Sequence record: PP892525.1 | Origin: Escherichia phage vB_EcoS_I14 | DNA length: 64,000 nucleotides | Direction: 5' to 3' (one strand) | In this document: positions 1 through 64,000 of the stretch, piece by piece | Layout: each line of letters opens with the position of its first letter | How positions within the stretch are numbered: the first letter of the stretch is position 1 | Notes under the pieces: model-generated | What the model was told of the DNA's origin: nothing | Seen by the model: only the letters and a program-made list of their open reading frames with translations | The model's database searches: none | Program-made: the position numbers and the translations under genes

Positions 1-34
1 ACCGTAAGACATAACGTTACTAAATTTTAGTGTC

Positions 35-1012
35 TTAATTGTAATCTTTGACATATTTCGCAGCTCTAGCCAAGATTCTATCAATGTCGCCTTGAGACAG
101 CTTCTCGACTTCACGGAAGTAAAGTTCAAGTTCACCTAACATATCAAGATCAACAAGATTTAACTTAGCGTCTTTAGTAACTCGATGGTTAATCTTCTTA
201 TCTAATAAATCAGAGTCTTTGATAGACTTTAATTGAACAACGTCACCAGTAACTTCATAGACTACACGATCATAATCACTAGGTTCCATCTCTTCACCGG
301 CTCCGATTGTTTTACGAATCAGTTGTGGTAAATCACCTAGTTCAATCCATTCTACTTTTAATGTGTCGGTATCGACGATAAAGCAACCATTTGTACCTTT
401 TGTGCGTTCTCTATGGAACGATGTAGTTAATGGAGACCCTGGGTAGAGAAGTCTAGTAGATCCGATAGTCTGGCTATTAGTATAAGAATGTAAATCTCCA
501 GCAATTACAGTATCATAACAGTTGTACTTAGTTAGATCAATTTCTGGTTTTACATGTGGAGGGATTTCACCACGAACATGCGTGAAACATAGTTTTGATT
601 CAGACGGTTTCCACTTAGACTTATGGATCTCATCATACGGAACAATATCAAATTCAGGGGAACGATATGGTTTGGTAATTACTTCCCACTTTCCACTAGT
701 TACTTTATTAATAACCCCCGCATAATGATACAGACATGAAATGGTTTTAGTTAACATTTCATGATTTCCAGTAAAGATTTTGCCTGGATGGTCGAGTCTT
801 GACATGAACTGTTCAAGCAGTTCTATTTCTTCTGACGACGGGTCGGCAACATCAAGTATATCACCACCAGCAATATGAAGATCACAGTTATGATTATGGA
901 ATATATCATTTAACCGTTCTCCTAGCATCAGGAAGCGACGCTTCTGCCATTCCTTTGGAACTTTATCTTGTCCTAGTTTGATATGATGATCAGCACTAAA
1001 TAATATTCTCAT
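35..1012 (-). CDS. SbcD/Mre11-like metallophosphoesterase nuclease (T5 D12-like)
   Basis: 325 aa; N-terminal DHH, GD and GNHE calcineurin-like motifs; sits downstream of the D10-like helicase and D11-like ORF as in T5. Confidence 0.8.
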   Translation of the reverse strand: MRILFSADHHIKLGQDKVPKEWQKRRFLMLGERLNDIFHNHNCDLHIAGGDILDVADPSSEEIELLEQFMSRLDHPGKIFTGNHEMLTKTISCLYHYAGVINKVTSGKWEVITKPYRSPEFDIVPYDEIHKSKWKPSESKLCFTHVRGEIPPHVKPEIDLTKYNCYDTVIAGDLHSYTNSQTIGSTRLLYPGSPLTTSFHRERTKGTNGCFIVDTDTLKVEWIELGDLPQLIRKTIGAGEEMEPSDYDRVVYEVTGDVVQLKSIKDSDLLDKKINHRVTKDAKLNLVDLDMLGELELYFREVEKLSQGDIDRILARAAKYVKDYN

Positions 1013-1017
1013 TGGTT

Positions 1018-1041
1018 AAAAAGAAAGGGGCCGAAGCCCCT
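1018..1041 (-). terminator. intrinsic terminator-like hairpin between D11-like and SbcD-like genes
   Basis: GGGGC-CGAA-GCCCC hairpin followed by a U-run on the minus strand; palindromic; no promoter after it, so likely partial. Confidence 0.55.
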
Positions 1042-1048
1042 CTATTTA

Positions 1049-1822
1049 TTAGTCGTCCAGATCGCTTGCAGCTTCTGTGTCAATACCTTTCTGGGAGCCT
1101 GCATTGCTATTACCAGATTTGGCATCATCATCTTTATTCTCGCGACCCTCCATGAAGGCTAGAATTGCTTCTCTCTGCTCTTCATAAGTAGGAACCGGAT
1201 AGGTTTGTTCCAGAGAAGGAACTTTTTCGAACTTAATGATGTCGCCATCTTCATCACACATAGCTTCACCGATCAGATCGACATCCGCAGCATATTGCTT
1301 AGATTCCGCACTGTTAGGATCTTGCAGCTTAATCTGGAACTGCATAGCAGCAATCTGCTGTACATCATACTCAGTATCGAAACCTTTACCTTTTTTCTCG
1401 ATAGAAATATCAATATCAAACGGAGTTGCCAGGCTCAGCTGCTTCATGATAGACTGGATGCCTTTCAGAATAGTGGCCTTAACTTCCATTACTTTCAGTT
1501 TGTTATCAGAACGGTCAATAACAAAAGCGATATAGTTTTTCTTCGGTTTCAGCGGAACACGATTACCATCTTTATCCAGCTCTTTCTCGAAGAAGCCCAT
1601 CTCATGAACTGGATCAGCTTTACCACGAACAAAACTCTCTTTGTCACGGTTAAAACGGAGACATTCGAAAGGAGCTACGTTACCCTCTTTATTAGTCAGC
1701 CAATAGACATAACGTGGAAGAACACCAGAAACGATACGAACACGAGTGATACCGTTGTTGAACTTCAGGAATTCGATTTTATCGTTAGAACCGCCAGTAG
1801 TTTCGCCCCAAGACTTAGCCAT
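1049..1822 (-). CDS. hypothetical protein with acidic C-terminal tail (T5 D11 position)
   Basis: 257 aa ORF ending in DTEAASDLDD; function not assignable from sequence. Confidence 0.55.
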   Translation of the reverse strand: MAKSWGETTGGSNDKIEFLKFNNGITRVRIVSGVLPRYVYWLTNKEGNVAPFECLRFNRDKESFVRGKADPVHEMGFFEKELDKDGNRVPLKPKKNYIAFVIDRSDNKLKVMEVKATILKGIQSIMKQLSLATPFDIDISIEKKGKGFDTEYDVQQIAAMQFQIKLQDPNSAESKQYAADVDLIGEAMCDEDGDIIKFEKVPSLEQTYPVPTYEEQREAILAFMEGRENKDDDAKSGNSNAGSQKGIDTEAASDLDD

Positions 1823-2099
1823 ATTTTATTTCCTCTTTAAAGATTAATTTTGATTTGTTAATTGCGATTAGTGGGTTAGTGTCGATTACTAAACGTGGTA
1901 TCCATACTGGAACATATTGCATGTCCAAACTAGGATCGTTTGTAAACTTGTATTCGGCATAATTTCGTAGACTTAAAATTCCTAGATATTCTGCCAGTTG
2001 TCTAATAGACAACTTATTTGGATTATCAACTATTGTTGATTCATTCAAAATGAATGAGGAACCGACCAATAATTGGTGAGCATCAGGCTCTGTAAGCAT
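1815..2099 (-). CDS. hypothetical protein
   Basis: 94 aa ORF downstream of promoter-like elements at 2207-2236. Confidence 0.35.
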   Translation of the reverse strand: MLTEPDAHQLLVGSSFILNESTIVDNPNKLSIRQLAEYLGILSLRNYAEYKFTNDPSLDMQYVPVWIPRLVIDTNPLIAINKSKLIFKEEIKYG

Positions 2100-2206
2100 T
2101 CTTTTGAAGAGCTTAATAATTAGGTCGGAATTTCCTCTAGCTAGTAAGTATAGCTTTTCATAATCGAAGAATTTAATTTTTGTTTTCTCCTCGAATTTAT
2201 GTATAT

Positions 2207-2236
2207 ATTATACTAGATTTCAAGAGAATTTAGCAA
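2207..2236 (-). promoter_or_regulatory. sigma70-type promoter (minus strand)
   Basis: Minus strand reads TTGCTA-18bp-TATAAT. Confidence 0.6.
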
Positions 2237-2307
2237 CTAAAATTTTTATTTTTCTGCTTCGGACTTTCTTATCAATCCGAAACTTTCTCTCTCAAATTTA
2301 TGTATAT

Positions 2308-2336
2308 ATTATACATCATTTATGAGCTGTTGCCAA
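2308..2336 (-). promoter_or_regulatory. sigma70-type promoter inside the 3' end of the D10-like helicase gene (minus strand)
   Basis: Minus strand reads TTGGCA-17bp-TATAAT. Confidence 0.55.
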
Positions 2337-3672
2337 ATGCAATTTTAGCTAATTGAACTGCTTTCTCCGGAGTCATGGTAATAGTTTTCCACCCGTTGTT
2401 ACGATATACTGACATACGTCCAGAAGCCTGTCTTAGTCCAGTGCCTCCTTTCATAATTAGATCTACAACAATAGGGTCGAGTTTACCTTCAACAATACGT
2501 TGAACACGACCTGCAAGCTGTTCAATGAGAGACTCATTATTAATAAGACTTCCCATTATTAAACAAGATAGCTCATTAAGGGAGATACCTTCAGAGAAGA
2601 TACTCTGAGCTGCTGCAAGTACACAAGGTCCACCTTTTGCTATATCTTCCTGGATTTTTAATCGGTCATCTAAGTGGGTTGCCCCTATAATTTCATATGT
2701 TGTAACACCACGCTGTGCAAGAGCTTCTAGTACTGTCTGGATTAACTCTGTTCTATCGCTTACAATGAGTACTTTATGCCCCATATTCACGTATAAATGT
2801 GCTAGATTTATAATAGTCTCTCGATATTCAGGATGATTATATACATCGTTAGCACGTAATGCCCATGGTACGTTTTGGTTCCCTGATAACTCAACAGGTA
2901 CGGAGTACCTATGGATTGTAGGTGCAACAGTATTATTAACCGGTGGGCTAAAGATCTTATATCCAAAGAAATCTTTGAACATAACTTGTAGACCATCTTT
3001 TCTTTTTAATGTACCAGATAGTCCAATCTTATAGCGAGCACATGATATTTCTAGGAAGTTAGTGAAAGTTGTAGCCACACAATGGTGAACTTCATCAACT
3101 ATAACAGTACCGAATACTTTAGAAAGATTATTCGCATGTTTATTCACTGTTTGAATATTACTGACCACAATTGGTGGATCAATATTGTATTTTCCAGAAC
3201 CTATGATACCTGGTTCAAACCCAAACCATCTACGAACTTCTGCCGCCCACATTTCACGAATAGATGTATTAGTACAAATTACCAAAGTTTTCTGGCCAAA
3301 TTTATATGCAAGTGCAAGGGCTAGGATAGTTTTACCAAATCCAGGCTTACCATTAATAATACAGGTATCATCGCACTCTTCATATATTGGGAGTTGGTCT
3401 TCTTCACGCAGCGTGAACTTAGGTTTTGGTATATCTACCGGAGCTAATGTACGTTTATCGACTAATTCGTATTTTACTCCTTTAGCATCTAGTAAATCCA
3501 GACGCGTGATAGGAATCCACTTAATCTCTTTGGCAACAACACCACTATTCTTATACATAATAGGGTATTTACTAGTCATTGTCTCTATGTGATAAGTGGT
3601 TTGCTTACTACAATAATCCCAAAGTTCATCATCGGGCTTGAAATAGGCTTTATTAGATATAACAACCTTCAT
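2320..3672 (-). CDS. SF2 DNA helicase (T5 D10-like)
   Basis: 450 aa; Walker A GKPGFGKT and DEVH box (IVDEVHH). Confidence 0.8.
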   Translation of the reverse strand: MKVVISNKAYFKPDDELWDYCSKQTTYHIETMTSKYPIMYKNSGVVAKEIKWIPITRLDLLDAKGVKYELVDKRTLAPVDIPKPKFTLREEDQLPIYEECDDTCIINGKPGFGKTILALALAYKFGQKTLVICTNTSIREMWAAEVRRWFGFEPGIIGSGKYNIDPPIVVSNIQTVNKHANNLSKVFGTVIVDEVHHCVATTFTNFLEISCARYKIGLSGTLKRKDGLQVMFKDFFGYKIFSPPVNNTVAPTIHRYSVPVELSGNQNVPWALRANDVYNHPEYRETIINLAHLYVNMGHKVLIVSDRTELIQTVLEALAQRGVTTYEIIGATHLDDRLKIQEDIAKGGPCVLAAAQSIFSEGISLNELSCLIMGSLINNESLIEQLAGRVQRIVEGKLDPIVVDLIMKGGTGLRQASGRMSVYRNNGWKTITMTPEKAVQLAKIAFGNSS

Positions 3673-4166
3673 AATTTTATTCTAAGTCTAGGAATTTCAG
3701 GCTCCTCTTGATGGACTTGGTAAATAACAGGGCTATTATTTACCAGAATATAGCTTATATAAGCTGGAACATAGGATAATACAAATGGATATGGAACTTT
3801 AGCTACATAGCATTGGTATTTTCCGTTATAAATTCTAGCTGAATGCAAAACTTTAGAGGTGACAACATCATAGAACGTAGTTTTCTTCCAGTTAATAAGA
3901 TTTCCATCAGAATCTATAAATTGGCTACGCTTTGACCCAACTAATTGAGACAACATTGATATTCTGCCTCTAATAGGGTAGAGCTTGTATGGTAATTCTT
4001 TCCGTTTCTCAAATAGAATAAGCCTACGTTGAGAAAACGTGCCAGGCAACTTCCTGTTATCTAGCACATATTTATTATATCTTGTTGTAATTACGGAATA
4101 ATCACCTTCTTGCTCAATTGATACAAACGCCCGTAAAGCATATACGGGCAATTTGAAATCAAGCAC
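3669..4166 (-). CDS. hypothetical protein
   Basis: 165 aa ORF, start overlaps polymerase stop. Confidence 0.5.
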   Translation of the reverse strand: MLDFKLPVYALRAFVSIEQEGDYSVITTRYNKYVLDNRKLPGTFSQRRLILFEKRKELPYKLYPIRGRISMLSQLVGSKRSQFIDSDGNLINWKKTTFYDVVTSKVLHSARIYNGKYQCYVAKVPYPFVLSYVPAYISYILVNNSPVIYQVHQEEPEIPRLRIKL

Positions 4167-6726
4167 CGAGAATCCTTCTCACGTTATCCAGATCTTTACA
4201 TACAGCAATAAACTTATCATCCTTGTATTTGCTGTGATCTGGATGCTCTTTATCCATTGCAGCTAGTTTCTTATACTCGAACTCTGCATCAAGTAATACA
4301 CCCTTGACATAACGAGTATATTCATCATCATCAATACAAGCGATTGATGGGTGCTGCTTCTTCATCTTACCACAAGAGTAGTCACGAGAACCTCCAGCTT
4401 CAGAATCAGAATCAATACCAATCGGACAACCAGGAATACTGATACCACGGTCTTTCTGAATATTACGAATCAGGATTTCATTGTATTGGTCGATCAAATC
4501 CTCACGAACAATAGCAACTACGGAGTCGTGAACCAGCATAACAATCTTCATCTCTTGTTCTAGGCCAAGAGAAATGATCTCATTATCTGCATCTACAGCA
4601 CCTAAAAGGAGGCTATCAGAAGAAGCAGACTGAATGATTGCGTTAAATCCAGAACGGATTTCTTCACCTTGAACACCACGGTCTTCGGAGTGGATATTAT
4701 GCAGACGACGTTTACGACCAAAGTGACTATAGATAAACCCATGATTCTTGATCTGATCATGGCACTTATCAATCCAACGCTTAAGCTGCGGGAACTGACC
4801 GAAGTATGTCTCAATGTACTCTTTAGCATCTGCAACCGTACACTCTACAAACGGTTCGCCTGTCTTAGCAGCCTGTTCCAGAAGAGCTTCGTTAACAGAA
4901 TGAGCTACTTTAGCCGGGCCGGAACCATACAGAATACCAAAGGTGATTGCTTTAGCTGCTTGACGCAGAGCTGGGAATAACTTTTTAACATCACGAGGTT
5001 CGCATTGAAGCTTAAATACCATGTGTGCGATGTTAGAGTGGAAGTCAGGGTATTTATCAGGCTCATTTCTCATGTTGATAAATACTTGTTGCATATTTCT
5101 ATCACCAGATAGAACAGCAGCATAATAAACTTCCGCAGTTGTTAAGTCCCATGCGATTACACGATACCCGGTAGGAGCTACTACACAACCCTTGATAATA
5201 GATTCATCACGAGGTAACTGTTGCAGGTTCAGTTTACCAGAAGAACTCAGACGACCAGAAGTGGTCATGTGTTCGTGGAAGCCAGTACGAATGCAACCAT
5301 CAGCATCAATACTCAGAAGAATCTTCTCAACATAAGTAGAGATCAGCTTAGTCAGCTTACGAATCTCTAGTAGAGTCTTAGCAATTGGATGCTGCGTAGA
5401 CAATTCGTTCAGAGCCTCTGCATCTGTAGAGTCTGCTCCAGTATCCGTCAATTTACCTGTTGGAGTTAACCCAACATAATCAAACAGAAGAACACGTAGC
5501 TGCTTAACAGAGTTTGGGTTAAACGCTTCGTTCTGGTCTTTCTCTAGCTGAACGACTTCTGGATAAGTATACAGCTTCTCACGAGCTTTATTCAGATTAT
5601 GAGTTAACTGGTACTGAGCTTCTTTTAAACGATCAATAGAAATAGGTACACCACGATCCTCAACACGCTGGAGAAATACACAACCAGGCATTAGAACATC
5701 ATAATACAGACTGCAAAGTTTTTCATTCTTCTCAATTTTTGGTAAGAAGAAGTTGTGCAAACGTATGGTGGCATCGGTATCTTTTGCAGCGTAAGGCCAC
5801 ATAATATCAAACGGAATTAAATCATAGGTGAAATCTTCTTTCTTGATTTTATGTGCTTTGCAGTAATCCTCCTTGAACTTATCTAGCTCAAAGTCATAGT
5901 CACCCATATCGGTATACTTCATTGCTAGAGATTTCAAGCCATGAGTACCACGACGCTCATCTAGAACATAATGCTGCAACATTGTATCATGGAGCCTGCG
6001 TTCTTTATGTGCTTTATCAAAAGTAAGTCCCAGATGGTACTTATAAAAGTGCATATCGAACTTCAAGTTGTGAAAAACAATAGTGTGGTTTTCACTATCC
6101 AGAATTTTCTGGAGATAATATACTGCAACCTCTGTGAGACAATCAGAATCGATATATACACCCTGATACTCTTGGTGAGACATAGAAACACCAAGCAGAT
6201 AACCATCTCGACAGTATAGTGCTGAGGTTTCGGAGTCGAATGCGACAGGTCCGATAACCATATTATACACCATCTTGATATATTCTTCCGCCTCGTCAGG
6301 GTCAGTAATAGGACGGTAATCACCAGCTTTTGCAATCTTCTCACGACCATTGATAATATCGTGGATATTCTCTACTGTTGCATCAAAAACTGGTTTCATT
6401 TCAGGCTTAAAGTGTAACTGGGCTGGGCTGATACTCGCAATCCAGTTAGCATATCCATTATACTCTACACGTTTACCAGTATAATCCCCAATGCCTTTCT
6501 TTCCTGCAAAGTATAGGAAAGGTTCAGCACCTACCAGTATAACAAAATCATAATCATTCGGGTCAAATGGGTTTTCTGGTGTTCCAATAGTAATATGCTT
6601 TTTAAGCAAACGACCAGATAACTTCTCGTTACACATATGGAATACATCAACTTCCTCGCCGTATAGCTGGAAATGTTTATCATAACGAGTGTTATTTAGA
6701 GCTTTATCAACTACTGCGATTTTCAA
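4159..6726 (-). CDS. DNA polymerase, family A, with 3'-5' exonuclease domain
   Basis: 855 aa; exo motif FDSETSALY; pol motifs DLTTAEVYYAAVLSGD, RQAAKAITFGILYGSG, LVHDSVV; apparent TTG start 7 nt after AGGAGA. Confidence 0.95.
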   Translation of the reverse strand: MKIAVVDKALNNTRYDKHFQLYGEEVDVFHMCNEKLSGRLLKKHITIGTPENPFDPNDYDFVILVGAEPFLYFAGKKGIGDYTGKRVEYNGYANWIASISPAQLHFKPEMKPVFDATVENIHDIINGREKIAKAGDYRPITDPDEAEEYIKMVYNMVIGPVAFDSETSALYCRDGYLLGVSMSHQEYQGVYIDSDCLTEVAVYYLQKILDSENHTIVFHNLKFDMHFYKYHLGLTFDKAHKERRLHDTMLQHYVLDERRGTHGLKSLAMKYTDMGDYDFELDKFKEDYCKAHKIKKEDFTYDLIPFDIMWPYAAKDTDATIRLHNFFLPKIEKNEKLCSLYYDVLMPGCVFLQRVEDRGVPISIDRLKEAQYQLTHNLNKAREKLYTYPEVVQLEKDQNEAFNPNSVKQLRVLLFDYVGLTPTGKLTDTGADSTDAEALNELSTQHPIAKTLLEIRKLTKLISTYVEKILLSIDADGCIRTGFHEHMTTSGRLSSSGKLNLQQLPRDESIIKGCVVAPTGYRVIAWDLTTAEVYYAAVLSGDRNMQQVFINMRNEPDKYPDFHSNIAHMVFKLQCEPRDVKKLFPALRQAAKAITFGILYGSGPAKVAHSVNEALLEQAAKTGEPFVECTVADAKEYIETYFGQFPQLKRWIDKCHDQIKNHGFIYSHFGRKRRLHNIHSEDRGVQGEEIRSGFNAIIQSASSDSLLLGAVDADNEIISLGLEQEMKIVMLVHDSVVAIVREDLIDQYNEILIRNIQKDRGISIPGCPIGIDSDSEAGGSRDYSCGKMKKQHPSIACIDDDEYTRYVKGVLLDAEFEYKKLAAMDKEHPDHSKYKDDKFIAVCKDLDNVRRILGA

Positions 6727-6787
6727 ATTTAATCTCCTCTTGGTAAGTAAGTATAACTTCAGTGTTTCTTCTCTAACTTACCAATAT

Positions 6788-6816
6788 ATTATATCAAAAT
6801 ATTGGGATAATAGCAA
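6788..6816 (-). promoter_or_regulatory. sigma70-type promoter upstream of DNA polymerase (minus strand)
   Basis: Minus strand reads TTGCTA-17bp-TATAAT. Confidence 0.65.
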
Positions 6817-6819
6817 ATA

Positions 6820-7149
6820 CTATTTATAGGTGTGTAGTAATTTACGCATTTCATTGCGCTGCTTTTCTAGCACTCGAAATTCTTCATCTATACACAGAAA
6901 AGCATCTAGCACTTTCATAGATTGCTCAGTATTTTCTACAACAGCCCAATCATATGTTAGGTACACCTCTTGACCTGTATCTTTTACTTTAAAGTAAATA
7001 TAAGATGCAGGCAATTTAGGATCACCAAATAAATGGAAATTCTTTCGTTTATTAATGGACTCCAGTGTTGTAAACCGCTCTAGTTTAACCTCTTTGTGTG
7101 TTATACTATCGTACACCGGAACATCCGCATAAATATATACATATTCCAT
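6820..7149 (-). CDS. hypothetical protein
   Basis: 109 aa ORF between primase and polymerase. Confidence 0.5.
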   Translation of the reverse strand: MEYVYIYADVPVYDSITHKEVKLERFTTLESINKRKNFHLFGDPKLPASYIYFKVKDTGQEVYLTYDWAVVENTEQSMKVLDAFLCIDEEFRVLEKQRNEMRKLLHTYK

Positions 7150-7175
7150 AGTAGCTCCTCAGTTATTTAGGACTA

Positions 7176-8066
7176 TTATACCAAATCTTTAAGCGACTCA
7201 GCAACTAAAATTTCAATACGTTTTGCTAACATATCAATTTCATCTTTGTTTAAATCACCCGGATCTTTGCCTTCTGGCAGAAGAAAGTTAGCAACTACAG
7301 GTGTTAAACGCGTTTTTGTACGAATTAGCTTGGCCAACGCTTGTGCAGCTTTGTTACCAGAAGCATCATTATCTAGTAAGATAACAACAACTTTTACACC
7401 AGCAATAATATAAGGACTGAACTTATCTGCAATGTTATCCGAAGTAAACTGATGTGTACCAAAGCAGCAAGAAGCATAGTCTATACCATTATCCTCTAGG
7501 TTAAGCATATCAAAGATACCTTCAACTAGAATAAGAACTGGAGTATTATATCGTACAGGGAAAATCGGTGGTGAAACTTGTTTTGGTTTTACTAAGTATT
7601 TAGGAGGGGCAGAACTGTTTATAGAACGACCCAAAAATAGGATATTGCGTCCAACAGCATCTGTGATTGGGAATACAATTCTGCCTTCCCAGTCTGCTTG
7701 GTGTTGGAAAGCAAAATATTTCTTCAAGGTTTTAGAACTTATACCTCGGAAATCACCTTCGAAAAGGTAAGCAGATTCAGGAATTGCAAGATTTGTAGAT
7801 CCATTCCTAATCTCTGAAATCTTTTTACGTACCTGCGATAGTCTTGGAGACTGTCGGTACTGAGTCTCGTTAAAATAATGGTAAATGCTCGGTATACCTT
7901 TACCGAAGCCACAACTCAAGCAGTGCATAATACCTGTTTCAGGATCAATACGCAAACTTGGGTGTTTATCGTCATGATCTGGATTGAGACAACAGATGAG
8001 GATGTCCCCACCTGTGTCTTTATATTCAATGCCTTTCAGATCAAGTAGTTCTGTTATTCTACTCAT
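7176..8066 (-). CDS. DNA primase (zinc finger + Toprim)
   Basis: 296 aa; CHC2-like zinc motif CLNPDHDDKHPS...HCLSCGFG; Toprim-like VVVILLDNDASGNKAA. Confidence 0.8.
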   Translation of the reverse strand: MSRITELLDLKGIEYKDTGGDILICCLNPDHDDKHPSLRIDPETGIMHCLSCGFGKGIPSIYHYFNETQYRQSPRLSQVRKKISEIRNGSTNLAIPESAYLFEGDFRGISSKTLKKYFAFQHQADWEGRIVFPITDAVGRNILFLGRSINSSAPPKYLVKPKQVSPPIFPVRYNTPVLILVEGIFDMLNLEDNGIDYASCCFGTHQFTSDNIADKFSPYIIAGVKVVVILLDNDASGNKAAQALAKLIRTKTRLTPVVANFLLPEGKDPGDLNKDEIDMLAKRIEILVAESLKDLV

Positions 8067-9535
8067 ATATCGCTGGCCTGTTCACCTGTTGAATTTTCAG
8101 TTTTGTCTTTCTTAGCACGTTTAGGTTGAGCCGGCTTATCCTTCTCAATAGGGATAACGAACTCAGCTTCCATTTGAGATATATCTTCCATTGCTAGGTT
8201 GGTAGTGTTATCCATTCGCAGAGTTTCCCAATTCATTTTAGGCATAAACTTCACGCTATCAGAAGAACGAGTCTTAACGAAGTCAAACATAATAGCACCT
8301 TGACCATTATCAGCTTTAGCAGCATTAAGATTAGCAGCCATGTCTGCGGAATCAAGAATCCCCTTTGACATACGTGTTCTACCATCTTGATCGATCTGGT
8401 AGGGAGCTACGCCAGCCACGTTATGTTTCTGGCAGATGGATTTGAAAGACGAGCTAACAACCATCTGTTCCTTCCAGTCATACATATCAATGGTTTTAGA
8501 ATCTGGAAGTCGGGTTTGGTTAATATAGTCCAGTAAAGCTACTGTAACTTTATCACCATATCTAGCAACTAATTTATTTAATTCTACGTCAACTGTTGTA
8601 ATGGACAGTTCAGGGTCATAAACGATAATCATAGGAGTATGTAGTTCATACCCTTCTATTAGCTTACTCTCCATATCGTAGAAATCACTCATCTTAGCCA
8701 TTGTATACTGTTTAACGAAGTTATCGAAAAGCTCTTCACCCCCGTTGAACATTCTAGCTCTAGTTCTGGCTAATCTCAATAGAGCTGCACCTTCTAGAGT
8801 ATTATTACGCATTGCTAGTGCTGATACCCCGGCTAACATGGCTAGATTACGTCTAAATACTTCATGTTCTTTCATCTCAATTGAGAAGTATGGAGCAATA
8901 TCTCCATTCAAATATTGCTGAACCTGTATGTTTGAACAGATAATGGATTTACCAGTACCACGCCAACCACCAAGCAGTAACGTTTCTGTGCGAGCTAAAC
9001 CAATTTGAGCGTCGAACTCATTACAAATACCAAGAGCGATTAAGTTCAGTTTGGTATCTTCTTCTCTCTGGAAAATACGCATGTTATCTGCGTTGAATAC
9101 TTTTCCAGTATTCGTTACTTTCTCTTCTAATTTTAAGTGAAGGGAGGCAACTCGGTTGAGAATTTCTCCCTGATCCAGCATTGTTAAATCTTGAAGCACG
9201 TCTGTTTCTAGAAGCTTCAGGAATAAATCCTGTGTATATTCAGCCTCTAGGACTTCAAGTGCCTGTTCCATGCTCACTTCTGGAATTTGAGTGTTAGCTA
9301 AGACGACTAGAGCTTGAGAAAGGCGGGCGTTCCTATTAGCTTCAAGCATAAGTGCGTCAATGGACGGCATTGTGTTATATTTTTTATAATAATTCTGGAC
9401 GGCTTGGTAAATTGAGGAGAAAGCGTCATTAAAATGATCTTTATGCAGTTTTGAGAATGTTTCCAATGCTATTTGCTTCTGTTCGGAAGCTAGAAGCATC
9501 TTTAACACTACAGCTTGCACGTTAAACAAGGTCAT
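8063..9535 (-). CDS. DnaB-like replicative helicase (RecA-fold ATPase)
   Basis: P-loop GGWRGTGKS; start chosen at ATG 9535 preceded by AAGGAG; the track ORF extends to 9586. Confidence 0.7.
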   Translation of the reverse strand: MTLFNVQAVVLKMLLASEQKQIALETFSKLHKDHFNDAFSSIYQAVQNYYKKYNTMPSIDALMLEANRNARLSQALVVLANTQIPEVSMEQALEVLEAEYTQDLFLKLLETDVLQDLTMLDQGEILNRVASLHLKLEEKVTNTGKVFNADNMRIFQREEDTKLNLIALGICNEFDAQIGLARTETLLLGGWRGTGKSIICSNIQVQQYLNGDIAPYFSIEMKEHEVFRRNLAMLAGVSALAMRNNTLEGAALLRLARTRARMFNGGEELFDNFVKQYTMAKMSDFYDMESKLIEGYELHTPMIIVYDPELSITTVDVELNKLVARYGDKVTVALLDYINQTRLPDSKTIDMYDWKEQMVVSSSFKSICQKHNVAGVAPYQIDQDGRTRMSKGILDSADMAANLNAAKADNGQGAIMFDFVKTRSSDSVKFMPKMNWETLRMDNTTNLAMEDISQMEAEFVIPIEKDKPAQPKRAKKDKTENSTGEQASDI

Positions 9536-9568
9536 TCTCCTTTGCACGCTTTCGTGCCTTCTAAATGC

Positions 9569-9598
9569 AAAAAGGGGAAGGAGCATAGCCCCCTCCCC
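9569..9598 (-). terminator. intrinsic terminator-like hairpin
   Basis: GC-rich hairpin followed by UUUUU on the minus strand, between the 255-aa gene and the helicase. Confidence 0.55.
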
Positions 9599-9617
9599 TT
9601 AGGTTTAATTTACCAGA

Positions 9618-10385
9618 TTATTCAGCAGCCGCAGCTTTTGCATCCAGTTTAGCACGCTTAGCGGCACCATCATAGTCCTTAGCAACCAGACCACGACGAG
9701 ACAGCATAGATTTAACACCGCGCTCAGACTTACCAGTTTTCTCAGCGATCTCAGCAACAGTCATGTTAACCAGATCCAGACCTTCTAACAAATCTTCACG
9801 AGTTTTAGCACTTGAAGTTTCCTGTACCGGCATAGCAGCGATACGACCTTCACGAAGCAGGCTCAGAGCTTTACCACGGATCTGCTTGATATTACGACCG
9901 AAGTGAGCAGCAATAGCTTCAATAGTAGCACCAGCAACAACCTGATTAACAAAATCAGTTTCTTCATCCGGAGTGAAGGAACGAACAGCGGCAGCTTTTT
10001 CAGTTGGTTTAACAGAAGCGGTCATTTCCAGACTCAGGATCTTACCCTGTACCTGCTTAGCACCGAACTGACCACCAGCTACAGCAGCAGCGATTTCAGC
10101 ATAGGTATACTGACCAGCATGAGCGTTCAGGAAATCAACCAGTTCAGCTTCCTGCTCGGGAGTCCACGGGGATTTCTGTACTTCGTTAGCTTTCTGTACT
10201 TCAAAACCTTCTTTACGCAGTTTAGAGCCAACAGAGCGAGCAGTAACATCTTTGCCAGTTTCAGCAGCCAGTTCAGCAGCGATAGCAGCTACTTGTTCTT
10301 GAGAGATTACAGCAACACCCAGAGCAGTGGCTTTTGCTTTCAGAGACTCGGTTACACCTTCTACGTTCCAGTTCAGTTTAGACAT
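9618..10385 (-). CDS. Ala-rich protein with four tandem HTH-like repeats, putative DNA-binding (possibly T5 D5-like)
   Basis: 255 aa; four repeats of the pattern (S/T)xxEIAxxxGxxxxxxxxKxxxLxxxG. Confidence 0.5.
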   Translation of the reverse strand: MSKLNWNVEGVTESLKAKATALGVAVISQEQVAAIAAELAAETGKDVTARSVGSKLRKEGFEVQKANEVQKSPWTPEQEAELVDFLNAHAGQYTYAEIAAAVAGGQFGAKQVQGKILSLEMTASVKPTEKAAAVRSFTPDEETDFVNQVVAGATIEAIAAHFGRNIKQIRGKALSLLREGRIAAMPVQETSSAKTREDLLEGLDLVNMTVAEIAEKTGKSERGVKSMLSRRGLVAKDYDGAAKRAKLDAKAAAAE

Positions 10386-11160
10386 TATTATTTTTCTCCA
10401 ATAGTTCTTTAATCGACAGGATTTCTATCCCATTCGTTTCGGCTTTCTTATAAGATGAGGAAGAACGTTTTGATTCATCCTCACAGATTAGGTATTTGAC
10501 GTCTTTAGTAACGGATTTCTTAACCGTATACCCTAGACTTTCTAAATAGTTTGTTGCATCCGTTCTATTTGCAAAATCTTGCAAAGATCCGGTAATACAT
10601 ACCGCGATTCCATTTGGCTGGGCAACTAATTCATCTGTAATGATGATATTAGCTTTAGTGCCCCTAATACCAGTTGAAAATTTCCACGGTAGTTCGATAA
10701 CATCTTTGCCTTGTGGGGAATTTAGCCAGGCTTTATAATTTTCTCCAGCCTTGCCGTCAGCCTTCACATCGTGGAAGCTAGTGCAATTTTGGGATAATTT
10801 CTTTGCTGCAACCTCTCCAATTAGAGGGATTCCTAAAGAACCGAGAACTGAACCAAAGTCAATGTCTCCGCGAACTTTAGTATTTAATTCGCTAATTAAC
10901 TTAGCGGCAACCTTGCTACCCACGGCTCTAACCAAATCTTCTTCGGTTAGGTAAAATAGTTCTGAAATCTTCGTCAGCTCCAGCTTCTCAATAGTTTTTG
11001 GGCCAAAGCCCTTTAACTTCATTTTTGTACAGAAGTTCTCAATTAACTTACTTGATTGTGCTGGACAGTTGGACTTATTACGACAGAATAATTGTCCGTT
11101 GACAAGATCTAGCTTAGAACCACAAGAGGGACATTGTGTTGGAATTTCGATTTTCATCAA
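10378..11160 (-). CDS. NAD-dependent DNA ligase, C-terminal part (Zn finger, HhH, BRCT)
   Basis: 260 aa; zinc finger CPSCGSKLD...CRNKSNC; BRCT-like C-terminus; own promoter and ATG. Confidence 0.8.
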   Translation of the reverse strand: MMKIEIPTQCPSCGSKLDLVNGQLFCRNKSNCPAQSSKLIENFCTKMKLKGFGPKTIEKLELTKISELFYLTEEDLVRAVGSKVAAKLISELNTKVRGDIDFGSVLGSLGIPLIGEVAAKKLSQNCTSFHDVKADGKAGENYKAWLNSPQGKDVIELPWKFSTGIRGTKANIIITDELVAQPNGIAVCITGSLQDFANRTDATNYLESLGYTVKKSVTKDVKYLICEDESKRSSSSYKKAETNGIEILSIKELLEKNNNV

Positions 11161-11187
11161 ATTTCTTCCTTATCAATTTATATAAAT

Positions 11188-11216
11188 ATTATAGCAAGTA
11201 TTTAAGCATTTAGCAA
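11188..11216 (-). promoter_or_regulatory. sigma70-type promoter upstream of the ligase C-terminal ORF (minus strand)
   Basis: Minus strand reads TTGCTA-17bp-TATAAT, then TATAAATTGATAAGGAAG and ATG at 11160. Confidence 0.7.
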
Positions 11217-11359
11217 CTACAATTTTAACTAACTTTGCTTACCCTCGCCATAACTTTCTATCCCTCAACTGAATGATAATAGTATATACCTAAGCGGCGA
11301 AAATGTCAATAACCACTTTATAATTCCGATATGGTAGATGGGTAGCAAAGGGTTATGTA

Positions 11360-12331
11360 TTAATCGTATACTCGCTCTACTATGCACGGGATTACACCAC
11401 CAGCACGAATCACTCGAATCTGGCAACCGATCTCTAGATCAAGAGAGTTAATATAATCAACGTTATTAAGAGTCGCTTTAACAATTGTAGCGTCATCAAT
11501 AATTACCGGTTCGAAATAACCAACTGGAGTTACTTTACCAGAAGCCCCTACCTGCCATTCAACTTTAGTAAGAGTTGTAATCTCGCCTTCTTCATCCTCT
11601 TTAATAGCGAATGCCCCACGAGGGAATTTATTAGTCCAGCCTTCACGGAAGAATTTGTTGTTGTCATTAATACGAACAACTTTACCGTCCGTCGGAATCC
11701 ATTTAAAGAAGGAACGCACATTAACAACTGTTAAGAAATCTTCATTCTCTAGCCAGAGCATATCTTTTAAATATGATTCTGTAATACCTACAGATTCAGC
11801 AGAACACTGGATACCGTATGCAACAAAGATTAAACCACCTTCCCCGATACGTTGTACGAAATCATCGCTATCTTTGAGGTTAATAGCGCCAGAGGCAAAG
11901 TTACGTTTATTTTCTACTTCTTTTGTAATTAGAACTTCACCAGTAATTTGAGTAGGTACTTTTTGGGAAATCTTTTTAGGGATGTTCAGCAATCTTACGT
12001 TGCTTGTGACATCATTCCCTAGAATGCCATTACCGCGAGTTAGTGCTTGAACAAATTCGCCATTAATATATAACAGAGAAATCGCACAACCATCTAACTT
12101 ATCAGTTTCTACCTGACCTAATGGGTTAAACGGAGGTTTATCCCCACGATTATAATAAACTTTCTGTAAAGAATACATACGATACAGATGTGGAATATCT
12201 CCCTTAGGCCCAATCTCTTCCTCTAGTGGGAATCTTTTAATCAGACGATCATATTCTTCGTCAGAGATTAAAGACATTCCCTGGTAATACGCTTCTTGGC
12301 AACGTTTAATAAAGTCTTTTACATTAGTCAT
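11360..12331 (-). CDS. NAD-dependent DNA ligase, N-terminal part (adenylation + OB domains)
   Basis: 323 aa; KxDG adenylation motif TDKLDGCAIS; OB-like C-terminus. Confidence 0.85.
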   Translation of the reverse strand: MTNVKDFIKRCQEAYYQGMSLISDEEYDRLIKRFPLEEEIGPKGDIPHLYRMYSLQKVYYNRGDKPPFNPLGQVETDKLDGCAISLLYINGEFVQALTRGNGILGNDVTSNVRLLNIPKKISQKVPTQITGEVLITKEVENKRNFASGAINLKDSDDFVQRIGEGGLIFVAYGIQCSAESVGITESYLKDMLWLENEDFLTVVNVRSFFKWIPTDGKVVRINDNNKFFREGWTNKFPRGAFAIKEDEEGEITTLTKVEWQVGASGKVTPVGYFEPVIIDDATIVKATLNNVDYINSLDLEIGCQIRVIRAGGVIPCIVERVYD

Positions 12332-12362
12332 TTATTTGTATCTCTCATTAATTTATATAAAT

Positions 12363-12391
12363 ATTATATAACAAAACTGAGTTGAAAGCAA
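12363..12391 (-). promoter_or_regulatory. sigma70-type promoter upstream of the ligase N-terminal ORF (minus strand)
   Basis: Minus strand reads TTGCTT-17bp-TATAAT, then TATAAATTAATGAGAG. Confidence 0.7.
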
Positions 12392-12401
12392 ATACATTTA
12401 T

Positions 12402-12435
12402 AAAGAAAAAGCCAAGAACTAGGCATTCTTGGCTT
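12402..12435 (-). terminator. intrinsic terminator
   Basis: Hairpin GCCAAGAA...TTCTTGGC followed by a U-run on the minus strand, just upstream of promoter 12363-12391. Confidence 0.6.
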
Positions 12436-12727
12436 TGAGTTCTTCAGCTCGTTTCTGTACTTCATGTAAAACCTCAGATTCGCTAAGAATCTGGGTAAAC
12501 GCATAGAAAAGCTGTGATGTTGTTTCTAGGGTGTAAGGAAAAGAGAAGCCAGATTTCGTTGGAAACCATTCATCATTAATATCAAGAAGCCAGTAACGAA
12601 TACCCATGTATAGATTCCCACGAAATTCAGATACTGTTAATCTTACTTGTTCTCCCTCCTTCTCCCAGAGTATGATGGACTGGTCATCAACGTGTCCTTC
12701 ATAGTTTTGATTTACCTGTTCGCTCAT
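12419..12727 (-). CDS. hypothetical protein
   Basis: 102 aa ORF with upstream promoter and downstream hairpin. Confidence 0.5.
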   Translation of the reverse strand: MSEQVNQNYEGHVDDQSIILWEKEGEQVRLTVSEFRGNLYMGIRYWLLDINDEWFPTKSGFSFPYTLETTSQLFYAFTQILSESEVLHEVQKRAEELKAKNA

Positions 12728-12745
12728 TTACATATCCCAAATACA

Positions 12746-12767
12746 CAAAAAGCCCCATATAGGGGCT
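12746..12767 (-). terminator. intrinsic terminator-like hairpin
   Basis: AGCCCC-ATAT-AGGGGCT hairpin followed by UUUUU on the minus strand. Confidence 0.55.
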
Positions 12768-12777
12768 AATTGGTTTC

Positions 12778-13074
12778 TTATCGGCCTACTGGAGAAGCAC
12801 GATCTAACTCTGATTGGAGGCTAGTCACACGACGGACTTTCTCGACAGGAATAAAACGGAAGCTATCATTAGTACGAGAGAAGACAAGGATCTCATCATC
12901 TTTCGCTTTACGAATACGTTCACGTTTAATACGCTCAGCCAGATATTTATCTTGGGCTGGATCAAATTCCATCGTACCCTGAAGGTACGTGGTTCCTTTC
13001 TGACGAAGTTTCTCGTAATGAAGATAAAACTCACCAAATTTTTCACATTGTGCGATAATTTCAGCTTTGGTCAT
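12778..13074 (-). CDS. hypothetical protein
   Basis: 98 aa ORF. Confidence 0.5.
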   Translation of the reverse strand: MTKAEIIAQCEKFGEFYLHYEKLRQKGTTYLQGTMEFDPAQDKYLAERIKRERIRKAKDDEILVFSRTNDSFRFIPVEKVRRVTSLQSELDRASPVGR

Positions 13075-13110
13075 AACTGTGTTCCTTTTGTTGGTGGATT
13101 TATCTAAAAA

Positions 13111-13521
13111 TTACTTAGTGATAGCTCGGATTGCTTCTGCCAGATGAGCAGCCGCTTTACCGGTCAGTTTGTCGATAATTGCATCATCCAGAAAATCTGG
13201 TGCTAGGCCAGCATCAGAGAATGCTGAACGAAGGTCGGCATGAGCTTGGGCTTTGGAAGTACGAGAACCACCAGAAGCTTTTTCTCCAGTAGATGCGCTA
13301 GATTTAGAAGCAGAGCCAGCAGCTTTCTTGATATACAAACCTGCTTTAGTCAGCTTCATACGAAAACCGTTCGGAGTTACACCATTTTCCTGGGCAATTT
13401 CGCTAACAATTTCCATGCTAACACCTGGACGTTCATCCTCTGGGAATTGCTCCATACGAGCAACGTATTCGGAAGACATTTTTTCGAACAGTTCATCAGT
13501 CCACTGAGTTGGAGTAGTCAT
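13111..13521 (-). CDS. hypothetical protein with HTH-like repeat related to 9618-10385
   Basis: 136 aa; motif EIAQENGVTPNGFRMKLTKAGL resembles the repeats in the 255-aa protein. Confidence 0.5.
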   Translation of the reverse strand: MTTPTQWTDELFEKMSSEYVARMEQFPEDERPGVSMEIVSEIAQENGVTPNGFRMKLTKAGLYIKKAAGSASKSSASTGEKASGGSRTSKAQAHADLRSAFSDAGLAPDFLDDAIIDKLTGKAAAHLAEAIRAITK

Positions 13522-13578
13522 ATTTTATATTTCCTTAATTAAGAATTAAACAGAATAGTTCTTTCAAACTATGAGAAT

Positions 13579-13607
13579 ATTATATCAAGAATTATAGGAT
13601 TAAGCAA
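13579..13607 (-). promoter_or_regulatory. sigma70-type promoter (minus strand)
   Basis: Minus strand reads TTGCTT-17bp-TATAAT. Confidence 0.65.
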
Positions 13608-13627
13608 CTGAAATTTTTCTGTAATTG

Positions 13628-13915
13628 CTACACATCTAGCTCAACGATCTCCCAATCATCCGCCAGAGCTTCTTCTAGGGTTAGGGAGGAGGTTTTCCAT
13701 GTTGCGTCTTTTATATCGAACTTGGTATACCCATCTTCATTGGGCCACCAGGTAAACTCGACAATATCATTATTATCAACATCTACTTTTATAATAGTAG
13801 AGTAATAAGTACGAGAGTCCCAATTACCCCAGCTATCCCGCTGGAGATATTTTACATCTCCATCTTTGAGCAAATCTGTTAGCTTACTCACGGCGTTTTC
13901 CTTTTTCTTTATCAA
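13628..13915 (-). CDS. hypothetical protein
   Basis: 95 aa ORF. Confidence 0.5.
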   Translation of the reverse strand: MIKKKENAVSKLTDLLKDGDVKYLQRDSWGNWDSRTYYSTIIKVDVDNNDIVEFTWWPNEDGYTKFDIKDATWKTSSLTLEEALADDWEIVELDV

Positions 13916-14588
13916 GCTTCAGGGCGGCCTTAACAGCTTCGTTAATCAACGTAATAATTTCTTCACGAGTCCACTTGTACCCTAGAGATTTTACGTCAAC
14001 CCCTAGTTTTTCCAGATGTTTAACAGAAGCCAGCTCGTAATTCATATAATGAACGTTCTGTTGTTTGCCTTCCGATAGAAGCCATACACGGTAACAACCA
14101 ACAGGATTATCCATTGCTTTTTTGATTTCACCGATACACTGGTATCCAGGAACCCAAACAAGCTCACCAACTGCAAATTCTTCTGCTACAGCATCATCAG
14201 GAATAATCGGAGGATTCAATGGATCTACAATATCGTTCAAACGAAGTAGAGCACCATAGCGTTCCAGAACAGATTTAACCATTGCTACAGAGCGGTAATT
14301 ACGATCGGCAATTTCTTCAAAAGAATCACCAGATAAATACTGCTCAATAACGTTAGCTAACTCGATGCCTTCAATAAGTGTGCCACGTTTCTTTTTCTTC
14401 ATTTCGGCAACTTGAATTTGGCGATCTTGCCACTCTTCAATCATCCTTTCCATAGTTGGATTGGATGATACGCCGAGCATTTCACATGCTGCTTTCTTAG
14501 TACCACCGTTCTCCAGATGCTCTATAACCTTTTTAAAGACTTCATCAGGGATTTCATGGATATGTTTCTTTCTACGAGAACCAGCCAT
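13884..14588 (-). CDS. hypothetical protein, possible HTH DNA-binding
   Basis: 234 aa; basic N-terminus and HTH-like segment TKKAACEMLGVSSNPTMERM. Confidence 0.5.
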   Translation of the reverse strand: MAGSRRKKHIHEIPDEVFKKVIEHLENGGTKKAACEMLGVSSNPTMERMIEEWQDRQIQVAEMKKKKRGTLIEGIELANVIEQYLSGDSFEEIADRNYRSVAMVKSVLERYGALLRLNDIVDPLNPPIIPDDAVAEEFAVGELVWVPGYQCIGEIKKAMDNPVGCYRVWLLSEGKQQNVHYMNYELASVKHLEKLGVDVKSLGYKWTREEIITLINEAVKAALKLDKEKGKRRE

Positions 14589-14619
14589 ATTTAAACTCCT
14601 CTCTCAAATTTATAAATCT

Positions 14620-14649
14620 ATTATACAGAAATTTTTTGCACTATGCAAA
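14620..14649 (-). promoter_or_regulatory. sigma70-type early promoter resembling T5 P-N25 (minus strand)
   Basis: Minus strand reads AAAAATTTATTTGCAT...TCTGTATAATAGATTTATAAATTTGAGAGAGGAG, recalled from memory as near-identical to P-N25. Confidence 0.7.
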
Positions 14650-14656
14650 TAAATTT

Positions 14657-14899
14657 TTACGATTCCTTGAGCAAAGAAGCAAGTTCAGCATAGACTTTAT
14701 CTAACTCAAAGCCGATGCGAAGAGACACGTTAGTTTTCCGTTGTTTAAGTAACCACTCGGATATGTTAGGGATGCCAGCTAATCTATGTGGTACCACCCT
14801 ACATAGCTTTTCCGAAGTGTCGTAAACAGGAACTTTACGTTCTTTTACTGGGAACTTCCTTGTTTCCCATTTTTTATTCTTCACTGTCATTTCTAGCAC
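14657..14899 (-). CDS. hypothetical protein
   Basis: 80 aa ORF overlapping the stop of the upstream helicase gene. Confidence 0.4.
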   Translation of the reverse strand: MLEMTVKNKKWETRKFPVKERKVPVYDTSEKLCRVVPHRLAGIPNISEWLLKQRKTNVSLRIGFELDKVYAELASLLKES

Positions 14900-17663
14900 C
14901 TAGCTCTGCCATTGCTTCATCATGCATATGTTTCTCCTCATCAGTCATAAACTTATACGGGATTGGCATACATTCGATTTTACAATAGGTTCTGTACCAG
15001 TCTACAATATTCTCCGTGTTCATATCCTTACCAATACCCATCATACCAAGATACATTCTGGCATATTTTGGGTTAGCACTCTGACCTGTTTTAAGGAAGA
15101 AATCTTTCTTCTTACCTTTCAGAGCTTCTATGAATGGTTTGATAGTGACATTTGAGCACTTCTTAATATCTTCCCAGAACATCTCGTGCATTTTATGGAA
15201 GAATGCCGCTCGATCATTCGGTTTATCCTTGATATACTGCTCAACATGCTCAACTGTTACATCTTTAATAGACTCAAGATGATAATAGCGAACAAGAAGT
15301 AGTTTAGCTTCATACGCATCTGCATGACGTGGAGCACAATAATCAGGAGTTGAATACAAAATAGCTTTGATTCGCTCTTCCGTATATTCTTTTCCTGCAC
15401 CTTCGATAGTTCCCCAGCTTTCACTGAAAATATCAATAGTTGCACCCTGATCAAGCAAGTAATAACGTAAAGTACTAGTATAGTTCCTAGATTCCAGCTC
15501 CCTACGACGTGCGTATAATTGCTGTGCTAACTCCAGCCAACCTTCATCAATGTTATACTGTTCAGAACCTGCGGAGAATCCACTCGTAGATTTATCAATA
15601 AAATAATAAATGTTCTGGGCACCACGGTCGCGCCTGATTGCTTGGAAACGCATGTTTGGCGCTTGGTTGCTAGTTCTAGTAATAACGAATACGTTATCAA
15701 AATAGTTGAAGTCAACACCACTCGTTACGGATGGACTACATAATAAGCAATCAATTTGTTGGTCAATTAACTCATTAGTTGTGTAATCCAGAATACGTCG
15801 AATATCTACATCAGACGTAGAGTTTGAGTGGATTTCCTTAACTAACGCACCCGTATTACGACGCAACGCCATGCCCTTCTCATTCAGTTCATCCGGCCCA
15901 CAGTCAGATACTAGGATAGATTTCTCCCCCATCTCTAGAGATGTCTGAAGCGCAACCCAAATACTGGATTCATCAGGGAACTCATAAGCATGAGCTTTTG
16001 ACAGCATTTTTCGGTGATGATTATAAAATGCAACCGGTTTATCAAACTCAATCAAGGAACCATATGCTTCAATTGTTTCTGCACTAATATCACCATCAGA
16101 TAATATAATGATTTTTGCAGTTGCAAGAATATCCCGAAGAACCTGAATGCATTCACGACGTTGTTTAACAACCGGGGCGAATAGTAGGTCATTCATTACA
16201 GCATCACATTCATCGATAAAGATTGCATCAATTTGACCAATAAAACTCTTGAACTTATGCAAAGAGTGAATAGTTGTGGACATACGGTCAATAGCACCAC
16301 GCTTAAAATTAAGCATATCTACAGACTTATCATATTGTCCTGCACTAAATTTCTTAGCATTTGAAGACACCAGTGCTCTAGTATTGGTAATTGCTAAGAA
16401 ATTACCTTTAATAACTCCCGAATCTAACCAACGCACAACCGCCGTGGTTTTACCTGTACCTAGACTTGCTTTTACAAAAGTCATATAACCTTCTGGTGGC
16501 ACAGTATTTAATTTCAAGAAGTTATCAGTTTCTAGGGAGTTAGTTTCTAGCTTTTTAAGTGGAATACCTTTTAAAACATCAGGTATATCGCGTTTAGAAT
16601 TATTAACAAACGCTTTCAGAGCCTGTTTACGACCGTTATTAAAGTAATCTTGAATATTACGACTATTATCTTTAGTTGCAATATATTCTGATAAGGCTGG
16701 GCGGATTTCTTTTTCTAGCCATGCAAAATCAACACCATCCTCTAAAGCCCTGTGATAGAGTTTAGGAATAATACGTAGATACACTCCATCCTCAGCTTCT
16801 TCTAGTTCGCTGATAGTTTCTTCTACTTTATCAGAGGCAGCTTTTTTACCCTTAATTTGGTCGAGTAAAGAGTAAAACTCCTCCTTAAACTCACCTCTAG
16901 TTGTTTCATAGTCAACCAGATTATTTGGTAAATTTACTTTAGAACCTTTAACAAATACCAGACGTGAAGCACCCTCCGCCTTAAACGGATCTACTATACC
17001 ATCGGTAAATAACGGATCTGCAAAATAATGGAGCTGTACGGAAGAGTAATAAGCTAAGTCGGCAATATCAAAGCCATACTTTTGTCTACTACTTTCGTTG
17101 ATAGATGTAAATAAGAATTTGATTTGACCCTGAGTTACTTTAACATTAGATTCTAGTATTAAGTGCATTCGGATACCTGGTTTTAGCCCAGCCGAAGATG
17201 ATGCATGAGCGATAAACCCTGCATCAAGAGGAAACATATCCTCACTAATACTATTTAACATTCTAATAATATGTCGAGCCATACCAACAAGATCAAACTT
17301 GTTACAACCACCTGTATCTACAATACCATCCACGTCCATTGCAATTATATGACTTGGGTTAGATACATTAAAGTTGCCCTTCTTACGTCGCACATTATTT
17401 TTAGGTGCAAGACATCGACCTCGTACCGCAACGATATGAGGGTCAGACGTTAAACGCCTCATAAGAGGGAGCATTTCTACTAGGGTTTGAGGATCAACTT
17501 CATCAATTACATCAAACTTGAAGGGCATTGAAGCTGGTTTACCTTCAGGATGCTTTGAGGAAAATCTTTTAGCAAAAAGATAGTCTTCTGCTTTAACTTC
17601 TCGCCAAATGCCTGTGGCTAAGTCGCGATGAAATCCTGCATGACCTTGTAGGATTGAGAACAC
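14874..17663 (-). CDS. large replication protein with P-loop helicase domain (origin-binding/initiator helicase-like)
   Basis: Walker A KASLGTGKTT and Walker B IFIDECD; proposed GTG start at 17663 after ACAGGAG; the track ORF runs to 17741. Confidence 0.7.
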   Translation of the reverse strand: MFSILQGHAGFHRDLATGIWREVKAEDYLFAKRFSSKHPEGKPASMPFKFDVIDEVDPQTLVEMLPLMRRLTSDPHIVAVRGRCLAPKNNVRRKKGNFNVSNPSHIIAMDVDGIVDTGGCNKFDLVGMARHIIRMLNSISEDMFPLDAGFIAHASSSAGLKPGIRMHLILESNVKVTQGQIKFLFTSINESSRQKYGFDIADLAYYSSVQLHYFADPLFTDGIVDPFKAEGASRLVFVKGSKVNLPNNLVDYETTRGEFKEEFYSLLDQIKGKKAASDKVEETISELEEAEDGVYLRIIPKLYHRALEDGVDFAWLEKEIRPALSEYIATKDNSRNIQDYFNNGRKQALKAFVNNSKRDIPDVLKGIPLKKLETNSLETDNFLKLNTVPPEGYMTFVKASLGTGKTTAVVRWLDSGVIKGNFLAITNTRALVSSNAKKFSAGQYDKSVDMLNFKRGAIDRMSTTIHSLHKFKSFIGQIDAIFIDECDAVMNDLLFAPVVKQRRECIQVLRDILATAKIIILSDGDISAETIEAYGSLIEFDKPVAFYNHHRKMLSKAHAYEFPDESSIWVALQTSLEMGEKSILVSDCGPDELNEKGMALRRNTGALVKEIHSNSTSDVDIRRILDYTTNELIDQQIDCLLCSPSVTSGVDFNYFDNVFVITRTSNQAPNMRFQAIRRDRGAQNIYYFIDKSTSGFSAGSEQYNIDEGWLELAQQLYARRRELESRNYTSTLRYYLLDQGATIDIFSESWGTIEGAGKEYTEERIKAILYSTPDYCAPRHADAYEAKLLLVRYYHLESIKDVTVEHVEQYIKDKPNDRAAFFHKMHEMFWEDIKKCSNVTIKPFIEALKGKKKDFFLKTGQSANPKYARMYLGMMGIGKDMNTENIVDWYRTYCKIECMPIPYKFMTDEEKHMHDEAMAELGARNDSEE

Positions 17664-18162
17664 AACAATACTCCTGTGTTGGAAATGAAATAAGTTTTCT
17701 TTAGGACTATTCAGAAAGAATAGAACAACTGTTACTGTCAATTTCTCAACAAATTAATTGCAAATACTGAAGTGGGGTGGCAACTTCCACTTTCACGCTA
17801 CACTGCCGCTTCACTATACCGCACAAATCCTTGAGGATGGCCGCTAAGCCAGATTTGCTCACCTAATGCTTCATGTACTAGCTCATACTAGATGTAGTAT
17901 ACCTTACGTCATCACTTCTCAGAGTTTTTCACTCTTCCCGTCTCACTTCACAACCACCTCACACTAGGTTGCTTCGAGGCCTTACCAGGGTTCCTACGGG
18001 ATGTAGATCGCTAAGTATTCTATTAATTATTTGTTTAAAAACTAACACGTAACAGTTAAAACAACCCTTAATGGGGCAGCCTAACTGTTCCGTATCGCGG
18101 ATTGTAAACAAGAAAAATTAGCAAAATCAATTTTTACTAATGTCTCTCAATTCAATATAAAT

Positions 18163-18191
18163 ATTATATCAAGATTTTGGGCATCCTGCAA
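18163..18191 (-). promoter_or_regulatory. sigma70-type promoter preceding a long ORF-free leader (minus strand)
   Basis: Minus strand reads TTGCAG-17bp-TATAAT; about 500 nt without ORFs before the helicase start. Confidence 0.55.
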
Positions 18192-18282
18192 GTAAAATTT
18201 TCCGGACGGTGCTATCATTGGTCTTGAGTACGGATAAAACCGAGCCAAAATGACTCGGTAATCAGAGTTCAGCTAGTAAAAA

Positions 18283-18675
18283 TCATTCATCATTTAGGCC
18301 TGGAACATAGATCCCAACACGGTTTAATTGTTCTTTAGCTTCTTTGAGAATATCTGGAGTGTACTCCCAAATATCATCTTCCACCTGTAAAAGATGGGGC
18401 GAACAACCGTCATCCGGCACACGACATATGGCCAAACCACGTGGATGGAACAAAGAGAAATTTAGGGCAACAATTAAACCCATAGCAGACAATTCATTCC
18501 AATCCAATTCCCATTCCCCCGCGTAGCCGGATAGGAAAACACCAACACAGGGATCATCTATTTGCTGCTCCGGAAAAGTGAGGGAGGCTTGTCTTACCCC
18601 CAACCAACGTTGTAGCAGCTTCTCCGCACGTTTCACCAAACTAGGGTCAATCTGACGCCAATATACTTGTTCCAT
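18283..18675 (-). CDS. hypothetical protein, tandem paralog A
   Basis: 130 aa; shares MGLxxALN(F/Y)xLF and VPGL motifs with the adjacent ORF. Confidence 0.5.
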   Translation of the reverse strand: MEQVYWRQIDPSLVKRAEKLLQRWLGVRQASLTFPEQQIDDPCVGVFLSGYAGEWELDWNELSAMGLIVALNFSLFHPRGLAICRVPDDGCSPHLLQVEDDIWEYTPDILKEAKEQLNRVGIYVPGLNDE

Positions 18676-18684
18676 TCTGCCTCC

Positions 18685-19113
18685 TTAAGCAGTTAAACCT
18701 GGGATCATATACCCGAAACGGCGAAGTTTTTGAATCCCCTCATTTACTTCTTCCGGTGAGTAAGACCAACCATAACGTTCATTAATCTGAAAACCAGGAG
18801 ATTCACTAGTTTTATAGTTAACAACGAGGCGGTGCTTAGCAGGCATAAACAGCTTATAATTTAACGCAAAAACTAAGCCCATTTCGTCTAACTCTTTCCA
18901 GCCCACAATCTCTTCAAGACCATCCTCTACCTGAACAATTAAACCAATACAGGGAGCCTCATCAATATCATCTTTAAAAGCAAAGGAGATTTCGTTATTC
19001 TCACACCATATTTTCAAAGAGTTAATAGCCTCATTATACAGGCTAGCTGGGAGGGTACGCCAAAAGTTAACCAAAATTGGGTTAGCCTCTTTAGAGAAGA
19101 CATTATTAAACAT
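18685..19113 (-). CDS. hypothetical protein, tandem paralog B
   Basis: 142 aa; paralogous to 18283-18675. Confidence 0.5.
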   Translation of the reverse strand: MFNNVFSKEANPILVNFWRTLPASLYNEAINSLKIWCENNEISFAFKDDIDEAPCIGLIVQVEDGLEEIVGWKELDEMGLVFALNYKLFMPAKHRLVVNYKTSESPGFQINERYGWSYSPEEVNEGIQKLRRFGYMIPGLTA

Positions 19114-19115
19114 AT

Positions 19116-19622
19116 TTACACCTTAAATTGTTGTAGGGCTTTACACATTTCAAGATCTGGACTAAATTCTAACATATAGCTAACAGCTTTTAAATCTTGA
19201 AGATTTATTCCAGTCCTACCGTTGACTATAACCGTTGGATACTGATACATCATAGCACCCGCATCATCAAGCACACACCAATGTTTGAGCTTATGCTTTT
19301 CAACGAAGCGAAGAACAGAATTGCCCCTAGATAATCCACCCCCAGTAAAATCCGTTGTACCAAGAAAACGATCGATAAGGCCTAATCCGGTCATAATCTG
19401 AACGTTCTCCATCTCATTTCTGACAGAGAACCAAGATGATACTCCAACAATCATTATCGGAGAAGGACGAATAAAGTCCTGAAAAGCCTTGAGAAGCGGT
19501 TTGAAAACCCAGTCACTTCCAAAGAAAATCTTTTCATTATCAGGTGCATGATGGTGGGAGATGCTCGAATTGAGCACCCCATCAATATCTAGAAAAATAA
19601 TTGGAGTATTACTTATTTCCAT
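19116..19622 (-). CDS. HAD-superfamily phosphatase-like protein (possible nucleotidase)
   Basis: 168 aa; HAD motif I IIFLDIDGVLN near the N-terminus and later VLDD. Confidence 0.6.
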   Translation of the reverse strand: MEISNTPIIFLDIDGVLNSSISHHHAPDNEKIFFGSDWVFKPLLKAFQDFIRPSPIMIVGVSSWFSVRNEMENVQIMTGLGLIDRFLGTTDFTGGGLSRGNSVLRFVEKHKLKHWCVLDDAGAMMYQYPTVIVNGRTGINLQDLKAVSYMLEFSPDLEMCKALQQFKV

Positions 19623-19818
19623 TTTTGTTCCTTTCTAAGAACGTATCATACTCAACCGTATCAACATATATAACACCATAGTCATCGGATTTATAGTCCA
19701 TTTCCCACAGCTCACAGCGATAGCACCAACTACCATCTGCCCATACAAATATATCATCGGGATGTGTATAAACAGATTTAACTATGGACATATCTGTTTC
19801 CCTTGCTTCTCGACACAT
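19609..19818 (-). CDS. hypothetical small protein
   Basis: 69 aa ORF; true start may be the internal Met. Confidence 0.35.
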   Translation of the reverse strand: MCREARETDMSIVKSVYTHPDDIFVWADGSWCYRCELWEMDYKSDDYGVIYVDTVEYDTFLERNKNGNK

Positions 19819-20614
19819 AAGGTCTACCCTCTAAATGAGCTTCTACACGAGCAATAAAATCAGGGTCACTAAAAGCATCTACCGCACCTTTACTCCAGTA
19901 AGGGATACCGCGTTCTTCCAACTGGTACATCTCACTACGAGTCATACCTTGATAGCCCGGTTCTGCTGCGAGGGCACTATCATAGTAGTTAACAACCATA
20001 AGTTTCGCAGCAGTCAAATTAAGAACAGGAAATAATTCCCAGTAGAAGTTAATTACTTGGTTAGAGCAACCAACCACAATGATCATATCTTGACTGGTAA
20101 TACCATCAAAAACATTATACATTTCTGCGTATGCAGGAGCATGTTCTCCAAAGAAGATTACATTAGGTTTAACCCATTTATAATCATCTGGATCAATAGA
20201 ATTATACCCTACATCAATAATCCGTTTATTGCTACTATTGTAGCTATCAGCTACAACAACCTCTTTTAAATATCCGTGAATGTGCAGAATGTCACTATGT
20301 GGAACGCCAGCACGCTCAATAAGGTCATCAACGTTGGTAGTCAAGTTTACTACTTGACCTGGATATTGTTTATACCATTCACCAATACGCAAATGTGCAA
20401 GATTGGGTTCAACAGTTTTTAGCTCTTCACGACGTTTGTTGTAAAACATATGGGTTTTATGGTAAAAATTACCACGAAAGGCATGAATATTACATACTTC
20501 TTCTAGATCATAATCATCCCACAATGCTTTACCACTAGCAGTATCAGTACGAAAAGCTCGTACACCACTTTCAACACTCAAACCTGCACCGCTAATAATA
20601 ATTACCCTACGCAT
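19778..20614 (-). CDS. SIR2-family (sirtuin-like) NAD-binding protein lacking the zinc ribbon
   Basis: 278 aa; sirtuin motifs GAGLSVESGVRAFR, TTNVDDLIERAG, HIHGY, PNVIFFGE, VVGCSN; no CxxC pairs. Confidence 0.65.
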   Translation of the reverse strand: MRRVIIISGAGLSVESGVRAFRTDTASGKALWDDYDLEEVCNIHAFRGNFYHKTHMFYNKRREELKTVEPNLAHLRIGEWYKQYPGQVVNLTTNVDDLIERAGVPHSDILHIHGYLKEVVVADSYNSSNKRIIDVGYNSIDPDDYKWVKPNVIFFGEHAPAYAEMYNVFDGITSQDMIIVVGCSNQVINFYWELFPVLNLTAAKLMVVNYYDSALAAEPGYQGMTRSEMYQLEERGIPYWSKGAVDAFSDPDFIARVEAHLEGRPYVSRSKGNRYVHS

Positions 20615-20828
20615 TTTTCACCTGTTCTCTGAAGTTTTGCCCAATACTGTCTAATAGCTCAGCTAATTCTTTATTGCCTTTCTCCATTAAGGTATTAGCA
20701 ATAACTTCTAGCATAGTAGCACAGGATTCAACACCATCCTTATAGCCAGTTTCCCAGTGCTGCATTAATGCGTTTTCCAAAGCGGAGTTTAAACCCTTAT
20801 CTGGCAGCATCGGCTTCGAGAATGCCAT
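20607..20828 (-). CDS. hypothetical protein
   Basis: 73 aa ORF. Confidence 0.4.
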   Translation of the reverse strand: MAFSKPMLPDKGLNSALENALMQHWETGYKDGVESCATMLEVIANTLMEKGNKELAELLDSIGQNFREQVKNA

Positions 20829-21000
20829 AAAGTTTCTCCTCTAGTTCCATAACACGATTTTCATAAGAGGCACGCAACTTTTCAATTGCTAGCGCACGCA
20901 CTGTAACCTCATTAGAATTAATAGCTAATTGGGCCAGATCTTCTGTTTCCATACGTCCGTTGTAAATTAAGCGATATTTAAGATGTTTTACGTTTTTCAT
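20797..21000 (-). CDS. hypothetical protein
   Basis: 67 aa ORF. Confidence 0.4.
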   Translation of the reverse strand: MKNVKHLKYRLIYNGRMETEDLAQLAINSNEVTVRALAIEKLRASYENRVMELEEKLYGILEADAAR

Positions 21001-21009
21001 TCTTGTTCC

Positions 21010-21291
21010 TTAGTTCTGTACTGTAAATTCATTCTTATCACAGTGAGCATAATAATACCCGTACATACGATAAATTTTCACAGCCTTAGTAGACCCCTTC
21101 GATTCTTCATAATCGATCCAGAGCCACTTGTCTTTACCTACATAGTGTACCCGAAACTTCTTAACCTTCTTATCATTCCATGTTGCAACAACACGACGAT
21201 AATCAAATCCACCCAACCAATCTAGAGCCTTACGTTCTTCACTAGGCTCTCCAAGATGGGAGACATCTACTTTAGGAAGCAACTCGCTCAT
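21010..21291 (-). CDS. hypothetical protein
   Basis: 93 aa ORF downstream of promoter 21320-21348. Confidence 0.45.
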   Translation of the reverse strand: MSELLPKVDVSHLGEPSEERKALDWLGGFDYRRVVATWNDKKVKKFRVHYVGKDKWLWIDYEESKGSTKAVKIYRMYGYYYAHCDKNEFTVQN

Positions 21292-21319
21292 AGCTTTCTC
21301 CTATCAAATTTATAAATCT

Positions 21320-21348
21320 ATTATATATAAATTTTTGGCTGAAAGCAA
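21320..21348 (-). promoter_or_regulatory. sigma70-type early promoter resembling T5 P-N25 (minus strand)
   Basis: Minus strand reads TTTATTTGCTTTCAG...TATAATAGATTTATAAATTTGATAGGAG. Confidence 0.7.
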
Positions 21349-21390
21349 ATAAAATAAAAGCCAGGTCGACTAGCAACCCGGCTGATTAGC

Positions 21391-23265
21391 TTATTTAGCT
21401 CGAATATCCTGATGTTTCACCCTGCCCATAACCTCATGCTGTTTGCCTGGGTTAAATGGACGAGCACCTGGATTTCCAAGATACCCACAAACTCGACGAG
21501 TTACTTCAAGAGTTTCAGGGTCATGATTACCACAGATAGGGCACTTAAACCCATCTTCGGATGCTATTGTTTCACCTAAGAATCCACATTTACCACAAGA
21601 ATCCACTGGAGTATTAATACCGAAGTAATGAACCTTACTAGCAGCATAATTAATAACCCATTCCAGTGCATCTGGGAATCGTTTCATATCCGGTAGTTCT
21701 ACATAGGAAATACACCCACCAGAAGCAATCGGAGTAAAGTTAGATTCATAATCAAATTTGACGTTAGGAGCAACTTTACGTTCCACATCAAGGTGGTGCG
21801 AGTTAGTGTAGTATCCTTTAGACAGAATATCTTCATGCTCTGGGAAATATTCACGGTCTAGACGACAAAAACGATCACATAGGGATTCTGATGGTGTAGC
21901 ATACAGGCTATAACCTAACTTAGTTTCTTCCTTCTTCTGATCGACTCTATCCCGCATGTACTGCAATACACGCTGAACAAACTTGATGCAGGTCTCGGAC
22001 ATTGTGTCTACATCTTTGCCAAACATGAACTGTAGCATTTCATGGCAACCAATATACCCTAGAGATACAGAAGCACGGTTATAGAAATGATCGAATACAT
22101 ATTCATCAGGCTCCAAGCGTAAACCAAAGGCTCCTGACATATAGAGGATAGGTGCAGCTTTAGCTTGGATGTATTTTAAGCGATCAACTCTCCACTCCAA
22201 TGCTTTTAACGCTGTATCCACACGTAGCTCAAGCAAATCAAAGAATAGATCAATATTTCCTTCAGCTTCGATAGCAATTCTAGGCAAGTTTACAGAAACA
22301 ACACCTAAGTTATTACGACCGGCAGTTTCACCATCTTCTGTAGCAGCTAAGAATGAACGACAGCCCATAGAAACTTTATAGTCTCCAGTAACTTCCACAA
22401 CCTTATCATAGCTGATATAATCTGGATACATACGTTCAGCAGTACATTTCATAGCTAACTTCTTGATGTCATAATTAACATCCCCTGGTTTCATATTTAC
22501 GCCATCACGAAGTACAAATACCAGTTTCGGGAAGATAGCTGTACGTTTATTGATACCTAAACCATCCATGCGTACTTTGAGTATTGCTTTCTGTACTAGA
22601 CGTGCTTCCCAAGAAGTTCCCAGACCAAAGCCAAAGGTAATAAATGGACTCTGACCATTAGAGTTGAACATGGTATTGATTTCATATTCTAGACCCTGAC
22701 AGGCATCATAAACTTCTTTTTCAGTCATCTCCGTAGCCATTACTGATGCTTTGGCCTCATCCTTAGTCCAACGTTTTGCAAACGCATGATTTTTGTCATA
22801 GGATTTACGAACATAAGGAGCTAATACTTCATCAAGGCGATCCACGGAAGTACCACCATACTGATGGGAACTAACCTGTGTGATAATCTGAGCTGTAATA
22901 GCCGCCGCAGTAGTGATAGAGTTTGGAGTGCTAATTTCAGCATTACCAACCTTCATACCATTCTTCAACATATCTTCCAGAGCTACCAGACAACAGTTAG
23001 TCATGCCTAATGCAGCATAATCAGCATCATGGAAATGAATATCCCCAATCATATGAGCATTTCGAATCTGAATTGGCATTTCTTCTAGAATCAGATACTT
23101 ACTCAATTCACCTGCAAGCATATCCCTTTGTGTAGGGAAACGTTCTGAGGGTTTATTGGCATTATTAAACAGCAGTTCTTCATCTGCTGACCCTTCGATA
23201 ATCTCTTTGCAGTTTCTAATTAACGCCTGCATTCCTTTATACTTTAGTTCTTCATTGCGATTCAT
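21391..23265 (-). CDS. nrdD: anaerobic ribonucleoside-triphosphate reductase (class III)
   Basis: 624 aa; C-terminal glycyl-radical motif RVCGYLG; zinc ribbon CGKCG...CPICG. Confidence 0.95.
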   Translation of the reverse strand: MNRNEELKYKGMQALIRNCKEIIEGSADEELLFNNANKPSERFPTQRDMLAGELSKYLILEEMPIQIRNAHMIGDIHFHDADYAALGMTNCCLVALEDMLKNGMKVGNAEISTPNSITTAAAITAQIITQVSSHQYGGTSVDRLDEVLAPYVRKSYDKNHAFAKRWTKDEAKASVMATEMTEKEVYDACQGLEYEINTMFNSNGQSPFITFGFGLGTSWEARLVQKAILKVRMDGLGINKRTAIFPKLVFVLRDGVNMKPGDVNYDIKKLAMKCTAERMYPDYISYDKVVEVTGDYKVSMGCRSFLAATEDGETAGRNNLGVVSVNLPRIAIEAEGNIDLFFDLLELRVDTALKALEWRVDRLKYIQAKAAPILYMSGAFGLRLEPDEYVFDHFYNRASVSLGYIGCHEMLQFMFGKDVDTMSETCIKFVQRVLQYMRDRVDQKKEETKLGYSLYATPSESLCDRFCRLDREYFPEHEDILSKGYYTNSHHLDVERKVAPNVKFDYESNFTPIASGGCISYVELPDMKRFPDALEWVINYAASKVHYFGINTPVDSCGKCGFLGETIASEDGFKCPICGNHDPETLEVTRRVCGYLGNPGARPFNPGKQHEVMGRVKHQDIRAK

Positions 23266-23294
23266 TATACCCTCCTTCTCTAACTAAGACTACT

Positions 23295-23323
23295 ATTATA
23301 ACTCATTCGAAGGCGGATGTCAA
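23295..23323 (-). promoter_or_regulatory. consensus sigma70 promoter upstream of nrdD (minus strand)
   Basis: Minus strand reads TTGACA-17bp-TATAAT (perfect consensus hexamers). Confidence 0.7.
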
Positions 23324-23374
23324 CAATATTTTACTATAAAGTTCTATAACATGATCTGAGTCAAAAAATTTTAT

Positions 23375-23403
23375 TTGCCAACCTCTACTAAAAATAGTAT
23401 AAT
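23375..23403 (+). promoter_or_regulatory. sigma70-type promoter (distal, divergent region)
   Basis: TTGCCA-17bp-TATAAT with A/T-rich upstream. Confidence 0.6.
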
Positions 23404-23515
23404 CACGCACCCGTGTACGCGATATAAAATGATTATCTAGTACCATACATCTCCCAATAAAAGCAAGCAAATTTTTTATTTAAATGCAATATCATAGGCT
23501 TATTTAAAATTGTAG

Positions 23516-23544
23516 TTGCTTTCTCCCGTATATATTGGTATAAT
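23516..23544 (+). promoter_or_regulatory. sigma70-type early promoter upstream of phoH
   Basis: TTGCTT-17bp-TATAAT with AAAATT upstream tract. Confidence 0.7.
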
Positions 23545-23617
23545 ATATTTGTAAGTTGATAAACAAGATCTTTTTGTTGATCCTCTGTTAGCGAAGTACA
23601 CTATAGGAGTGTTATTT

Positions 23618-24370
23618 ATGGGAAAAGCACGTCAAAAAAGAGAGAACCGCAATGGTTCAAGAAAGCGTGGCAACAAGTACGAGAGTAACGTAATTCAAGC
23701 AGATTTCTCTGGTGATTACGCCAATCCAGTTGCTAAATCCCTAGTTGGTAAAAACCGTGAGCAAAAATCATATATCAATATGATCAAGAACAACACAGTG
23801 ACTGTGGGTATCGGTGAACCAGGTACTGGTAAAACCTTTATCCCGTCCGTTCTTGCAGCTCAGGAACTCGTAGACATTCACTCAGATATTGAGCAAGTGA
23901 TCCTCGTGCGTCCGAACGAACCTCTAGGTAAATCTCTTGGTATGCTCCCAGGTGATCTAGCAGAAAAGCTAGAGCCTTGGTTGGAACCAATAGCCGATGG
24001 CATGAAATGGGCAATCGGTGATCACGCCTATAAAGGATATGTCGAACGTCAGAAAATCAAATTCCTGGCTATCGAACATGCCCGTGGCCGAACTTTCAAC
24101 AACTCCTATGTAATTGTCGATGAAGCTCAGAATATTTCCGTTGAGGCAATGATTTGTCTTCTAACTCGTGTAGGGCAAGACTGCCGTTTAATTATCTGCG
24201 GAGATATAGCTCAGAAAGACATTAAAGGTGACTCAGGTCTAGCACTCCTTATGGAAGTCTATGAGAAATACGAAAATGCCCCATTCTCAATGATCGAATT
24301 GATTGATAACGTTCGTTCTGTTGAGTCTAAAGCATTCTATGACATCTTTAAAGACATGGGGAAGGTGTAA
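23618..24370 (+). CDS. phoH: PhoH-like ATPase
   Basis: Walker A GEPGTGKTF; HARGRT; DEAQN; ATG 23618 after AGGAG. Confidence 0.85.
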   Translation: MGKARQKRENRNGSRKRGNKYESNVIQADFSGDYANPVAKSLVGKNREQKSYINMIKNNTVTVGIGEPGTGKTFIPSVLAAQELVDIHSDIEQVILVRPNEPLGKSLGMLPGDLAEKLEPWLEPIADGMKWAIGDHAYKGYVERQKIKFLAIEHARGRTFNNSYVIVDEAQNISVEAMICLLTRVGQDCRLIICGDIAQKDIKGDSGLALLMEVYEKYENAPFSMIELIDNVRSVESKAFYDIFKDMGKV

Positions 24371-24371
24371 T

Positions 24372-24593
24372 ATGGGAAACGTCGTTCATCTGAGCCGTAA
24401 AACTAAAATACATCGTACTTCACTGAGTGCTGCTAATATAATTACACGTAAGGAAGGGGAAGAAAGTCCTAAGACAACCCTAGCGTGGAAAATTGTAACC
24501 TCAAATCCAAATAAACCATTCAATTATAATGAGCTGAGCACCTCCATAGATATTCTATTAAAAGAAGTGGCTAGAGCTAAAATAATTGAATAA
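24372..24593 (+). CDS. hypothetical protein
   Basis: 73 aa from ATG 24372; the track ORF starts at 24303 in overlap with phoH. Confidence 0.4.
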   Translation: MGNVVHLSRKTKIHRTSLSAANIITRKEGEESPKTTLAWKIVTSNPNKPFNYNELSTSIDILLKEVARAKIIE

Positions 24594-24735
24594 ACTAAAA
24601 AGCTAGACTGGTAATATACAGGGCCTGGGTATGAAAATACTCGGGCCTTTTCTATCAGAAAATTTTATTTGCCTAATGACCGATAATAAAGTAGAATATT
24701 CCTTAAATCCTGATAACTATAAAAAGGAAAGCCAA

Positions 24736-27066
24736 ATGAGCCATCGCATTGAAAAAGTAATTAAACGTGACGGTACTGTAGAAGACTTTGCTCCTGAAAA
24801 AATCAATGGTTGGGCAGAGTATGGGTGCAAAACAGTTGATGTAAGTTGGTCAGCCATTACTATGGCTGCTCAAAAAACTCTGCCTAAAGGGGTTGTAGAT
24901 TCCGACACTCTGATGGATGCATTAATTAAAGCTGCTGAAAGTCTTATTAAAGATAATCCAGCATATGATGTGCCAGCAAAGGAATTACGTCTTGCGCAAA
25001 TGCGTAAACGCCTTTATGACTCTTTCGAACCACCTTCTCTACGCTTCTTCCATGACCATATGGTTAGCGTAGGTGCATGGGAAGACATGAGTGCATGGAT
25101 TACCGATGAGCAATTTGAAGCTCTGAATCAGGTTATCGACCATGACCGTGACCGTCTTTTTACTAGTGGTGGGCTGAAGCAGTTCTTTGATAAGTATTCC
25201 CGTCGTAACATAGCCACTGGTGAAATTTACGAAACCCCGCAGTTTGCCTACATGGGTATGGCAATGGCGATGCTTTCTCAACCTAACTGGACAATTCTAG
25301 ATGCAATCGACCTCTACAACGCAATGTCACTCCACAAAATCAACGTTCCTACGCCGCCACTGGTTGGTCTGCGCTCTAGTGACCGTGGATTTGCTAGTTG
25401 CTGCCTCGTGGATTCCACTGACACGTTGGATTCAATCGACACCGCCGAGCACATCGTCTTCAAAATGGTCGCAGCCAGAGCGGGAATCGGGTATCATCTT
25501 GAAAGCCGATCAATTGCTGATCCGGTGCGAAATGGGGCATTCCCGCATTCCGGAAAACTGCCATATTATCGACACATTGACCGCTCAGTAAAGGCCAATA
25601 CTCAGCAAACTCGTGGTGGTTCTGCTACAGTGTCTTATCCGTACTTCGACCCTGAAATCATTCAATTGATGCAGGTTAAGCAACAACGTGCTACAGATGA
25701 GAATAAAATTGATAAGATGGATTATTCTCTAAGCTTTAACAATCTTTTGTTAAAACGTTATCTTAAAAACGAAGATATTACGCTAATGTCATACTTCTAT
25801 GCTCCAGAAGTTCATGAAGCGTTTTATAGTGATGACGAGGCTAAATTTGAAGAAATCTACGTGGCAGCGGAGAAACGTGTGGCATCTCTTACAAAGATCG
25901 ACCACGAAGGAAAAACAGTTCCAGCAGCTCCTAAAGTCTCTGCAAAAGAAATCCTAGATACTTGGCTACGTATCCGAATGGAAACAGGACGTATGTATGC
26001 TCATCACATTGGGGAATCTAATCGTCACGGTAACTTCCTTGATCCGATCCGTATGACAAACCTTTGTGTTGAAATTACTCAGCCTACACGCCCGTTCCAT
26101 CACATTACAGAGCTGTACAAGACAAAAGAGCAGCTTAATCAGATGAAGCCGGAGGATATTGGTGAAGTATCCCTGTGTAACTTAGGTGGTGTTGTACTTG
26201 GACGCATGGAATCTCTGGCTGAGTGGGAAAAAACTTGCTACATCCTTCTGAAGTTTGTTGATACAATTATTGAAATTCAGGATTACCCGTTCCCAACTAT
26301 GGAATATACGGCTAAGAAACGTCGTAATGTTGGTATTGGCCTGATGAACGCAGCAGGTGCAATGGCAGCAGAAGGTCTGGCTTACGAAGGTATTGAAGCT
26401 CGTAACTGGATCCACCGTGAGGCTGAAAAACTGTCTTACTTCCTGCATAAAGCCTCTGTACGCCTGGCTAAGGAACAGGGTGCATGTGAGTGGTTTGATC
26501 GTACTAAACCATCTAAAGGAATTCTGGTAATCGACACGTACAAGAAAACTGTTGATGAGTTGGTATCCGTAGGTCTAGAAATGGACTGGGAGTCTCTGCG
26601 TGCAGATATTCTGAAATACGGTATGCGTAACTCTGTTCTGACTGCTCAGATGCCAGGAGAAAGTTCTTCTGTTCTGTTAGGTGTTACTAACTCTATTGAA
26701 CCGCCTCGTAAGATTGTATCTATCAAGGGTAGTGCAGTGAATAAAGTAATTGCAATTGCCCCGGGTGCAACCGATTGGGAAACGTTAATGAGCTATAAAC
26801 TGGCTTATGATGTAGATCGTATAGAGTGGATCAAATGGGTAGCAACTATGCAGAAATTCTTCAGTCAGTCTATCAGTACGAATATGTACTATGACTACAC
26901 CAAGTTTGAGAATGAAATCATTCCTGGCCCAGTAGTAGTTCGTGATTTCATGACTGCTGTTAAATACGGGTGGAAAACTTGGTATTATGCTAACTTCAAC
27001 ACCGCAAATGGTGGTGGTGCTGGAGAAGAAGCAGCCGGTTGTGCATCAGGCGGTTGTACTATTTAA
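24736..27066 (+). CDS. nrdA: ribonucleotide reductase class Ia large subunit
   Basis: ATP-cone N-terminus then RNR catalytic core; start at ATG 24736 after AGGAAA; the track ORF starts at 24631. Confidence 0.95.
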   Translation: MSHRIEKVIKRDGTVEDFAPEKINGWAEYGCKTVDVSWSAITMAAQKTLPKGVVDSDTLMDALIKAAESLIKDNPAYDVPAKELRLAQMRKRLYDSFEPPSLRFFHDHMVSVGAWEDMSAWITDEQFEALNQVIDHDRDRLFTSGGLKQFFDKYSRRNIATGEIYETPQFAYMGMAMAMLSQPNWTILDAIDLYNAMSLHKINVPTPPLVGLRSSDRGFASCCLVDSTDTLDSIDTAEHIVFKMVAARAGIGYHLESRSIADPVRNGAFPHSGKLPYYRHIDRSVKANTQQTRGGSATVSYPYFDPEIIQLMQVKQQRATDENKIDKMDYSLSFNNLLLKRYLKNEDITLMSYFYAPEVHEAFYSDDEAKFEEIYVAAEKRVASLTKIDHEGKTVPAAPKVSAKEILDTWLRIRMETGRMYAHHIGESNRHGNFLDPIRMTNLCVEITQPTRPFHHITELYKTKEQLNQMKPEDIGEVSLCNLGGVVLGRMESLAEWEKTCYILLKFVDTIIEIQDYPFPTMEYTAKKRRNVGIGLMNAAGAMAAEGLAYEGIEARNWIHREAEKLSYFLHKASVRLAKEQGACEWFDRTKPSKGILVIDTYKKTVDELVSVGLEMDWESLRADILKYGMRNSVLTAQMPGESSSVLLGVTNSIEPPRKIVSIKGSAVNKVIAIAPGATDWETLMSYKLAYDVDRIEWIKWVATMQKFFSQSISTNMYYDYTKFENEIIPGPVVVRDFMTAVKYGWKTWYYANFNTANGGGAGEEAAGCASGGCTI

Positions 27067-27074
27067 TAAAAACA

Positions 27075-27100
27075 AGGGGATCTTCGGGTCTCCTTTTTCT
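27075..27100 (+). terminator. terminator-like hairpin after nrdA
   Basis: Imperfect GGGGA...TCTCC hairpin followed by TTTTTCTTT. Confidence 0.45.
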
Positions 27101-27112
27101 TTGAAATTTTAC

Positions 27113-27141
27113 TTGCTAATCGCTACCAGATTTGCTATAAT
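27113..27141 (+). promoter_or_regulatory. sigma70-type early promoter upstream of nrdB
   Basis: TTGCTA-17bp-TATAAT. Confidence 0.7.
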
Positions 27142-27172
27142 ATTCCTGAAATAGTGAGAAAGAGGAAAATCA

Positions 27173-28318
27173 ATGACTACTTTACTAAACCTGAACTGGG
27201 ATCATACTAACGCTGACCTTTTCCTGGGAGATTCTCTCGGTATCGCAGATTATGTACGTGTAGCACATCCAGAACTAGAACGTCTGGCACTACTGCAACG
27301 CTCTCAATTTTGGACTGAAACTGAAATCAGTCTGGAAGCAGATAAGAAACAATGGCCTAATCTCCCACGTGAAATTCAGGAAATTACACTCCTGAACTTA
27401 GCATGGCAAACCCAAACCGACTCCTTTATCAGTCGTGCCCCTGAAGCAGCTATTATGCCGCTTGTAAGTCGTCCAGAATTGGAAGGTATGCTCAAGCAGT
27501 GGAGCTACTTCGAAGATCTGCATAGTCGTGCTTATAGTAATATTATTCGTAATGTGCTGACTGATCCAGCAGAATTTATTGATTCTGTAACCAAAAATCA
27601 AGAAGCATTCGCACGAATCGCTGATTCTGTTGAGCTATTTGATGAGCTATATCAGTTAGGCCAGTATTTCATCGCAGTACGCGATCATCGTGGTGACAAT
27701 ACATATCCAGAAACTGAGTTCCCTGAAGTTAAACGTGAAACTCAGGCTAAACTATTAGACGCTTACTTTGCGATCTATGGTCTGGAAGCAATGCAGTTTT
27801 ACGCATCCTTTGCATGTACTTTTGCATTAGCAGAGAATGATATTCTGCAAGGTATTGCTAAAAATCTGCAATTAATCGCTAAAGATGAAGCTCTGCACAC
27901 TCAGATGTCCAAAGCAATCATCCAGATTATGTTCCAGCAGTTTGACAAAGATCTGGTGGATGAAGCAGTGGCTAAAGCACCAGCACAGCTCCTGAAAACT
28001 CTGAAAACTGAAATTGAATGGGGTCATTTCATTTTCAAAGGTCGTAGTCTGATTGGCTTGAATGCAGAACTTCTAGAAGAATATCTGTACTTTGTGGGGC
28101 GTAATGCATTTATGCACATCGGTGTAGAATGGCCTAGTCATTTACCAGTAATCACCAAGAACCCCATTCCGTGGATCATGAACTGGCTGGATACCACTTC
28201 TTTACAGCCTGCTCCACAAGAAATCCAGATTGGTGCAGCATATCGTGTAGGTCAAGTCACCGAAACCTCTACTGATACTCTGAAAGATCTGGGTAATGAA
28301 TTTGGAGATTTCTTATGA
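27173..28318 (+). CDS. nrdB: ribonucleotide reductase class Ia small subunit
   Basis: 381 aa ferritin-like ORF directly after nrdA with its own promoter. Confidence 0.9.
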   Translation: MTTLLNLNWDHTNADLFLGDSLGIADYVRVAHPELERLALLQRSQFWTETEISLEADKKQWPNLPREIQEITLLNLAWQTQTDSFISRAPEAAIMPLVSRPELEGMLKQWSYFEDLHSRAYSNIIRNVLTDPAEFIDSVTKNQEAFARIADSVELFDELYQLGQYFIAVRDHRGDNTYPETEFPEVKRETQAKLLDAYFAIYGLEAMQFYASFACTFALAENDILQGIAKNLQLIAKDEALHTQMSKAIIQIMFQQFDKDLVDEAVAKAPAQLLKTLKTEIEWGHFIFKGRSLIGLNAELLEEYLYFVGRNAFMHIGVEWPSHLPVITKNPIPWIMNWLDTTSLQPAPQEIQIGAAYRVGQVTETSTDTLKDLGNEFGDFL

Positions 28319-28848
28319 TTACAGCAATGTATGCAGTTGGGCCGAATGGGGAGTTCGGCCTCCACGGTAAACTTCCGTGGGGTTCCTTCAAAGAAGAACT
28401 AGATGCTTTCTATTCTCAACTGGACGTGTTGAATCCAGATAACATCATCATTGGTGCTGGTACTTATTTAGCTCTTCCATACGCCGTTAGGGAACGTATG
28501 ATTGGAGCTTCTGATCTATTTATTCGTGCTGATCGTCCACTGCCAGACGATATTACACATGGTATTTACACCCCAATTTCTAAGATTGGGGATACATTGC
28601 CTACGTTCTTAAAAGATCAACAGACAGTGGTTTTAGGTGGCGCAACATTACTGTACGAAATGTATATTCACGGTCATATTGAAAGTGCTTTCGTATCCAC
28701 AATCTTTAGTGATCAAAAACTAGAGGCAGATGTACATCTGGATAATACGATTCTAGATTACAACTATGAATCTACTCGTTTAGTTTACGCAACTGGCGCA
28801 AACAGTGATAACAGCCTGCGATTTGTACAGGAATTGGTTACTTATTAA
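28315..28848 (+). CDS. dihydrofolate reductase
   Basis: 177 aa; DHFR-like N-terminus; between nrdB and thyA. Confidence 0.7.
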   Translation: MITAMYAVGPNGEFGLHGKLPWGSFKEELDAFYSQLDVLNPDNIIIGAGTYLALPYAVRERMIGASDLFIRADRPLPDDITHGIYTPISKIGDTLPTFLKDQQTVVLGGATLLYEMYIHGHIESAFVSTIFSDQKLEADVHLDNTILDYNYESTRLVYATGANSDNSLRFVQELVTY

Positions 28849-29687
28849 TGCAACAATATTTAAAAATTCTAACAGATGTAATTTTACTGGGTGAACCACG
28901 TAACGATCGTACAGGAACAGGCACAGTTTCAATTTTCGATTCCTATGCTAAGTTCGACCTACGTGAAGGATTCCCTGCCGTAACTACTAAACGTCTAGCT
29001 TGGAAATCGGTAGTTGGGGAACTCTTATGGTTCCTATCTGGATCTACAAATCTCCATGATCTGCGTGTATTCACGTTTGGGCGTGACCAAGGACAGTGGA
29101 CTATCTGGACCCCAAATTATGAAGACCAAGCTATAAGCATGGGTTATGACAATGGTAATCTAGGACCAGTATACGGTAAACAATGGCGCAACTTTGGCGG
29201 ACGAGATCAGATTTTAGAACTCATTGAGGGACTCAATAATAATCCACATAGTCGTAGACACCTAGTATCTGCATGGAACGTTGCTGAACTGGATAAGATG
29301 GCACTACCACCATGTCATTATGGTTTTCAGTGTTACGTAAGTAATGATGGATACCTAGATCTTAAATGGACACAACGTTCTGTAGACTGTTTTCTAGGCC
29401 TACCTTTCAATATTGCTAGTTATGCTTTATTAACACATATACTAGCAAAACTGACTGGACTAAAACCTCGTTATCTCATCTTTAGTGGTGGAGATACACA
29501 TATTTACAGTGATCATATAGAGCAAGTAGAGGAGCAAATGAAACGTAAACCACGTCCTCTGCCAACTCTAGTAATGCCAGAATTTGTAGATCTCTATGAT
29601 TTATTAGAGAATAATACTGCGGCTTGGTCCTTCCAGCTTGAAGGATATGATCCGCATCCAGCTCTTAAAGCTAAAATGTCTTCTTAA
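28848..29687 (+). CDS. thyA: thymidylate synthase
   Basis: 279 aa; catalytic LPPCHYGFQCYV motif. Confidence 0.95.
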   Translation: MQQYLKILTDVILLGEPRNDRTGTGTVSIFDSYAKFDLREGFPAVTTKRLAWKSVVGELLWFLSGSTNLHDLRVFTFGRDQGQWTIWTPNYEDQAISMGYDNGNLGPVYGKQWRNFGGRDQILELIEGLNNNPHSRRHLVSAWNVAELDKMALPPCHYGFQCYVSNDGYLDLKWTQRSVDCFLGLPFNIASYALLTHILAKLTGLKPRYLIFSGGDTHIYSDHIEQVEEQMKRKPRPLPTLVMPEFVDLYDLLENNTAAWSFQLEGYDPHPALKAKMSS

Positions 29688-29692
29688 TTTAA

Positions 29693-29717
29693 ATAGCCCT
29701 TCGGGGCTATTATATTT
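29693..29717 (+). terminator. intrinsic terminator after thyA
   Basis: ATAGCCC-TTCG-GGGCTAT hairpin followed by a T-rich tract. Confidence 0.7.
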
Positions 29718-29726
29718 AAATTTCAT

Positions 29727-29755
29727 TTGCTTATTTAGTGAAATTTAAATATAAT
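29727..29755 (+). promoter_or_regulatory. sigma70-type early promoter
   Basis: TTGCTT-17bp-TATAAT, then ATAAATTGGAGG box. Confidence 0.7.
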
Positions 29756-29780
29756 ATATTTTATAAATTGGAGGTATATA

Positions 29781-30062
29781 ATGATTTCAGCCAAAGAAGC
29801 TCAAGAACTTGCAGGATTAACAGAAGTACCCGCATTTCTAAAGTTTATAGAAGAAAAGATTGTAGAAGCTGCTAAGTCTGGAAATACAGAAGTAATTATT
29901 CGAGATAATCCTTACGCTAGGTGGCTATATAATCCTAGAGAAATGCCAGGAGCCGCTAAATCGGTACTAAAAACCTTATCGGATAAGGGGTATCATCTCT
30001 CACAATACTACCGAGAAGCCGCCTTTGTAGACATGGGTCTTAAAATTAGTTGGGAGGTATAA
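29781..30062 (+). CDS. hypothetical protein
   Basis: 93 aa ORF with promoter and RBS. Confidence 0.5.
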   Translation: MISAKEAQELAGLTEVPAFLKFIEEKIVEAAKSGNTEVIIRDNPYARWLYNPREMPGAAKSVLKTLSDKGYHLSQYYREAAFVDMGLKISWEV

Positions 30063-30538
30063 TGTCGGTTTTCCACATTTACACAGATGGTGCTTGTAAG
30101 TCTAACCCAGGTCCGGGTGCTTGGGGTTTTATTGTCTATGATGGTAACGACGATCGTTTAGGTTCTAAATCTGGTTATAATCCTAAAACCACAAATAATG
30201 AGATGGAACTCACAGCTATCGTAGAAGCCCTACGTTGGTCTGTTAAAAAAGATAATAGACCAATTGCTATCTATACTGACTCTGCTTATTGCAAAAATGG
30301 CATGGAAAGTTGGATGTTTTCTTGGCAAAGGAAAGGCTGGAAGAAAGCAGATGGTGAAGTCCCTCTTAATCTAGAACTTTGGCAGGAAGCATTTAAATTA
30401 ACACAGCAGTATATCAACTTTCATAATACTAACCCTACCTTTATTAAGGTTAAAGGACATTCTGGTATTAGTGGTAATGAAGCTGTAGATGCATTGTGTA
30501 ACACAGTTATTACTGAAGCTGAAATGGCTGAGATGTGA
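30062..30538 (+). CDS. rnhA: ribonuclease H
   Basis: YTDGA, NEMEL, YTDS and GHSG...NE.VD motifs; ATG 30062. Confidence 0.85.
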   Translation: MSVFHIYTDGACKSNPGPGAWGFIVYDGNDDRLGSKSGYNPKTTNNEMELTAIVEALRWSVKKDNRPIAIYTDSAYCKNGMESWMFSWQRKGWKKADGEVPLNLELWQEAFKLTQQYINFHNTNPTFIKVKGHSGISGNEAVDALCNTVITEAEMAEM

Positions 30539-30558
30539 TAAATAAATTAAAAATTTTC

Positions 30559-30587
30559 TTGCTTAAAGCCCTCTAATTTAGTATAAT
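30559..30587 (+). promoter_or_regulatory. sigma70-type early promoter
   Basis: TTGCTT-17bp-TATAAT. Confidence 0.7.
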
Positions 30588-30614
30588 ATTCTTATTGAAA
30601 GTGAGGAGGGCTTT

Positions 30615-30893
30615 ATGCGAATTTATAACTCAAATTCACTAGGATTTAAACCATTGAGAAAACGTGCACAATCACCTCGTCAAATAAGAAAGGCTAATAT
30701 TGGTGAGCCAGAAACACGTCTTCCACCTCCTCCAGAGCAACGTTTAGTTTATCTGGATGAAGAATTAGCTGAACGCGAAAGAAAAGCTCAGGAAGAGATT
30801 GAGCGTAAGAAAATGTGTACTGCTCCGGCGTATAATAAAGGAGCGTATCAATATGTCTCAGATGCTGAACAAGCTAAGATGGTTGGTAGATAA
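30615..30893 (+). CDS. hypothetical protein
   Basis: 92 aa ORF. Confidence 0.5.
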   Translation: MRIYNSNSLGFKPLRKRAQSPRQIRKANIGEPETRLPPPPEQRLVYLDEELAERERKAQEEIERKKMCTAPAYNKGAYQYVSDAEQAKMVGR

Positions 30894-30911
30894 TTTTTAA
30901 AAAAAATTCAT

Positions 30912-30940
30912 TTGCTAAACGCTTCAAATTCTCGTATAAT
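30912..30940 (+). promoter_or_regulatory. sigma70-type early promoter
   Basis: TTGCTA-17bp-TATAAT, then CATAAATTGATAAAC. Confidence 0.7.
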
Positions 30941-30978
30941 ATACTTCATAAATTGATAAACAAAAAGGAAAATAAATA

Positions 30979-31494
30979 ATGGCTAAGCAGAAAAACGCAA
31001 AAACTCAAGCAGCTCCGGCAGTTAAAACTTTCCCACAGACCGAGGCTAATCGCAAAGCTCGTCTGGAACGCCACCTGCGTAAGCATCCTACCGATGCTCA
31101 GGCTGCGCAAGCACTGAATAGTCCGGCTCCGATTCGTCAGAAGCCTAAAGCTAAAAATGCCACCCGTAAATCCTACAAAATGGTTATGTATGTAGAAAAT
31201 TACGGCCACAAATCTGTCTCAGTTTCCCTGAGCTTTAACGCTGGGGCTGAATTGTTCTCTCGTAATGGTATGTCCATGAAAGACTATGAGAAAGCAGTTA
31301 ACCAGAAGCGTAAACCAACAGCAGATGTATTACGTGATACTCGTGGACAGTTTGGTTCTGTTAAGCCAAATATCTTTGGCGTAGAGTATAGTAAAGATAA
31401 TGTTCGTGCTCTGTGTTACGGTGTAGGCATTAAGTTCACTGGTGATTCTGCTCGTAAATCTGCTAAACCAGCTCGCAAGCGTAAAGCGAAGTAA
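30979..31494 (+). CDS. hypothetical basic protein
   Basis: 171 aa, Lys/Arg-rich. Confidence 0.5.
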   Translation: MAKQKNAKTQAAPAVKTFPQTEANRKARLERHLRKHPTDAQAAQALNSPAPIRQKPKAKNATRKSYKMVMYVENYGHKSVSVSLSFNAGAELFSRNGMSMKDYEKAVNQKRKPTADVLRDTRGQFGSVKPNIFGVEYSKDNVRALCYGVGIKFTGDSARKSAKPARKRKAK

Positions 31495-31558
31495 TAGATA
31501 AATAGGGGCAGAAGCCCCTACAATCTACTAATTCTCTAACTAATCAAGGATATTTTTT

Positions 31559-31774
31559 ATGTTCTCTAAGAAACCACGTTCTGTTACTGAAATCGTTGCT
31601 TCCTTTACCACTATCACTGATGAGCTTCAAGCTCGTATTGAGGCTGATCAAAAAATTGCTGCGGATATTCAGAAACAGCAGGAAGAACTCGCTTTAAAGT
31701 TGGCTGAAACCAACAAGAGTGAAAAATCTGCCCAAACTATTATGGAAAATATCTTTAAACTGCTGGGCAAGTGA
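31559..31774 (+). CDS. hypothetical protein
   Basis: 71 aa ORF flanked by hairpins. Confidence 0.45.
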   Translation: MFSKKPRSVTEIVASFTTITDELQARIEADQKIAADIQKQQEELALKLAETNKSEKSAQTIMENIFKLLGK

Positions 31775-31783
31775 TTTAAATCA

Positions 31784-31808
31784 GGGGGCGAAAGCCCCTC
31801 TTATTTGG
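31784..31808 (+). terminator. intrinsic terminator
   Basis: AGGGGC-GAAA-GCCCCT hairpin followed by CTTATTT. Confidence 0.6.
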
Positions 31809-31815
31809 AGAAACT

Positions 31816-32052
31816 ATGCGTAATTTTGTAGCAAAGAATGATTTTAACCGTGCTAGCACTCATAAGTCCGCTAGAGATTATACACGACTTTCTAGTCATG
31901 AGGTAATGGATACCTGTTATGAAGAGCTGGAAGGTAGCTGGAATGAATGGCCCGGCCTCTCTATGGAAGAGAACTGGGATGTCAGTGAGGATATGCTTCC
32001 TGGTTTTAAAGACCCCAAGAAGTGGGAGTCTATTAAAGAGACAGCTCTTTAA
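31816..32052 (+). CDS. hypothetical protein
   Basis: 78 aa ORF. Confidence 0.4.
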   Translation: MRNFVAKNDFNRASTHKSARDYTRLSSHEVMDTCYEELEGSWNEWPGLSMEENWDVSEDMLPGFKDPKKWESIKETAL

Positions 32053-32080
32053 TAGTTTTCTACACAATAAAGGATAAGTT

Positions 32081-32782
32081 ATGAAAGTAAAACCATTTGG
32101 TATGCTAGATATTGAATCTCTAGGAACTCCAGGAGATTGTGGTACTACTCATATCGCAATGCCTTCTTTCGCTTTTGTGGCTATGCATGGAATTGATAAA
32201 GACCCTGATCTAGTATTTGTTACCTTAGATGTACAAGATCAACTTAATTCTGGTGCCAAAGTTACAGCATCTACTCTAGCATTCTGGATGGATCAGGCTA
32301 AACATAGCCCGTCTGCTATCCACATTATGGAAGCTATGAATGAGCGTAATCCAAAACTGATTGCCTTCCAAAATGGTAAACATCATTGCACTAATAAACT
32401 TGGCTCTAACCATGCTGCCTTCTCTATGGCTCAAAATATTATGGAGTTGGCTCTAGGTGAAAATGCTTTGTACTATGGCAATGGCCCAGAGTTTGATATG
32501 ACTATCTACTCTGCAAACACTTTCCATGCTGGAACCAATGAAGAAATAGTTCCGTGGAAATTCTGGAACTTGGGTAATGTTAGATCTCTTCGTAATCTCT
32601 GGATGCAAACTGGCTATAGTTATAAAGCTCTAGAAACCGAAGGTATTAGCTGGGCAATAGCTAAAATGGAGAAGATGGACACCATTCGTTATGGGATCTA
32701 TCCGGTTAAGCACGACCCAGCATTCGATGCCCTAGTTGAGAGCTATTGTGTTGCAGCTATGATCGAAAAAATGAAAATTTGA
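32081..32782 (+). CDS. DEDDh-type 3'-5' exonuclease (DnaQ/RNase T-like)
   Basis: 233 aa; Exo I MLDIESLG, Exo II YGNGPEFDM, Exo III HDPAFDA. Confidence 0.6.
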   Translation: MKVKPFGMLDIESLGTPGDCGTTHIAMPSFAFVAMHGIDKDPDLVFVTLDVQDQLNSGAKVTASTLAFWMDQAKHSPSAIHIMEAMNERNPKLIAFQNGKHHCTNKLGSNHAAFSMAQNIMELALGENALYYGNGPEFDMTIYSANTFHAGTNEEIVPWKFWNLGNVRSLRNLWMQTGYSYKALETEGISWAIAKMEKMDTIRYGIYPVKHDPAFDALVESYCVAAMIEKMKI

Positions 32783-32783
32783 T

Positions 32784-32812
32784 TTGCTTCCGGCTCCAAA
32801 ATTCTGTATAAT
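32784..32812 (+). promoter_or_regulatory. sigma70-type early promoter
   Basis: TTGCTT-17bp-TATAAT; -35 region overlaps the 3' end of CDS 32081-32782. Confidence 0.7.
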
Positions 32813-32852
32813 ATATTCATAAATTTGAGAAAACAATAAAAGGAAAACAAAT

Positions 32853-33035
32853 ATGCCAGTATCTAAAAATGTTCGTAAAAATGGTAAGAAAGCTACTCGT
32901 AATCTGGGTATCCGTCGTATGGCTGAACGTCAATCAGGTATCCAGAAAATCTTTGATCTGCTAAATCGTGCTAATCCTAAAATTGATAACAGTAACGATA
33001 CTGTTCTGCGCACCCTGCTGGCAATTGGTCTGTAA
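32853..33035 (+). CDS. hypothetical small basic protein
   Basis: 60 aa ORF. Confidence 0.4.
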   Translation: MPVSKNVRKNGKKATRNLGIRRMAERQSGIQKIFDLLNRANPKIDNSNDTVLRTLLAIGL

Positions 33036-33088
33036 TAGACCAAATTTAAACAAATTCAAATCTCAAACTTCATATAAGGAAGCAAATA

Positions 33089-33727
33089 ATGACTACTCGT
33101 ATCTCTAAAACTCGCGCTCTGGCAACTATCAAATCTCTGGAAGCTAAAATCCGTAAAGCTACTGAACAACAGCTTCTGATCGCTGTTGGTGAAGGTAAGG
33201 ATAAAAACCAGGTTGTAGTTGGCGCTGCAATCGAAGTAGATGCCCTGTCTACTCGTATTAAAACTGATTTCCAATCTCTGCTGGATATGATGTCTCAGCG
33301 TGATCGTATTAAATCTGCTCTGATTAAGAGCAATGCAGAAACAATCGTTGAGATTGGTTCTCGTAAGATGACTGTTGCGGAAGCAATTGAAGCTAAGCGT
33401 TCTATGGAGCTTAAAGCTCAGCTGCTGGCTAACATGCGTAAGCAGTTCCATGCCGCTACGGTTAAGTTTAATACGCAGAAAGCACAGTTTGATGCTAAAT
33501 ATGAGCGTTTGCAGGATAGCATGGCTACCCGCGATAAGAAAACTTCCGAAGATGAAGTTAAAATGCAGCTCAATCTGCTGGAACTCAAGAATACTCCATT
33601 CTTGATTGATCCGCTGGAACTGGAGAAGCTGATTAAGCAGCATGACGAGGAATACCAGGACTTTGCAACAAATGTTGACTTTGTTCTATCCGAGTCTAAC
33701 GCCTCTACCTTCATTGAAGTAGAGTAA
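33089..33727 (+). CDS. hypothetical protein, predicted coiled coil
   Basis: 212 aa ORF. Confidence 0.5.
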   Translation: MTTRISKTRALATIKSLEAKIRKATEQQLLIAVGEGKDKNQVVVGAAIEVDALSTRIKTDFQSLLDMMSQRDRIKSALIKSNAETIVEIGSRKMTVAEAIEAKRSMELKAQLLANMRKQFHAATVKFNTQKAQFDAKYERLQDSMATRDKKTSEDEVKMQLNLLELKNTPFLIDPLELEKLIKQHDEEYQDFATNVDFVLSESNASTFIEVE

Positions 33728-34110
33728 TAATTTAAAAGCTAGTAAATCGGTAGACGAAAGCCCAAGCATCTTACCTCGCAGCAGCGGTTGAAATACGAGG
33801 TTAAATAAGACCGCTGACCATACTATAAAGTATAATCTATTGGAGATTATGTTTATTACACCAGCCTTTTAAGCTGACACGTAAGAACAAAGCGTCGTTG
33901 ATATTACCGACACAACTTCAAAGATCAACATTTAAGTATGAAAGCTGAAAAGTTTAAAGAACTCAAACTTCTAAACTTCTAAAGCTAAAAGATGCAAAGT
34001 ATTCGTTGATGATTCAAACCCTAGATCAAAGGTACATGGCTCATAAGATATGGCCTGTGGCGCCTCTAGGCTGTTTATCGGTTTACTAGTTTCACAATTT
34101 AAAAATGTAT

Positions 34111-34139
34111 TTGCTAATTTACTAAGTTATCTGTATAAT
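34111..34139 (+). promoter_or_regulatory. sigma70-type early promoter
   Basis: TTGCTA-17bp-TATAAT, then TTAAATTGATGAAACGAGG. Confidence 0.7.
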
Positions 34140-34169
34140 ATATTTTTAAATTGATGAAACGAGGCTATT

Positions 34170-34487
34170 ATGACTTTTCATATTTTGATTGATGATGTGC
34201 GTAATCTTCACGGAATGGACATTATCATTCGAACCCCAGAAGCCGCTGTAGAGTTTCTGAATAAAACTGATACCACCGGCCATTTCGTTTATATGGATAA
34301 TGACTTGGCTGTAGATGGTATGGAAGGTTATCAAATTCTTCGTTTACTCTTAGAATTTGGGCAGAGACCAAAGAAAGTGGTACTAGTAACCTCGAACCCA
34401 GTAGCTAAGCAAAATATGCGTAATGATTTGCTTGACTTAGGGTATAAAGAAAATCCCAATCGTGTTGAATATGATTGGCAGGAGTAA
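34170..34487 (+). CDS. receiver (REC/CheY-like) domain protein, stand-alone
   Basis: 105 aa; ILIDD, FVYMDNDL, VVLVTSN and PVAK fit the DD-D-T-K receiver pattern. Confidence 0.45.
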   Translation: MTFHILIDDVRNLHGMDIIIRTPEAAVEFLNKTDTTGHFVYMDNDLAVDGMEGYQILRLLLEFGQRPKKVVLVTSNPVAKQNMRNDLLDLGYKENPNRVEYDWQE

Positions 34488-34492
34488 AAAGA

Positions 34493-34942
34493 ATGAAGGC
34501 AGCTTTGCTTTTAGTAGCTGCCCTTACCTTCAGCTTTAGTAGTCAGGCATCGCACGATGCAAAAGAAATAGATTGCATTGCTAAAAATATCTATTTCGAG
34601 AGTCGTGGTGAGGGCATAAAGGGAATGACGGCAATTGCACATGTTACTAAAAACCGTGTAAACTCCGGTAAATTCCCAGATTCCTACTGTAAAGTAGTAT
34701 ATCAGTCTAACCAGTTCTCTTGGGTATCTAAGAGACCAAAAGTTGATAAAACTGATGAGGCTTGGCAAACCGCTAAGAATTTAGCTAGAGTGATATACTA
34801 CGTTGATTTACCACAAGATCCTACACATGGAGCACTATACTTCCATAGTGGTAAAGATAAACCTTACTGGACAAAGAAATTTAAGAAAACAACTAAGATT
34901 AAGGGACATACGTTTTATAAACCTGTTGTCACTAAAACTTAA
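34493..34942 (+). CDS. secreted cell-wall hydrolase (SleB/Hydrolase_2-like)
   Basis: Signal peptide MKAALLLVAALTFSFSSQA; motifs IYFESRGE, AIAHVTKNRV, CKVVYQSNQFSW; the track ORF starts at 34475. Confidence 0.65.
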   Translation: MKAALLLVAALTFSFSSQASHDAKEIDCIAKNIYFESRGEGIKGMTAIAHVTKNRVNSGKFPDSYCKVVYQSNQFSWVSKRPKVDKTDEAWQTAKNLARVIYYVDLPQDPTHGALYFHSGKDKPYWTKKFKKTTKIKGHTFYKPVVTKT

Positions 34943-34950
34943 AAATTTAC

Positions 34951-34979
34951 TTGCTTAAATACTTAAATTTCTGTATAAT
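34951..34979 (+). promoter_or_regulatory. sigma70-type early promoter
   Basis: TTGCTT-17bp-TATAAT, then CATAAATTAATGAGAGG. Confidence 0.7.
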
Positions 34980-35010
34980 ACTTCCATAAATTAATGAGAG
35001 GAAGCGAAAT

Positions 35011-35181
35011 ATGAAATCAGTTGTAATTATTGGTGTTAACACTCGCGGTATTCGTACTACGAAAACTGTTAAAACTTCTAACGTTGCTGAGATCACTACG
35101 AACCCTAAAAAGTTTGATTTCGCCAAAGTCTCAGCAGTTATGACAGAACAATCTTTTAACCAAGCATTGGGGATGAAATAA
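35011..35181 (+). CDS. hypothetical small protein
   Basis: 56 codons from ATG 35011; not in the ORF track. Confidence 0.35.
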   Translation: MKSVVIIGVNTRGIRTTKTVKTSNVAEITTNPKKFDFAKVSAVMTEQSFNQALGMK

Positions 35182-35615
35182 TGGGTACGAATATGATTCG
35201 TGTGCTGCGAGAATTAATTGAAAAAGCTCGCAAACACGGTGATACTGTGTCAGTCAAGCACCTTAGTACGATTTTAGGTGACTTACAACGAATTGATAAA
35301 GATTGCGTATCTAGACTAGAGTTTACTAACTGGATTAAATCACAGTTCAAAGCAATTGAGAGTACAATGACTTCTGCTGCAAAAGCAAATATCGAGTATA
35401 CTCCAGATGCTGAATATCTCGACTTGTTAGCAGGTCTAGAGTATGAATATGCTCTAGAGCAGTTAACTGAAGTTCAGATTCGTGAGTATTTTGCAGAACT
35501 GGTTAAATTAAACCCAGGTATTACCAAAGCTCTATTAATGAAAACTATTAAGGCAGAATTTCCTGGACGTTATGACGGTAAAACAACTGCTTTGATTGCT
35601 AGTGAATTTTTCTAA
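35181..35615 (+). CDS. hypothetical protein
   Basis: 144 aa ORF. Confidence 0.5.
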   Translation: MGTNMIRVLRELIEKARKHGDTVSVKHLSTILGDLQRIDKDCVSRLEFTNWIKSQFKAIESTMTSAAKANIEYTPDAEYLDLLAGLEYEYALEQLTEVQIREYFAELVKLNPGITKALLMKTIKAEFPGRYDGKTTALIASEFF

Positions 35616-35623
35616 AAATTCAC

Positions 35624-35652
35624 TTGCTAAATGCTTATAAATTCTGTATAAT
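35624..35652 (+). promoter_or_regulatory. sigma70-type promoter at the start of the tRNA/ncRNA region
   Basis: TTGCTA-17bp-TATAAT; no ORF follows for about 750 bp. Confidence 0.7.
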
Positions 35653-35718
35653 ATATTCATAAATTAGAGAGTAATTTCTATCTAATTTATAAATAGTGGG
35701 GTGTGGAAATCACTTATG

Positions 35719-35790
35719 TAGTAACACTGCCGTCCTAGTATAATTGGTATTATCAAGCCGTAACTGGTGGAAGATGTAGGTTCGAATCCT
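35719..35790 (+). tRNA. tRNA-like element, anticodon arm not foldable
   Basis: T-arm GTAGG-TTCGAAT-CCTAC and acceptor GCCGTCC/GGTCGGT with one mismatch; no convincing D or anticodon stem; no CCA. Confidence 0.3.
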
Positions 35791-36293
35791 ACGGTCGGTA
35801 AGAACTGGATAACTGATGCTTTTAACGTAAAAGCTTCCGAGGTTAGTTGCGCACTGCCTAAACCACGCGGTAGTTGGTTCCAGACTAACCAACCAGTCTG
35901 CTGAATAGTTTTATTACGATTTAACTATGTCCAGGCTAAAGAAGAACTTTAGAAGGTATTTCTAGGATAGTGAAGTTCTTTCTCCATATCGGAGTAGTTT
36001 TTCAAGCTATCCACAAAGTGGGAAATGCTGACATGAGAGATGTCACTAATGGTGCACAATAGCACAGGTAATTCGCGATAACTCCTGTTGAGTAGCAGCA
36101 AAAGGCGGGAAGTCATGACCCCAAGCCTAACCGAGTCCTCAATATACCGCAGGACATAACCACTAAGTCACCCTGACTTAAACTGGAAAATAATAGACGT
36201 TACTGTATTTTGTCTTGAAATACTTAATGAGTGAGACTTATGATTCTCCCGGTATCGTCTGTATTTTTAAGAGTTTTTACGAGAGTTCTTAAA

Positions 36294-36368
36294 AATACTT
36301 AAACGGGGTGTAGTCTAATGGAGAGGCAGGAGTCTTCTAAATTCCTTTATGCAGGTTCGAATCCTGTC
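36294..36368 (+). tRNA. tRNA-Arg(TCT), tentative
   Basis: Acceptor CGGGGTG/CACCTCG; anticodon stem GGAGT/ATTCC, loop CTTCTAA; T-arm GCAGG-TTCGAAT-CCTGT; CCA encoded; short D-arm. Confidence 0.55.
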
Positions 36369-36412
36369 ACCTCGGCCAATTTTATTAACTGTAACTAAAA
36401 CAAAGGAAACAT

Positions 36413-37360
36413 ATGTTTAATACTAAAAATATGAAAGAATTGACTTCTGAGCAGAAAGTAATTCGTACTATTAAACGTTGGGGTATTGGTGCTATAGTTG
36501 GTTTAGCAGGTTTAATCCTAGCTTTTAATTCGTATACCATTGTTTCTGATGGTACGGTTAAAACCCAAACATTCCTGGGTAAAGTAGACCCTAATCCAGT
36601 ATTACCTGGTTTCCATCTTGTAAACCCGTTTGCATCTTTCGATACTTTTAGTACAAAAGATATTGCTGTAAAATTAGATAAACTTCAGGTTCCTAGCCAG
36701 GATAAGTTTAAATCCACTGTTGACCTGACTGTTATGTTGCAGTTTGATGGTTCTAAGGCACCAATTAACCGTATTAACGCAGGTACTCAGGATCAAGCGT
36801 TAGACAAGTATGTAACTGAAAAATTACTGTCTACTATTCGTGAGTTTGGTAAGTCTGTACCTAAAGCACAAGATTTGTTTGATGCTAAAATTCAGGCTCA
36901 ATTGCAAACCGCAATTCAACAAGAAGTTGAAGAGTATGCACGCCCATATGGTTACACAGTTAAGCAGGTATTCCTTCAGGATATTACTCTACCACCAGTA
37001 ATCATGGAACAGGTACAGAATACCAAAGTTCGTGAAGAGCAAGTTAATGCTGCGAAAGCTGAATTGGCTCGTGTTGAACAGGAAGCACAGCAAAAAGTTA
37101 AACAAGCAGAAGCAGATCGTGAAGCTCGCAACAACCAAGCTATTGCTAATGAACGTGACGCAGATGCTAAACTGTACGCAGCTAAGAAAGAAGCTGAAGC
37201 TAACGCCGCACTGCAACGTACCATTACTCCTGAGATGATTCGTTGGAAACAACTGGAAGTTGAGATGATTCGTGCTCAGAAATATCAAGGTGGTGTACCG
37301 CAGACTGTGGTTGGCACTGGCTATGATGGCCAAATGATTATGGATATGCGTAATAAATAA
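36413..37360 (+). CDS. SPFH/band-7 (prohibitin/HflKC-like) membrane protein
   Basis: 315 aa; N-terminal TM segment, SPFH-like core, Ala/Glu/Gln-rich coiled coil. Confidence 0.7.
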   Translation: MFNTKNMKELTSEQKVIRTIKRWGIGAIVGLAGLILAFNSYTIVSDGTVKTQTFLGKVDPNPVLPGFHLVNPFASFDTFSTKDIAVKLDKLQVPSQDKFKSTVDLTVMLQFDGSKAPINRINAGTQDQALDKYVTEKLLSTIREFGKSVPKAQDLFDAKIQAQLQTAIQQEVEEYARPYGYTVKQVFLQDITLPPVIMEQVQNTKVREEQVNAAKAELARVEQEAQQKVKQAEADREARNNQAIANERDADAKLYAAKKEAEANAALQRTITPEMIRWKQLEVEMIRAQKYQGGVPQTVVGTGYDGQMIMDMRNK

Positions 37361-37383
37361 TACCCGCACGTAACATCTGAAGT

Positions 37384-37419
37384 GAGCCCTGCGTTCCCTG
37401 GAGAGCGCAGGGCTTTTCT
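37384..37419 (+). terminator. intrinsic terminator after the SPFH gene
   Basis: GAGCCCTGCG...CGCAGGGCT hairpin followed by TTTT. Confidence 0.7.
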
Positions 37420-37456
37420 ATATAATGTATTTGTAAATCTAACTAGGAGATCAAAT

Positions 37457-37975
37457 ATGAATGTTGATGAGCTAATACAGCACCTCTTATCTAGGGGATT
37501 TGATACAGATAAATATCATTGCTGGTTAAGTCCGGAAGGATGGCTAACAGTCCCGTTGTATGACTTCTCTGGGATGTTGAGAGGCTATCAGACTTATAAT
37601 CCTTCTGCTCCCAAAAGGCAGGGTAAGTGCCCATTTGAAGCTAAATATTTTACCCATTCTACTACACAGTGTGTATGGGGGCTAGAAACTCTCAATGGAG
37701 ATGAAAAAGTAGTATTGATTGCTGAATCTGTATTTAAGGCAGTTGCGTTACATAACGCTGGTTATCCCGCCCTAGCAATGTTGGGTTCTTCTCCGGGAAA
37801 AGCATTATTAAAGCAACTGAAATTACTACCTTTTAAATTGATAGCTATTGGTGACAATGATCCCGATGGTGAAAAATTTGCTAGAAAATTAAACGGCTTT
37901 GTTTCTCCCGTAGATGTGGATGAGATGTCTACCGAAAACTTGAAAAATTTTCTTGCTATGAAGCTAAATTTCTAA
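37457..37975 (+). CDS. hypothetical protein with Toprim-like motifs
   Basis: ATG 37457 after AGGAGA; VVLIAESVF and IAIGDNDPDGEKFA; the track ORF starts at 37382 inside the terminator. Confidence 0.45.
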   Translation: MNVDELIQHLLSRGFDTDKYHCWLSPEGWLTVPLYDFSGMLRGYQTYNPSAPKRQGKCPFEAKYFTHSTTQCVWGLETLNGDEKVVLIAESVFKAVALHNAGYPALAMLGSSPGKALLKQLKLLPFKLIAIGDNDPDGEKFARKLNGFVSPVDVDEMSTENLKNFLAMKLNF

Positions 37976-37981
37976 TATAAT
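37953..37981 (+). promoter_or_regulatory. sigma70-type promoter upstream of tRNA-Ser
   Basis: TTGCTA-17bp-TATAAT; -35 lies in the 3' end of CDS 37457-37975. Confidence 0.65.
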
Positions 37982-37994
37982 ATATCTTATAAAT

Positions 37995-38085
37995 TCGGAA
38001 GAATAGCATAACGGTATTGCAGCAGATTGCTAATCTGTCGGTTTGAAATATAGCCTTGTGGGTTCGATTCCCACTTCTTCCGCCA
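37995..38085 (+). tRNA. tRNA-Ser(GCT), type II
   Basis: Acceptor GGAAGAA/TTCTTCC; anticodon loop TTGCTAA; long variable arm; T-loop GTTCGATTC; CCA encoded. Confidence 0.7.
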
Positions 38086-38091
38086 GATTTT

Positions 38092-38169
38092 GGTTCTCAA
38101 GCTCATATGGTATGAGCACCCGGCTCATAACCGGAAGGTACGTAGGTTCGAATCCTCGGGGAGCCACCA
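38092..38169 (+). tRNA. tRNA with CAT anticodon (Met or Ile2), tentative
   Basis: Acceptor GGTTCTC/GGGAGCC; D-stem GCTC/GAGC; anticodon loop CTCATAA; T-stem has two mismatches; CCA encoded. Confidence 0.5.
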
Positions 38170-38385
38170 ATTAAATAGAGGTCACAAATGGATCTATATA
38201 TATAGTTTATGTTGTGTTTATCCAAGATAGAGAATACCCGGATGAATATAAAAAAGGATATAGGTTAGCCAGAGCTACTTCTGAAGCCCAAGCTATGGAT
38301 AAAGTGGCAGATTATATGATTACAGTAGAAAACGTACACTATATCGACTACCTTGAAGCCTCAAAAGTAATTGACTAAACTACAT

Positions 38386-38462
38386 GGGGGTGTAATCGAA
38401 TTGGCATAGGTACTGGACTTAAAATTCAGGTTTTGTGGGTTCGAATCCCACCACCCCTACCA
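38386..38462 (+). tRNA. tRNA, anticodon tentatively TAA (Leu)
   Basis: Acceptor GGGGGTG/CACCCCT; T-arm GTGGG-TTCGAAT-CCCAC; CCA encoded; D-arm unclear. Confidence 0.5.
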
Positions 38463-38477
38463 AATTAAGGAAATAAG

Positions 38478-38645
38478 ATGTATAGACATCCACCTCCGCC
38501 AACACGTCGTTCTAGAGAAGTTATCCTCATGGAATTAACTAAAAACTTCAAGGCAACTCTTGAAGATAGAGATCTAGGCACGGATGAAGACATTGATTTT
38601 ATTTGTAGACTACTAAAGATGAAACTGGAGAAACAACATGGCTAA
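38478..38645 (+). CDS. hypothetical small protein
   Basis: 55 codons from ATG 38478; not in the ORF track. Confidence 0.3.
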   Translation: MYRHPPPPTRRSREVILMELTKNFKATLEDRDLGTDEDIDFICRLLKMKLEKQHG

Positions 38646-38844
38646 TCCTGAAATTACCGCACAACGTTTCATGCTTAAAGGCATGATTGCTGAAGCAGGT
38701 ATGACTCAAGAGGTTGCAGACTTTCATAAGCAAATTCTTGATATTATAACTCTAGCTAAAGAGACTGGAGAAAAAGAGCACGCAGCAGCAATTATGGCTA
38801 TATCTCTTATTAGTCTAGACTTGGCTGAAGAATCTGGAGTTTAG
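38638..38844 (+). CDS. hypothetical protein
   Basis: 68 aa ORF. Confidence 0.4.
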   Translation: MANPEITAQRFMLKGMIAEAGMTQEVADFHKQILDIITLAKETGEKEHAAAIMAISLISLDLAEESGV

Positions 38845-38874
38845 CTCCTCCAAACAGAATTTTTAAAAATGTAC

Positions 38875-38904
38875 TTGCCTTTTGCTTTAAATTTCTGATA
38901 TAAT
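38875..38904 (+). promoter_or_regulatory. sigma70-type early promoter
   Basis: TTGCCT-18bp-TATAAT, then TATAAATTGATGAAGGAG. Confidence 0.65.
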
Positions 38905-38934
38905 AGTTATATAAATTGATGAAGGAGTTAACGA

Positions 38935-39210
38935 ATGCAAAATCGTGTTGTAGCAGCTGGTATTGAAAGTGCAATCTGTAAATCCTGGGAAGGCTGGGAA
39001 GGTGAGATTGAATGGCTTTATTTCTACGATGTAGAACTTCTTCCAGAAGTTAAAGCTAAATGTGTTGAAGCTGGCATGGCTCCAGATGCAAAAGCTGATA
39101 TTGATATTTCAATGTCTGAACTTAAAGGTCGTGTAATTACTGTTGGTGATGAGGGCGAAGAAGTTTTCGAACTTCCGTTCTCCTTAACTGTCACTCCTAA
39201 GTTCGACTAA
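38935..39210 (+). CDS. hypothetical protein
   Basis: 91 aa ORF. Confidence 0.5.
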   Translation: MQNRVVAAGIESAICKSWEGWEGEIEWLYFYDVELLPEVKAKCVEAGMAPDAKADIDISMSELKGRVITVGDEGEEVFELPFSLTVTPKFD

Positions 39211-39246
39211 CTAATACAGCACTGAGCAAGTTCTTTAAAATTTGAC

Positions 39247-39275
39247 TTGCTCAGTGCCTTAAAACTTGGTATAAT
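39247..39275 (+). promoter_or_regulatory. sigma70-type promoter upstream of tRNA-Tyr, overlapped by a 12-bp inverted repeat
   Basis: TTGCTC-17bp-TATAAT; perfect inverted repeat GCACTGAGCAAG/CTTGCTCAGTGC (39220-39257) spans the -35. Confidence 0.6.
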
Positions 39276-39338
39276 AGTTATCTAATTTGGAAACATATTT
39301 AAAAGTGTTTAAACTAATATTTGAATACTTTTAAATAT

Positions 39339-39426
39339 GGGCGTTTATTCCGTAAGTGGTAGCGGAGGGGATTGTAAATCCCTGGTCATTGCGACTCGAG
39401 TGGTTCGACTCCATTAACGCCCACCA
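39339..39426 (+). tRNA. tRNA-Tyr(GTA), type II
   Basis: Acceptor GGGCGTT/AACGCCC; anticodon stem GGGGA/TCCCT, loop TTGTAAA; long variable arm; CCA encoded. Confidence 0.7.
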
Positions 39427-39443
39427 AATTAAAGGTAAAGGAT

Positions 39444-39935
39444 ATGTATATTGATAGGATAATTCAAGAAGCTGCAAATAGGGGTATTATACAGTTAGGT
39501 TCACCCGCTGATATAAACAAAGATCTAATATTAGAGAGCCTCACATTTGGTACAGCTAACTTTGGTCGCGATAGTAATCGTCGGTATAGTTTGAAGTTAT
39601 CTGCTCTATCTTTTATCAAGTATAACAAAAGTATTGGAGAAAAATCCAGCTGTGGTTTTATTTATGCAATAACTAACCCAGCTTGGGATAACTATGTAAA
39701 AATTGGTATGTCTTCTGATCCTAAAACAAGATTAGGAAATTACCAGACTTACTCTCCTTTACGTGATTATAAGTTAATACATTGGTCATTTTGGTTTAAT
39801 GCTAGAGAAGCTGAGAAAATGCTTCATAATAGCTTTCCCGAACGGCTTAATGAATGGGTAGTATTAGATAGAAGTGTAGATGAAATACTTTCTGAGTTTA
39901 ATAATCTATCCAATAAACAATTTAAGTCCTGTTAG
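39444..39935 (+). CDS. T5orf172/GIY-YIG-like domain protein (homing-endonuclease-like)
   Basis: 163 aa; motif GFIYAITNPAWDNYVKIGMSSDPKTRLGNYQT; lies between tRNA genes. Confidence 0.55.
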   Translation: MYIDRIIQEAANRGIIQLGSPADINKDLILESLTFGTANFGRDSNRRYSLKLSALSFIKYNKSIGEKSSCGFIYAITNPAWDNYVKIGMSSDPKTRLGNYQTYSPLRDYKLIHWSFWFNAREAEKMLHNSFPERLNEWVVLDRSVDEILSEFNNLSNKQFKSC

Positions 39936-40002
39936 ACAAACTGGTAAAGTCACTACCCTTTCAAGGTAGGGTTTGTGGGTTCGATCCCCGCACAGGACGC
40001 CA
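39926..40002 (+). tRNA. tRNA-Glu(TTC)
   Basis: Acceptor GTCCTGT/ACAGGAC; anticodon stem CTACC/GGTAG, loop CTTTCAA; CCA encoded; 5' end overlaps the stop of CDS 39444-39935. Confidence 0.65.
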
Positions 40003-40010
40003 ATTTCTGC

Positions 40011-40087
40011 ATTCCTAGAGTGTTACTGGACAGCATGTCGGTCTCCAAAACCGTACGGTCTAGGTTCGAGTCCTAGTAGGTTTGCCA
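40011..40087 (+). tRNA. tRNA-Trp(CCA), tentative
   Basis: Anticodon loop CTCCAAA; T-arm CTAGG-TTCGAGT-CCTAG; CCA encoded; acceptor has two U-U mismatches. Confidence 0.45.
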
Positions 40088-40093
40088 AAATTT

Positions 40094-40168
40094 GCACCTT
40101 TAGCTGAGATGGATTAGCGCTTGCCTGAAGAGCTTGAGAGGTTCGTTCGATACGAACAGGGTGCACCA
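40094..40168 (+). tRNA. tRNA-Phe(GAA), tentative
   Basis: Acceptor GCACCTT/AGGGTGC; D-stem GCTG/TAGC; anticodon loop CTGAAGA with weak stem; T-arm GTTCG-TTCGATA-CGAAC; CCA encoded. Confidence 0.55.
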
Positions 40169-40185
40169 AATTGAAGGAGCTGCTG

Positions 40186-40458
40186 ATGCATCCTGAAAAC
40201 TTCTTTATTTACTGCGCTGATAAGTCGCTAAAACGTAGAATTAACAAAGTCTATCATTATCGTGCTAGTCAACAGCCTTATGTATATGCTTTTGACGGTG
40301 ATCACATTCCACTAGAACAATTATCTTGTGATTACATGATATTGAAGAACTTTGACGAGACGAAGATCTCAAGCGTTCACAATCGACAGAATCCATTAAC
40401 GTGGAAATATAAGAAGAAAAAGAAAGGAATCAAATTCTTAAAAAATGTAGTTGCTTAG
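40186..40458 (+). CDS. hypothetical protein
   Basis: ATG 40186 after AAGGAG; the track ORF begins at TTG 40171. Confidence 0.4.
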   Translation: MHPENFFIYCADKSLKRRINKVYHYRASQQPYVYAFDGDHIPLEQLSCDYMILKNFDETKISSVHNRQNPLTWKYKKKKKGIKFLKNVVA

Positions 40459-40479
40459 TTTCCAAAAGTTCTGTATAAT
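40451..40479 (+). promoter_or_regulatory. sigma70-type early promoter
   Basis: TTGCTT-17bp-TATAAT. Confidence 0.7.
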
Positions 40480-40508
40480 AATTACATAAATTGAACTGGA
40501 GAAGCAAC

Positions 40509-40733
40509 ATGACAGAACAAGAATTGAATGAACGTAAGCTGGTAATGCTTCGCTTACTAAATATTTTCTCTGGTATGGACGGTGGAATTGACTTTGTTCA
40601 TCTACGTTCTTTCGTAGAAGAAGCCGAAGGCGAATCTATCACTAAAATCCTTAAACACATGGGATTACTTTTAGATGCTGCTAATGTGGCTACTGAATAT
40701 AAACTAGAAGATCTACCGGAGCGTGTTAAATGA
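40509..40733 (+). CDS. hypothetical protein
   Basis: ATG 40509 after GGAGAAG, downstream of promoter 40451-40479. Confidence 0.45.
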   Translation: MTEQELNERKLVMLRLLNIFSGMDGGIDFVHLRSFVEEAEGESITKILKHMGLLLDAANVATEYKLEDLPERVK

Positions 40734-40921
40734 AACGATTAGTTAGATTTAAGTGTTGTGGTTCTGAACATATTTTCACACATCTTCGTGAATTTAAAAT
40801 GTGTGATTGTGGTAAATCAGGCTATGACTCAGGAGATGGGTTCTACGCCCGTACTCTAGGGAACTTCAATGATCTAGAATTTGAAGATCTCGAAAAGCAA
40901 GATAAATCGACCGTTGGCTGA
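40730..40921 (+). CDS. hypothetical Cys-rich small protein
   Basis: 63 aa; CCGSEH...CDCG; 3' end overlaps tRNA-Cys. Confidence 0.4.
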   Translation: MKRLVRFKCCGSEHIFTHLREFKMCDCGKSGYDSGDGFYARTLGNFNDLEFEDLEKQDKSTVG

Positions 40922-40983
40922 ATGGCTTAGGCGAAGGATTGCAAATCCTTTTTATGTGAGTTCAAATCTCATGCGGTCGTCCA
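40908..40983 (+). tRNA. tRNA-Cys(GCA)
   Basis: Acceptor CGACCGT/GCGGTCG; anticodon stem AAGGA/TCCTT, loop TTGCAAA; T-loop TTCAAAT; CCA encoded; overlaps the 3' end of CDS 40730-40921. Confidence 0.7.
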
Positions 40984-40990
40984 AATTTTA

Positions 40991-41073
40991 GGGTCGTTAG
41001 CCAAGCGGTTTGGCGGCGGATTGTTAATCCGTGTCGAAAGACAACGTAGGTTCGAATCCTACACGGCCCGCCA
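40991..41073 (+). tRNA. tRNA-Asn(GTT) with extended variable region, tentative
   Basis: Acceptor GGGTCGT/ACGGCCC; D-stem GCCA/TGGC; anticodon stem GCGGA/TCCGT, loop TTGTTAA; CCA encoded. Confidence 0.6.
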
Positions 41074-41175
41074 AATTCTGTGTAGAGTTAAGTAAACCGG
41101 TAGCCAACCAGCTATCATTGCTGACATCGAATTCAGCCACAGATACCATTTTCATTAATAACTGAGGAAACAAGC

Positions 41176-41361
41176 ATGTCCAAGAATGTAATTGCACAGT
41201 TAGAAGTTCATCGTGATAACACAGCTAATAACATTAAGTGCCGACAAAAAGATATTGAAGCTCGAAAGGCTGATCTTTTAATGAGTATTCGAGAGCTTAA
41301 TGTACGAAAAGAGTTTCTTAAAGAACTTAATGCAGCTATTGAAAAACTCAAAGCTGAGTAA
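41176..41361 (+). CDS. hypothetical protein
   Basis: 61 aa ORF. Confidence 0.4.
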   Translation: MSKNVIAQLEVHRDNTANNIKCRQKDIEARKADLLMSIRELNVRKEFLKELNAAIEKLKAE

Positions 41362-41370
41362 ATGAATTAT

Positions 41371-41447
41371 GCGACCGGGGCTGGCTTGGTAATGGTACTC
41401 CCCTGTCACGGGAGGGAATGTGGGTTCAAATCCCATCGGTCGCGCCA
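41371..41447 (+). tRNA. tRNA-Asp(GTC)
   Basis: Perfect acceptor GCGACCG/CGGTCGC; anticodon stem CTCCC/GGGAG, loop CTGTCAC; T-loop TTCAAAT; CCA encoded. Confidence 0.75.
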
Positions 41448-41473
41448 AACTAAACTAGCACGAGAAATATGAT

Positions 41474-41821
41474 ATGGTTAATGCTAAAGAAGAATTGTTA
41501 CTTGCCCTAAAGAATACTAATTCTGAAGTTAAGTGTATTAAGATAGAATTCGGTTATTATGGGGACAAAGAAGTTTGGGTATTACCCATAGGTTATACAG
41601 AAAAAGATATTGAAGATTTTCTAAATAATCTAGACTTTAAATATGATTCTGGTTTCGGTGGACAATTGCTTTATGGTAACGTATGGTTTACTGATGGAAC
41701 TTGGTTAGAACGTGGTGAATACGACGGTTCTGAATGGTGGGAATATAAGGCTACACCAGCAATCCCAGAAGAATGCCGAACAATTAATGGTGAAGTAGAT
41801 CGTACTTTACTATTAAATTAA
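41474..41821 (+). CDS. hypothetical protein
   Basis: 115 aa ORF. Confidence 0.5.
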   Translation: MVNAKEELLLALKNTNSEVKCIKIEFGYYGDKEVWVLPIGYTEKDIEDFLNNLDFKYDSGFGGQLLYGNVWFTDGTWLERGEYDGSEWWEYKATPAIPEECRTINGEVDRTLLLN

Positions 41822-42213
41822 CAAAATTTCAGTGCAGAACACGGAGCTAGCAATTCGGAAGTGCTGACTCATGATAAGCTGCCTATGTACTTGCGAAGCG
41901 GTCGTGTCCAAGACTCGGACTCTTGCACTGAAAACAATCAAACATTCTAGCGTGGTTGATGGGGAAACCAGCTTGGCTAGGGCAGAAGCTCGTTCGATTC
42001 GAGTGAAAGAATGGTTCTCGTAAGTCCGCACAAGTGATAGCAGGTTCGAGTCCTGTCTAGAATGACACTATAAAGTTTACTTATTATGTAGGTTCCGATA
42101 GATCGGCGGGTCTATTCTGGCATTTAAGAGAAGTCTCGCAAACTTTTTTGTCAGCCGTGGGGTTGGTAGCCTCCAGGTGGCCTACACAATAAGTAAATTT
42201 ATTAAAAATTCAT

Positions 42214-42242
42214 TTGCTATTCTGCTTTATTATCTGTATAAT
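42214..42242 (+). promoter_or_regulatory. sigma70-type early promoter
   Basis: TTGCTA-17bp-TATAAT, then TATAAAGTGAAGAGAAGG. Confidence 0.7.
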
Positions 42243-42274
42243 ATATTTTATAAAGTGAAGAGAAGGAAAGCAAA

Positions 42275-42433
42275 ATGAAACACAAGATAGCTCAAGTCTT
42301 TATGGCATTATGGTGTATGCCAATAGCTATAACAGCATTTAATCTAGATACTTTTACTATAGAAGAAAAATATATCGGATTAGTTAGCGGCTTTAGTATG
42401 CTGGGCTTATCTTTGCTGTGGTTAAAGAAATAA
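42275..42433 (+). CDS. hypothetical small membrane protein
   Basis: 52 codons after promoter 42214-42242; hydrophobic; not in the ORF track. Confidence 0.35.
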   Translation: MKHKIAQVFMALWCMPIAITAFNLDTFTIEEKYIGLVSGFSMLGLSLLWLKK

Positions 42434-42437
42434 TATT

Positions 42438-42515
42438 CTCCGTGTAGCTCAGTTTGGCCAGAGCGTTTCGTCTGGAGCGATAGGGTCGGGGGTTCAAATC
42501 CTCCCACGGAGACCA
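42438..42515 (+). tRNA. tRNA-Pro(TGG), tentative
   Basis: Acceptor CTCCGTG/CACGGAG; D-stem GCTC/GAGC; anticodon loop TCTGGAG; T-arm GGGGG-TTCAAAT-CCTCC; CCA encoded. Confidence 0.55.
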
Positions 42516-42521
42516 AATAAT

Positions 42522-42599
42522 TGCGGGTTAGATCTCTGGTAGAGATCGCTAGTCTCATAAGCTAGAAAGAGGTAGGTTCGATTCCTGCACCCGCTTCCA
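42522..42599 (+). tRNA. tRNA with CAT anticodon and unpaired 1-72 (initiator-like Met), tentative
   Basis: Acceptor TGCGGGT/ACCCGCT with U-U at position 1-72; D-stem GATC/GATC; anticodon stem CTAGT/GCTAG, loop CTCATAA; CCA encoded. Confidence 0.55.
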
Positions 42600-42619
42600 T
42601 TTTAATAGAGGATTTCGAA

Positions 42620-42787
42620 ATGAAAGTATTTCGATTAGTAGTAAGTGACAAACGCTTAGGTAAGAATACATCAAAATCCTTACTTGCTCATTATGGTAGA
42701 AATTGGGATGAAGTAATGGCAGAGTTTAGTACTAATCACCCTTACTTGAAAGTTCACTCTATTAAAGAAGTATACAATGGTTACTAA
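42620..42787 (+). CDS. hypothetical small protein
   Basis: 55 codons between tRNA genes; not in the ORF track. Confidence 0.3.
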   Translation: MKVFRLVVSDKRLGKNTSKSLLAHYGRNWDEVMAEFSTNHPYLKVHSIKEVYNGY

Positions 42788-42788
42788 T

Positions 42789-42867
42789 AGATCGCTAGCT
42801 CAATAGGTTTAGTAGCATCCGACTTTTAATCGGAAGGTTCTGGGTTCGAGTCCCAGGCGATCTACCA
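42789..42867 (+). tRNA. tRNA-Lys(TTT)
   Basis: Perfect acceptor AGATCGC/GCGATCT; anticodon stem TCCGA/TCGGA, loop CTTTTAA; T-arm CTGGG-TTCGAGT-CCCAG; CCA encoded. Confidence 0.75.
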
Positions 42868-42871
42868 AATT

Positions 42872-42945
42872 GCTCGGTTAGTTTAATGGGAGAACCCCGT
42901 CTTTACACGGCGGTTGCGATAGTTCGATTCTATCACCGAGTACCA
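42872..42945 (+). tRNA. tRNA-Val(TAC)
   Basis: Acceptor GCTCGGT/ACCGAGT; anticodon stem CCGTC/GGCGG, loop TTTACAC; T-arm GATAG-TTCGATT-CTATC; CCA encoded. Confidence 0.7.
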
Positions 42946-42964
42946 ATTAACTCAAAATAAGGAA

Positions 42965-43324
42965 TTGCAAATGCAATTATCAAGCAAGGTTCAAGGCTAT
43001 TTCGGTCATGTAACAATGGAGTTCGCTATCTCTAAAGGTTGGGACTTCGAACAAGATTTAGCTGAGTTCTACAAAGATATTGATCTGAACGTACCATATA
43101 TGGGACTTTCTACTGGTCAGGAGATCACAGAAGCCGATGTATTCAAGGCAAGTCAAGGTGAGGTAACACCTAGTTTTGCCGAGTTCTGGTTAGGCATTAC
43201 GTTAAAAGAAGATGCACCAGATAGTGGTGTACTAATGTCTAGTTTGCACTCTGGAAGTTCCGATTACCTTTTCATTAGCGATGTTAAGGAAATACAAGAA
43301 GTCTGCAAAAATGTACTTGCTTGA
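42965..43324 (+). CDS. hypothetical protein
   Basis: 119 aa ORF. Confidence 0.5.
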   Translation: MQMQLSSKVQGYFGHVTMEFAISKGWDFEQDLAEFYKDIDLNVPYMGLSTGQEITEADVFKASQGEVTPSFAEFWLGITLKEDAPDSGVLMSSLHSGSSDYLFISDVKEIQEVCKNVLA

Positions 43325-43345
43325 TGCTTAATTTCTTGTTATAAT
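43317..43345 (+). promoter_or_regulatory. sigma70-type promoter preceding an ORF-free segment and tRNA-Ala
   Basis: TTGCTT-17bp-TATAAT; -35 overlaps the end of CDS 42965-43324. Confidence 0.7.
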
Positions 43346-43583
43346 ATTTATATAAATTGATGAGGATTTCTCCTCATCATAGTTCACTAAGGTATTAGCT
43401 CGACCTAGGACTGGCTGCCAAAAAGCACGATCCCTACGATTCGGGAGAAGTTCTAGATTAGTCCACTAGATTCAGCGGCAACTGAATAGTGTATTGGGTT
43501 TGCGAGATGACGCGGTTCCTTCCGCTCGAAGCGAAGGTGCTGTAGTTACGCCGAGCTAATAGCCTTAGTAAACTAAAGAATTT

Positions 43584-43657
43584 GGGGATATAGTTTAATG
43601 GTAGAACATCTGCTTTGCACGCAGAAGACGAGGGTTCAACTCCCTCTTTCTCCACCA
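43584..43657 (+). tRNA. tRNA-Ala(TGC)
   Basis: Acceptor GGGGATA/TTTCTCC with G3-U70; anticodon stem TCTGC/GCAGA, loop TTTGCAC; T-arm GAGGG-TTCAACT-CCCTC; CCA encoded. Confidence 0.7.
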
Positions 43658-43663
43658 AAATTC

Positions 43664-43748
43664 GGGGCTATGCTGGAACTGGTAGACAATACGGCCTTAG
43701 ATTCCGTAGCTTAAATGCGTGGGAGTTCGAGTCTCCCTAGCCCCACCA
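43664..43748 (+). tRNA. tRNA-Leu(TAG), type II
   Basis: Perfect acceptor GGGGCTA/TAGCCCC; anticodon loop CTTAGAT; long variable arm; T-loop GTTCGAGTC; CCA encoded. Confidence 0.7.
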
Positions 43749-43764
43749 ACTTATAGGGTAATGT

Positions 43765-44349
43765 ATGCAGTTTGTACCAATAAAAGATGCACCAGGGTAT
43801 TTAGTAAATGAAACAGGGGATGTGTTATCTACATTTACTAATAAAATTTTATCAAGATATATAGTTGATGGATACCCTGCTGTAAAATTACAGATAAATG
43901 GTAAGCAAACTTCGGTACTTATACACCGAATTATTTCTCATGTATTTGGGGACTTATATAATCTATTTGACCCTGAATTAGAAGTAGATCACAAGGATAG
44001 AGATAGGCTGAATCTATCTAAAGATAATCTTCAAGTTTTATCAAAAATAGAACATCAGAAGAAAACTAATAAAGATAATGGATGGTCTGATAGTAGAGTA
44101 CCTTGCCCCTTATGTGGAAATCTAATGCTTCAGAGATCAGTAACATGTACAAATTGTAAGCCAAAACCTACAGGAAAGTTAATAAAACCAGAGTTGTCCT
44201 TAGAAGACATAACTGAAAAGGTTTTATTAATGGGGTGGGTTAAGGCAGCTAAAGATCTAGAAGTATCAGAGTCCACTTTACGTAGACGATATACTAAACT
44301 AACCGGATTAAGCCCAAAAGTATTAACAGAACAACGGAAAAGCAAATAG
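43765..44349 (+). CDS. HNH homing endonuclease
   Basis: 194 aa; HNH motif VDHKDRDRLNLSKDNLQVL; C-terminal HTH-like tail; within tRNA cluster. Confidence 0.75.
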   Translation: MQFVPIKDAPGYLVNETGDVLSTFTNKILSRYIVDGYPAVKLQINGKQTSVLIHRIISHVFGDLYNLFDPELEVDHKDRDRLNLSKDNLQVLSKIEHQKKTNKDNGWSDSRVPCPLCGNLMLQRSVTCTNCKPKPTGKLIKPELSLEDITEKVLLMGWVKAAKDLEVSESTLRRRYTKLTGLSPKVLTEQRKSK

Positions 44350-44429
44350 ACTGGTGACTAAACCCGATTGGAAATCGGTTGAGTGGTAGCAATACCGCCT
44401 TATGGGTTCAACTCCCATCTTTTCCGCCA
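44336..44429 (+). tRNA. tRNA-Ser(GGA), type II
   Basis: Perfect acceptor GGAAAAG/CTTTTCC; anticodon loop TTGGAAA; long variable arm; CCA encoded; 5' end overlaps the stop of the HNH gene. Confidence 0.65.
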
Positions 44430-44441
44430 AACAATTTATAT

Positions 44442-44536
44442 GGTAGGTCAATCCAACGGCTGGCGCTGGACTCCGACTTGAAATCGGTTGATCGTAGTGA
44501 TACGGTGTAAGGGTTCGATCCCCTTACCTACCTCCA
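44442..44536 (+). tRNA. tRNA-Ser(TGA), type II
   Basis: Perfect acceptor GGTAGGT/ACCTACC; anticodon loop CTTGAAA; T-arm AAGGG-TTCGATC-CCCTT; CCA encoded; unusually long (95 nt). Confidence 0.6.
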
Positions 44537-44902
44537 AATCTTGAAGTATGCCGGAATCGGTAGACGGGGCTGCCTAAAAGGTTTATAGGGAACATCCACT
44601 CCCTGCAACATACCTCATAAAGCGGCTGAGATAAATGGTCTATCTCGTGAAGGTTCAAGTCCTTCTGCTTCTTGATACATCTATGGCTCAAAGTGTAACG
44701 GTGCTATTTGATGCTCTTGGTAAGACTTCCCCGACATGCGTTCGGGAGTAAGCTGCTAAGGCTAGGGTAGAAGAGTTTCTGAGAGCCGCCACAATTGAAA
44801 ATTCGTACTCGTCTTGAGCTGCGTGCAATAGGAGATAACTTGATTAGTATTCTAGAACATGCTAATTGAGGAAGGTTTCGCTAACCCTGCGAGTTTTCAA
44901 TT

Positions 44903-44979
44903 GTGGCTATATCATAATTGGTTAATGATCCTGATTGTGAATCAGGCCTATGTGGATTCGAATTCCACTAGCCACCCCA
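44903..44979 (+). tRNA. tRNA-His(GTG)
   Basis: Perfect acceptor GTGGCTA/TAGCCAC; anticodon stem CCTGA/TCAGG, loop TTGTGAA; T-arm GTGGA-TTCGAAT-TCCAC; CCA encoded. Confidence 0.75.
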
Positions 44980-45003
44980 AATTAACTTAAATAGGAAATA
45001 AAT

Positions 45004-45198
45004 ATGGCTGATTTCTGCAAACAATGCTCCATTGATATGTGGGGCAGAGATACTGGTGATCTTTCTGGTTTGATTACAGAAGCTGAAGTTAAAGAAGGCT
45101 ACGGTGCTGTTGTGGTTTGCGAAGGATGCGGAGTTATTCGAGTAGATCATGAAGGCAAACGTTTGGAAGAATCTGAGCCAACAACGATTTTTCCGTAG
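45004..45198 (+). CDS. hypothetical zinc-ribbon-like small protein
   Basis: 64 aa; CKQC...CEGCG. Confidence 0.45.
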   Translation: MADFCKQCSIDMWGRDTGDLSGLITEAEVKEGYGAVVVCEGCGVIRVDHEGKRLEESEPTTIFP

Positions 45199-45214
45199 AA
45201 TAAGATGAAATTAT

Positions 45215-45290
45215 TGGGATGTAGATCAATTGGCAGATCGTCGGTTTCTGACATCGAAGGTTCCACGTTCGATCCGTGGCATCCCAGCCA
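45215..45290 (+). tRNA. tRNA-Gln(CTG)
   Basis: Acceptor TGGGATG/CATCCCA (U1-A72); D-stem GATC/GATC; anticodon loop TTCTGAC; T-arm CCACG-TTCGATC-CGTGG; CCA encoded. Confidence 0.75.
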
Positions 45291-45296
45291 AACAAT

Positions 45297-45371
45297 TGGA
45301 AAGTAGTGTAATGGTTAGCACTGGAGATTTTGAATCTCTTAGTTAGGGTTCGAATCCCTACTTTCCTGCCA
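45297..45371 (+). tRNA. tRNA-Gln(TTG), tentative
   Basis: Acceptor TGGAAAG/CTTTCCT with 1-72 mismatch; anticodon stem GGAGA/TCTCT, loop TTTTGAA; T-arm TAGGG-TTCGAAT-CCCTA; CCA encoded. Confidence 0.6.
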
Positions 45372-45377
45372 ATTTAC

Positions 45378-45452
45378 GCGTGATTAGTTCAGTGGCTAGA
45401 ATAACTGGCTTCCAACCAGTAGACACGAGTTCGACTCTCGTATCCCGCACCA
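45378..45452 (+). tRNA. tRNA-Gly(TCC)
   Basis: Acceptor GCGTGAT/ATCCCGC (one mismatch); anticodon stem ACTGG/CCAGT, loop CTTCCAA; T-arm ACGAG-TTCGACT-CTCGT; CCA encoded. Confidence 0.65.
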
Positions 45453-45469
45453 ATTTTTAAGGAAACGTT

Positions 45470-45691
45470 ATGCACGTTTTTGAATTTCGTAATAAAAGTA
45501 CCGATAAACGAGTTATTGTTATTGGAGAAACATACCGAGCATACGAACAAACTGACGGCTCTGTTATCTTGAATGACGAGAAAGGAGGTTTTAGCTTTTA
45601 TCCCAAAGAAACTTACGAAGAATTTCGTACAAAGTTTCTTCTACCAGACTGGCTAGAAGTAGCGCAGCAACGAGAACCCGAAGATGGCTGA
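45470..45691 (+). CDS. hypothetical protein
   Basis: 73 aa ORF. Confidence 0.45.
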   Translation: MHVFEFRNKSTDKRVIVIGETYRAYEQTDGSVILNDEKGGFSFYPKETYEEFRTKFLLPDWLEVAQQREPEDG

Positions 45692-45848
45692 TAACCTAAA
45701 AGTCAAGATCGATAAACAAAAGAAACGTGTAGAAGTAGAGATTGGTGAAGAACGTGTAGCCTTCACCTTTGAATTTCTACAACAAATGGCAATGACAGTT
45801 ATGACTGATAAGTCTCCTGTTATTGAAAAAGAAATCCCGTTAAAATAA
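45684..45848 (+). CDS. hypothetical small protein
   Basis: 54 codons; ATGGCTGA overlap with upstream stop; not in the ORF track. Confidence 0.3.
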   Translation: MADNLKVKIDKQKKRVEVEIGEERVAFTFEFLQQMAMTVMTDKSPVIEKEIPLK

Positions 45849-45856
45849 CGGGATCT

Positions 45857-45943
45857 GCTGGGTTGGCAGAATGGTTGAATGCACCTGATTTGTAATCAGG
45901 AGGAGTAATCCCGTTGCAGGTTCGAATCCTGTGCCCAGCACCA
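45857..45943 (+). tRNA. tRNA with TGT anticodon (Thr) and long variable region, tentative
   Basis: Acceptor GCTGGGT/GCCCAGC; anticodon stem CCTGA/TCAGG, loop TTTGTAA; T-arm GCAGG-TTCGAAT-CCTGT; CCA encoded; 87 nt. Confidence 0.55.
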
Positions 45944-45957
45944 ACTTAAGGACTAGT

Positions 45958-46125
45958 ATGTTTAAACTGTTAGTAGTTATCTGGTATAGTCAATCAAATA
46001 GAGCGAATACCTCCCACGTTATAGACTTTAATACTAAAAATGAAGCTGAAAAAGCATACGCTAATTTAATAGAACGTAATAAAGAATCTCGTAGTATAGT
46101 TTATGAAGTGACTAAACTTTATTAA
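45958..46125 (+). CDS. hypothetical small protein
   Basis: ATG 45958 after AAGGA; the track ORF starts at 45931 inside a tRNA. Confidence 0.35.
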   Translation: MFKLLVVIWYSQSNRANTSHVIDFNTKNEAEKAYANLIERNKESRSIVYEVTKLY

Positions 46126-46133
46126 AAATTCAT

Positions 46134-46162
46134 TTGCCTTCTCTCTTATTTCTTGTTATAAT
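46134..46162 (+). promoter_or_regulatory. sigma70-type early promoter
   Basis: TTGCCT-17bp-TATAAT, then TATAAATTAATGAGAGGG. Confidence 0.7.
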
Positions 46163-46192
46163 ATTTATATAAATTAATGAGAGGGAAACCAA

Positions 46193-46486
46193 ATGAAACG
46201 TTATATTTCTGTTATGTTCCAAACTGGTGGTCAACGCTATACATATGAATTTCCATCTTCTTGGAAAATCAAAGAAGGTGATCAAGTAGTTGTACTAACA
46301 CCTCGTGATGGGTACAAGGTAGTAACGGTTAAGCAAGTCTTCCCAAAAGATTATACGCCATCTAAGTCTATTAATTATAAAATGATTCATGGTGTAGTTC
46401 GTCAAGTACCACGAGCGGAAGTCGAAATCAAAGTAGATAAAGATGGTAAACTTAAATATACCTCTTGCTTAGAAGAGTTGCTATAA
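46193..46486 (+). CDS. hypothetical protein
   Basis: 97 aa ORF after promoter 46134-46162. Confidence 0.5.
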   Translation: MKRYISVMFQTGGQRYTYEFPSSWKIKEGDQVVVLTPRDGYKVVTVKQVFPKDYTPSKSINYKMIHGVVRQVPRAEVEIKVDKDGKLKYTSCLEELL

Positions 46487-46692
46487 TGAGGATTACTTTT
46501 ACAGAAAAGATCATGAGTAATGGTGTTATGATCATTACTGCATGGGATGGTAATCAGTGGTGTAGTGTCTCAGGTATTAAGCCTGAAGAACAAACACTAG
46601 ATAATATCTCAAAGATTAAGCGAAGAATGACAGAACGTGCACGACTTCCAGGTGCACCTAGAAATGGCAAACGTTCTGCTGCAAAATGTTAA
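46486..46692 (+). CDS. hypothetical protein
   Basis: ATG 46486; the track ORF starts at TTG 46465. Confidence 0.4.
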   Translation: MRITFTEKIMSNGVMIITAWDGNQWCSVSGIKPEEQTLDNISKIKRRMTERARLPGAPRNGKRSAAKC

Positions 46693-46693
46693 T

Positions 46694-46770
46694 GCTTCGG
46701 TAGCTTAGCGATCTAAAGCACTCGGCTGATAACCGAGAGATCGGGGGTTTAAATCCCTCCCGGAGTACCA
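46694..46770 (+). tRNA. tRNA-Ile(GAT)
   Basis: Acceptor GCTTCGG/CCGGAGT; D-stem GCTT/AAGC; anticodon stem CTCGG/CCGAG, loop CTGATAA; CCA encoded. Confidence 0.7.
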
Positions 46771-46866
46771 AATTTAGGAATTAAGACTATGCGTCCAGGA
46801 AAGTTTAAAAAAGCTAATTGGTCTAAAGAGTATAAAGAATACTTACTTAGTCTAGTAAAACATAAT

Positions 46867-46942
46867 AGTTAGTTGGCAGAGTGGTTATGCACCTCCTTCA
46901 TACGGAGCGACTACAGTGGTTCAAATCCACTACTAACTACCA
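46867..46942 (+). tRNA. tRNA with CAT anticodon (Met or Ile2), tentative
   Basis: Perfect acceptor AGTTAGT/ACTAACT; anticodon loop TTCATAC; T-arm AGTGG-TTCAAAT-CCACT; CCA encoded. Confidence 0.6.
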
Positions 46943-46979
46943 TTAAAAGAGCTAGAGATAGCTAACTTTAGGAGCAGCT

Positions 46980-47174
46980 ATGTTAACAATTAAAATAATG
47001 TCAGCCAAGAATGGGGAACAGATTCATACAGGCAAAAGTGTAAGCTTTAATCCTAGAAATAAAAGACTGGCTATAGTTGGAGTAGACCAAGCCATCTTTT
47101 TAAAAGAAGATGAAGTAGCATATGTCATGAACCAAACTGGTAAGACAGTTTCCGTATACTATGGAAAAGTATAA
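46980..47174 (+). CDS. hypothetical protein
   Basis: 64 aa ORF. Confidence 0.4.
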   Translation: MLTIKIMSAKNGEQIHTGKSVSFNPRNKRLAIVGVDQAIFLKEDEVAYVMNQTGKTVSVYYGKV

Positions 47175-47216
47175 AGAATAAATAGCTGAGCCAAATTCTA
47201 ACATCGGGGAGATCTA

Positions 47217-47585
47217 ATGAAAGCATATCAAAACCTTAAATCTGGCGTAATTAATATTGTTCATAATAATCAGATCATTCAGCTATACTCCGACAACGGT
47301 GAACTTAAACAGAAAGTTCTAGTTGAAGATCTAGAAGGTATCACACCACAATTCGATCCTGAAGCCTTCCGTGAAGTTAAGGTGGAAGTCGCCCCTCAAA
47401 TCGAAGGTGGTCAGCACCTAAATGTCAATGTGTTAAGCCGTGATCAGCTTTTGGATGCGCAGAAACACCCTGAAAAATATCCTCAGTTGACCATCCGTGT
47501 CTCTGGCTACGCTGTTCGATTTAATGCACTGACTCGTGAACAACAGAACGACGTTATTAGTCGTACATTTACTCAGGCGATGTAA
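47217..47585 (+). CDS. hypothetical protein
   Basis: 122 aa ORF. Confidence 0.5.
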
Positions 47586-47666
47586 TGGGGTTTGGATACG
47601 ATTTCTCCCAGCTACGCAAGGTAGTCGAGCAAACTCCGTTTATCTCCCAAGTTTTAGGAGAAATGT

Positions 47667-47972
47667 GTGGATCGAGCATTAAGACGTCATCACAGGCAAC
47701 GTGTAAAGAACAACCGCAAGAAGTACTGGACAGTCTTTCCACATGAAGAAAGCCCTAAGCGGTTAGGTATTATCACTACTACTCCTTGCATCTGTTCTTG
47801 TTGGATGTGTGGGAACCCTCGCAAGTACTATAAGAATAGTAAAGCAGGCATGAAAACCTCGGAGATCAGGAAAATGGAAGCGATGATTGCGGGCATCACC
47901 TATACTGGTGGTATTTCAAATGATGAATTTGATGGCTTTGTGTCGTTCGAAGATGAACGCCCCGATCTGTAA
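47667..47972 (+). CDS. hypothetical basic Cys-containing protein
   Basis: 101 aa ORF followed by a terminator hairpin. Confidence 0.45.
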   Translation: MDRALRRHHRQRVKNNRKKYWTVFPHEESPKRLGIITTTPCICSCWMCGNPRKYYKNSKAGMKTSEIRKMEAMIAGITYTGGISNDEFDGFVSFEDERPDL

Positions 47973-47980
47973 TTAATAAC

Positions 47981-48018
47981 AAACCCCAGCTATTGAATAA
48001 GTAGTCTGGGGTTTTTCT
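47981..48018 (+). terminator. intrinsic terminator
   Basis: AAACCCCAG...CTGGGGTTT hairpin followed by TTTT. Confidence 0.6.
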
Positions 48019-48093
48019 GTATAAAGGTACATAATATATGTATAATAAAATTCATCCACATTAGGTTAATTTAAAAGACTTAATGGAGGTAAT

Positions 48094-48441
48094 ATGAGCC
48101 GTACTTATCGTAAACAATCTGGTGATCAGTGGTGGAAGTCTAAAGAACACTTCTCTCAAGAATATTCTTTCTTCAAAGAAAATGGCTACTGGATTCGTGT
48201 TATTTATCCCAAATCCTGGGACGACATCAAAAAAGAAATGAAGGAAGCAACCATTCGTAATGAGAAAAAGGATGGTTATAACTGGAATTCCATTAGTAAG
48301 AATGTTAAGTGGCACTCTAATAAAATGGTTCGTCAAGGGAATCGTCAAGAACTTCACCGCGTGATGAAAGATCCAGAAAATTACGACTATAATCGCGATC
48401 ATGACATGCGTAAGCGTGGGTTATGGTGGTGCTATGACTAA
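48094..48441 (+). CDS. hypothetical protein
   Basis: 115 aa Trp-rich ORF. Confidence 0.5.
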   Translation: MSRTYRKQSGDQWWKSKEHFSQEYSFFKENGYWIRVIYPKSWDDIKKEMKEATIRNEKKDGYNWNSISKNVKWHSNKMVRQGNRQELHRVMKDPENYDYNRDHDMRKRGLWWCYD

Positions 48442-48458
48442 ATTCTGAAATAATTCAT

Positions 48459-48487
48459 TTGCTAAACCTCTCTTTTCTTGCTATAAT
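48459..48487 (+). promoter_or_regulatory. sigma70-type early promoter
   Basis: TTGCTA-17bp-TATAAT, then TATAAATTGATGAGAGAGG. Confidence 0.7.
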
Positions 48488-48517
48488 ATGTTTATAAATT
48501 GATGAGAGAGGTTTGAA

Positions 48518-48799
48518 ATGAAAACTCGTCTAGACTGTGCTGTTCATGTTCTTGAGCATGATGTTGCTGGAACCTGTATGTCTTACCACGAAGCAGGTCG
48601 TTTAATTAAAGAACGTGTGGCAGATGTGTGTGGATTGAAGATTACTGCTGAGGAAGCTGATGATCTTTTAGGTCAAGCACTGGAGAAAACTGAAATGTTC
48701 CTCTGCGATTCTTGTTCTTGGTGGGGTGAAGCTCACGAACGTTCTTTCAACGATTATGATGTATGTCGTGATTGTAGTGGGGAGGATGAAGATGAATAA
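48518..48799 (+). CDS. hypothetical Cys-rich acidic protein
   Basis: 93 aa ORF after promoter 48459-48487. Confidence 0.5.
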   Translation: MKTRLDCAVHVLEHDVAGTCMSYHEAGRLIKERVADVCGLKITAEEADDLLGQALEKTEMFLCDSCSWWGEAHERSFNDYDVCRDCSGEDEDE

Positions 48800-49091
48800 G
48801 TTTATTATTGCACTGATGATCTCCGCAGTTAGTTTCGGTTCTCTGGCGTCTACCAAAGTTTCTATGAAAAATGGTAATGTTAAAGTTCAACAGAACGGCA
48901 TTATTACCGAGTATGGTAAAGTTCGTGATGTTAAGGAACGTAATGGTAAAGTAGAAATATATACTAATAAAAACTTCTCTACTCCAGCCGTTACTATTAG
49001 CAAACGCGGTGAAATAACCACTCAACGTACTAATAGCTCCAGTTCTTTTACTTGTCGTTATGATTGCGACTTTGAAGGTGAAGATGAATAA
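48792..49091 (+). CDS. hypothetical secreted protein
   Basis: Signal-peptide-like MNKFIIALMISAVSFGSLAS from ATG 48792; the track ORF starts at 48726. Confidence 0.5.
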   Translation: MNKFIIALMISAVSFGSLASTKVSMKNGNVKVQQNGIITEYGKVRDVKERNGKVEIYTNKNFSTPAVTISKRGEITTQRTNSSSSFTCRYDCDFEGEDE

Positions 49092-49479
49092 TTTAGACCC
49101 TAGAATTAAATTTGCAATTACAGAAATCCAAGATCAAATTGATGAGGACTTCACCGTTTGGTCAAGGTCTGGTAATGGAGAATATTGCCAGCTTTATAGC
49201 ATGAAAATGGGTATCTCAATTGAGCTTAATATCAACTCTGAAGGTAGAGTAGAAGCCCAACCCATGTTCAGTGTTCCAGGCTTCTCTGGATTTGTTGCAG
49301 GTATAAAATTGTGTCTACCAAATAACCATCTTCATCGAGTTATTTGTCAGCTAGAGACTATTAAGCATTTCTTGCCAGAAGATAACATTAATGACTACTA
49401 CCACGAAGTTGTAGCAGCTCATATGATGAAAGAATCTAAACGTCGGAGAGAAGAACGTGAAAAGACTAAACATCAATAG
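49084..49479 (+). CDS. hypothetical protein
   Basis: ATG 49084 in the same GAAGATGAATAA junction as the previous gene; the track ORF starts at 49060. Confidence 0.45.
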   Translation: MNNLDPRIKFAITEIQDQIDEDFTVWSRSGNGEYCQLYSMKMGISIELNINSEGRVEAQPMFSVPGFSGFVAGIKLCLPNNHLHRVICQLETIKHFLPEDNINDYYHEVVAAHMMKESKRRREEREKTKHQ

Positions 49480-49753
49480 CACGGTGCAGATTCCAGCAAC
49501 TAAGGATGTTTTAACATTCCTACGAAGTGAAAACGCTCAGTTTTGGCATGATCATGTTGTAAAGAACGGTAGTACTCCAGATGTAGTTGCCTTTGCCAAA
49601 AAACGTATCGAGGAGTATAAAGATCCAGAGATTAAAGATGGTACGATAACTATGCAGTTATGGGTAGCCATGCAAACCTTTGGCCCCACAATGCGTTTAG
49701 GAAATATCCCATTATTTACAAATATTTTAATTAATGAAAAGGATCTGAAATGA
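49457..49753 (+). CDS. hypothetical protein
   Basis: 98 aa ORF. Confidence 0.45.
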   Translation: MKRLNINSTVQIPATKDVLTFLRSENAQFWHDHVVKNGSTPDVVAFAKKRIEEYKDPEIKDGTITMQLWVAMQTFGPTMRLGNIPLFTNILINEKDLK

Positions 49754-50034
49754 TTATCTCTCCATTTGCTCTTTGGTTCGTCATTGGATCTATAGTAGCT
49801 ATTTACAGCTTGGTTGATGATCTGTATATTTCTAAGAATAAAGATGTAATATTATACGTTATACATAAAACTCGACCGTTAGATCTGCCTCCTCTTGATG
49901 ATAAAACATTACTCAGATGTGCTAGATCTATGATATTTATTGTAGATATTCTTCTAGGCCCAACATCTGTGTTTTTCTTTTATAGAAAGACTCGTAATAT
50001 GAAAAAATTTAAAGCTGAAATGCAGAATACCTAA
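49750..50034 (+). CDS. hypothetical membrane protein
   Basis: 94 aa with hydrophobic segments. Confidence 0.45.
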   Translation: MIISPFALWFVIGSIVAIYSLVDDLYISKNKDVILYVIHKTRPLDLPPLDDKTLLRCARSMIFIVDILLGPTSVFFFYRKTRNMKKFKAEMQNT

Positions 50035-50143
50035 AGAACTCGCGTAGGACCGAGTTGCGTCACCTGCAACTGTTACGGATAAGGGAGTCGTGCCCCTTAG
50101 TGCGGTAAGTGGTGAGGTGGCTGCTAGCCCTAACTGGAGATAA

Positions 50144-50489
50144 TATGACTACATTACTAATTCTTGTTACAACTTGGTTTTTAATCGGTGCTGGATATGC
50201 GATAGCTATTATTAGACATCTGGACGAATATTCTGCTGAATGGTTTGTTAAGTATCTACGTATTGATGATCAAGAACAGAAGTTTAAAGATGAAAAGCAG
50301 AAAAAAGCAGTAAATAATATGACAGCCAAAGAATGCTTGTTCTACATGCGTATTGTAGGGTTCTTTGGACTATTAGTTGCTGGCCCAATTGGTTCTACCA
50401 TTGCCCCATATAAAGAAACAGTTGCTGACATCAAATTGTGGAGAAATGCAGGGGTACTACGCAAAGCTAGAGAAACTAATATTACATAA
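50144..50489 (+). CDS. hypothetical membrane protein
   Basis: ATG 50144 after GGAGATAAT; the track ORF starts at 50109. Confidence 0.45.
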
Positions 50490-50533
50490 GATTGATACTA
50501 AATCAACTTACTAGCAAAAGCAAATAATGACAA

Positions 50534-50570
50534 AGCCCAGCCTGCACTTTTGCGACTGGGCTATTTTTAT
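50534..50570 (+). terminator. terminator-like hairpin
   Basis: AGCCCAG...CTGGGCT stem with a long loop, followed by ATTTTTAT. Confidence 0.5.
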
Positions 50571-50583
50571 AATAAAATTTTAG

Positions 50584-50612
50584 TTGCTTAGATGCCCAAA
50601 TTTTTGTATAAT
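50584..50612 (+). promoter_or_regulatory. sigma70-type early promoter
   Basis: TTGCTT-17bp-TATAAT. Confidence 0.7.
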
Positions 50613-50643
50613 ATGTTTATAGATTGAGGCAAGAGGATTAAAT

Positions 50644-51342
50644 ATGAGGATCATTTCTAAATTCGCCGATGTATATGATTTGCAGAACAGTTTATTTGAT
50701 GCAGATCGTGTTTGGGAGCGTAAAACTGAAGAGCTACTGGTTAAAGTAACCGATGATGCAGAAAAGAACATTGTGCATACTCGCCAGGTATTTCGTGATG
50801 GCTCACTATCCTTTCGTGGTGATTTCGAATATTTTGTAAACCCACTATTTGTTGCAGGTGAAGTTTACTGGTTGCACGAGCTGTACTGCTGGCATCCAGC
50901 ATTTAGCTTCAAAACGTTTAATCTCGACACTATGTTCGATAAAATGGAAGAGATGGGATTACATGCTCGCTCTTACTTAATGGATAAGAGTCGCGGAGAT
51001 GTTCGTGAAACAATGCGTGATTTGCTCGCTGAAGCAAAACCTAAAGCAGAACGTATCTTATCCGAACTGCGTGTACCGATTGCATATGTGAAAGGTATTA
51101 AGAAGAACGATAACGATGATGTTCGTAACTTCGTGATTCAGACTAATATTCGTTTCCATCAGTCAGGTATTCCGTGGCAGGAAATTGAAAGTAACTTATA
51201 CCGTTTACACCAAGTTCTCGAACAGTATATCTTCGGTGTACTAGGAACTGGTGAGCCTGATATGATTAAAGTATCAGATAAAGACAGGTTAGCAGCGCAT
51301 GGATTTGATACAAAAACTTCTTTCAGGAATATGGCACGGTAA
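50644..51342 (+). CDS. hypothetical protein
   Basis: 232 aa ORF after promoter 50584-50612. Confidence 0.5.
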   Translation: MRIISKFADVYDLQNSLFDADRVWERKTEELLVKVTDDAEKNIVHTRQVFRDGSLSFRGDFEYFVNPLFVAGEVYWLHELYCWHPAFSFKTFNLDTMFDKMEEMGLHARSYLMDKSRGDVRETMRDLLAEAKPKAERILSELRVPIAYVKGIKKNDNDDVRNFVIQTNIRFHQSGIPWQEIESNLYRLHQVLEQYIFGVLGTGEPDMIKVSDKDRLAAHGFDTKTSFRNMAR

Positions 51343-51748
51343 GTGGTATATCCTGGGAGCAGGTCTAGCGATAGGCATCGGGTTCGGTGCGTATCACTTA
51401 GTAAATAAAGTGGAGACTTTAGCGGGAGATCTTGCGGTAGCTACTAAAAAGATTTCCTCTCTAGAGACTTCCCTTAATAAGGTGAAAGCTGAAAGTGAAC
51501 TTCGTGAGACTAGAATGAATCAGTATTTCACAGTGAATAATATTTCGCAAGCAGATCTAGACAAAAAGATTAAGCAGTTAGATAAAGCTCTTAGTCGACA
51601 AGATATTATAGCTGCAAAGCCTGGATTGGTAACATTAATTGCTAAAAAGCAGAGTAAAGAGTTCGAGGAAAGATTAGCGTGTTTAACTGGAAACTTGGAA
51701 TACTGCTCGCAGCCGCAATCACAATCACAGGCTGTGCAGAAGAAATAA
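51299..51748 (+). CDS. membrane-anchored coiled-coil protein (candidate i-spanin-like)
   Basis: 149 aa; N-terminal TM WYILGAGLAIGIGFGAYHLV then coiled coil; 3' end overlaps the lipoprotein ORF. Confidence 0.4.
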   Translation: MDLIQKLLSGIWHGKWYILGAGLAIGIGFGAYHLVNKVETLAGDLAVATKKISSLETSLNKVKAESELRETRMNQYFTVNNISQADLDKKIKQLDKALSRQDIIAAKPGLVTLIAKKQSKEFEERLACLTGNLEYCSQPQSQSQAVQKK

Positions 51749-52032
51749 AACCAGAGCCATCTCATGAGTTAAAGCAAGCTCATGTAGACTGGCCTAAAGG
51801 ACTTCAACCTTGTAGCTTTGACTTTAAGTTTGAAAAGAAATTAGCTACAAATGGAGAAGATGGCGTAGTAGTTGTTGTACCATACAAAGATTGGAATGCA
51901 AAAGCAAAATGTGAGGAAGCAGTTTACTCTTACATTTCACGACTGACTGGTATGGTTTGCTTCTATCGCCAAGATTTACAAGAAAAACGTTGCTTAGTTT
52001 ACTATCCACCAATTAACAATAGGAAAGATTAA
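51679..52032 (+). CDS. lipoprotein (candidate o-spanin-like)
   Basis: 117 aa; signal peptide with lipobox ITGC; start embedded in the 3' end of 51299-51748. Confidence 0.45.
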   Translation: MFNWKLGILLAAAITITGCAEEIKPEPSHELKQAHVDWPKGLQPCSFDFKFEKKLATNGEDGVVVVVPYKDWNAKAKCEEAVYSYISRLTGMVCFYRQDLQEKRCLVYYPPINNRKD

Positions 52033-52784
52033 TGTCAGTATTAGTCGGTTTACATGGTGAAGCTGGTTCGGGAAAAGATACCGTTGCAAAATTAATTATC
52101 GATTGGTGTAATGACACGTATCCAACATGTTTATCACGTCGTTATAGTTTTGCTAAGCCCGTTTATGAACTTGCATCCGTAATCCTCGGTGTAACTCCGG
52201 AGTTTCTAGGAGAGCGCAGGGGAAAAGAGATTGACCAATGGTTTACTGTCACACAATCTCAATTGGAGCGAGCCAGAGATGTGTGGTTTAAGTACGGTAT
52301 CGATAAGTTTGAAGACTTCTCGTACATTTGGCCTATTTTTGAGGAAAAGTATCTTAATCCTCAACAACTTATCTCAGAGAATAAAGAAGACGGACTTTAT
52401 AGTTTATTTATTTCTCCGAGAAAAATGTTACAGCTCGTAGGGACAGAGCTAGGAAGGCAGCTGGTGCATGAACGCATTTGGCTCATAATTCTGGAGCAAT
52501 CCATCGCTAAAGACGACCCAGATGTCGCCGTAATAACAGATGTTAGATTCCCCAATGAAGGAGAGTTACTCAGAGAAACAAACCATTTAGATATGGATTC
52601 TTTGATAGTAAATGTAGTACCCGCTGAGCAGAAGTTCACTATTAAATCAGATCATCCATCTGAAAGTGGTATTCCTGCAAAATATATTACGCACGAATTA
52701 GTTAATAAATTCGATGGTATCAATAACCTTAAACTAGAAGTTTATAACTTCTGTGACTTAGAGCTAGAACCACTAGTTGGATAA
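52032..52784 (+). CDS. dnk: deoxynucleoside monophosphate kinase
   Basis: 250 aa; P-loop GEAGSGKDT; size matches T5 dNMP kinase. Confidence 0.75.
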   Translation: MSVLVGLHGEAGSGKDTVAKLIIDWCNDTYPTCLSRRYSFAKPVYELASVILGVTPEFLGERRGKEIDQWFTVTQSQLERARDVWFKYGIDKFEDFSYIWPIFEEKYLNPQQLISENKEDGLYSLFISPRKMLQLVGTELGRQLVHERIWLIILEQSIAKDDPDVAVITDVRFPNEGELLRETNHLDMDSLIVNVVPAEQKFTIKSDHPSESGIPAKYITHELVNKFDGINNLKLEVYNFCDLELEPLVG

Positions 52785-52796
52785 TCAAGGATCGCT

Positions 52797-53396
52797 ATGA
52801 CTAATAAAAAAGAAGAAAAGACTAACCTGTTTCACTCCATTCGCCAATCTAATGAGTATACCTTTTTCTTTGATGAAGAATTAGGTCCACCTGATGAATA
52901 CCGTGATTTATCAATGGTACTTATGCAGGCAAATGAGGACGACGAAATTAATCTGATGATTAATGGCCCGGGTGGTTATGTTGATACTGCTGCACAGTTA
53001 TCTAACTTAATTGCTAATTGCCGTGGAACAGTTATAGGACATCTGGTTGGTCCTAGTGCTTCTGCTTACTGCACAATTTTTCTATCCTGTCATGGATGGG
53101 TAGTACACCCACATGCTACGCTAATGGGCCACACGTTCTCTGGTGGGTTCTGTGAGAAAGGTCAGGAAATCAAGAAAGCCTATGAATCTTACAACAAGTT
53201 TGTAGAAGATATGATGCTAGATGTCTACTATCCCTTTTTCTCAATAGATGAAATCGACGAGATGGTAAAAGACAACAAAAATATCTATCTAGATAGCAAG
53301 GAAATCCATAAGCGTATTGAAATCTTGGCGAAATATCGATCTGAGCAATATAATAAAGCCCAGTTACCTCAATCCGAGGAGCACAACGAAGAGTAA
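52797..53396 (+). CDS. ClpP-like serine peptidase family protein
   Basis: 199 aa; INGPGGYVDTAAQL resembles the ClpP INSPGG motif; candidate Ser in GPSASAY. Confidence 0.5.
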   Translation: MTNKKEEKTNLFHSIRQSNEYTFFFDEELGPPDEYRDLSMVLMQANEDDEINLMINGPGGYVDTAAQLSNLIANCRGTVIGHLVGPSASAYCTIFLSCHGWVVHPHATLMGHTFSGGFCEKGQEIKKAYESYNKFVEDMMLDVYYPFFSIDEIDEMVKDNKNIYLDSKEIHKRIEILAKYRSEQYNKAQLPQSEEHNEE

Positions 53397-53405
53397 GTAA
53401 TTTTA

Positions 53406-53437
53406 AGCCAGGGTTTAACGACCCTGGCTTTTCTTTT
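53406..53437 (+). terminator. intrinsic terminator after the ClpP-like gene
   Basis: AGCCAGGG-TTTAACGA-CCCTGGCT hairpin followed by TTTTCTTTT. Confidence 0.75.
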
Positions 53438-53499
53438 ATCTAAAATTCTTCTTGACAACGACAAAATTTTGTGCTCCAAAGAAAATCTTTAAAAACACA

Positions 53500-53528
53500 T
53501 TGTAATTTTCCTCCAAAATTAGTATAAT
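53500..53528 (+). promoter_or_regulatory. sigma70-type promoter upstream of holin
   Basis: TTGTAA-17bp-TATAAT; a TTGACA hexamer also lies at 53452-53457. Confidence 0.55.
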
Positions 53529-53552
53529 GGTACTGGTTAGAGGAGGTTACAA

Positions 53553-54209
53553 TTGGAAAAGTTCTTACAATTATTAACGGTACTGCTCCAAGAAGCGAAA
53601 GATCCAGCATCGCTTCTTAAACGTCTGCTAACTATCTTAGTTGCTGTCATTATTTTCTTATTTGTTAGTAATACTAGCGAGGTGATGTCATTCTTAAAGA
53701 CTTTCTCCACGTCTGCGGTTCTACAGGATGTTCAAACTCAAAGGATAGATAACTTTCCTAATGTAGCTAGAGAAAAGAGCATGGTACTCTTTTCTCAAAC
53801 GGGTGCGGATGCTGTTTTTGTAGTCAAGTATAAACCCGATGCCATTAATGATTATTCTAACATTATTGCATGGGAAAGCAATGCGCAATTAGATAGGGCT
53901 GACTTGGCCGATAAAGCAGTAAATAAAACGTCTGAGCTATACAGACGTCACTTAGAGGGCTTTAACTACGCATCGGATTTAAGTGTAAGAGTAAATAAAT
54001 ATACGGGGTTAAATATACCTGCGTTTAAGAACGTTACTTTTAATTACATATACACTTGTCCATATTTCAATCTAAACAATATCTATGCTGGATATATTGG
54101 TATTGCTTGGAAAGATAATCCTGTAGATGCAGCCGATTCTGAGAAATTTAAGGAATATTTAACAAAGCTCTGTTCTCCACAACAGAGATCTTTAGGTAGA
54201 TCAATATGA
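53553..54209 (+). CDS. holin-like membrane protein
   Basis: 218 aa; TM segment LLTILVAVIIFLFV; immediately upstream of endolysin; apparent TTG start after AGGAGG. Confidence 0.6.
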   Translation: MEKFLQLLTVLLQEAKDPASLLKRLLTILVAVIIFLFVSNTSEVMSFLKTFSTSAVLQDVQTQRIDNFPNVAREKSMVLFSQTGADAVFVVKYKPDAINDYSNIIAWESNAQLDRADLADKAVNKTSELYRRHLEGFNYASDLSVRVNKYTGLNIPAFKNVTFNYIYTCPYFNLNNIYAGYIGIAWKDNPVDAADSEKFKEYLTKLCSPQQRSLGRSI

Positions 54210-54619
54210 GTTTTAAATTTGGTAAAAATAGCGAAAAACAATTAGCTACCGTTAAGCCAGAGCTACAAAAAGTAGCTCGTAGAGCTTTAGAATTATCTCC
54301 ATATGATTTCACGATCGTACAGGGTATTCGTACAGTAGCACAAAGTGCCCAGAATATTGCTAATGGTACTTCATTTTTAAAAGATCCTAGTAAAAGCAAG
54401 CATATTACTGGGGATGCTCTTGATTTTGCTCCATACATTAATGGCAAGATTGATTGGAATGACTTAGAAGCATTTTGGGCAGTTAAAAAGGCTTTTGAAC
54501 AAGCAGGTAAAGAACTAGGCATTAAACTTCGTTTTGGTGCTGATTGGAATGCTTCGGGAGATTATCACGATGAAATAAAACGTGGTACCTATGATGGCGG
54601 TCATGTCGAACTAGTTTAA
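54206..54619 (+). CDS. endolysin, L-alanyl-D-glutamate peptidase type
   Basis: 137 aa, the size of T5 endolysin; His/Asp-rich C-terminus; followed by a strong terminator. Confidence 0.8.
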   Translation: MSFKFGKNSEKQLATVKPELQKVARRALELSPYDFTIVQGIRTVAQSAQNIANGTSFLKDPSKSKHITGDALDFAPYINGKIDWNDLEAFWAVKKAFEQAGKELGIKLRFGADWNASGDYHDEIKRGTYDGGHVELV

Positions 54620-54628
54620 TTAATAACT

Positions 54629-54653
54629 GAGGCGGGAATATTCCCGCCTTTTT
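54629..54653 (+). terminator. intrinsic terminator after endolysin
   Basis: GGCGGGA-ATAT-TCCCGCC hairpin followed by TTTTT. Confidence 0.8.
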
Positions 54654-54696
54654 AGGCAAAGGGGGCTTTAATAATTTTTGAAGATAGGAGAAAGCC

Positions 54697-55113
54697 ATGT
54701 TTGCAGAACTATTCACTATGATGCTGCTAGGTATCTGGAAAATAAGTCTAGTAGTATTCGTTTTAATGATAGTCTTTACTATCCTTGCATTAACTACCCG
54801 AAATAGCTTGTTAATAAAGGTTATTCACGGACTAGAGTATATAATTATGGGTTCATTCGGCGTTTGTAAATGCAATTGCCATAGAGATACGAAATATTGT
54901 TGGTTATGGATGGAACTAGAGAATCCTATATCCATAGCTTTGGCTGTTTCATTCGGCATGATTCTTATGGCCCTTACTCTAGCATTAATACCTTTGATGT
55001 TAGCTGGGGGAGTTACAGCGTATTTCACCCTTTTCTCCCCGATACTTATGTACTCAATTTACCCAATAACTATGTATCTAGTTAGGAAAAGATTTATACA
55101 CGCAGAAGATTAA
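54697..55113 (+). CDS. hypothetical multi-pass membrane protein
   Basis: 138 aa with several hydrophobic segments. Confidence 0.5.
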   Translation: MFAELFTMMLLGIWKISLVVFVLMIVFTILALTTRNSLLIKVIHGLEYIIMGSFGVCKCNCHRDTKYCWLWMELENPISIALAVSFGMILMALTLALIPLMLAGGVTAYFTLFSPILMYSIYPITMYLVRKRFIHAED

Positions 55114-55126
55114 GATAAAAAAGTAT

Positions 55127-55155
55127 TTGACTTTTAGCCCTAGTTATTATATAAT
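55127..55155 (+). promoter_or_regulatory. sigma70-type early promoter
   Basis: TTGACT-17bp-TATAAT, then CATAAATTAGTTAAGAGAGG. Confidence 0.7.
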
Positions 55156-55188
55156 ATATACATAAATTAGTTAAGAGAGGTATATATT

Positions 55189-55620
55189 ATGTCTGATCGT
55201 TTCTATACTCAAATGGCGGAACATTTTCGTATACCACATTACGAGCTAAACATTGCACTCCGTGATCATGACTCTCCTGAGTACAAAAAGCTCGAAAAGA
55301 AAGCGGAAAAATCTATTGATACAAAGGTAGGTGCATCTATGTCTAAGGGCAAAAAGTTAACTCGTCTTGATCTTAATAAAATTTTAACTGAACTTTTGGG
55401 TACTGATATTGAAGGTGCTAAATTACCACTTCTTGTACTAGAGACTATGATTAAAAAGGTCAAAAATAAAGAGTATAAAAAGGTAGAAGTCCCAGAAGGC
55501 AGATTAAAGGCTCCTTATCAGGAAGCATTAACCGAGTGTTTGGGTGTAAATCTTGATCTGAGCACCGCAACCGTAAAAACTATGAAAAACTTCTTAGAGG
55601 CCATTAATAACTATGAGTAA
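55189..55620 (+). CDS. hypothetical protein
   Basis: 143 aa ORF after promoter 55127-55155. Confidence 0.5.
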   Translation: MSDRFYTQMAEHFRIPHYELNIALRDHDSPEYKKLEKKAEKSIDTKVGASMSKGKKLTRLDLNKILTELLGTDIEGAKLPLLVLETMIKKVKNKEYKKVEVPEGRLKAPYQEALTECLGVNLDLSTATVKTMKNFLEAINNYE

Positions 55621-55903
55621 ATTAGTATATTTATTAAAAGGTTCCACTTGCAATCCTTGCAAACTTTTCGAGCCAGTGTTTGATAAAGTAGTCAGTGACT
55701 ATAATTTGGAAATCCATAAAGAGACTGATAATACAGAATTAATGCAGAAATTTGGTGTGCGCCAAGTTCCTGTAGTAGTTCTGGCGGATCGTTTACCTAA
55801 TGGTCGAGTAGAAGCTAATCATATTTTGATTGGACGTCAGCTTCGTAAAGAAACTATGCACGAAGCTATTAAAAATTTCCTGGAGGATAATCCAGAGGAC
55901 TAA
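55613..55903 (+). CDS. thioredoxin/glutaredoxin-like protein
   Basis: 96 aa; CNPC redox motif near the N-terminus. Confidence 0.6.
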   Translation: MSKLVYLLKGSTCNPCKLFEPVFDKVVSDYNLEIHKETDNTELMQKFGVRQVPVVVLADRLPNGRVEANHILIGRQLRKETMHEAIKNFLEDNPED

Positions 55904-55909
55904 TAAACA

Positions 55910-55940
55910 AAGCCTGATCTTAGCTGATCAGGCTTTTATT
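55910..55940 (+). terminator. intrinsic terminator after the thioredoxin-like gene
   Basis: AAGCCTGATC-TTAGC-TGATCAGGCTT hairpin followed by TTTATTTT. Confidence 0.75.
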
Positions 55941-55944
55941 TTAC

Positions 55945-55973
55945 TTGCTTTTTGCTAAAAATCTTGGTATAAT
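55945..55973 (+). promoter_or_regulatory. sigma70-type early promoter
   Basis: TTGCTT-17bp-TATAAT, then TATAAATTGATAGGAG. Confidence 0.7.
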
Positions 55974-56001
55974 ACTTATATAAATTGATAGGAGTATTAC
56001 G

Positions 56002-56379
56002 ATGAACTATGCATATCTAATTATTAATAACAATGTAGTTTGTGGTACTCGCGCCGTTGAGATGGGTATTACAGAAGAAAAGTATAAGTCACTCCCAGGA
56101 AAGGAACAACAATATTATGTTGAAGAAGCTGCTTGGGAATATGCTGATGTTTATCCCGAACAACGTGAAGATCGCGTTACTATTGTTGTTTCTTTGGGGC
56201 TGGTTGGCTGTGATACCGAAATTGATACAGACCTAGAGACTTTAGAAGAGTGGGAAGAATTAGACATTTCAGCTAAAAACTCTTTAATCCGTGAGGCTTT
56301 TTGGGAAGCAGTTGACTGCCATGTTGTCTTTGAACCTAACGATGAGGAAGCTGAGAAGCATACTAACCAATGGAGATAA
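56002..56379 (+). CDS. hypothetical acidic protein
   Basis: 125 aa ORF. Confidence 0.5.
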   Translation: MNYAYLIINNNVVCGTRAVEMGITEEKYKSLPGKEQQYYVEEAAWEYADVYPEQREDRVTIVVSLGLVGCDTEIDTDLETLEEWEELDISAKNSLIREAFWEAVDCHVVFEPNDEEAEKHTNQWR

Positions 56380-56383
56380 TTAA

Positions 56384-56629
56384 ATGTTAGCGGAACAAGC
56401 AAAACGTTTAGCCAGGATAAATAGAGCTGTACTCCTTAAGAGCAAGAAGAAAACGTATAAGTATGTTAAAAAGAGAATAGTTTCTTCCGTAGGTATTGGA
56501 GGTTCTTTTGTACAGTTTAATCGTGATGAAATTAGTTATGAAGCTATAAAAGCCCTCTATAAAGAGGGGTATACTCTCCAACTATCTAATGATTATGGCA
56601 CAACTATTTTAACTGTTATTTGGGAATAA
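56384..56629 (+). CDS. hypothetical protein
   Basis: 81 aa ORF. Confidence 0.45.
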   Translation: MLAEQAKRLARINRAVLLKSKKKTYKYVKKRIVSSVGIGGSFVQFNRDEISYEAIKALYKEGYTLQLSNDYGTTILTVIWE

Positions 56630-57495
56630 TTATGAAAAAAGAATTTAATGTACATAAAACTCTAGTAGTGCCGGATGATGCCAACTTGTTTTTCGTTGGT
56701 GATATTCATGGATGCAATGATTTGCTAGAAGATGCGTTGAAATTAGCTGGGTATAATAGCAAAAAAGATTGCGTAGTATGTGTTGGTGACTTAATTGACC
56801 GAGGCACACAAAACTTACAAGTTTTAGCCAAATTCTTGTATAATCCACGTTTTATCAGTGTCCGTGGTAATCATGACCAATTTATGATTGCAGGAGATTG
56901 GGCTAATTGGATGTATAATGGTGGTATGTGGGCTATGAATGAGCTGGATGCAGATACAATTAAAAATATTGCCGAAGATATGGCTGAAAAAATGCCAGTA
57001 TTCCTAACTGTCAGACATCGTGGTAATAAATTTGGTGTTGTTCACGGTGGTGTACCTTTTACGTACAAAGAATGTGGTAATGAGGTAGAAACCCCAGTAT
57101 GGAATAATCTTATTGCACAAGTAGAAGCAGCTAAAGAAGACCCGCATGACCATCCTGAATACCATATTGAGCCATATTTATGGGACCGAGATGTAATCCA
57201 AGAAATAGGCTTCCACTTGTCCAAAAAGGGTGAGGAACACCCATATTTCCAGCGTTATGCAGGATTTAAGGAAAAATACATGGTAGAAGTGCCAGAGGTT
57301 AAAGGGGTAGATTTCGTATTTCACGGACATACTGGGGTTCCTTACCCACTTCTTTATAAAAACCGTGTTTATCTTGATACTGGCGGTGTTTTCAACGGGC
57401 AGTTGACGGTTGCGCAAGTTAACGATGAAACAGGTAAAATCACCACATTTACCACAGACAAAAATAATAGCTGCGGTGTACAGAGGGTTCTTTAA
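56620..57495 (+). CDS. Ser/Thr protein phosphatase (PPP family)
   Basis: GDIHG, GDLIDRG and RGNHD motifs; start may be ATG 56632. Confidence 0.85.
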   Translation: MGIIMKKEFNVHKTLVVPDDANLFFVGDIHGCNDLLEDALKLAGYNSKKDCVVCVGDLIDRGTQNLQVLAKFLYNPRFISVRGNHDQFMIAGDWANWMYNGGMWAMNELDADTIKNIAEDMAEKMPVFLTVRHRGNKFGVVHGGVPFTYKECGNEVETPVWNNLIAQVEAAKEDPHDHPEYHIEPYLWDRDVIQEIGFHLSKKGEEHPYFQRYAGFKEKYMVEVPEVKGVDFVFHGHTGVPYPLLYKNRVYLDTGGVFNGQLTVAQVNDETGKITTFTTDKNNSCGVQRVL

Positions 57496-57794
57496 TGAAT
57501 GATAGCACAAAAGATACACAAGAACAGCTAGAATCAATGCATATTGATGCCCTTCGTTGGAGGGCATTAGTTAATGCTTTCGTCAAAGGAGATACCGGAG
57601 TAATATATTCTGGAATAGCAGTCAATTTTTGTTTTAATTCTCCTGCTGAAATAGAGATAGAAACAAGGCTTACTACCTACCTTAATGAGGTAGATCTTAA
57701 GGAAGGAGAGACTCCCGAGGAGTTTAAAACCAAAGTGTTAACCTCTTGGGCTAATAGTTTAATACGGAATAAGGAAAAGAATAATGAAAGTTAA
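57495..57794 (+). CDS. hypothetical protein
   Basis: 99 aa ORF. Confidence 0.45.
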   Translation: MNDSTKDTQEQLESMHIDALRWRALVNAFVKGDTGVIYSGIAVNFCFNSPAEIEIETRLTTYLNEVDLKEGETPEEFKTKVLTSWANSLIRNKEKNNES

Positions 57795-58374
57795 ATTCTG
57801 GTCAGACTTGCACCTAGACCACCCTGGAGCGTTACGTTTCCGTCCGTGGTTTAAGAACATGAAAGAGCACGATGAGTATATTCTAGATACTTTGTCCAAG
57901 CATATTGGTAAACGAACAAAACTTATTTTGCTAGGAGATATTGCAGTAGGTCGTGAAGGTCTAGCTAAATTAAAGTCGGTTATCCACAATGTTCCTAATC
58001 AACTGATTATGGGTAATCATGATGCGGAGCGTCAAGGACTGAGTATTAGGGACTTAGCGGAAGTTTATGATGATATTCAGGCTCTAGGTAAACAGACTGG
58101 AGGTGGCAAAAAGTTTTGGTTATCTCACTGCCCTTTGCACCCCAATGAACTTCGTGGCAAACTAAATATTCATGGACACGTACATACTACTTCTCTACGT
58201 GATCCACGTTATATCAATGTTTCATTTGAAATGAGTAAAACTCCAATTTCATTAGAGGATATTGTGTCTGGTAAGTTTACTAGTTACGATAGAATAGTTA
58301 ACTGTACTACCGGCGAGGTATTACAAATAGGGGAAGACGTAGCTGCTGTATTGCGTGGTGATATAAATGTATAA
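57784..58374 (+). CDS. calcineurin-like metallophosphoesterase
   Basis: 196 aa; SDLHLDH, LLGDIA, GNHD and GHVH motifs. Confidence 0.65.
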   Translation: MKVKFWSDLHLDHPGALRFRPWFKNMKEHDEYILDTLSKHIGKRTKLILLGDIAVGREGLAKLKSVIHNVPNQLIMGNHDAERQGLSIRDLAEVYDDIQALGKQTGGGKKFWLSHCPLHPNELRGKLNIHGHVHTTSLRDPRYINVSFEMSKTPISLEDIVSGKFTSYDRIVNCTTGEVLQIGEDVAAVLRGDINV

Positions 58375-58482
58375 GTATATAGCTGAGGCTATTATTAAAC
58401 GAATCATACAAGCGATAGCAATACTTATAATCATTTGTATTGCTATTGGCACAGGACTAGGCATTTTAATTAAAAGTTTTAT

Positions 58483-58511
58483 TTGCTAAAATGCTTAAGT
58501 TTCTGTATAAT
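58483..58511 (+). promoter_or_regulatory. sigma70-type early promoter
   Basis: TTGCTA-17bp-TATAAT, then TATAAATTGATGAGAAGG. Confidence 0.7.
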
Positions 58512-58541
58512 TACTTTATAAATTGATGAGAAGGAATCAAA

Positions 58542-58973
58542 ATGAACAAAGTTGATAAAGCTCTAGTTTTCGCAGCAGCAGATAAGTTTGAACAAGTTAA
58601 GGCAACTTTCCGAACCTTGTTCCAGTCTTACGTTCAGGATAAGTCTAATCCTATCTCTGAACGTTTGATGGTCTGGGAATGTCATGCTTGCAATGCCCTA
58701 TTAATTGCGGATTATCGTAGCGATATGGATAAAGATCTGTGCGAAATTCTTATCGCTGAGGAGGCAGAACGTTATCAGTTAATCTCTTTCCAAGATTTGG
58801 CGGAGCATATCATTCCTGATGATCTTTGGGATAAATACTACGGTGATCCTGAAGATGAGGGAATGACTCCAGAAGCCTGTATTGAGCTGATCTGCAAAGA
58901 TCATCCTGAAATTGCAGAGAAATTTGAAAAAGTTTTTGCTTCTGAGTTCTCCGGCGTTGTTAACGATTGGTAA
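58542..58973 (+). CDS. hypothetical protein
   Basis: 143 aa ORF. Confidence 0.5.
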   Translation: MNKVDKALVFAAADKFEQVKATFRTLFQSYVQDKSNPISERLMVWECHACNALLIADYRSDMDKDLCEILIAEEAERYQLISFQDLAEHIIPDDLWDKYYGDPEDEGMTPEACIELICKDHPEIAEKFEKVFASEFSGVVNDW

Positions 58974-58990
58974 GTAATTAAAAAATTCAG

Positions 58991-59019
58991 TTGCTTTAAG
59001 CCTTAAAATTCTGTATAAT
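58991..59019 (+). promoter_or_regulatory. sigma70-type early promoter
   Basis: TTGCTT-17bp-TATAAT, then TATAAATTAATGAGAGAGG. Confidence 0.7.
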
Positions 59020-59051
59020 AAGTTTATAAATTAATGAGAGAGGAAATTCTA

Positions 59052-59303
59052 ATGGAAAACATGACTAAAAATGAAATGGCTAACGTTCTGGCAATTCTCC
59101 TCGACATGCAGGGTTTTGAAGGCCAGCTCATGAAGATGTCTATTCCGGCAATGAAAAAGATGTATGATTCCCTGAATAAGAATGCTATGGCGTTCAACCT
59201 TGCAAAACAGGAAGCACGTTTTGCGAAAGAACATCAGGCAACTGCCGAACGTCGTGCAGCATCTTTTGAGCGTGAAGTTAAGCAACTGAAAGGTAAGAAA
59301 TAA
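59052..59303 (+). CDS. hypothetical protein
   Basis: ATG 59052 after GAGAGAGGA; the track start 59034 lies in the promoter-proximal box. Confidence 0.45.
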   Translation: MENMTKNEMANVLAILLDMQGFEGQLMKMSIPAMKKMYDSLNKNAMAFNLAKQEARFAKEHQATAERRAASFEREVKQLKGKK

Positions 59304-59464
59304 TGGAGAATAAACTAGCATTAGTAGCAATAATGGTAGTTTTCCAAGCGATATTTTTGGGACTTATCCACAATAAAGTTTCTAAACTAGAAAACTCAGC
59401 AAAAGAACTGAAAGTAGAAATGTGTAAATTAGTCCCGGATAACGAAAAATGTAGGGGTATTTAA
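59303..59464 (+). CDS. hypothetical small membrane protein
   Basis: 53 codons, hydrophobic N-terminus; not in the ORF track. Confidence 0.3.
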   Translation: MENKLALVAIMVVFQAIFLGLIHNKVSKLENSAKELKVEMCKLVPDNEKCRGI

Positions 59465-59745
59465 TGTTAATTGAAATTCTCATTGGATTGCTAGTGCTTA
59501 TGACACTAGTAGCTATAGGTGGGATTATTGGTATTGTAAGCATGCGAAAAAATATAGAGAGTATGCTTACTACTAATAGTGGACTTCACTGCCGCTTAAT
59601 AGAACAAGAACAAGATATTGAACTAGCACAGAGACGCTCAGATATTCTAAAAGAAAAACTAAACAATATTGAAACAATTGCTGGGAATACAAAACTACCT
59701 AATAAAGTAATGCGTGCTCAGATAATTACGGAGATTAAAAAATGA
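59464..59745 (+). CDS. hypothetical membrane protein
   Basis: 93 aa with N-terminal TM. Confidence 0.45.
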   Translation: MLIEILIGLLVLMTLVAIGGIIGIVSMRKNIESMLTTNSGLHCRLIEQEQDIELAQRRSDILKEKLNNIETIAGNTKLPNKVMRAQIITEIKK

Positions 59746-59987
59746 TGATGTTTATTCTAGCGTTTTATCTAATTGTGGTTGGTGTACTGGTTACTAAGTA
59801 TCACACATGGACACCAAAGAATGTAGCTAAGGTAGCTTTATTTGTTATTCCAGTCCCACTTATTATCTTTTCTATGCTAATGGTGATGTTAGTTGGTAAA
59901 GTAACAAAAACAGATATTAAACGAATTGCGGAGGAATTGCAACAGTCTTGCGATATGGTAGAGGATATTCTTAAAGATGAAGCTTAA
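59742..59987 (+). CDS. hypothetical membrane protein
   Basis: 81 aa with two hydrophobic segments. Confidence 0.45.
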   Translation: MMMFILAFYLIVVGVLVTKYHTWTPKNVAKVALFVIPVPLIIFSMLMVMLVGKVTKTDIKRIAEELQQSCDMVEDILKDEA

Positions 59988-60303
59988 TTTTAATGAATTA
60001 AATACCTTACATGAGATATTACAGTTTGTGAATAACAATATTAGTATTCCAGATGATACACTAGAAGTTCTCATGTTAATAGAGAAAAAGGTAGGAATTG
60101 AAATTGAGGACTCTTGGAAACCACTTTCTGTATTAACACCACTTAATATGAAAGTGATAGTTAAAAATATTGATACTGGTGAAGAGTGTGAAATGATTCG
60201 TAAAGAACTAGCTGATAGCTATTCACCAAAGTCTGTAGTAATGTACCATGATGATACCGCTAAGACTCTACAGACAGCTAATTACGTATGGCGTCTCCCA
60301 TGA
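59977..60303 (+). CDS. hypothetical protein
   Basis: 108 aa ORF. Confidence 0.45.
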   Translation: MKLNFNELNTLHEILQFVNNNISIPDDTLEVLMLIEKKVGIEIEDSWKPLSVLTPLNMKVIVKNIDTGEECEMIRKELADSYSPKSVVMYHDDTAKTLQTANYVWRLP

Positions 60304-60402
60304 TTGATTTAGTACCAATTACTGCGGGGCTAATAGCGCTATTAGTGCTTGCAGTTTTTATTATTGTGGAGCAGGCCAAAGTAATAAGGAGACTTAAAAA
60401 CA

Positions 60403-60603
60403 ATGATAAAACGTCTTGTTTATCAGGCACCAAAGATTGTAACTGAGTATTTTGTATTACTGCCTCAGATTGTATTTCTAACAGCATTATTTAATATACT
60501 TTTTCGACATCTAGGAATAACGGAAAATATCTTCTACACTTCTGAACTACTTCCTTTTATGTACGAAGGCATCATCGTGGCAATTAATGGAGTTCGTAAA
60601 TGA
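60403..60603 (+). CDS. hypothetical protein
   Basis: 66 aa ORF. Confidence 0.4.
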   Translation: MIKRLVYQAPKIVTEYFVLLPQIVFLTALFNILFRHLGITENIFYTSELLPFMYEGIIVAINGVRK

Positions 60604-61061
60604 CAGCACTACAACAACTACAGAATTACTGGTTTGATAACCAATTTAACGATCTCTTCATCCAGTTGTTTGTCGAAACGAACGGACGCTTCAACTACCG
60701 ATTCTTTAATAAGTTTCACGAAACAAAATTCTCTCATACAGAAATTAATGCAGCGATCCAAGACCTAACCGGTTCTAAAGTAATTCAGTATCGTGAAGTA
60801 GACTTTACACCTGATTGTTTTGGGTTTGAGCTGTTTAAGAAAGCGTATAAATTTGGTAAGTTTGAGGATGCTCGTCAATGGGTTCATGATTTCTGGTACA
60901 ACACTGATATTGTTCCTAGTCGTGTACTGATTCTTAACTGGATTGCTAAACAACATCCACCTAAAGCTCAATCGTCCTTCTTACCAACTGACACAGGAAA
61001 CCTTTACCATGACAGAAAAGAAAAATCCATTGCTGGAGCAGATGAAGGAATGGGAGAGTAA
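60600..61061 (+). CDS. hypothetical protein
   Basis: 153 aa ORF. Confidence 0.5.
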   Translation: MTALQQLQNYWFDNQFNDLFIQLFVETNGRFNYRFFNKFHETKFSHTEINAAIQDLTGSKVIQYREVDFTPDCFGFELFKKAYKFGKFEDARQWVHDFWYNTDIVPSRVLILNWIAKQHPPKAQSSFLPTDTGNLYHDRKEKSIAGADEGMGE

Positions 61062-61380
61062 TATTGAATCTGGTCTAGTAGACGGAGAAGATATTGTTAA
61101 CTCTATGCTAGAAGTAACAATAGATAATATTAACCCTATTTTGGCCAGTGAAACCTCAGATCTTATAGGACTTTCTAGTACTTTCGATTCTTTAGCTAAA
61201 TTAGCTTTAGATAATGAAGAGATAACCAAAGAAGATCTCGCCTCAGCTATGAATATGGCTATTAACGCTTACATTGGCAAACGTACCGATGAACTCGACA
61301 AACAAATCAAAAAGCGGGATACAACGTTAAATCTTATGGAAACGGCCACTATTTTAAGAAGTGGTAAACAACTTCATTAA
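61009..61380 (+). CDS. hypothetical protein
   Basis: Internal Met of track ORF 60943-61380; overlaps the upstream gene. Confidence 0.4.
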   Translation: MTEKKNPLLEQMKEWESNIESGLVDGEDIVNSMLEVTIDNINPILASETSDLIGLSSTFDSLAKLALDNEEITKEDLASAMNMAINAYIGKRTDELDKQIKKRDTTLNLMETATILRSGKQLH

Positions 61381-61387
61381 TTCTAGA

Positions 61388-61416
61388 GGCCAGGACTTAA
61401 TTGTTCTGGCCTTTTG
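61388..61416 (+). terminator. intrinsic terminator
   Basis: GGCCAG...CTGGCC hairpin followed by TTTT. Confidence 0.65.
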
Positions 61417-61434
61417 TGTTTCAAGGAACTTAGT

Positions 61435-61632
61435 ATGAAAACATTAGATAACTACCTAAAGGCTAGATATAGCCCTACGGAAGATCAATCTGCTGTAACC
61501 TGTGAAATAAGCAAAAATAAAACAGTACGATTAGCTCAAAAAGGTGGAGGAACATCCCCCAATATTATTTGGCTATCCGAAGAACAAGCAAAAGACTTAT
61601 ACTGTAAACTAAATAAGTTATTTAATAAGTAA
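61435..61632 (+). CDS. hypothetical protein
   Basis: ATG 61435; the track ORF starts at 61414. Confidence 0.4.
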   Translation: MKTLDNYLKARYSPTEDQSAVTCEISKNKTVRLAQKGGGTSPNIIWLSEEQAKDLYCKLNKLFNK

Positions 61633-61633
61633 C

Positions 61634-62080
61634 ATGCGTGATAAAATAAATGAATTATTAATCGAGGAAGCGAACAACTTCCCAATAAATAGGTTTACCA
61701 AATCAGATGGGTCTATTAATAGAACTAAGATTAAGCAGCTACATCCCGACTTTCAACAGGAAGCGCTAAACCTTATCTTTATCAAGAAAGCTGTTGCAGT
61801 TCATGGAGCTTTCTTTGGATATGAACGTGTAAATTATAAAACAATGCAACAGCAAGTCGAGATCTATTGTCCAGATCATGATGGTTATTACTGGCAAACT
61901 GCTAGATCTCATTTAGAAGGGCATGGTTGTAGACTGTGTGCACACAAGGTTGTGCAGCGTGTCACGGATTATGGAACTTATACCGTACCAGCATGTTATC
62001 ATAAATTTGTAGTTGACGATAATCATATAGTTTGGTATAATAAGTTTTCAAAGTTAAGAATGGAGATAAATAGTGAGTAG
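61634..62080 (+). CDS. hypothetical Cys/His-rich protein
   Basis: 148 aa; CPDHDGYYW...GHGCRLCAHK. Confidence 0.5.
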   Translation: MRDKINELLIEEANNFPINRFTKSDGSINRTKIKQLHPDFQQEALNLIFIKKAVAVHGAFFGYERVNYKTMQQQVEIYCPDHDGYYWQTARSHLEGHGCRLCAHKVVQRVTDYGTYTVPACYHKFVVDDNHIVWYNKFSKLRMEINSE

Positions 62081-62363
62081 CTATATTATATGGTCAAATC
62101 CATTAGCAGCACTTAGTAACAAACTATTTAAAACAACGTGGGGCTATAATGAAATAGACTTAAGCAGTCGCCCAATATCAAATACATGCTCTCTAGTCCC
62201 AGATCTGTATAAAGTAGTAATAAATAACGTAGAATATTTGGTTGACGAATTTGACAGAAAGTATATACTAGAGTGCGTTTATGATAACAACACATCAATG
62301 AATGAACTGATAGATCATGCCCAAATGTGTGATAAAAGCTGGATGTTAATATGGAAATCATAG
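62073..62363 (+). CDS. hypothetical protein
   Basis: 96 aa ORF. Confidence 0.45.
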   Translation: MSSYIIWSNPLAALSNKLFKTTWGYNEIDLSSRPISNTCSLVPDLYKVVINNVEYLVDEFDRKYILECVYDNNTSMNELIDHAQMCDKSWMLIWKS

Positions 62364-62584
62364 CAATTATTTTAGTAGTTATGTTATTCATCGTAGTACT
62401 TGTATCTTTTGCTATTATGCGTAGAGCTAGAGAACTAGCAGAAGATCTGGTAAAATTACGGGGTGAGTTGGCTGCTCTTAAGTTACAACGTGAAGCTCTC
62501 AAGCTATTCGTAGCTCAAGGTAGCGTAGAGCATACAGCAGAAGACTTCATCGTATATCTTAAACGTTACATGGGAATCAAATAA
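62351..62584 (+). CDS. hypothetical membrane protein
   Basis: 77 aa, N-terminal TM then coiled coil. Confidence 0.4.
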   Translation: MEIIAIILVVMLFIVVLVSFAIMRRARELAEDLVKLRGELAALKLQREALKLFVAQGSVEHTAEDFIVYLKRYMGIK

Positions 62585-62769
62585 TGGAAACTCTTTTTCT
62601 TTTAATGCTCGTAGGTTCTCTGTTACTAATACTAGCACTTCTACTAATCTGCAACATTCTTAATAATAAGAATTTAGAGTTAAAGTGTGAGAACCAAATC
62701 CTTAATCGTGAACTTAAACAATATAACCTAGCAGCCCATAAACTGTTAGACAAACTGGAGAATAAATAA
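62584..62769 (+). CDS. hypothetical membrane protein
   Basis: 61 aa, N-terminal TM. Confidence 0.4.
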   Translation: METLFLLMLVGSLLLILALLLICNILNNKNLELKCENQILNRELKQYNLAAHKLLDKLENK

Positions 62770-63389
62770 TGACATTTAATGCACAACAACCTATTCAAGT
62801 AGTACCAGACCATGAACTGAATACGTGGGATTATAGCTTTAAAGATTTAACTGCTACTGTACAATTCAAATCTATGAAGCTAACATTTGCACACAATGAC
62901 CTTAGAGCATGTAAAGATCTTGAGGGTAAGCTCGAAGATGCTCGTAAGATTTTTGGTAAGGCTCGCATCCCAGCTGATAATCTAATTAACGCATTAATCG
63001 ATGCATGGTATAAACTTGTGAAGACTGAGGTAAATCGGCCCAGTACTCCAGTGACTATTAGAGATCCGTGGCAGTTAGGGACAATCTCAATGCTGAATAA
63101 CTCCGATAAAAGATTAATGTCGGATATGCACAATGTTCCTTGTGGGGGTGTGGGAAGTAGTACGCAGTCATATAAGTTAGGAGAAGATTACGGCCCTTCT
63201 GTACAGTTGAAACATACTCAAGAAGCTTTTGAATCTGATATGCGAAGCGTAGCACCTGCGGATGCTGGAGTTTCTAGGAGTTCTGTTTGTACTATTCATT
63301 TTAATAATCCTAGTAAACATGGAAGCTTAGAAGATGCTATTATGGGGGCGCTGGGAGCCTCTATTAATGAAGATAAAAGAGGTAATTAA
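62769..63389 (+). CDS. hypothetical protein
   Basis: 206 aa ORF. Confidence 0.5.
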   Translation: MTFNAQQPIQVVPDHELNTWDYSFKDLTATVQFKSMKLTFAHNDLRACKDLEGKLEDARKIFGKARIPADNLINALIDAWYKLVKTEVNRPSTPVTIRDPWQLGTISMLNNSDKRLMSDMHNVPCGGVGSSTQSYKLGEDYGPSVQLKHTQEAFESDMRSVAPADAGVSRSSVCTIHFNNPSKHGSLEDAIMGALGASINEDKRGN

Positions 63390-63877
63390 TGAAAGAAGCA
63401 CTTAAGTTTGCTAATATACTATTTGAACCGACGGAGGACTCGTCGGTTTACTTTCTACAAATAACTGATGGTGCAAATGTACGACGTTATCTAACTGTAT
63501 TAACTTTTGAAGCTATTACGCTTATTGAAGCTATTAGAAAAGTCTCTTATGACTCAGAAGATGTCCAAACTATTGGATTCCTGAATTTCTTGAAGGAACA
63601 GAAATGTGCAGTGATTCCTATGAAAGAACATATTCCTGTTGATAGTACGGGAATACTAGAGTCTTTCCCACTTACTAAATATACTCAATTACATTTGAAA
63701 GAGTATACTATATGTCTGGGAGAGGAAGAGTTTGAGGTTCCTAATCCTAGAGTCTTATTTGACCTAATAAAGAGAACAGCCAAAAATAAATCTGATGCAA
63801 AAGATATTATTAATGGTATCTTGAAACGTGAAAGAAGATTAGCAGCAACAGCTAGTGGACAGGCGGATGATATATGA
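63389..63877 (+). CDS. hypothetical protein
   Basis: 162 aa ORF. Confidence 0.5.
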   Translation: MKEALKFANILFEPTEDSSVYFLQITDGANVRRYLTVLTFEAITLIEAIRKVSYDSEDVQTIGFLNFLKEQKCAVIPMKEHIPVDSTGILESFPLTKYTQLHLKEYTICLGEEEFEVPNPRVLFDLIKRTAKNKSDAKDIINGILKRERRLAATASGQADDI

Positions 63878-64000
63878 GTATTAAAAAGAATTTAGCAGAG
63901 ATTATTAAATTAGCTAGAGCTTGTAATGGAAAATGTGTTTCTCAGCTTAATGAACTAGAGGCACATGCAGTAGCATTTTGTGCAGAGTTTTATCCTGCAT
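63874..64000 (+). CDS. hypothetical protein, 3'-truncated by window end
   Basis: ATG 63874 overlapping the previous stop; ORF runs off the window. Confidence 0.35.
   Translation, partial: MSIKKNLAEIIKLARACNGKCVSQLNELEAHAVAFCAEFYPA

What the first reader, a model, noticed from the sequence alone, without database searches (positions are those of the whole stretch)
18283..20614. Zinc-less SIR2-like protein clustered with a HAD-like phosphatase and a tandem paralog pair
ORF 19778-20614 carries the core sirtuin motifs (GAGLSVESGVRAFR, TTNVDDLIERAG, HIHGY, PNVIFFGE, VVGCSN) but no CxxC zinc-ribbon cysteines, the architecture seen in SIR2 NADase-type enzymes rather than classical deacetylases. Directly downstream are a HAD-motif protein (IIFLDIDGVLN) and two paralogous small ORFs. 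A phage SIR2-like enzyme with a phosphatase partner could act on NAD+ or ADP-ribose during host takeover or as a counter-defence; this is a hypothesis, not a demonstrated function.
Basis: partly seen in the sequence, partly recalled or inferred. Interest (0 to 1): 0.7.

Follow-up and report, generated by a model that had tools for sequence, protein, structure and literature searches.

The report
T5-phage zinc-less sirtuin and HAD phosphatase operon
This is the long-annotated Sir2-like gene of T5-type phages with its neighbouring small phosphatase and two duplicated genes of unknown function; the gene pairing was described in 2022, and what it does has never been tested.

Summary
The window is a T5-like phage (Tequintavirus, 97.7% identical to Salmonella phage HMD-7). 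Window 18283-20614 (minus strand) holds the orthologues of T5.102 and T5.104-T5.107:
- a sirtuin (Pfam SIR2, 8e-25);
- a 60-aa ORF;
- a capless HAD_SAK_2 phosphatase (7e-20);
- two tandem DUF7415 paralogues.

The lack of zinc cysteines is real. All 58 aligned relatives have only 0-2 Cys in the ribbon region.

The "NADase-type architecture" reading is not supported. Sequence and predicted fold sit closest to E. coli CobB and SIRT5. The ribbon strands are still predicted. The catalytic His, the NAD pocket and CobB's Tyr92/Arg95 pair are invariant. No defence-SIR2 model matches.

The sirtuin plus "Swiss-army-knife" HAD neighbourhood of T5-like phages was already described by Iyer et al. 2022, who proposed Tpt1/KptA-like RNA 2'-phosphate removal. 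I found support for that. In other phages, both the sirtuin and HAD relatives lie beside RNA ligase, kinase, cREC and metallophosphoesterase genes.

Against it: T5-likes encode no detectable ligase, kinase or cREC, and the sirtuin is acidic. Phage Shivani has lost the sirtuin and the HAD active site and is still viable.

DUF7415 has no known fold match and no demonstrated link to the sirtuin. Already known; moderate-to-low interest.

The parts
21359..21383 (-). Terminator-like hairpin plus T-run just after nrdD; upstream boundary of the operon
   Evidence: 10-bp stem, 6 GC pairs, tail TTTATTTTAT. The T5 record annotates a terminator and then a promoter at the same place, between nrdD and T5.100.
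21010..21291 (-). Small ORF (93 aa), first gene of the unit; unknown function
   Evidence: phrog_7953, E 9e-66. No Pfam hit. 99% identical in phage SuperGirl. No match found in T5.
20797..21000 (-). Small ORF (67 aa), unknown function
   Evidence: phrog_5236, E 8e-46. No Pfam hit.
20607..20828 (-). Small ORF (73 aa), unknown function; its end overlaps the sirtuin start by 8 nt
   Evidence: phrog_5827. Only 36% identical in SuperGirl, so it diverges together with the sirtuin. Its N-terminus is fused to the HAD remnant in the Shivani deletion.
19778..20614 (-). Zinc-less CobB/SIRT5-like sirtuin (278 aa), orthologue of T5.102
   Evidence: Pfam SIR2 8e-25. PDB sequence best hit CobB 1s5p, 8e-18. 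AF2 pLDDT 89. Foldseek best hit CobB, TM 0.85. Invariant GAG-S, F21 R22, Y58 R61, T93-N-V-D96, H113, FGE. No Cys4 set.
19609..19791 (-). Small acidic ORF (60 aa from the ATG at 19791; the listed ORF extends to 19818), orthologue of T5.104; overlaps both neighbours by 14 nt
   Evidence: phrog_5116, 9e-30. 98% identical to the T5 copy. Retained next to the sirtuin in Klebsiella phage Roth50.
19116..19622 (-). Capless HAD phosphatase of the HAD_SAK_2 family (168 aa), orthologue of T5.105
   Evidence: PF18143, 7e-20. Motifs D12-x-D14, S62-S63-W, G94-G-G..R99-G and D120 are invariant in distant relatives. No PDB sequence relative.
18685..19113 (-). DUF7415 protein, paralogue A (142 aa), orthologue of T5.106
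   Evidence: PF24187, 9e-35, two matched stretches. phrog_2502.
18283..18675 (-). DUF7415 protein, paralogue B (130 aa), orthologue of T5.107
18236..18259 (-). Hairpin (ACCGAG / CTCGGT) followed by a short T-run, 24 nt after the last stop codon; probable operon terminator
   Evidence: Read from the sequence. The T5 record annotates a rho-independent terminator at the equivalent position after T5.107. The consensus scan did not report it.

Best explanation
The interval is the distal part of an early operon of a T5-like phage, equivalent to T5.100-T5.107. The operon lies between nrdD and the origin-binding/primase gene.

Shown:
- It encodes a member of a phage-specific sirtuin clade related to class III sirtuins (CobB/SIRT5). 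The clade has lost the four zinc cysteines. It keeps the ribbon strands, the NAD+ pocket, the catalytic His113, and the Tyr58/Arg61 pair. In CobB and SIRT5 that pair binds an anionic group on the substrate (established knowledge for those enzymes, not tested here).
- Next come a 60-aa ORF and a capless HAD_SAK_2 phosphatase with an intact catalytic motif set.
- Last come two tandem paralogues built on the DUF7415 domain.

Inferred mechanism:
- The sirtuin uses NAD+ to transfer ADP-ribose onto an anionic acceptor. Most likely this is a 2'-phosphate on cleaved or re-ligated RNA, so the reaction would parallel Tpt1/KptA. [quoted passage not shown]
- The HAD would remove a terminal phosphate, either from the RNA end or from the ADP-ribose-phosphate by-product.
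- Together they would form an accessory RNA-end-healing module. It would be useful when host ribonucleases cut tRNA or mRNA, and it would rely on host ligase.

The module is dispensable for growth under laboratory conditions. Whether the DUF7415 pair takes part is unknown.
For: - Family and fold of the sirtuin.
- Conserved residues in 58 relatives, including Y58/R61 aligned to CobB Y92/R95.
- Sirtuin neighbours in other phage lineages, checked with Pfam. In Salmonella phage SSE121 and in L092/L093 they are metallophosphoesterase, RNA_lig_T4_1, cREC_REC, AAA_33 kinase, then the sirtuin, then MazG. In Serratia phage BF they are a 2H phosphoesterase, then the sirtuin, then a Nudt16-like Nudix fused to cREC.
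- HAD relatives, independently. In IMG/VR loci L040/41/50/51 a HAD_SAK_2 (3e-27) lies 2-3 kb from a metallophosphoesterase + RNA ligase + kinase cassette. In L038 it is directly followed by cREC_REC. In six further loci it lies near the same metallophosphoesterase family.
- So the sirtuin and the HAD each link separately to the same set of RNA-end-processing partners, and in T5-likes they are linked to each other. The sirtuin was present in 16 of 17 T5-like loci.
- Tight gene overlaps and flanking terminators indicate one transcription unit.
- The same proposal was made from comparative genomics by Iyer et al. 2022 (PMC9503650, section 3.7.3).
- The two-step sirtuin and Tpt1 chemistries are formally parallel (Tpt1 mechanism as summarised in PMC11417386; the parallel is my inference).
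Against: - No experiment exists for any member of this sirtuin clade (literature searches).
- The window and T5 0-75 kb encode no detectable RNA ligase, polynucleotide kinase, cREC or 2H protein. A T5-type pathway would therefore be incomplete.
- The sirtuin-HAD adjacency is confined to one lineage whose whole genome is syntenic. None of 60 non-T5-like HAD loci has a sirtuin within 10 kb. Klebsiella T5-like phage Roth50 keeps the sirtuin and the DUF7415 pair but has no HAD.
- The sirtuin clade is acidic (median pI 5.2), which is unusual for an RNA-binding enzyme.
- Every retained catalytic feature fits an ordinary protein deacylase equally well.
- T4-type Rnl1 ligation leaves no 2'-phosphate (established knowledge).
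- My attempt to find KptA occupying the sirtuin's position next to cREC in other phages found nothing.
Confidence: 0.38

Rival explanations
1. Ordinary protein lysine deacylase. The phage sirtuin is a diverged CobB that removes acetyl or succinyl-type groups from host or phage proteins during takeover. An example would be re-activating acetyl-CoA synthetase or other acyl-regulated enzymes. The HAD and DUF7415 genes are merely neighbours.
For: - The closest sequence and fold relatives are CobB, Sir2Af1 and SIRT5.
- The full deacylase catalytic set and the class III Tyr/Arg pair are invariant.
- An acidic pI is compatible with a protein substrate.
- This reading was proposed for the zinc-less Vibrio phage homologue (PMC5107563).
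- HAD and sirtuin occur apart in most lineages.
Against: - Scores are far below the CobB equivalog cut-offs (100 bits against 243-320).
- Clade-wide changes sit in substrate-facing elements: loss of the zinc cysteines, Q to T in the QNID motif, and VYP replaced by V-I-N-F after GxS.
- Repeated embedding among RNA ligase, kinase, cREC and 2H genes is not expected for a protein deacylase.
- The host already has CobB (established knowledge).
Confidence: 0.3
2. The sirtuin is an NAD+ glycohydrolase or an ADP-ribose-directed enzyme used for host takeover or as a counter-defence. The HAD acts on a phosphorylated NAD/ADP-ribose derivative.
For: - In jumbo and rV5-like phages the sirtuin lies near NAD+ salvage genes: NAMPT, NMNAT and ribose-phosphate pyrophosphokinase.
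- In Serratia phage BF it lies next to a 2H protein that matches the Pfam Acb1 (anti-CBASS) family at 3.6e-15.
- All sirtuins consume NAD+ (established knowledge).
Against: - No similarity to any defence-type SIR2 NADase model (PADLOC), and only the classical SIR2 Pfam family is hit.
- The substrate-binding FGE loop and the Tyr/Arg pair are invariant. That argues for transfer to a bound acceptor rather than to water.
- T5 depends on NAD+ for its own NAD-dependent DNA ligase (ligA/ligB), so wholesale NAD+ destruction would be self-harming.
- The window contains no macro, NADAR or NARP genes among the ORFs I tested.
Confidence: 0.12
3. A small-molecule nucleotide-metabolism module. The sirtuin acts as a (phospho)ribosyl or ADP-ribosyl transferase on a small-molecule base or nucleotide, recalling CobB's reported ability to substitute for CobT. 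The HAD acts as the nucleotidase that finishes the product. DUF7415 proteins act as adaptor or regulatory subunits of nucleotide enzymes.
For: - The operon sits in the nucleotide-metabolism block: nrdD, nrdA/B, thy, frd.
- In other phages the DUF7415 domain is fused to thymidylate kinase and to MazZ-like dATP/dGTP pyrophosphohydrolase.
- MazG, Nudix and a nucleotide-type kinase neighbour the sirtuin elsewhere.
- The CobB/CobT link is cited in PMC9503650.
Against: - No candidate substrate can be named.
- The HAD family is defined by its RNA-repair context (Pfam HAD_SAK_2) and neighbours RNA ligase and cREC.
- DUF7415 is also fused to ASCH/DUF3850 and occurs alone in many contexts, so its fusions are not specific.
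Confidence: 0.1

Closest known systems
Phage sirtuin clade with 'Swiss-army-knife' HAD neighbour (Escherichia phage SP15 type), Iyer, Burroughs, Anantharaman and Aravind 2022, Viruses 14:1977 (PMC9503650)
   Same: This is the same thing: a T5-like phage with the sirtuin gene in a conserved neighbourhood with a HAD_SAK-type phosphatase. Phage SP15's DUF7415 protein appears among the homologues found here (P0151).
   Different: Nothing differs at the level of sirtuin and HAD. The passages I read do not mention the DUF7415 pair, the small ORFs, the Tyr/Arg pair or the natural deletion. The proposed function there is a prediction only.
Bacteriophage T5 genes T5.102 (Sir2-like), T5.105, T5.106, T5.107
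   Same: Orthologues at 95%, 99%, 92% and 95% protein identity, in the same order, with the same flanking terminators.
   Different: The window lacks T5.103, and its sirtuin is 6 residues longer. RefSeq mislabels T5.105 (the HAD) as 'Sir2'.
E. coli CobB / human SIRT5 (class III sirtuins, NAD+-dependent protein deacylases)
   Same: Rossmann fold plus small domain. GAGxS, F/R, N-x-D, catalytic His and FGE are all present. Tyr/Arg pair equivalent to CobB Y92/R95. Best fold match, TM 0.85.
   Different: No zinc cysteines. TQNID is replaced by TTNVD. The loop after GxS is altered. There is an extra C-terminal segment of about 60 residues. About 24% identity, far below NCBIfam equivalog cut-offs. 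The substrate is unknown.
Zinc-less Sir2/CobB of Vibrio phages KVP40, phiSt2 and phiGrn1 (Skliros et al. 2016, PMC5107563)
   Same: Same phage clade (35-41% identity). The absence of the zinc ligand was already noted there, with T5 named as carrying a homologue.
   Different: Those phages pair the sirtuin with NAD+ salvage genes rather than with a HAD. The authors favoured protein deacetylation.
Defence-type SIR2 NADases (ThsA, DSR1/2, SIR2-HerA, SIR2-pAgo; the 'SIRim' subfamily)
   Same: SIR2 superfamily, NAD+ as substrate, no zinc-cysteine module.
   Different: No sequence match to PADLOC models. None appears among the 50 best PDB fold matches listed. No sensor or partner domain. The sirtuin-type small domain and substrate loop are retained.
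Tpt1/KptA RNA 2'-phosphotransferase
   Same: Proposed functional analogue: NAD+-dependent, two-step chemistry, associated with RNA ligase and cyclic-phosphodiesterase genes.
   Different: Unrelated fold (ART superfamily). The analogy rests on gene context only. No activity data exist.
T4 polynucleotide kinase-phosphatase (HAD-type 3'-phosphatase domain) and HAD_SAK_2 (PF18143)
   Same: DxD-type HAD phosphatase motifs. The family is found in RNA-repair contexts, and relatives here neighbour RNA ligase, kinase and cREC genes.
   Different: Stand-alone 168-aa capless protein with no fused kinase or ligase. No solved relative detectable by sequence.

Membership tests
Sirtuin / SIR2 (Pfam PF02146) | Profile match above the gathering threshold across the whole domain | tested here: met
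   88.2 bits against a cut-off of 24, profile positions 1-178 of 180.
Sirtuin / SIR2 (Pfam PF02146) | NAD+-binding GAGxS, F-R, N-x-D motifs and the catalytic His | tested here: met
   G9 A10 G11 S13, F21 R22, N94 D96 and H113 are invariant in 58 relatives and align to the CobB equivalents.
Sirtuin / SIR2 (Pfam PF02146) | Sirtuin fold: Rossmann domain plus small domain | tested here: met
   AF2 pLDDT 89. Foldseek best hit CobB 1s5p, E 3e-17, TM 0.85.
Sirtuin / SIR2 (Pfam PF02146) | Cys4 zinc-binding module in the small domain | tested here: not met
   No Cys between H113 and E157; 0-2 Cys in all 58 relatives. The strands of the module are still predicted.
Class III sirtuin (CobB/SIRT5 type) | Tyr-x-x-Arg pair that recognises acidic acyl groups | tested here: met
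   FYNKRR aligns with CobB FYNARR, giving Y58=Y92 and R61=R95. The pair is invariant.
Class III sirtuin (CobB/SIRT5 type) | Score above the NCBIfam CobB equivalog or subfamily cut-offs | tested here: not met
   Best score 100.9 bits against a cut-off of 243.
Class III sirtuin (CobB/SIRT5 type) | NAD+-dependent lysine deacylase activity | not testable with these tools
   Requires an enzyme assay.
Defence-type SIR2 NADase (ThsA/DSR/SIR2-HerA; Pfam SIR2_2) | Match to SIR2_2 or to PADLOC defence SIR2 models | tested here: not met
   Only PF02146 is reported at E up to 0.1. There are no PADLOC hits.
Defence-type SIR2 NADase (ThsA/DSR/SIR2-HerA; Pfam SIR2_2) | Fused or adjacent sensor/partner (SLOG, HerA, pAgo, TIR, long DSR repeats) | tested here: not met
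   The protein is a single 278-aa domain. Its neighbours are the HAD, DUF7415 proteins and small ORFs.
HAD_SAK_2 phosphatase (PF18143) | Profile match above the gathering threshold | tested here: met
   72.2 bits against a cut-off of 27.5, profile positions 1-138 of 139.
HAD_SAK_2 phosphatase (PF18143) | HAD motifs I (DxD), II (S/T), III (K/R) and IV (acidic pair) | tested here: met
   D12-I-D14, S62-S63, R99 and D119-D120. Invariant or conservatively kept (E/D) in relatives of 32-33% identity.
HAD_SAK_2 phosphatase (PF18143) | Association with RNA-repair enzymes | tested here: inconclusive
   Met for distant relatives: RNA ligase + kinase + metallophosphoesterase in L040, cREC in L038. Not met in T5-likes, which lack those genes.
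Sirtuin-centred phage RNA-repair neighbourhood (Iyer et al. 2022, type 3) | Phage-clade sirtuin adjacent to a SAK-type HAD in a T5-like phage | tested here: met
   (16 of 17 T5-like loci).
Sirtuin-centred phage RNA-repair neighbourhood (Iyer et al. 2022, type 3) | Actual RNA 2'-phosphate removal or end healing | not testable with these tools
   Requires biochemistry. No published test was found.
DUF7415 (PF24187) | Profile match above the gathering threshold | tested here: met
   119 and 106 bits against a cut-off of 27, two matched stretches in each protein.

The most novel reading that the evidence does not exclude
The phage sirtuin clade is not a protein deacylase. It would be the first sirtuin that works on nucleic acid, carrying out Tpt1-like NAD+-dependent removal of RNA 2'-phosphate. 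The invariant class III Tyr/Arg pair would be re-purposed to hold the phosphate, and the HAD_SAK_2 phosphatase would clean the remaining phosphate. The result would be a portable two-gene RNA-end-healing kit that T5-like phages use against RNA-cleaving host defences. This idea is already published as a prediction. Only the residue-level rationale and the independent HAD-to-RNA-repair links are added here.
Probability: 0.3. Interest if true: 0.7.

Novelty: already known. Interest (0 to 1): 0.3.

Why it matters
Homologues of this sirtuin occur in more than 1000 sequenced phage genomes: T5-like, rV5-like, KVP40-like and jumbo phages. No member has been characterised biochemically. If the clade really performs Tpt1-like chemistry, that would extend sirtuin enzymology from protein acyl groups to RNA phosphates. 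It would also add an NAD+-dependent repair arm to the phage response to RNA-cleaving defences. If it is a plain deacylase, it would be a case of a phage rewriting host protein acylation. Either way, this window adds no new gene or arrangement. Its value is as a well-conserved, genetically tractable (T5, BASEL collection), non-essential test case.

Tried and rejected
1. Defence-type SIR2 NADase. Rejected: there are no PADLOC or SIR2_2 matches, and the fold is closest to CobB.
2. Sirtuin or DUF7415 near HAD relatives outside T5-likes. Looked for and not found: 0 of 60 IMG/VR loci.
3. KptA taking the sirtuin's place next to cREC in other phages. A cREC-seeded scan gave only 13 loci. Pfam on ten cREC neighbours returned superoxide dismutase, helicases and DUFs. 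The test was uninformative.
4. RNA ligase, PNK-type kinase, cREC, 2H and metallophosphoesterase homologues in the window and in T5 0-75 kb. Single-sequence phmmer found none. T5 75-122 kb was not searched.
6. Internal duplication of DUF7415 proteins. Pfam reports two stretches per protein. My self-alignment score (31) was only about 2 sd above shuffles, so I do not claim it independently.
7. Structured RNA in 14000-24000. There were no Rfam matches at E up to 0.1.
8. Literature on any tested function of T5 Sir2, phage sirtuins or DUF7415. Nothing experimental was found in the held library.
Full report
**What the window is.** The 3.4-kb block around the finding is 97.7% identical to Salmonella phage HMD-7 and is found in 531 phage records, nearly all T5-like. 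Annotated relatives are Tequintavirus, family Demerecviridae. The genes here are the minus-strand orthologues of T5 genes. The sirtuin is 95% identical in protein to T5.102. The 60-aa ORF matches T5.104 (98%). The HAD matches T5.105 (99%). The DUF7415 proteins match T5.106 (92%) and T5.107 (95%). The surroundings are the T5 early region: nrdD upstream, the origin-binding/primase gene downstream, and NAD-dependent ligase and replication genes further on.

**Checking the observation.**
- The 278-aa protein matches Pfam SIR2 over the whole profile (E 8e-25).
- The 168-aa protein matches HAD_SAK_2, described by Pfam as the 'HAD domain in Swiss Army Knife RNA repair proteins' (E 7e-20).
- The two small ORFs both match DUF7415 and are paralogues of each other (about 30% identity, phmmer 1e-16).
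- The sirtuin has two cysteines in all and none in the ribbon region. Across 58 relatives of 50-97% identity that region carries 0-2 Cys and never four.

The lack of zinc ligands is a property of the whole clade, not a local oddity.

A terminator-like hairpin follows nrdD. A second hairpin with a T-run follows the last DUF7415 gene (read). Both coincide with terminators annotated in the T5 record, which also places a promoter before T5.100. Gene ends overlap by 8-14 nt. The eight genes therefore look like one early transcription unit.

**What kind of sirtuin.**
- The best solved relatives by sequence are E. coli CobB (8e-18), the archaeal Sir2Af proteins and SIRT5.
- An AlphaFold model built from the 58-sequence alignment is confident (pLDDT 89, pTM 0.87). 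Its best PDB fold matches are again CobB (TM 0.85 on the target), Sir2Af1 and SIRT5.
- Three strands (114-122, 131-134, 147-152) are predicted with high confidence where the zinc ribbon normally lies. The module is retained without its metal ligands.
- Invariant positions include G9-A-G11, S13, F21-R22, N94, D96, H113-G114, F154-F155 and E157. They also include Y58 and R61.
- In the HMMER alignment FYNKRR lines up with CobB FYNARR. Using mutant names in the 6rx* entries to fix the numbering offset, Y58 equals CobB Y92 and R61 equals CobB R95. It is established knowledge for CobB and SIRT5 that this pair recognises the carboxylate of succinyl- or malonyl-lysine.
- Differences that hold across the clade: TQNID becomes TTNVD (T93 invariant), the loop after GxS is altered, and there is an extra C-terminal helical segment.
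- NCBIfam hits are all CobB-type, but at 100 bits against cut-offs of 220-395. PADLOC defence models give nothing.
- The 'NADase-type architecture' inference is therefore not supported. This is a diverged classical sirtuin. It does not belong to the immune SIR2 branch that Bonhomme et al. separate from classical sirtuins (as reported in PMC12254948).

**What was already known.**
- T5.102 has been annotated as Sir2-like in the T5 record.
- Skliros et al. 2016 noted that the Sir2/CobB proteins of Vibrio phages KVP40 and phiSt2 lack the zinc ligand, and listed T5 as carrying a homologue (PMC5107563).
- Iyer, Burroughs, Anantharaman and Aravind 2022 state that most viral sirtuins form a distinct clade. 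They describe three conserved neighbourhoods. [quoted passage not shown] They propose KptA-like removal of RNA 2'-phosphates (PMC9503650, section 3.7.3).
- SP15 is a T5-like phage, and its DUF7415 protein turned up among my homologues.
- I found no experimental follow-up and no paper mentioning DUF7415.

**Independent test of the neighbourhood argument.** tblastn finds the sirtuin in 1007 phage records. I checked neighbours with Pfam.
- In Salmonella phage SSE121 (Vequintavirinae) the order is metallophosphoesterase, HNH, Rnl1-type RNA ligase, cREC_REC, AAA_33 kinase, sirtuin, ATP-dependent DNA ligase, two unknowns, then MazG-like. NAMPT and ribose-phosphate pyrophosphokinase lie nearby. Two IMG/VR contigs show the same set.
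- In Serratia jumbo phage BF the order is NMNAT, NAMPT, a 2H phosphoesterase (which also matches Pfam Acb1), sirtuin, then a Nudt16-like Nudix fused to cREC.

I then seeded an IMG/VR scan with the HAD.
- Among 77 loci, the 17 T5-like ones all carry the HAD plus two DUF7415 genes, and 16 also carry the sirtuin.
- None of the 60 other loci has a sirtuin or a DUF7415 gene within 10 kb.
- Those distant HAD_SAK_2 genes nevertheless sit beside the same partner set. Four loci have a metallophosphoesterase + RNA_lig_T4_1 + AAA_33 kinase cassette 2-3 kb away. One locus has a cREC_REC gene immediately downstream. Six more loci have the same metallophosphoesterase family nearby.

Sirtuin and HAD thus each connect separately to one set of RNA-end-processing genes, and to each other only in T5-likes. 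This is the strongest evidence I can add for the RNA-end-healing reading.

**Evidence that cuts the other way.**
- The window and T5 0-75 kb contain no detectable RNA ligase, PNK-type kinase, cREC or 2H gene. A T5 pathway would have to borrow host enzymes.
- T5-like genomes are syntenic throughout, so adjacency within this one lineage carries little weight.
- Klebsiella T5-like phage Roth50 keeps the sirtuin, the small ORF and two DUF7415 genes but has no HAD.
- The sirtuin clade is acidic (median pI 5.2).
- Salmonella phage Shivani carries a deletion of about 1.5 kb. It fuses the first 25 codons of the 73-aa ORF in frame to HAD residue 65. That removes the sirtuin, the small ORF and the HAD DxD nucleophile, and leaves the DUF7415 pair. 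Its genome paper notes the missing Sir2-like gene (PMC4342426). Sirtuin and HAD are therefore dispensable for propagation, and they were lost together.
- All conserved catalytic features are equally compatible with protein deacylation.

**The DUF7415 pair.**
- An exhaustive profile search finds 276 clusters. The conserved core is about 55 residues (profile positions 56-110). Most members are proteins of 60-200 aa.
- A few members are fusions: to thymidylate kinase, to a MazZ-like dATP/dGTP pyrophosphohydrolase (two clusters), and to DUF3850/ASCH.
- A stand-alone copy sits near a family-B DNA polymerase with no sirtuin or HAD nearby.
- The proteins are acidic (pI about 4.6).
- I conclude that DUF7415 is a small, promiscuous, phage-specific domain associated with nucleotide and nucleic-acid enzymes. 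Its function is unknown. Nothing beyond T5-lineage synteny ties it to the sirtuin.

**Mechanism and verdict.**
- Shown: the gene identities, the conserved catalytic residues, the operon organisation, the distribution, the dispensability and the neighbourhood network.
- Inferred: the sirtuin transfers ADP-ribose from NAD+ to an anionic acceptor.
- I favour the published RNA 2'-phosphate (Tpt1-like) model, with the HAD as the companion phosphatase (confidence about 0.38).
- A CobB-like protein deacylase comes next (about 0.30).
- The NADase/counter-defence reading (about 0.12) and a small-molecule nucleotide module (about 0.10) are less likely.
- The finding is real and correctly located. However, the gene has long been annotated and the pairing is already described. 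This copy is 95-99% identical to known phages. I rate it 'already known', interest 0.3. The remaining value is that the function of a very widespread phage sirtuin clade is still untested.

Noticed in passing
window 19116-19622 (and T5.105, NC_005859 57588-58094): Propagated annotation error. The HAD phosphatase is labelled 'Sir2 (NAD-dependent deacetylase)' in RefSeq and Pharokka-type records. The cause is the 92-position PHROG profile phrog_18062, named Sir2, which matches the HAD C-terminus at 4e-58 and the true sirtuin only at 2e-6. This explains the 'Sir2 x2' rows.
   Followed up: yes
window 18283-19113: The DUF7415 genes carry contradictory names in public records: 'tail tube protein', 'exonuclease', 'Phage exonuclease (ACLAME 70)'. 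No Pfam match or fold match supports any of these names.
   Followed up: partly
window 19609-20828, compared with L004 (Escherichia phage SuperGirl): Mosaic segment. The 73-aa ORF, the sirtuin and the 60-aa ORF are only 36%, 52% and 53% identical to SuperGirl. The flanks are 87-99% (nrdD, two small ORFs) and 90-91% (HAD, origin-binding protein). Two divergent sirtuin alleles circulate among T5-likes. The allele in this window is closer to those of rV5-like phages (about 62%) than to the other T5-like allele.
   Followed up: partly
L091 (Salmonella phage Shivani KP143763, 53848-54237) and L029 9917-10315: Natural in-frame deletion. It fuses the N-terminus of the 73-aa ORF to HAD residue 65. It removes the sirtuin, the small ORF and the HAD catalytic DxD motif, and leaves the DUF7415 pair intact.
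   Followed up: yes
L010 (Klebsiella phage Roth50) 5001-6762: This T5-like Klebsiella phage has the sirtuin, the small ORF and two DUF7415 genes but no HAD gene. Only 3 Klebsiella phage records have a HAD hit, against 131 with a sirtuin hit.
   Followed up: partly
P0242, P0282, P0284, P0234 (DUF7415 relatives): The roughly 55-residue DUF7415 core occurs fused to thymidylate kinase, to MazZ-like dATP/dGTP pyrophosphohydrolase (PF04447) and to DUF3850/ASCH. This suggests an adaptor or regulatory domain for nucleotide enzymes.
   Followed up: partly
L040 6502-10492; L038 9995-10920: Uncultured phage contigs in which a HAD_SAK_2 gene lies close to other RNA-end-processing genes. In L040 it lies 2-3 kb from a metallophosphoesterase + Rnl1-type RNA ligase + AAA_33 kinase cassette. 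In L038 it is directly followed by a cREC_REC gene.
   Followed up: yes
L006 (Serratia phage BF) 7281-7727: The 2H phosphoesterase directly upstream of the jumbo-phage sirtuin matches the Pfam Acb1 (anti-CBASS) family at 3.6e-15. NAMPT and NMNAT lie a few kb upstream. This neighbourhood could equally be read as an anti-defence island.
   Followed up: no
window 36304-46942, plus strand: A cluster of 24 tRNA genes, interspersed with HNH, T5orf172 and Toprim-like ORFs. This is the T5 tRNA region.
   Followed up: no
window 17742-18282: A 540-bp intergenic gap between the operon terminator and the origin-binding/primase gene. It contains promoter-like sites and has no Rfam match. An equivalent gap exists in T5.
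   Followed up: partly
window 56620-57495 and 57784-58374: Two calcineurin-like metallophosphoesterases, orthologous to T5.035/T5.034 (a NinI-like Ser/Thr phosphatase and a phosphoesterase). phmmer with the RNA-repair-cassette metallophosphoesterase of phage SSE121 did not detect them.
   Followed up: no
[not shown]
   Followed up: no

What the first reader, a model, noticed from the sequence alone, without database searches (positions are those of the whole stretch)
34170..34942. Stand-alone receiver-like protein next to a secreted SleB-like cell-wall hydrolase
ORF 34170-34487 shows the spacing of acidic, Thr/Ser and Lys residues of CheY-like receiver domains (ILIDD, YMDNDL, LVTSN, PVAK) but has no output domain. 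The next gene encodes a signal-peptide-bearing hydrolase with SleB/Hydrolase_2-like motifs, distinct from the endolysin at 54206-54619. A phage-encoded receiver mimic could interfere with host two-component signalling, and a secreted second muralytic enzyme suggests a role other than end-of-cycle lysis.
Basis: partly seen in the sequence, partly recalled or inferred. Interest (0 to 1): 0.55.

Follow-up and report, generated by a model that had tools for sequence, protein, structure and literature searches.

The report
T5 phage cREC and SleB-like genes
These are two already-catalogued early genes of a T5-like coliphage: a tiny receiver-fold protein of the phage "cREC" family (a predicted phosphate-ester enzyme, not a signalling mimic) and an exported SleB-type cell-wall cutter. 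Both are real, but they are ordinary for this phage group and neither function has been tested experimentally.

Summary
ORF 34170-34487 (105 aa) and ORF 34493-34942 (149 aa) are real, conserved genes that appear to share one early sigma-70-type promoter.

The window is a Tequintavirus, 98.7% identical to phages Es2/SCF and 93.6% to T5. The genes are the orthologues of T5.084 and T5.083.

**ORF1.**
- It keeps the acidic pocket: D8, D9, D43/D45 and T74.
- It belongs to Pfam cREC_REC (56.8 bits against a cutoff of 27), not Response_reg (12.5 against 30.2).
- It lacks helices alpha1 and alpha5 and the conserved Lys.
- No histidine kinase lies next to it in any sampled locus.
- The cREC family was described in 2021-22 as a predicted, still untested, cyclic-phosphate phosphoesterase of phages.

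**ORF2.**
- It is a Hydrolase_2 catalytic domain, and its only solved structural relatives are SleB 4F55/4FET.
- It has an invariant Glu36, a Sec-type leader and an invariant Cys pair.
- It is separate from the T-holin/M15 endolysin cassette at 53553-54619.

**The pair.** The adjacency is synteny confined to T5-like phages (Markadamsvirinae). It breaks in My1, in IME260 and in KVP40-like phages. Public records already annotate both genes this way.

**Verdict.** The two-component-mimic idea is not supported, and the role of the exported hydrolase remains open. Already known; low interest.

The parts
34111..34139 (+). Early sigma-70-type promoter (TTGCTA-17-TATAAT) likely driving the two-gene unit
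   Evidence: Consensus scan gives 10/12 matches. This is the position of the annotated T5 early promoter upstream of T5.084.
34170..34487 (+). cREC-family minimal receiver-fold protein (105 aa), orthologue of T5.084; predicted cyclic-phosphate phosphoesterase
34493..34942 (+). Exported SleB/Hydrolase_2-type cell-wall hydrolase (149 aa), a probable lytic transglycosylase; orthologue of T5.083
   Evidence: Pfam PF07486 E 2.2e-25. PDB 4F55/4FET match by sequence and by fold. E36, C28 and C66 are invariant in 27 homologues.
34493..34549 (+). Predicted Sec signal peptide (residues 1-19, MKAALLLVAALTFSFSSQA | SHD)
   Evidence: Heuristic analysis: Lys in the n-region, a 15-residue uncharged core, small residues at -3/-1, and no lipobox. 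The same architecture occurs in orthologues from four Demerecviridae genera and in distant homologues. SignalP was not available.
34951..34979 (+). Next early promoter (TTGCTT-17-TATAAT), which ends the two-gene unit and starts the DUF7616/YqeY-like unit
   Evidence: Read directly from the sequence. It corresponds to T5 promoter P-D/E 33. No terminator-like site was found in 33700-35700.
53553..54619 (+). Context only: canonical lysis cassette, T-type holin (53553-54209) plus M15 peptidase endolysin (54206-54619)
   Evidence: Pfam Phage_holin_T E 2.8e-112. Peptidase_M15_4 E 1.1e-4, 23.2 bits, just under its 25-bit cutoff.
19116..20614 (-). Context only: HAD_SAK_2 phosphatase (19116-19622) and SIR2 (19778-20614), predicted NAD-dependent RNA-end repair genes that could act in the same pathway as cREC
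   Evidence: Pfam PF18143 E 7.3e-20 and PF02146 E 8.2e-25. The T5-like SP15 sirtuin+HAD neighbourhood is described in PMC9503650.

Best explanation
These are two functionally independent early genes of a T5-like (Tequintavirus) phage that appear to be co-transcribed from one early promoter.

Gene 1:
- It encodes a 105-aa member of the phage cREC family. The fold is a stripped-down receiver that has lost helices alpha1 and alpha5 and the conserved Lys.
- It keeps the acidic pair after beta1 (D8, D9), an invariant DxD at the end of beta3 (D43, D45) and Thr/Ser after beta4 (T74).
- It adds family-specific invariant residues R11 and N76.
- The most likely mechanism is inferred, not shown. The protein would be a small Asp-nucleophile phosphoesterase using receiver/HAD-type chemistry. 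The acidic pair would hold Mg2+. One Asp of the DxD would attack a cyclic phosphodiester (a 2',3'-cyclic phosphate RNA end, or an ADP-ribose-derived cyclic phosphate), and the other Asp would act as general acid/base as in HAD enzymes. T74, N76 and R11 would hold the phosphoryl group.
- Its role would be to clean up cleaved tRNA/RNA ends or to destroy NAD-derived products or signals during infection. It could work with the phage's Sir2 and HAD_SAK_2 genes and with host ligases.

Gene 2:
- It encodes a Sec-exported, single-domain SleB-type lytic transglycosylase with catalytic Glu36 and a probable C28-C66 disulfide.
- It would reach the periplasm independently of the holin, from early in infection, and cut or remodel host peptidoglycan.
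- It would be an accessory to the T-holin/M15 endolysin cassette, not a replacement for it.

The adjacency of the two genes is lineage-specific synteny, not a functional module.
For: Identity of the phage and genes:
- The region is 98.7% identical to phages Es2/SCF and 93.6% to T5. The genes correspond to T5.084/T5.083 with annotated early promoters on both sides.

cREC membership and structure:
- PF20274 scores 56.8 bits against a cutoff of 27; Response_reg scores only 12.5 against 30.2.
- AF2 pLDDT is 94.5, with no helix between beta1 (4-7) and beta2 (18-20) and none after beta5.
- The nearest viral structures are other cREC proteins.

Conserved residues:
- Invariant D8, R11, D43, D45, N76; near-invariant D9; T/S at position 74; no conserved Lys.
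- The hhalign register puts T74 at CheY T87 and N95-P96 at CheY K109-P110.

Family properties:
- 431 cluster representatives, mostly stand-alone proteins of about 100 aa.
- The family is described as never linked to kinases, linked instead to RNA ligases and NAD/ADPr enzymes, and experimentally uncharacterised.
- In my own sample of loci there were no kinases. T4 Rnl1 was 1 kb away in L014, and Metallophos and SprT-like genes recurred.
- SIR2 and HAD_SAK_2 are present in the window.

Hydrolase:
- Hydrolase_2 E 2.2e-25.
- YFESRGE aligns to the YGESRGE motif of SleB 4F55/4FET.
- AF2 pLDDT 92.1, and Foldseek hits only SleB catalytic domains.
- E36, C28 and C66 are invariant in 27 homologues down to 30% identity, and 26 of the 27 start with a hydrophobic leader.
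- Leader heuristics fit a Sec signal peptide.
- SleB's catalytic glutamate is essential for its lytic transglycosylase activity (PMC12331253).
- The separate lysis cassette lies at 53553-54619.

Independence of the two genes:
- In My1 they are five genes apart.
- IME260 has the hydrolase without an adjacent cREC.
- KVP40-like and metagenomic cREC loci have no Hydrolase_2.
- Distant Hydrolase_2 loci have no cREC.
Against: - No member of the cREC family has been assayed, so the phosphoesterase activity and its substrate are predictions from gene context and from receiver chemistry.
- In T5-like phages the cREC gene is not next to a ligase, Nudix, 2H or sirtuin gene. Sir2 and HAD_SAK_2 are 14 kb away on the other strand, and no phage RNA ligase was found in the regions I examined.
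- Proximity to tRNA genes is not specific: 4 of 10 cREC loci have it, but so do 2 of 3 hydrolase-only loci.
- I could not read model coordinates. It is therefore unsettled whether D43 or D45 occupies the phospho-acceptor position, and whether R11/N76 and the two Cys are placed as I assume.
- The pair does stay adjacent in T5-like phages down to 50% cREC identity (L016), so a lineage-specific functional link cannot be excluded.
- Signal-peptide cleavage was judged by simple rules, not by a trained predictor or by experiment.
- Bacillus SleB needs muramic-delta-lactam, which E. coli peptidoglycan lacks, so the phage enzyme's bond specificity is inferred only from the conserved catalytic Glu.
Confidence: 0.6

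Rival explanations
1. One reading: ORF1 is a CheY-like receiver mimic. It would accept phosphoryl groups from, or dock onto, host histidine kinases, Hpt proteins or phosphatases, and so perturb host two-component signalling.
Against: - Response_reg scores 12.5 bits against a 30.2 cutoff, while cREC_REC scores 56.8 against 27.
- Only 10 residues separate beta1 and beta2, so helix alpha1, the principal kinase-docking surface, is absent. Alpha5 and the conserved Lys are also absent.
- The family is reported never to co-occur with histidine kinases. None was seen in about 10 sampled loci, nor in the 43 kb of annotated T5 around the gene.
- Homologues occur in phages of very different hosts with the same invariant residues. 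That pattern fits a conserved small-molecule or RNA substrate better than host-specific kinase surfaces.
Confidence: 0.05
2. ORF1 is not an enzyme. It would be a small binding protein that uses the receiver pocket as a sponge or sensor for a phosphorylated or cyclic nucleotide ligand, or as a protein-protein adaptor via the sheet face left bare by loss of alpha1/alpha5.
For: The protein is very small and stand-alone. One face of the sheet lacks its two helices. Phage sponges for immune nucleotides are a known strategy (established knowledge). The pocket lacks the Lys that receivers use in catalysis.
Against: Invariance of four acidic residues plus R11 and N76 across sequences as low as 33% identical is the pattern of a catalytic metal/phosphoryl site. 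Reported fusions to Nudix and linkage to ligases and phosphoesterases fit an enzyme working in a pathway.
Confidence: 0.15
3. The two genes form a functional module. For example, the receiver-fold protein might regulate, chaperone or activate the hydrolase, or process a product of cell-wall cleavage.
For: They share a 5-nt intergenic gap and one promoter. The adjacency is kept in Tequintavirus, in Pantoea phage AAS21 and in a metagenomic T5-like phage with only 50% cREC identity.
Against: - The proteins are predicted to be in different compartments: one cytoplasmic with no leader, the other exported.
- My1 has both genes, five genes apart.
- IME260 has the hydrolase alone at the syntenic site.
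- Five distinct non-T5-like cREC loci (KVP40-like Vibrio phages L004/L006 counted once, plus L011, L013, L014, L015; L017 carries an unrelated glucosaminidase) lack Hydrolase_2, and three distant Hydrolase_2 loci lack cREC.
Confidence: 0.06
4. The SleB-like protein is a principal lysis enzyme (for example a signal-anchor-release type endolysin), or a virion enzyme that opens the wall at entry, not an accessory periplasmic enzyme.
For: PHROG and many GenBank records call it 'endolysin'. It has an N-terminal hydrophobic segment, as SAR endolysins do.
Against: - It lies 19 kb from the holin, which already has its own adjacent endolysin.
- The uncharged core is only 11-15 residues and is followed by a small -3/-1 site, which is typical of a cleaved signal peptide and too short for a membrane span.
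- It sits in an early transcription unit among early genes, not among structural genes.
- Distant homologues also sit among early and nucleotide-metabolism genes.
- T5's tail protein Pb2 is credited with wall digestion at entry (my own knowledge, not checked here).
Confidence: 0.1

Closest known systems
cREC (cyclic-phosphate processing Receiver) domain family, Pfam PF20274; defined by Iyer, Anantharaman, Krishnan, Burroughs & Aravind 2021 (PMC7824862) and revisited in 2022 (PMC9503650)
   Same: It scores well above the family threshold. It has the same invariant Asp residues, the same stand-alone size of about 100 aa, a phage origin and no kinase partner. Identical or near-identical proteins already carry this name in NCBI and UniRef.
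   Different: In T5-like phages the gene is not next to the NAD/ADPr or RNA-ligase genes that motivated the family's predicted function. Its immediate neighbour is a cell-wall hydrolase, and Sir2 and HAD_SAK_2 are 14 kb away. The family's activity is itself untested.
Classical two-component receiver domains (CheY, Spo0F; Pfam Response_reg PF00072)
   Different: It has no alpha1 and no alpha5. The conserved Lys is missing (N95 in its place). It has an extra invariant DxD, R11 and N76. It scores below the Pfam threshold and has no cognate kinase.
HAD-superfamily phosphatases (DxDxT motif)
   Same: This is a resemblance only. An invariant Asp-x-Asp sits at the C-terminal end of a central strand of a Rossmannoid sheet, next to an acidic metal site. 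That is the arrangement HAD enzymes use for an Asp nucleophile plus an Asp+2 general acid/base (established knowledge; the residues are).
Bacillus SleB germination-specific lytic transglycosylase (PDB 4F55, 4FET; TIGR02869) and Pfam Hydrolase_2 PF07486
   Same: The catalytic-domain fold is the same (TM 0.71-0.78 normalised to the target, 28-30% identity). The Y-x-E-S-R-G-E motif with the catalytic Glu is present.
   Different: It has only the catalytic domain and lacks SleB's N-terminal peptidoglycan-binding domain. It fails the SleB equivalog cutoff (50.3 against 236.5 bits). It has a conserved Cys pair that Bacillus SleB lacks at those columns. Its host is Gram-negative and has no muramic-delta-lactam cortex.
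Second 'endolysin' / cell wall hydrolase SleB genes noted in T5-like and other large virulent phages of Gram-negative hosts
   Same: It is the same gene. T5 strain ATCC 11303-B5 annotates it 'sleb'. AKFV33 ORF81 and Salmonella T5-like phages are discussed as having a SleB-domain enzyme far from the holin (PMC3326045, PMC11180984). tblastn finds 1278 phage records with homologues.
   Different: Nothing material differs. The protein here is 97-100% identical to the published ones.

Membership tests
cREC (PF20274) | Scores above the curated Pfam gathering threshold | tested here: met
   56.8 bits against 27, E 3.8e-15, covering profile positions 2-86 of 88. All homologues found carry PF20274.
cREC (PF20274) | Receiver-like Rossmannoid fold with conserved catalytic aspartates | tested here: met
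cREC (PF20274) | Never associated with a histidine kinase | tested here: met
   No kinase in the window's neighbourhood, in 43 kb of annotated T5, or in about 10 sampled loci. One 'sensor histidine kinase' label in IME260 has no Pfam support.
cREC (PF20274) | Gene-neighbourhood link to NAD/ADPr-processing or RNA-repair genes (ligase, Nudix, 2H, sirtuin) | tested here: inconclusive
   Not adjacent here. SIR2 and HAD_SAK_2 lie 14 kb away on the other strand. One metagenomic locus has T4 Rnl1 1 kb away. tRNA proximity is not specific.
cREC (PF20274) | Cyclic-phosphate phosphoesterase activity | not testable with these tools
   This is a prediction only. The family is stated to be experimentally uncharacterised (PMC9503650).
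Two-component receiver (Response_reg PF00072, CheY-like) | Scores above the Pfam gathering threshold | tested here: not met
   12.5 bits against 30.2, E 0.17. A PDB sequence search gives response regulators only at E 0.6-0.9.
Two-component receiver (Response_reg PF00072, CheY-like) | Complete (beta-alpha)5 fold, including alpha1 and alpha5 | tested here: not met
   The model has strands at 4-7, 18-20, 39-42, 69-72 and 92-93/100-102, and helices only at 23-32, 53-62 and 77-89. Ten residues between beta1 and beta2 cannot form alpha1.
Two-component receiver (Response_reg PF00072, CheY-like) | Acidic pair after beta1, phospho-acceptor Asp at the end of beta3, Thr/Ser after beta4 | tested here: met
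   D8/D9, D43/D45 and T74 (T or S across the family). T74 aligns to CheY T87. Which of D43 or D45 equals D57 is not resolved.
Two-component receiver (Response_reg PF00072, CheY-like) | Conserved Lys at the end of beta5 | tested here: not met
   hhalign puts N95-P96 opposite CheY K109-P110 (low probability, used for register only). K93 and K80 vary within the family.
Hydrolase_2 / SleB catalytic domain (PF07486) | Pfam threshold, fold of the solved SleB catalytic domain, and conserved catalytic Glu | tested here: met
   89.7 bits against 27. 4F55/4FET match at E 2.6e-8 by sequence and are the only significant Foldseek hits. E36 is invariant in 27 homologues.
SleB proper (TIGR02869 equivalog) | Full-length architecture with an N-terminal peptidoglycan-binding domain; equivalog cutoff | tested here: not met
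   50.3 bits against a cutoff of 236.5, with only profile positions 79-201 matched. The protein is leader plus catalytic domain only.
Sec-exported (cleaved signal peptide) protein | Positive n-region, hydrophobic core of about 10-15 residues, small residues at -3/-1, no lipobox | tested here: met
   Rule-based check on five orthologues. The leader is conserved in 26 of 27 homologues, the exception being a sequence that lacks its start codon. No trained predictor or experiment was available.
Canonical holin-linked endolysin | Encoded in the lysis cassette next to the holin | tested here: not met
   The holin and M15 endolysin are at 53553-54619. The SleB-like gene is 19 kb upstream in an early unit.

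The most novel reading that the evidence does not exclude
The cREC protein could be a new class of anti-defence or repair enzyme. It would be a minimal receiver-fold, Asp-nucleophile phosphodiesterase that opens cyclic phosphates. It would either destroy ADP-ribose- or nucleotide-derived immune messengers, or heal 2',3'-cyclic-phosphate ends left by anticodon nucleases. T5-like phages keep it at the edge of their tRNA counter-defence island. The exported SleB-type enzyme next to it would be an early-acting periplasmic wall remodeller with a role other than lysis.
Probability: 0.2. Interest if true: 0.6.

Novelty: already known. Interest (0 to 1): 0.18.

Why it matters
There is little to claim as a discovery. 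Both genes are present, at up to 100% protein identity, in hundreds of sequenced T5-like phages. Public records already annotate them as a cREC-domain protein and a cell wall hydrolase.

The value of this check is mainly corrective. The receiver-like protein should not be read as a two-component mimic, and the gene pair should not be read as a module.

Two open questions remain, both easy to address because T5 is a tractable model phage:
- The cREC family has no biochemical characterisation, despite its wide distribution (431 clusters at 50% identity in the library searched).
- Nobody appears to have tested why many large virulent phages of Gram-negative hosts export a small SleB-type enzyme early in infection, in addition to their holin-endolysin pair.

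Tried and rejected
- **The search for related loci with the cREC alignment** failed because no stretch was conserved enough. I used tblastn against phage records and exact-protein look-ups instead.
- **The afdb50 fold library** was not available.
- **PDB sequence search with the cREC profile** returned TAL-effector repeats at E about 1e-16. Every single stretch has an i-Evalue above 100, so this is an artefact of summing many weak repeat matches. Rejected.
- **Other libraries:** NCBIfam has no family for ORF1. PADLOC gives nothing for either protein. Rfam finds only tRNA-like elements in 33600-36450, and nothing in the 440-nt gap upstream of ORF1.
- **Literature:** searches for T5.083/T5.084 identifiers found nothing relevant. 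The two SleB structure papers are not held, so the identity of the catalytic Glu rests on the conserved motif, on PMC12331253 and on my recollection of Glu151 in B. anthracis.
- **Known viable T5 deletions** (30661-38625 and smaller) do not reach these genes, so they say nothing about essentiality.
- **tRNA proximity as support for an RNA-repair role** was tested and found non-specific.
- **hhalign against a single CheY sequence** gave only 7% probability. I used it for residue register only, not as evidence of homology.
- **The HNH-cREC 'fusion' P0062** was considered as a functional clue and rejected. It is most probably a homing-endonuclease insertion or a gene-call fusion.
Full report
**What the window is.**
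The region 33000-36500 is 98.7% identical to Escherichia phage Es2 and Salmonella phage SCF, and 93.6% identical to phage T5. In all, 450 phage records match it. The window carries 24 tRNA genes in the T5 arrangement. It is therefore a Tequintavirus (Demerecviridae). The two ORFs of the finding are the orthologues of T5.084 (hypothetical protein, 'similar to KVP40.0304') and T5.083 (annotated 'sleb', 'endolysin' or 'cell wall hydrolase'). One relative, vB_EcoD-Elw, already annotates them as 'cyclic-phosphate processing receiver domain-containing protein' and 'cell wall hydrolase'.

**Checking the observation.**
- ORF 34170-34487 exists (ATG, 105 aa) and contains the quoted motifs.
- The second ORF is listed mechanically from TTG 34475. 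ATG 34493 has an AGGAG 10 nt upstream and is the annotated T5 start, so the gene is 34493-34942, 149 aa.
- A promoter-like site, TTGCTA-17-TATAAT, lies at 34111-34139, at the position of an annotated T5 early promoter.
- A second site, TTGCTT-17-TATAAT, lies at 34951-34979, directly after the hydrolase. It corresponds to T5 promoter P-D/E 33.
- No terminator-like site lies between them. The two genes, 5 nt apart, thus look like one early transcription unit.
- Both proteins hit curated families far above threshold: cREC_REC 56.8 bits (cutoff 27) and Hydrolase_2 89.7 bits (cutoff 27).
It directly follows a T-type holin at 53553-54209.

**The receiver-like protein: fold.**
- An AlphaFold2 model built on 34 homologues is confident (pLDDT 94.5, pTM 0.86).
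- Its elements are strand 4-7, strand 18-20, helix 23-32, strand 39-42, helix 53-62, strand 69-72, helix 77-89, and a short hairpin 92-93/100-102.
- It is, however, a reduced receiver. Only ten residues separate beta1 and beta2, so helix alpha1 cannot exist, and there is no alpha5.

**The receiver-like protein: conserved residues.**
- In an alignment reaching 33% identity, the invariant residues are L6, D8, R11, D43, D45, G53, P67, V73 and N76.
- D9, D17, R21 and Y41 are nearly invariant, and position 74 is Thr or Ser.
- No Lys is conserved. The Lys of 'PVAK' sits in helix alpha4 and varies, and K93 varies even among T5-like phages.
- A profile alignment to CheY is of low probability, so I used it only for register. 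It pairs T74 with T87, S75 with A88, and N95-P96 with K109-P110.
- That alignment pairs D45 with D57, whereas the strand register of the model favours D43. I could not read coordinates, so this stays open.

**The receiver-like protein: family.**
- Pfam places the protein in cREC_REC, not Response_reg (12.5 bits against a cutoff of 30.2).
- A full HMMER scan of 1.84 billion cluster representatives finds 431 members at E <= 0.001. Nearly all are stand-alone proteins of about 100 aa.
- The closest viral structure models are other cREC proteins, from Pectobacterium phage CBB, Aeromonas phage 65 and Klebsiella phage Eowyn.
- The family was defined by Iyer et al. 2021. They describe a divergent receiver that is never found with histidine kinases and is linked by gene neighbourhood to NAD/ADP-ribose-processing enzymes and RNA ligases. 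They predict that it resolves cyclic phosphates: 2',3'-cyclic RNA ends or cyclic ADP-ribose phosphate (PMC7824862).
- The 2022 follow-up states that cREC remains experimentally uncharacterised. It also describes a sirtuin plus 'Swiss-army-knife' HAD phosphatase neighbourhood in T5-like phage SP15 (PMC9503650).
- I found no later paper on the family.

**Context of cREC genes.**
- In this window the immediate neighbours are a T5.085-like gene upstream and, downstream, the hydrolase, DUF7616, a YqeY-like protein, the RNAX/pseudo-tRNA region and tRNA-Arg.
- A SIR2 gene (19778-20614, minus strand) and an HAD_SAK_2 gene (19116-19622, minus strand) are present, but 14 kb away.
- In KVP40-like Vibrio phages the cREC gene sits among homing endonucleases and a DUF2828/DUF7788 gene.
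- Metagenomic phage loci show T4 Rnl1 1 kb upstream in one case, and recurrent Metallophos and SprT-like genes.
- No locus has a histidine kinase.
- tRNA genes lie within 5 kb in 4 of 10 cREC loci, but also in 2 of 3 hydrolase-only loci, so this is not specific evidence.

**What this means for the two-component idea.**
In receivers, helix alpha1 and the beta5-alpha5 region form the surface that docks onto the kinase or phosphotransferase (established knowledge from Spo0F-Spo0B and HK853-RR468 complexes). This protein has neither, lacks the conserved Lys, fails the Response_reg threshold, and belongs to a family with no kinase association. A role as a mimic of host response regulators is therefore unlikely. 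I put it at about 5%.

The conserved acidic site plus the invariant DxD, R11 and N76 fit an enzyme. The DxD recalls the nucleophile and Asp+2 pair of HAD phosphatases, whose active site is known to resemble that of CheY. This supports the published prediction of a phosphoesterase, but it is inference and not demonstration.

**The hydrolase.**
- The protein aligns over its whole catalytic domain with the solved SleB catalytic domains of B. cereus and B. anthracis (E 2.6e-8). YFESRGE lies opposite YGESRGE.
- The AF2 model (pLDDT 92.1) has those two structures as its only significant Foldseek hits. Target-normalised TM is 0.71-0.78, with 28-30% identity.
- SleB is a lytic transglycosylase whose catalytic glutamate is essential (PMC12331253).
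- E36 is invariant in 27 homologues reaching 30% identity, whereas E40 is only nearly so.
- It is not SleB proper. It fails the SleB equivalog cutoff (50.3 against 236.5 bits) and lacks the N-terminal peptidoglycan-binding domain.
- The N-terminus has a Lys, a 15-residue uncharged core, SQA|S at -3/-1 and no lipobox. The same design occurs in orthologues from four Demerecviridae genera, and 26 of the 27 homologues start with a hydrophobic leader.
- Two Cys, 38 residues apart, are invariant in all 27 homologues and are absent at those columns in Bacillus SleB. This fits a disulfide formed in the periplasm.
- The core is too short for a membrane span, which argues against a signal-anchor-release lysin.
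- Homologous Hydrolase_2 genes occur in 1278 phage records, mostly large virulent phages of Gram-negative hosts.
- Distant members of this small exported clade also sit among early and nucleotide-metabolism genes, not beside holins.
- The presence of this second muralytic gene far from the holin in T5-like phages has been noted in print, without experiments (PMC3326045, PMC11180984).

**Are the two genes a pair?**
The adjacency holds in Tequintavirus, in Pantoea phage AAS21 and in a metagenomic T5-like phage whose cREC is only 50% identical. It breaks elsewhere:
- Pectobacterium phage My1 has both genes, five genes apart.
- Klebsiella phage IME260 has the hydrolase at the syntenic site with no cREC beside it.
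- All non-T5-like cREC loci lack Hydrolase_2, and the distant Hydrolase_2 loci lack cREC.

One product is cytoplasmic and the other is exported. I conclude the pairing is inherited gene order and not a functional module.

**Verdict.**
The proposed biology, interference with two-component signalling, is not supported.

Both genes are already known and named in public records, and the exact proteins occur in many sequenced phages (155 records at >=99% identity for ORF1). The remaining interest is that neither protein has been studied experimentally. Known viable T5 deletions do not cover them.

Noticed in passing
window 19116-20614 (minus strand), plus 18283-19113: There is an HAD_SAK_2 'Swiss Army Knife RNA repair' phosphatase gene and a SIR2 gene, followed by two DUF7415 genes. 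This is the sirtuin+HAD set that Iyer et al. 2022 predict to be an NAD-dependent RNA-end repair system in T5-like phages. It lies 14 kb from the cREC gene, on the other strand.
   Followed up: partly
window 35729-35800 (+): A tRNA-like element scores 35.5 bits with Rfam tRNA (gathering score 29) but ARAGORN does not call it. It lies in the region that T5 annotates as stable 'RNAX' or a pseudo-tRNA, upstream of tRNA-Arg at 36304-36378.
   Followed up: no
window 34365-34420 (cREC residues ~66-84): The segment RPKKVVLVTSNPVAKQNMR resembles a TAL-effector repeat (LTPEQVVAIASNIGGKQALE). A profile search of PDB therefore returns TALE proteins at E about 1e-16 by summing many individually insignificant repeat matches. 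I treated this as an artefact.
   Followed up: yes
protein P0062 (273 aa, metagenomic): This protein has an HNH-type homing-endonuclease-like N-terminal half joined to a T5-like cREC C-terminal half. It is probably an endonuclease insertion or a merged gene call upstream of cREC.
   Followed up: no
loci L011, L014, L015 (metagenomic phage contigs): SprT-like metalloprotease genes occur within 5 kb of cREC in three unrelated loci, Metallophos in two, and T4 Rnl1 in one. The SprT-like co-occurrence does not appear in the passages of the two cREC papers that I read.
   Followed up: no
window 34574-34576 and 34688-34690 (Cys28 and Cys66 of the hydrolase): Exactly two cysteines, 38 residues apart, are invariant in all 27 homologues of the small exported Hydrolase_2 clade. 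Bacillus SleB lacks them at those columns. This suggests a periplasmic disulfide.
   Followed up: partly
window 35011-35615: The next transcription unit encodes a 56-aa DUF7616 protein and a 144-aa protein. PHROGs calls the latter 'tRNA amidotransferase' and AAS21 annotates its counterpart 'YqeY-like', but it has no Pfam hit. This unit stays next to the hydrolase in T5-like phages.
   Followed up: no
locus L009 6956-7333 (Klebsiella phage IME260): A 125-aa protein is annotated 'sensor histidine kinase' in the T5-like phage IME260, near the syntenic region. It has no Pfam support at E <= 0.01, so the label looks like a mis-annotation.
   Followed up: partly
window 37382-37975 versus T5 record 37954-39720: This phage lacks the T5.077-T5.079 minus-strand genes that in T5 lie between the Band_7 gene and the primase-like Toprim gene. 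Here the Band_7 gene (36413-37360) is followed directly by the Toprim ORF.
   Followed up: no
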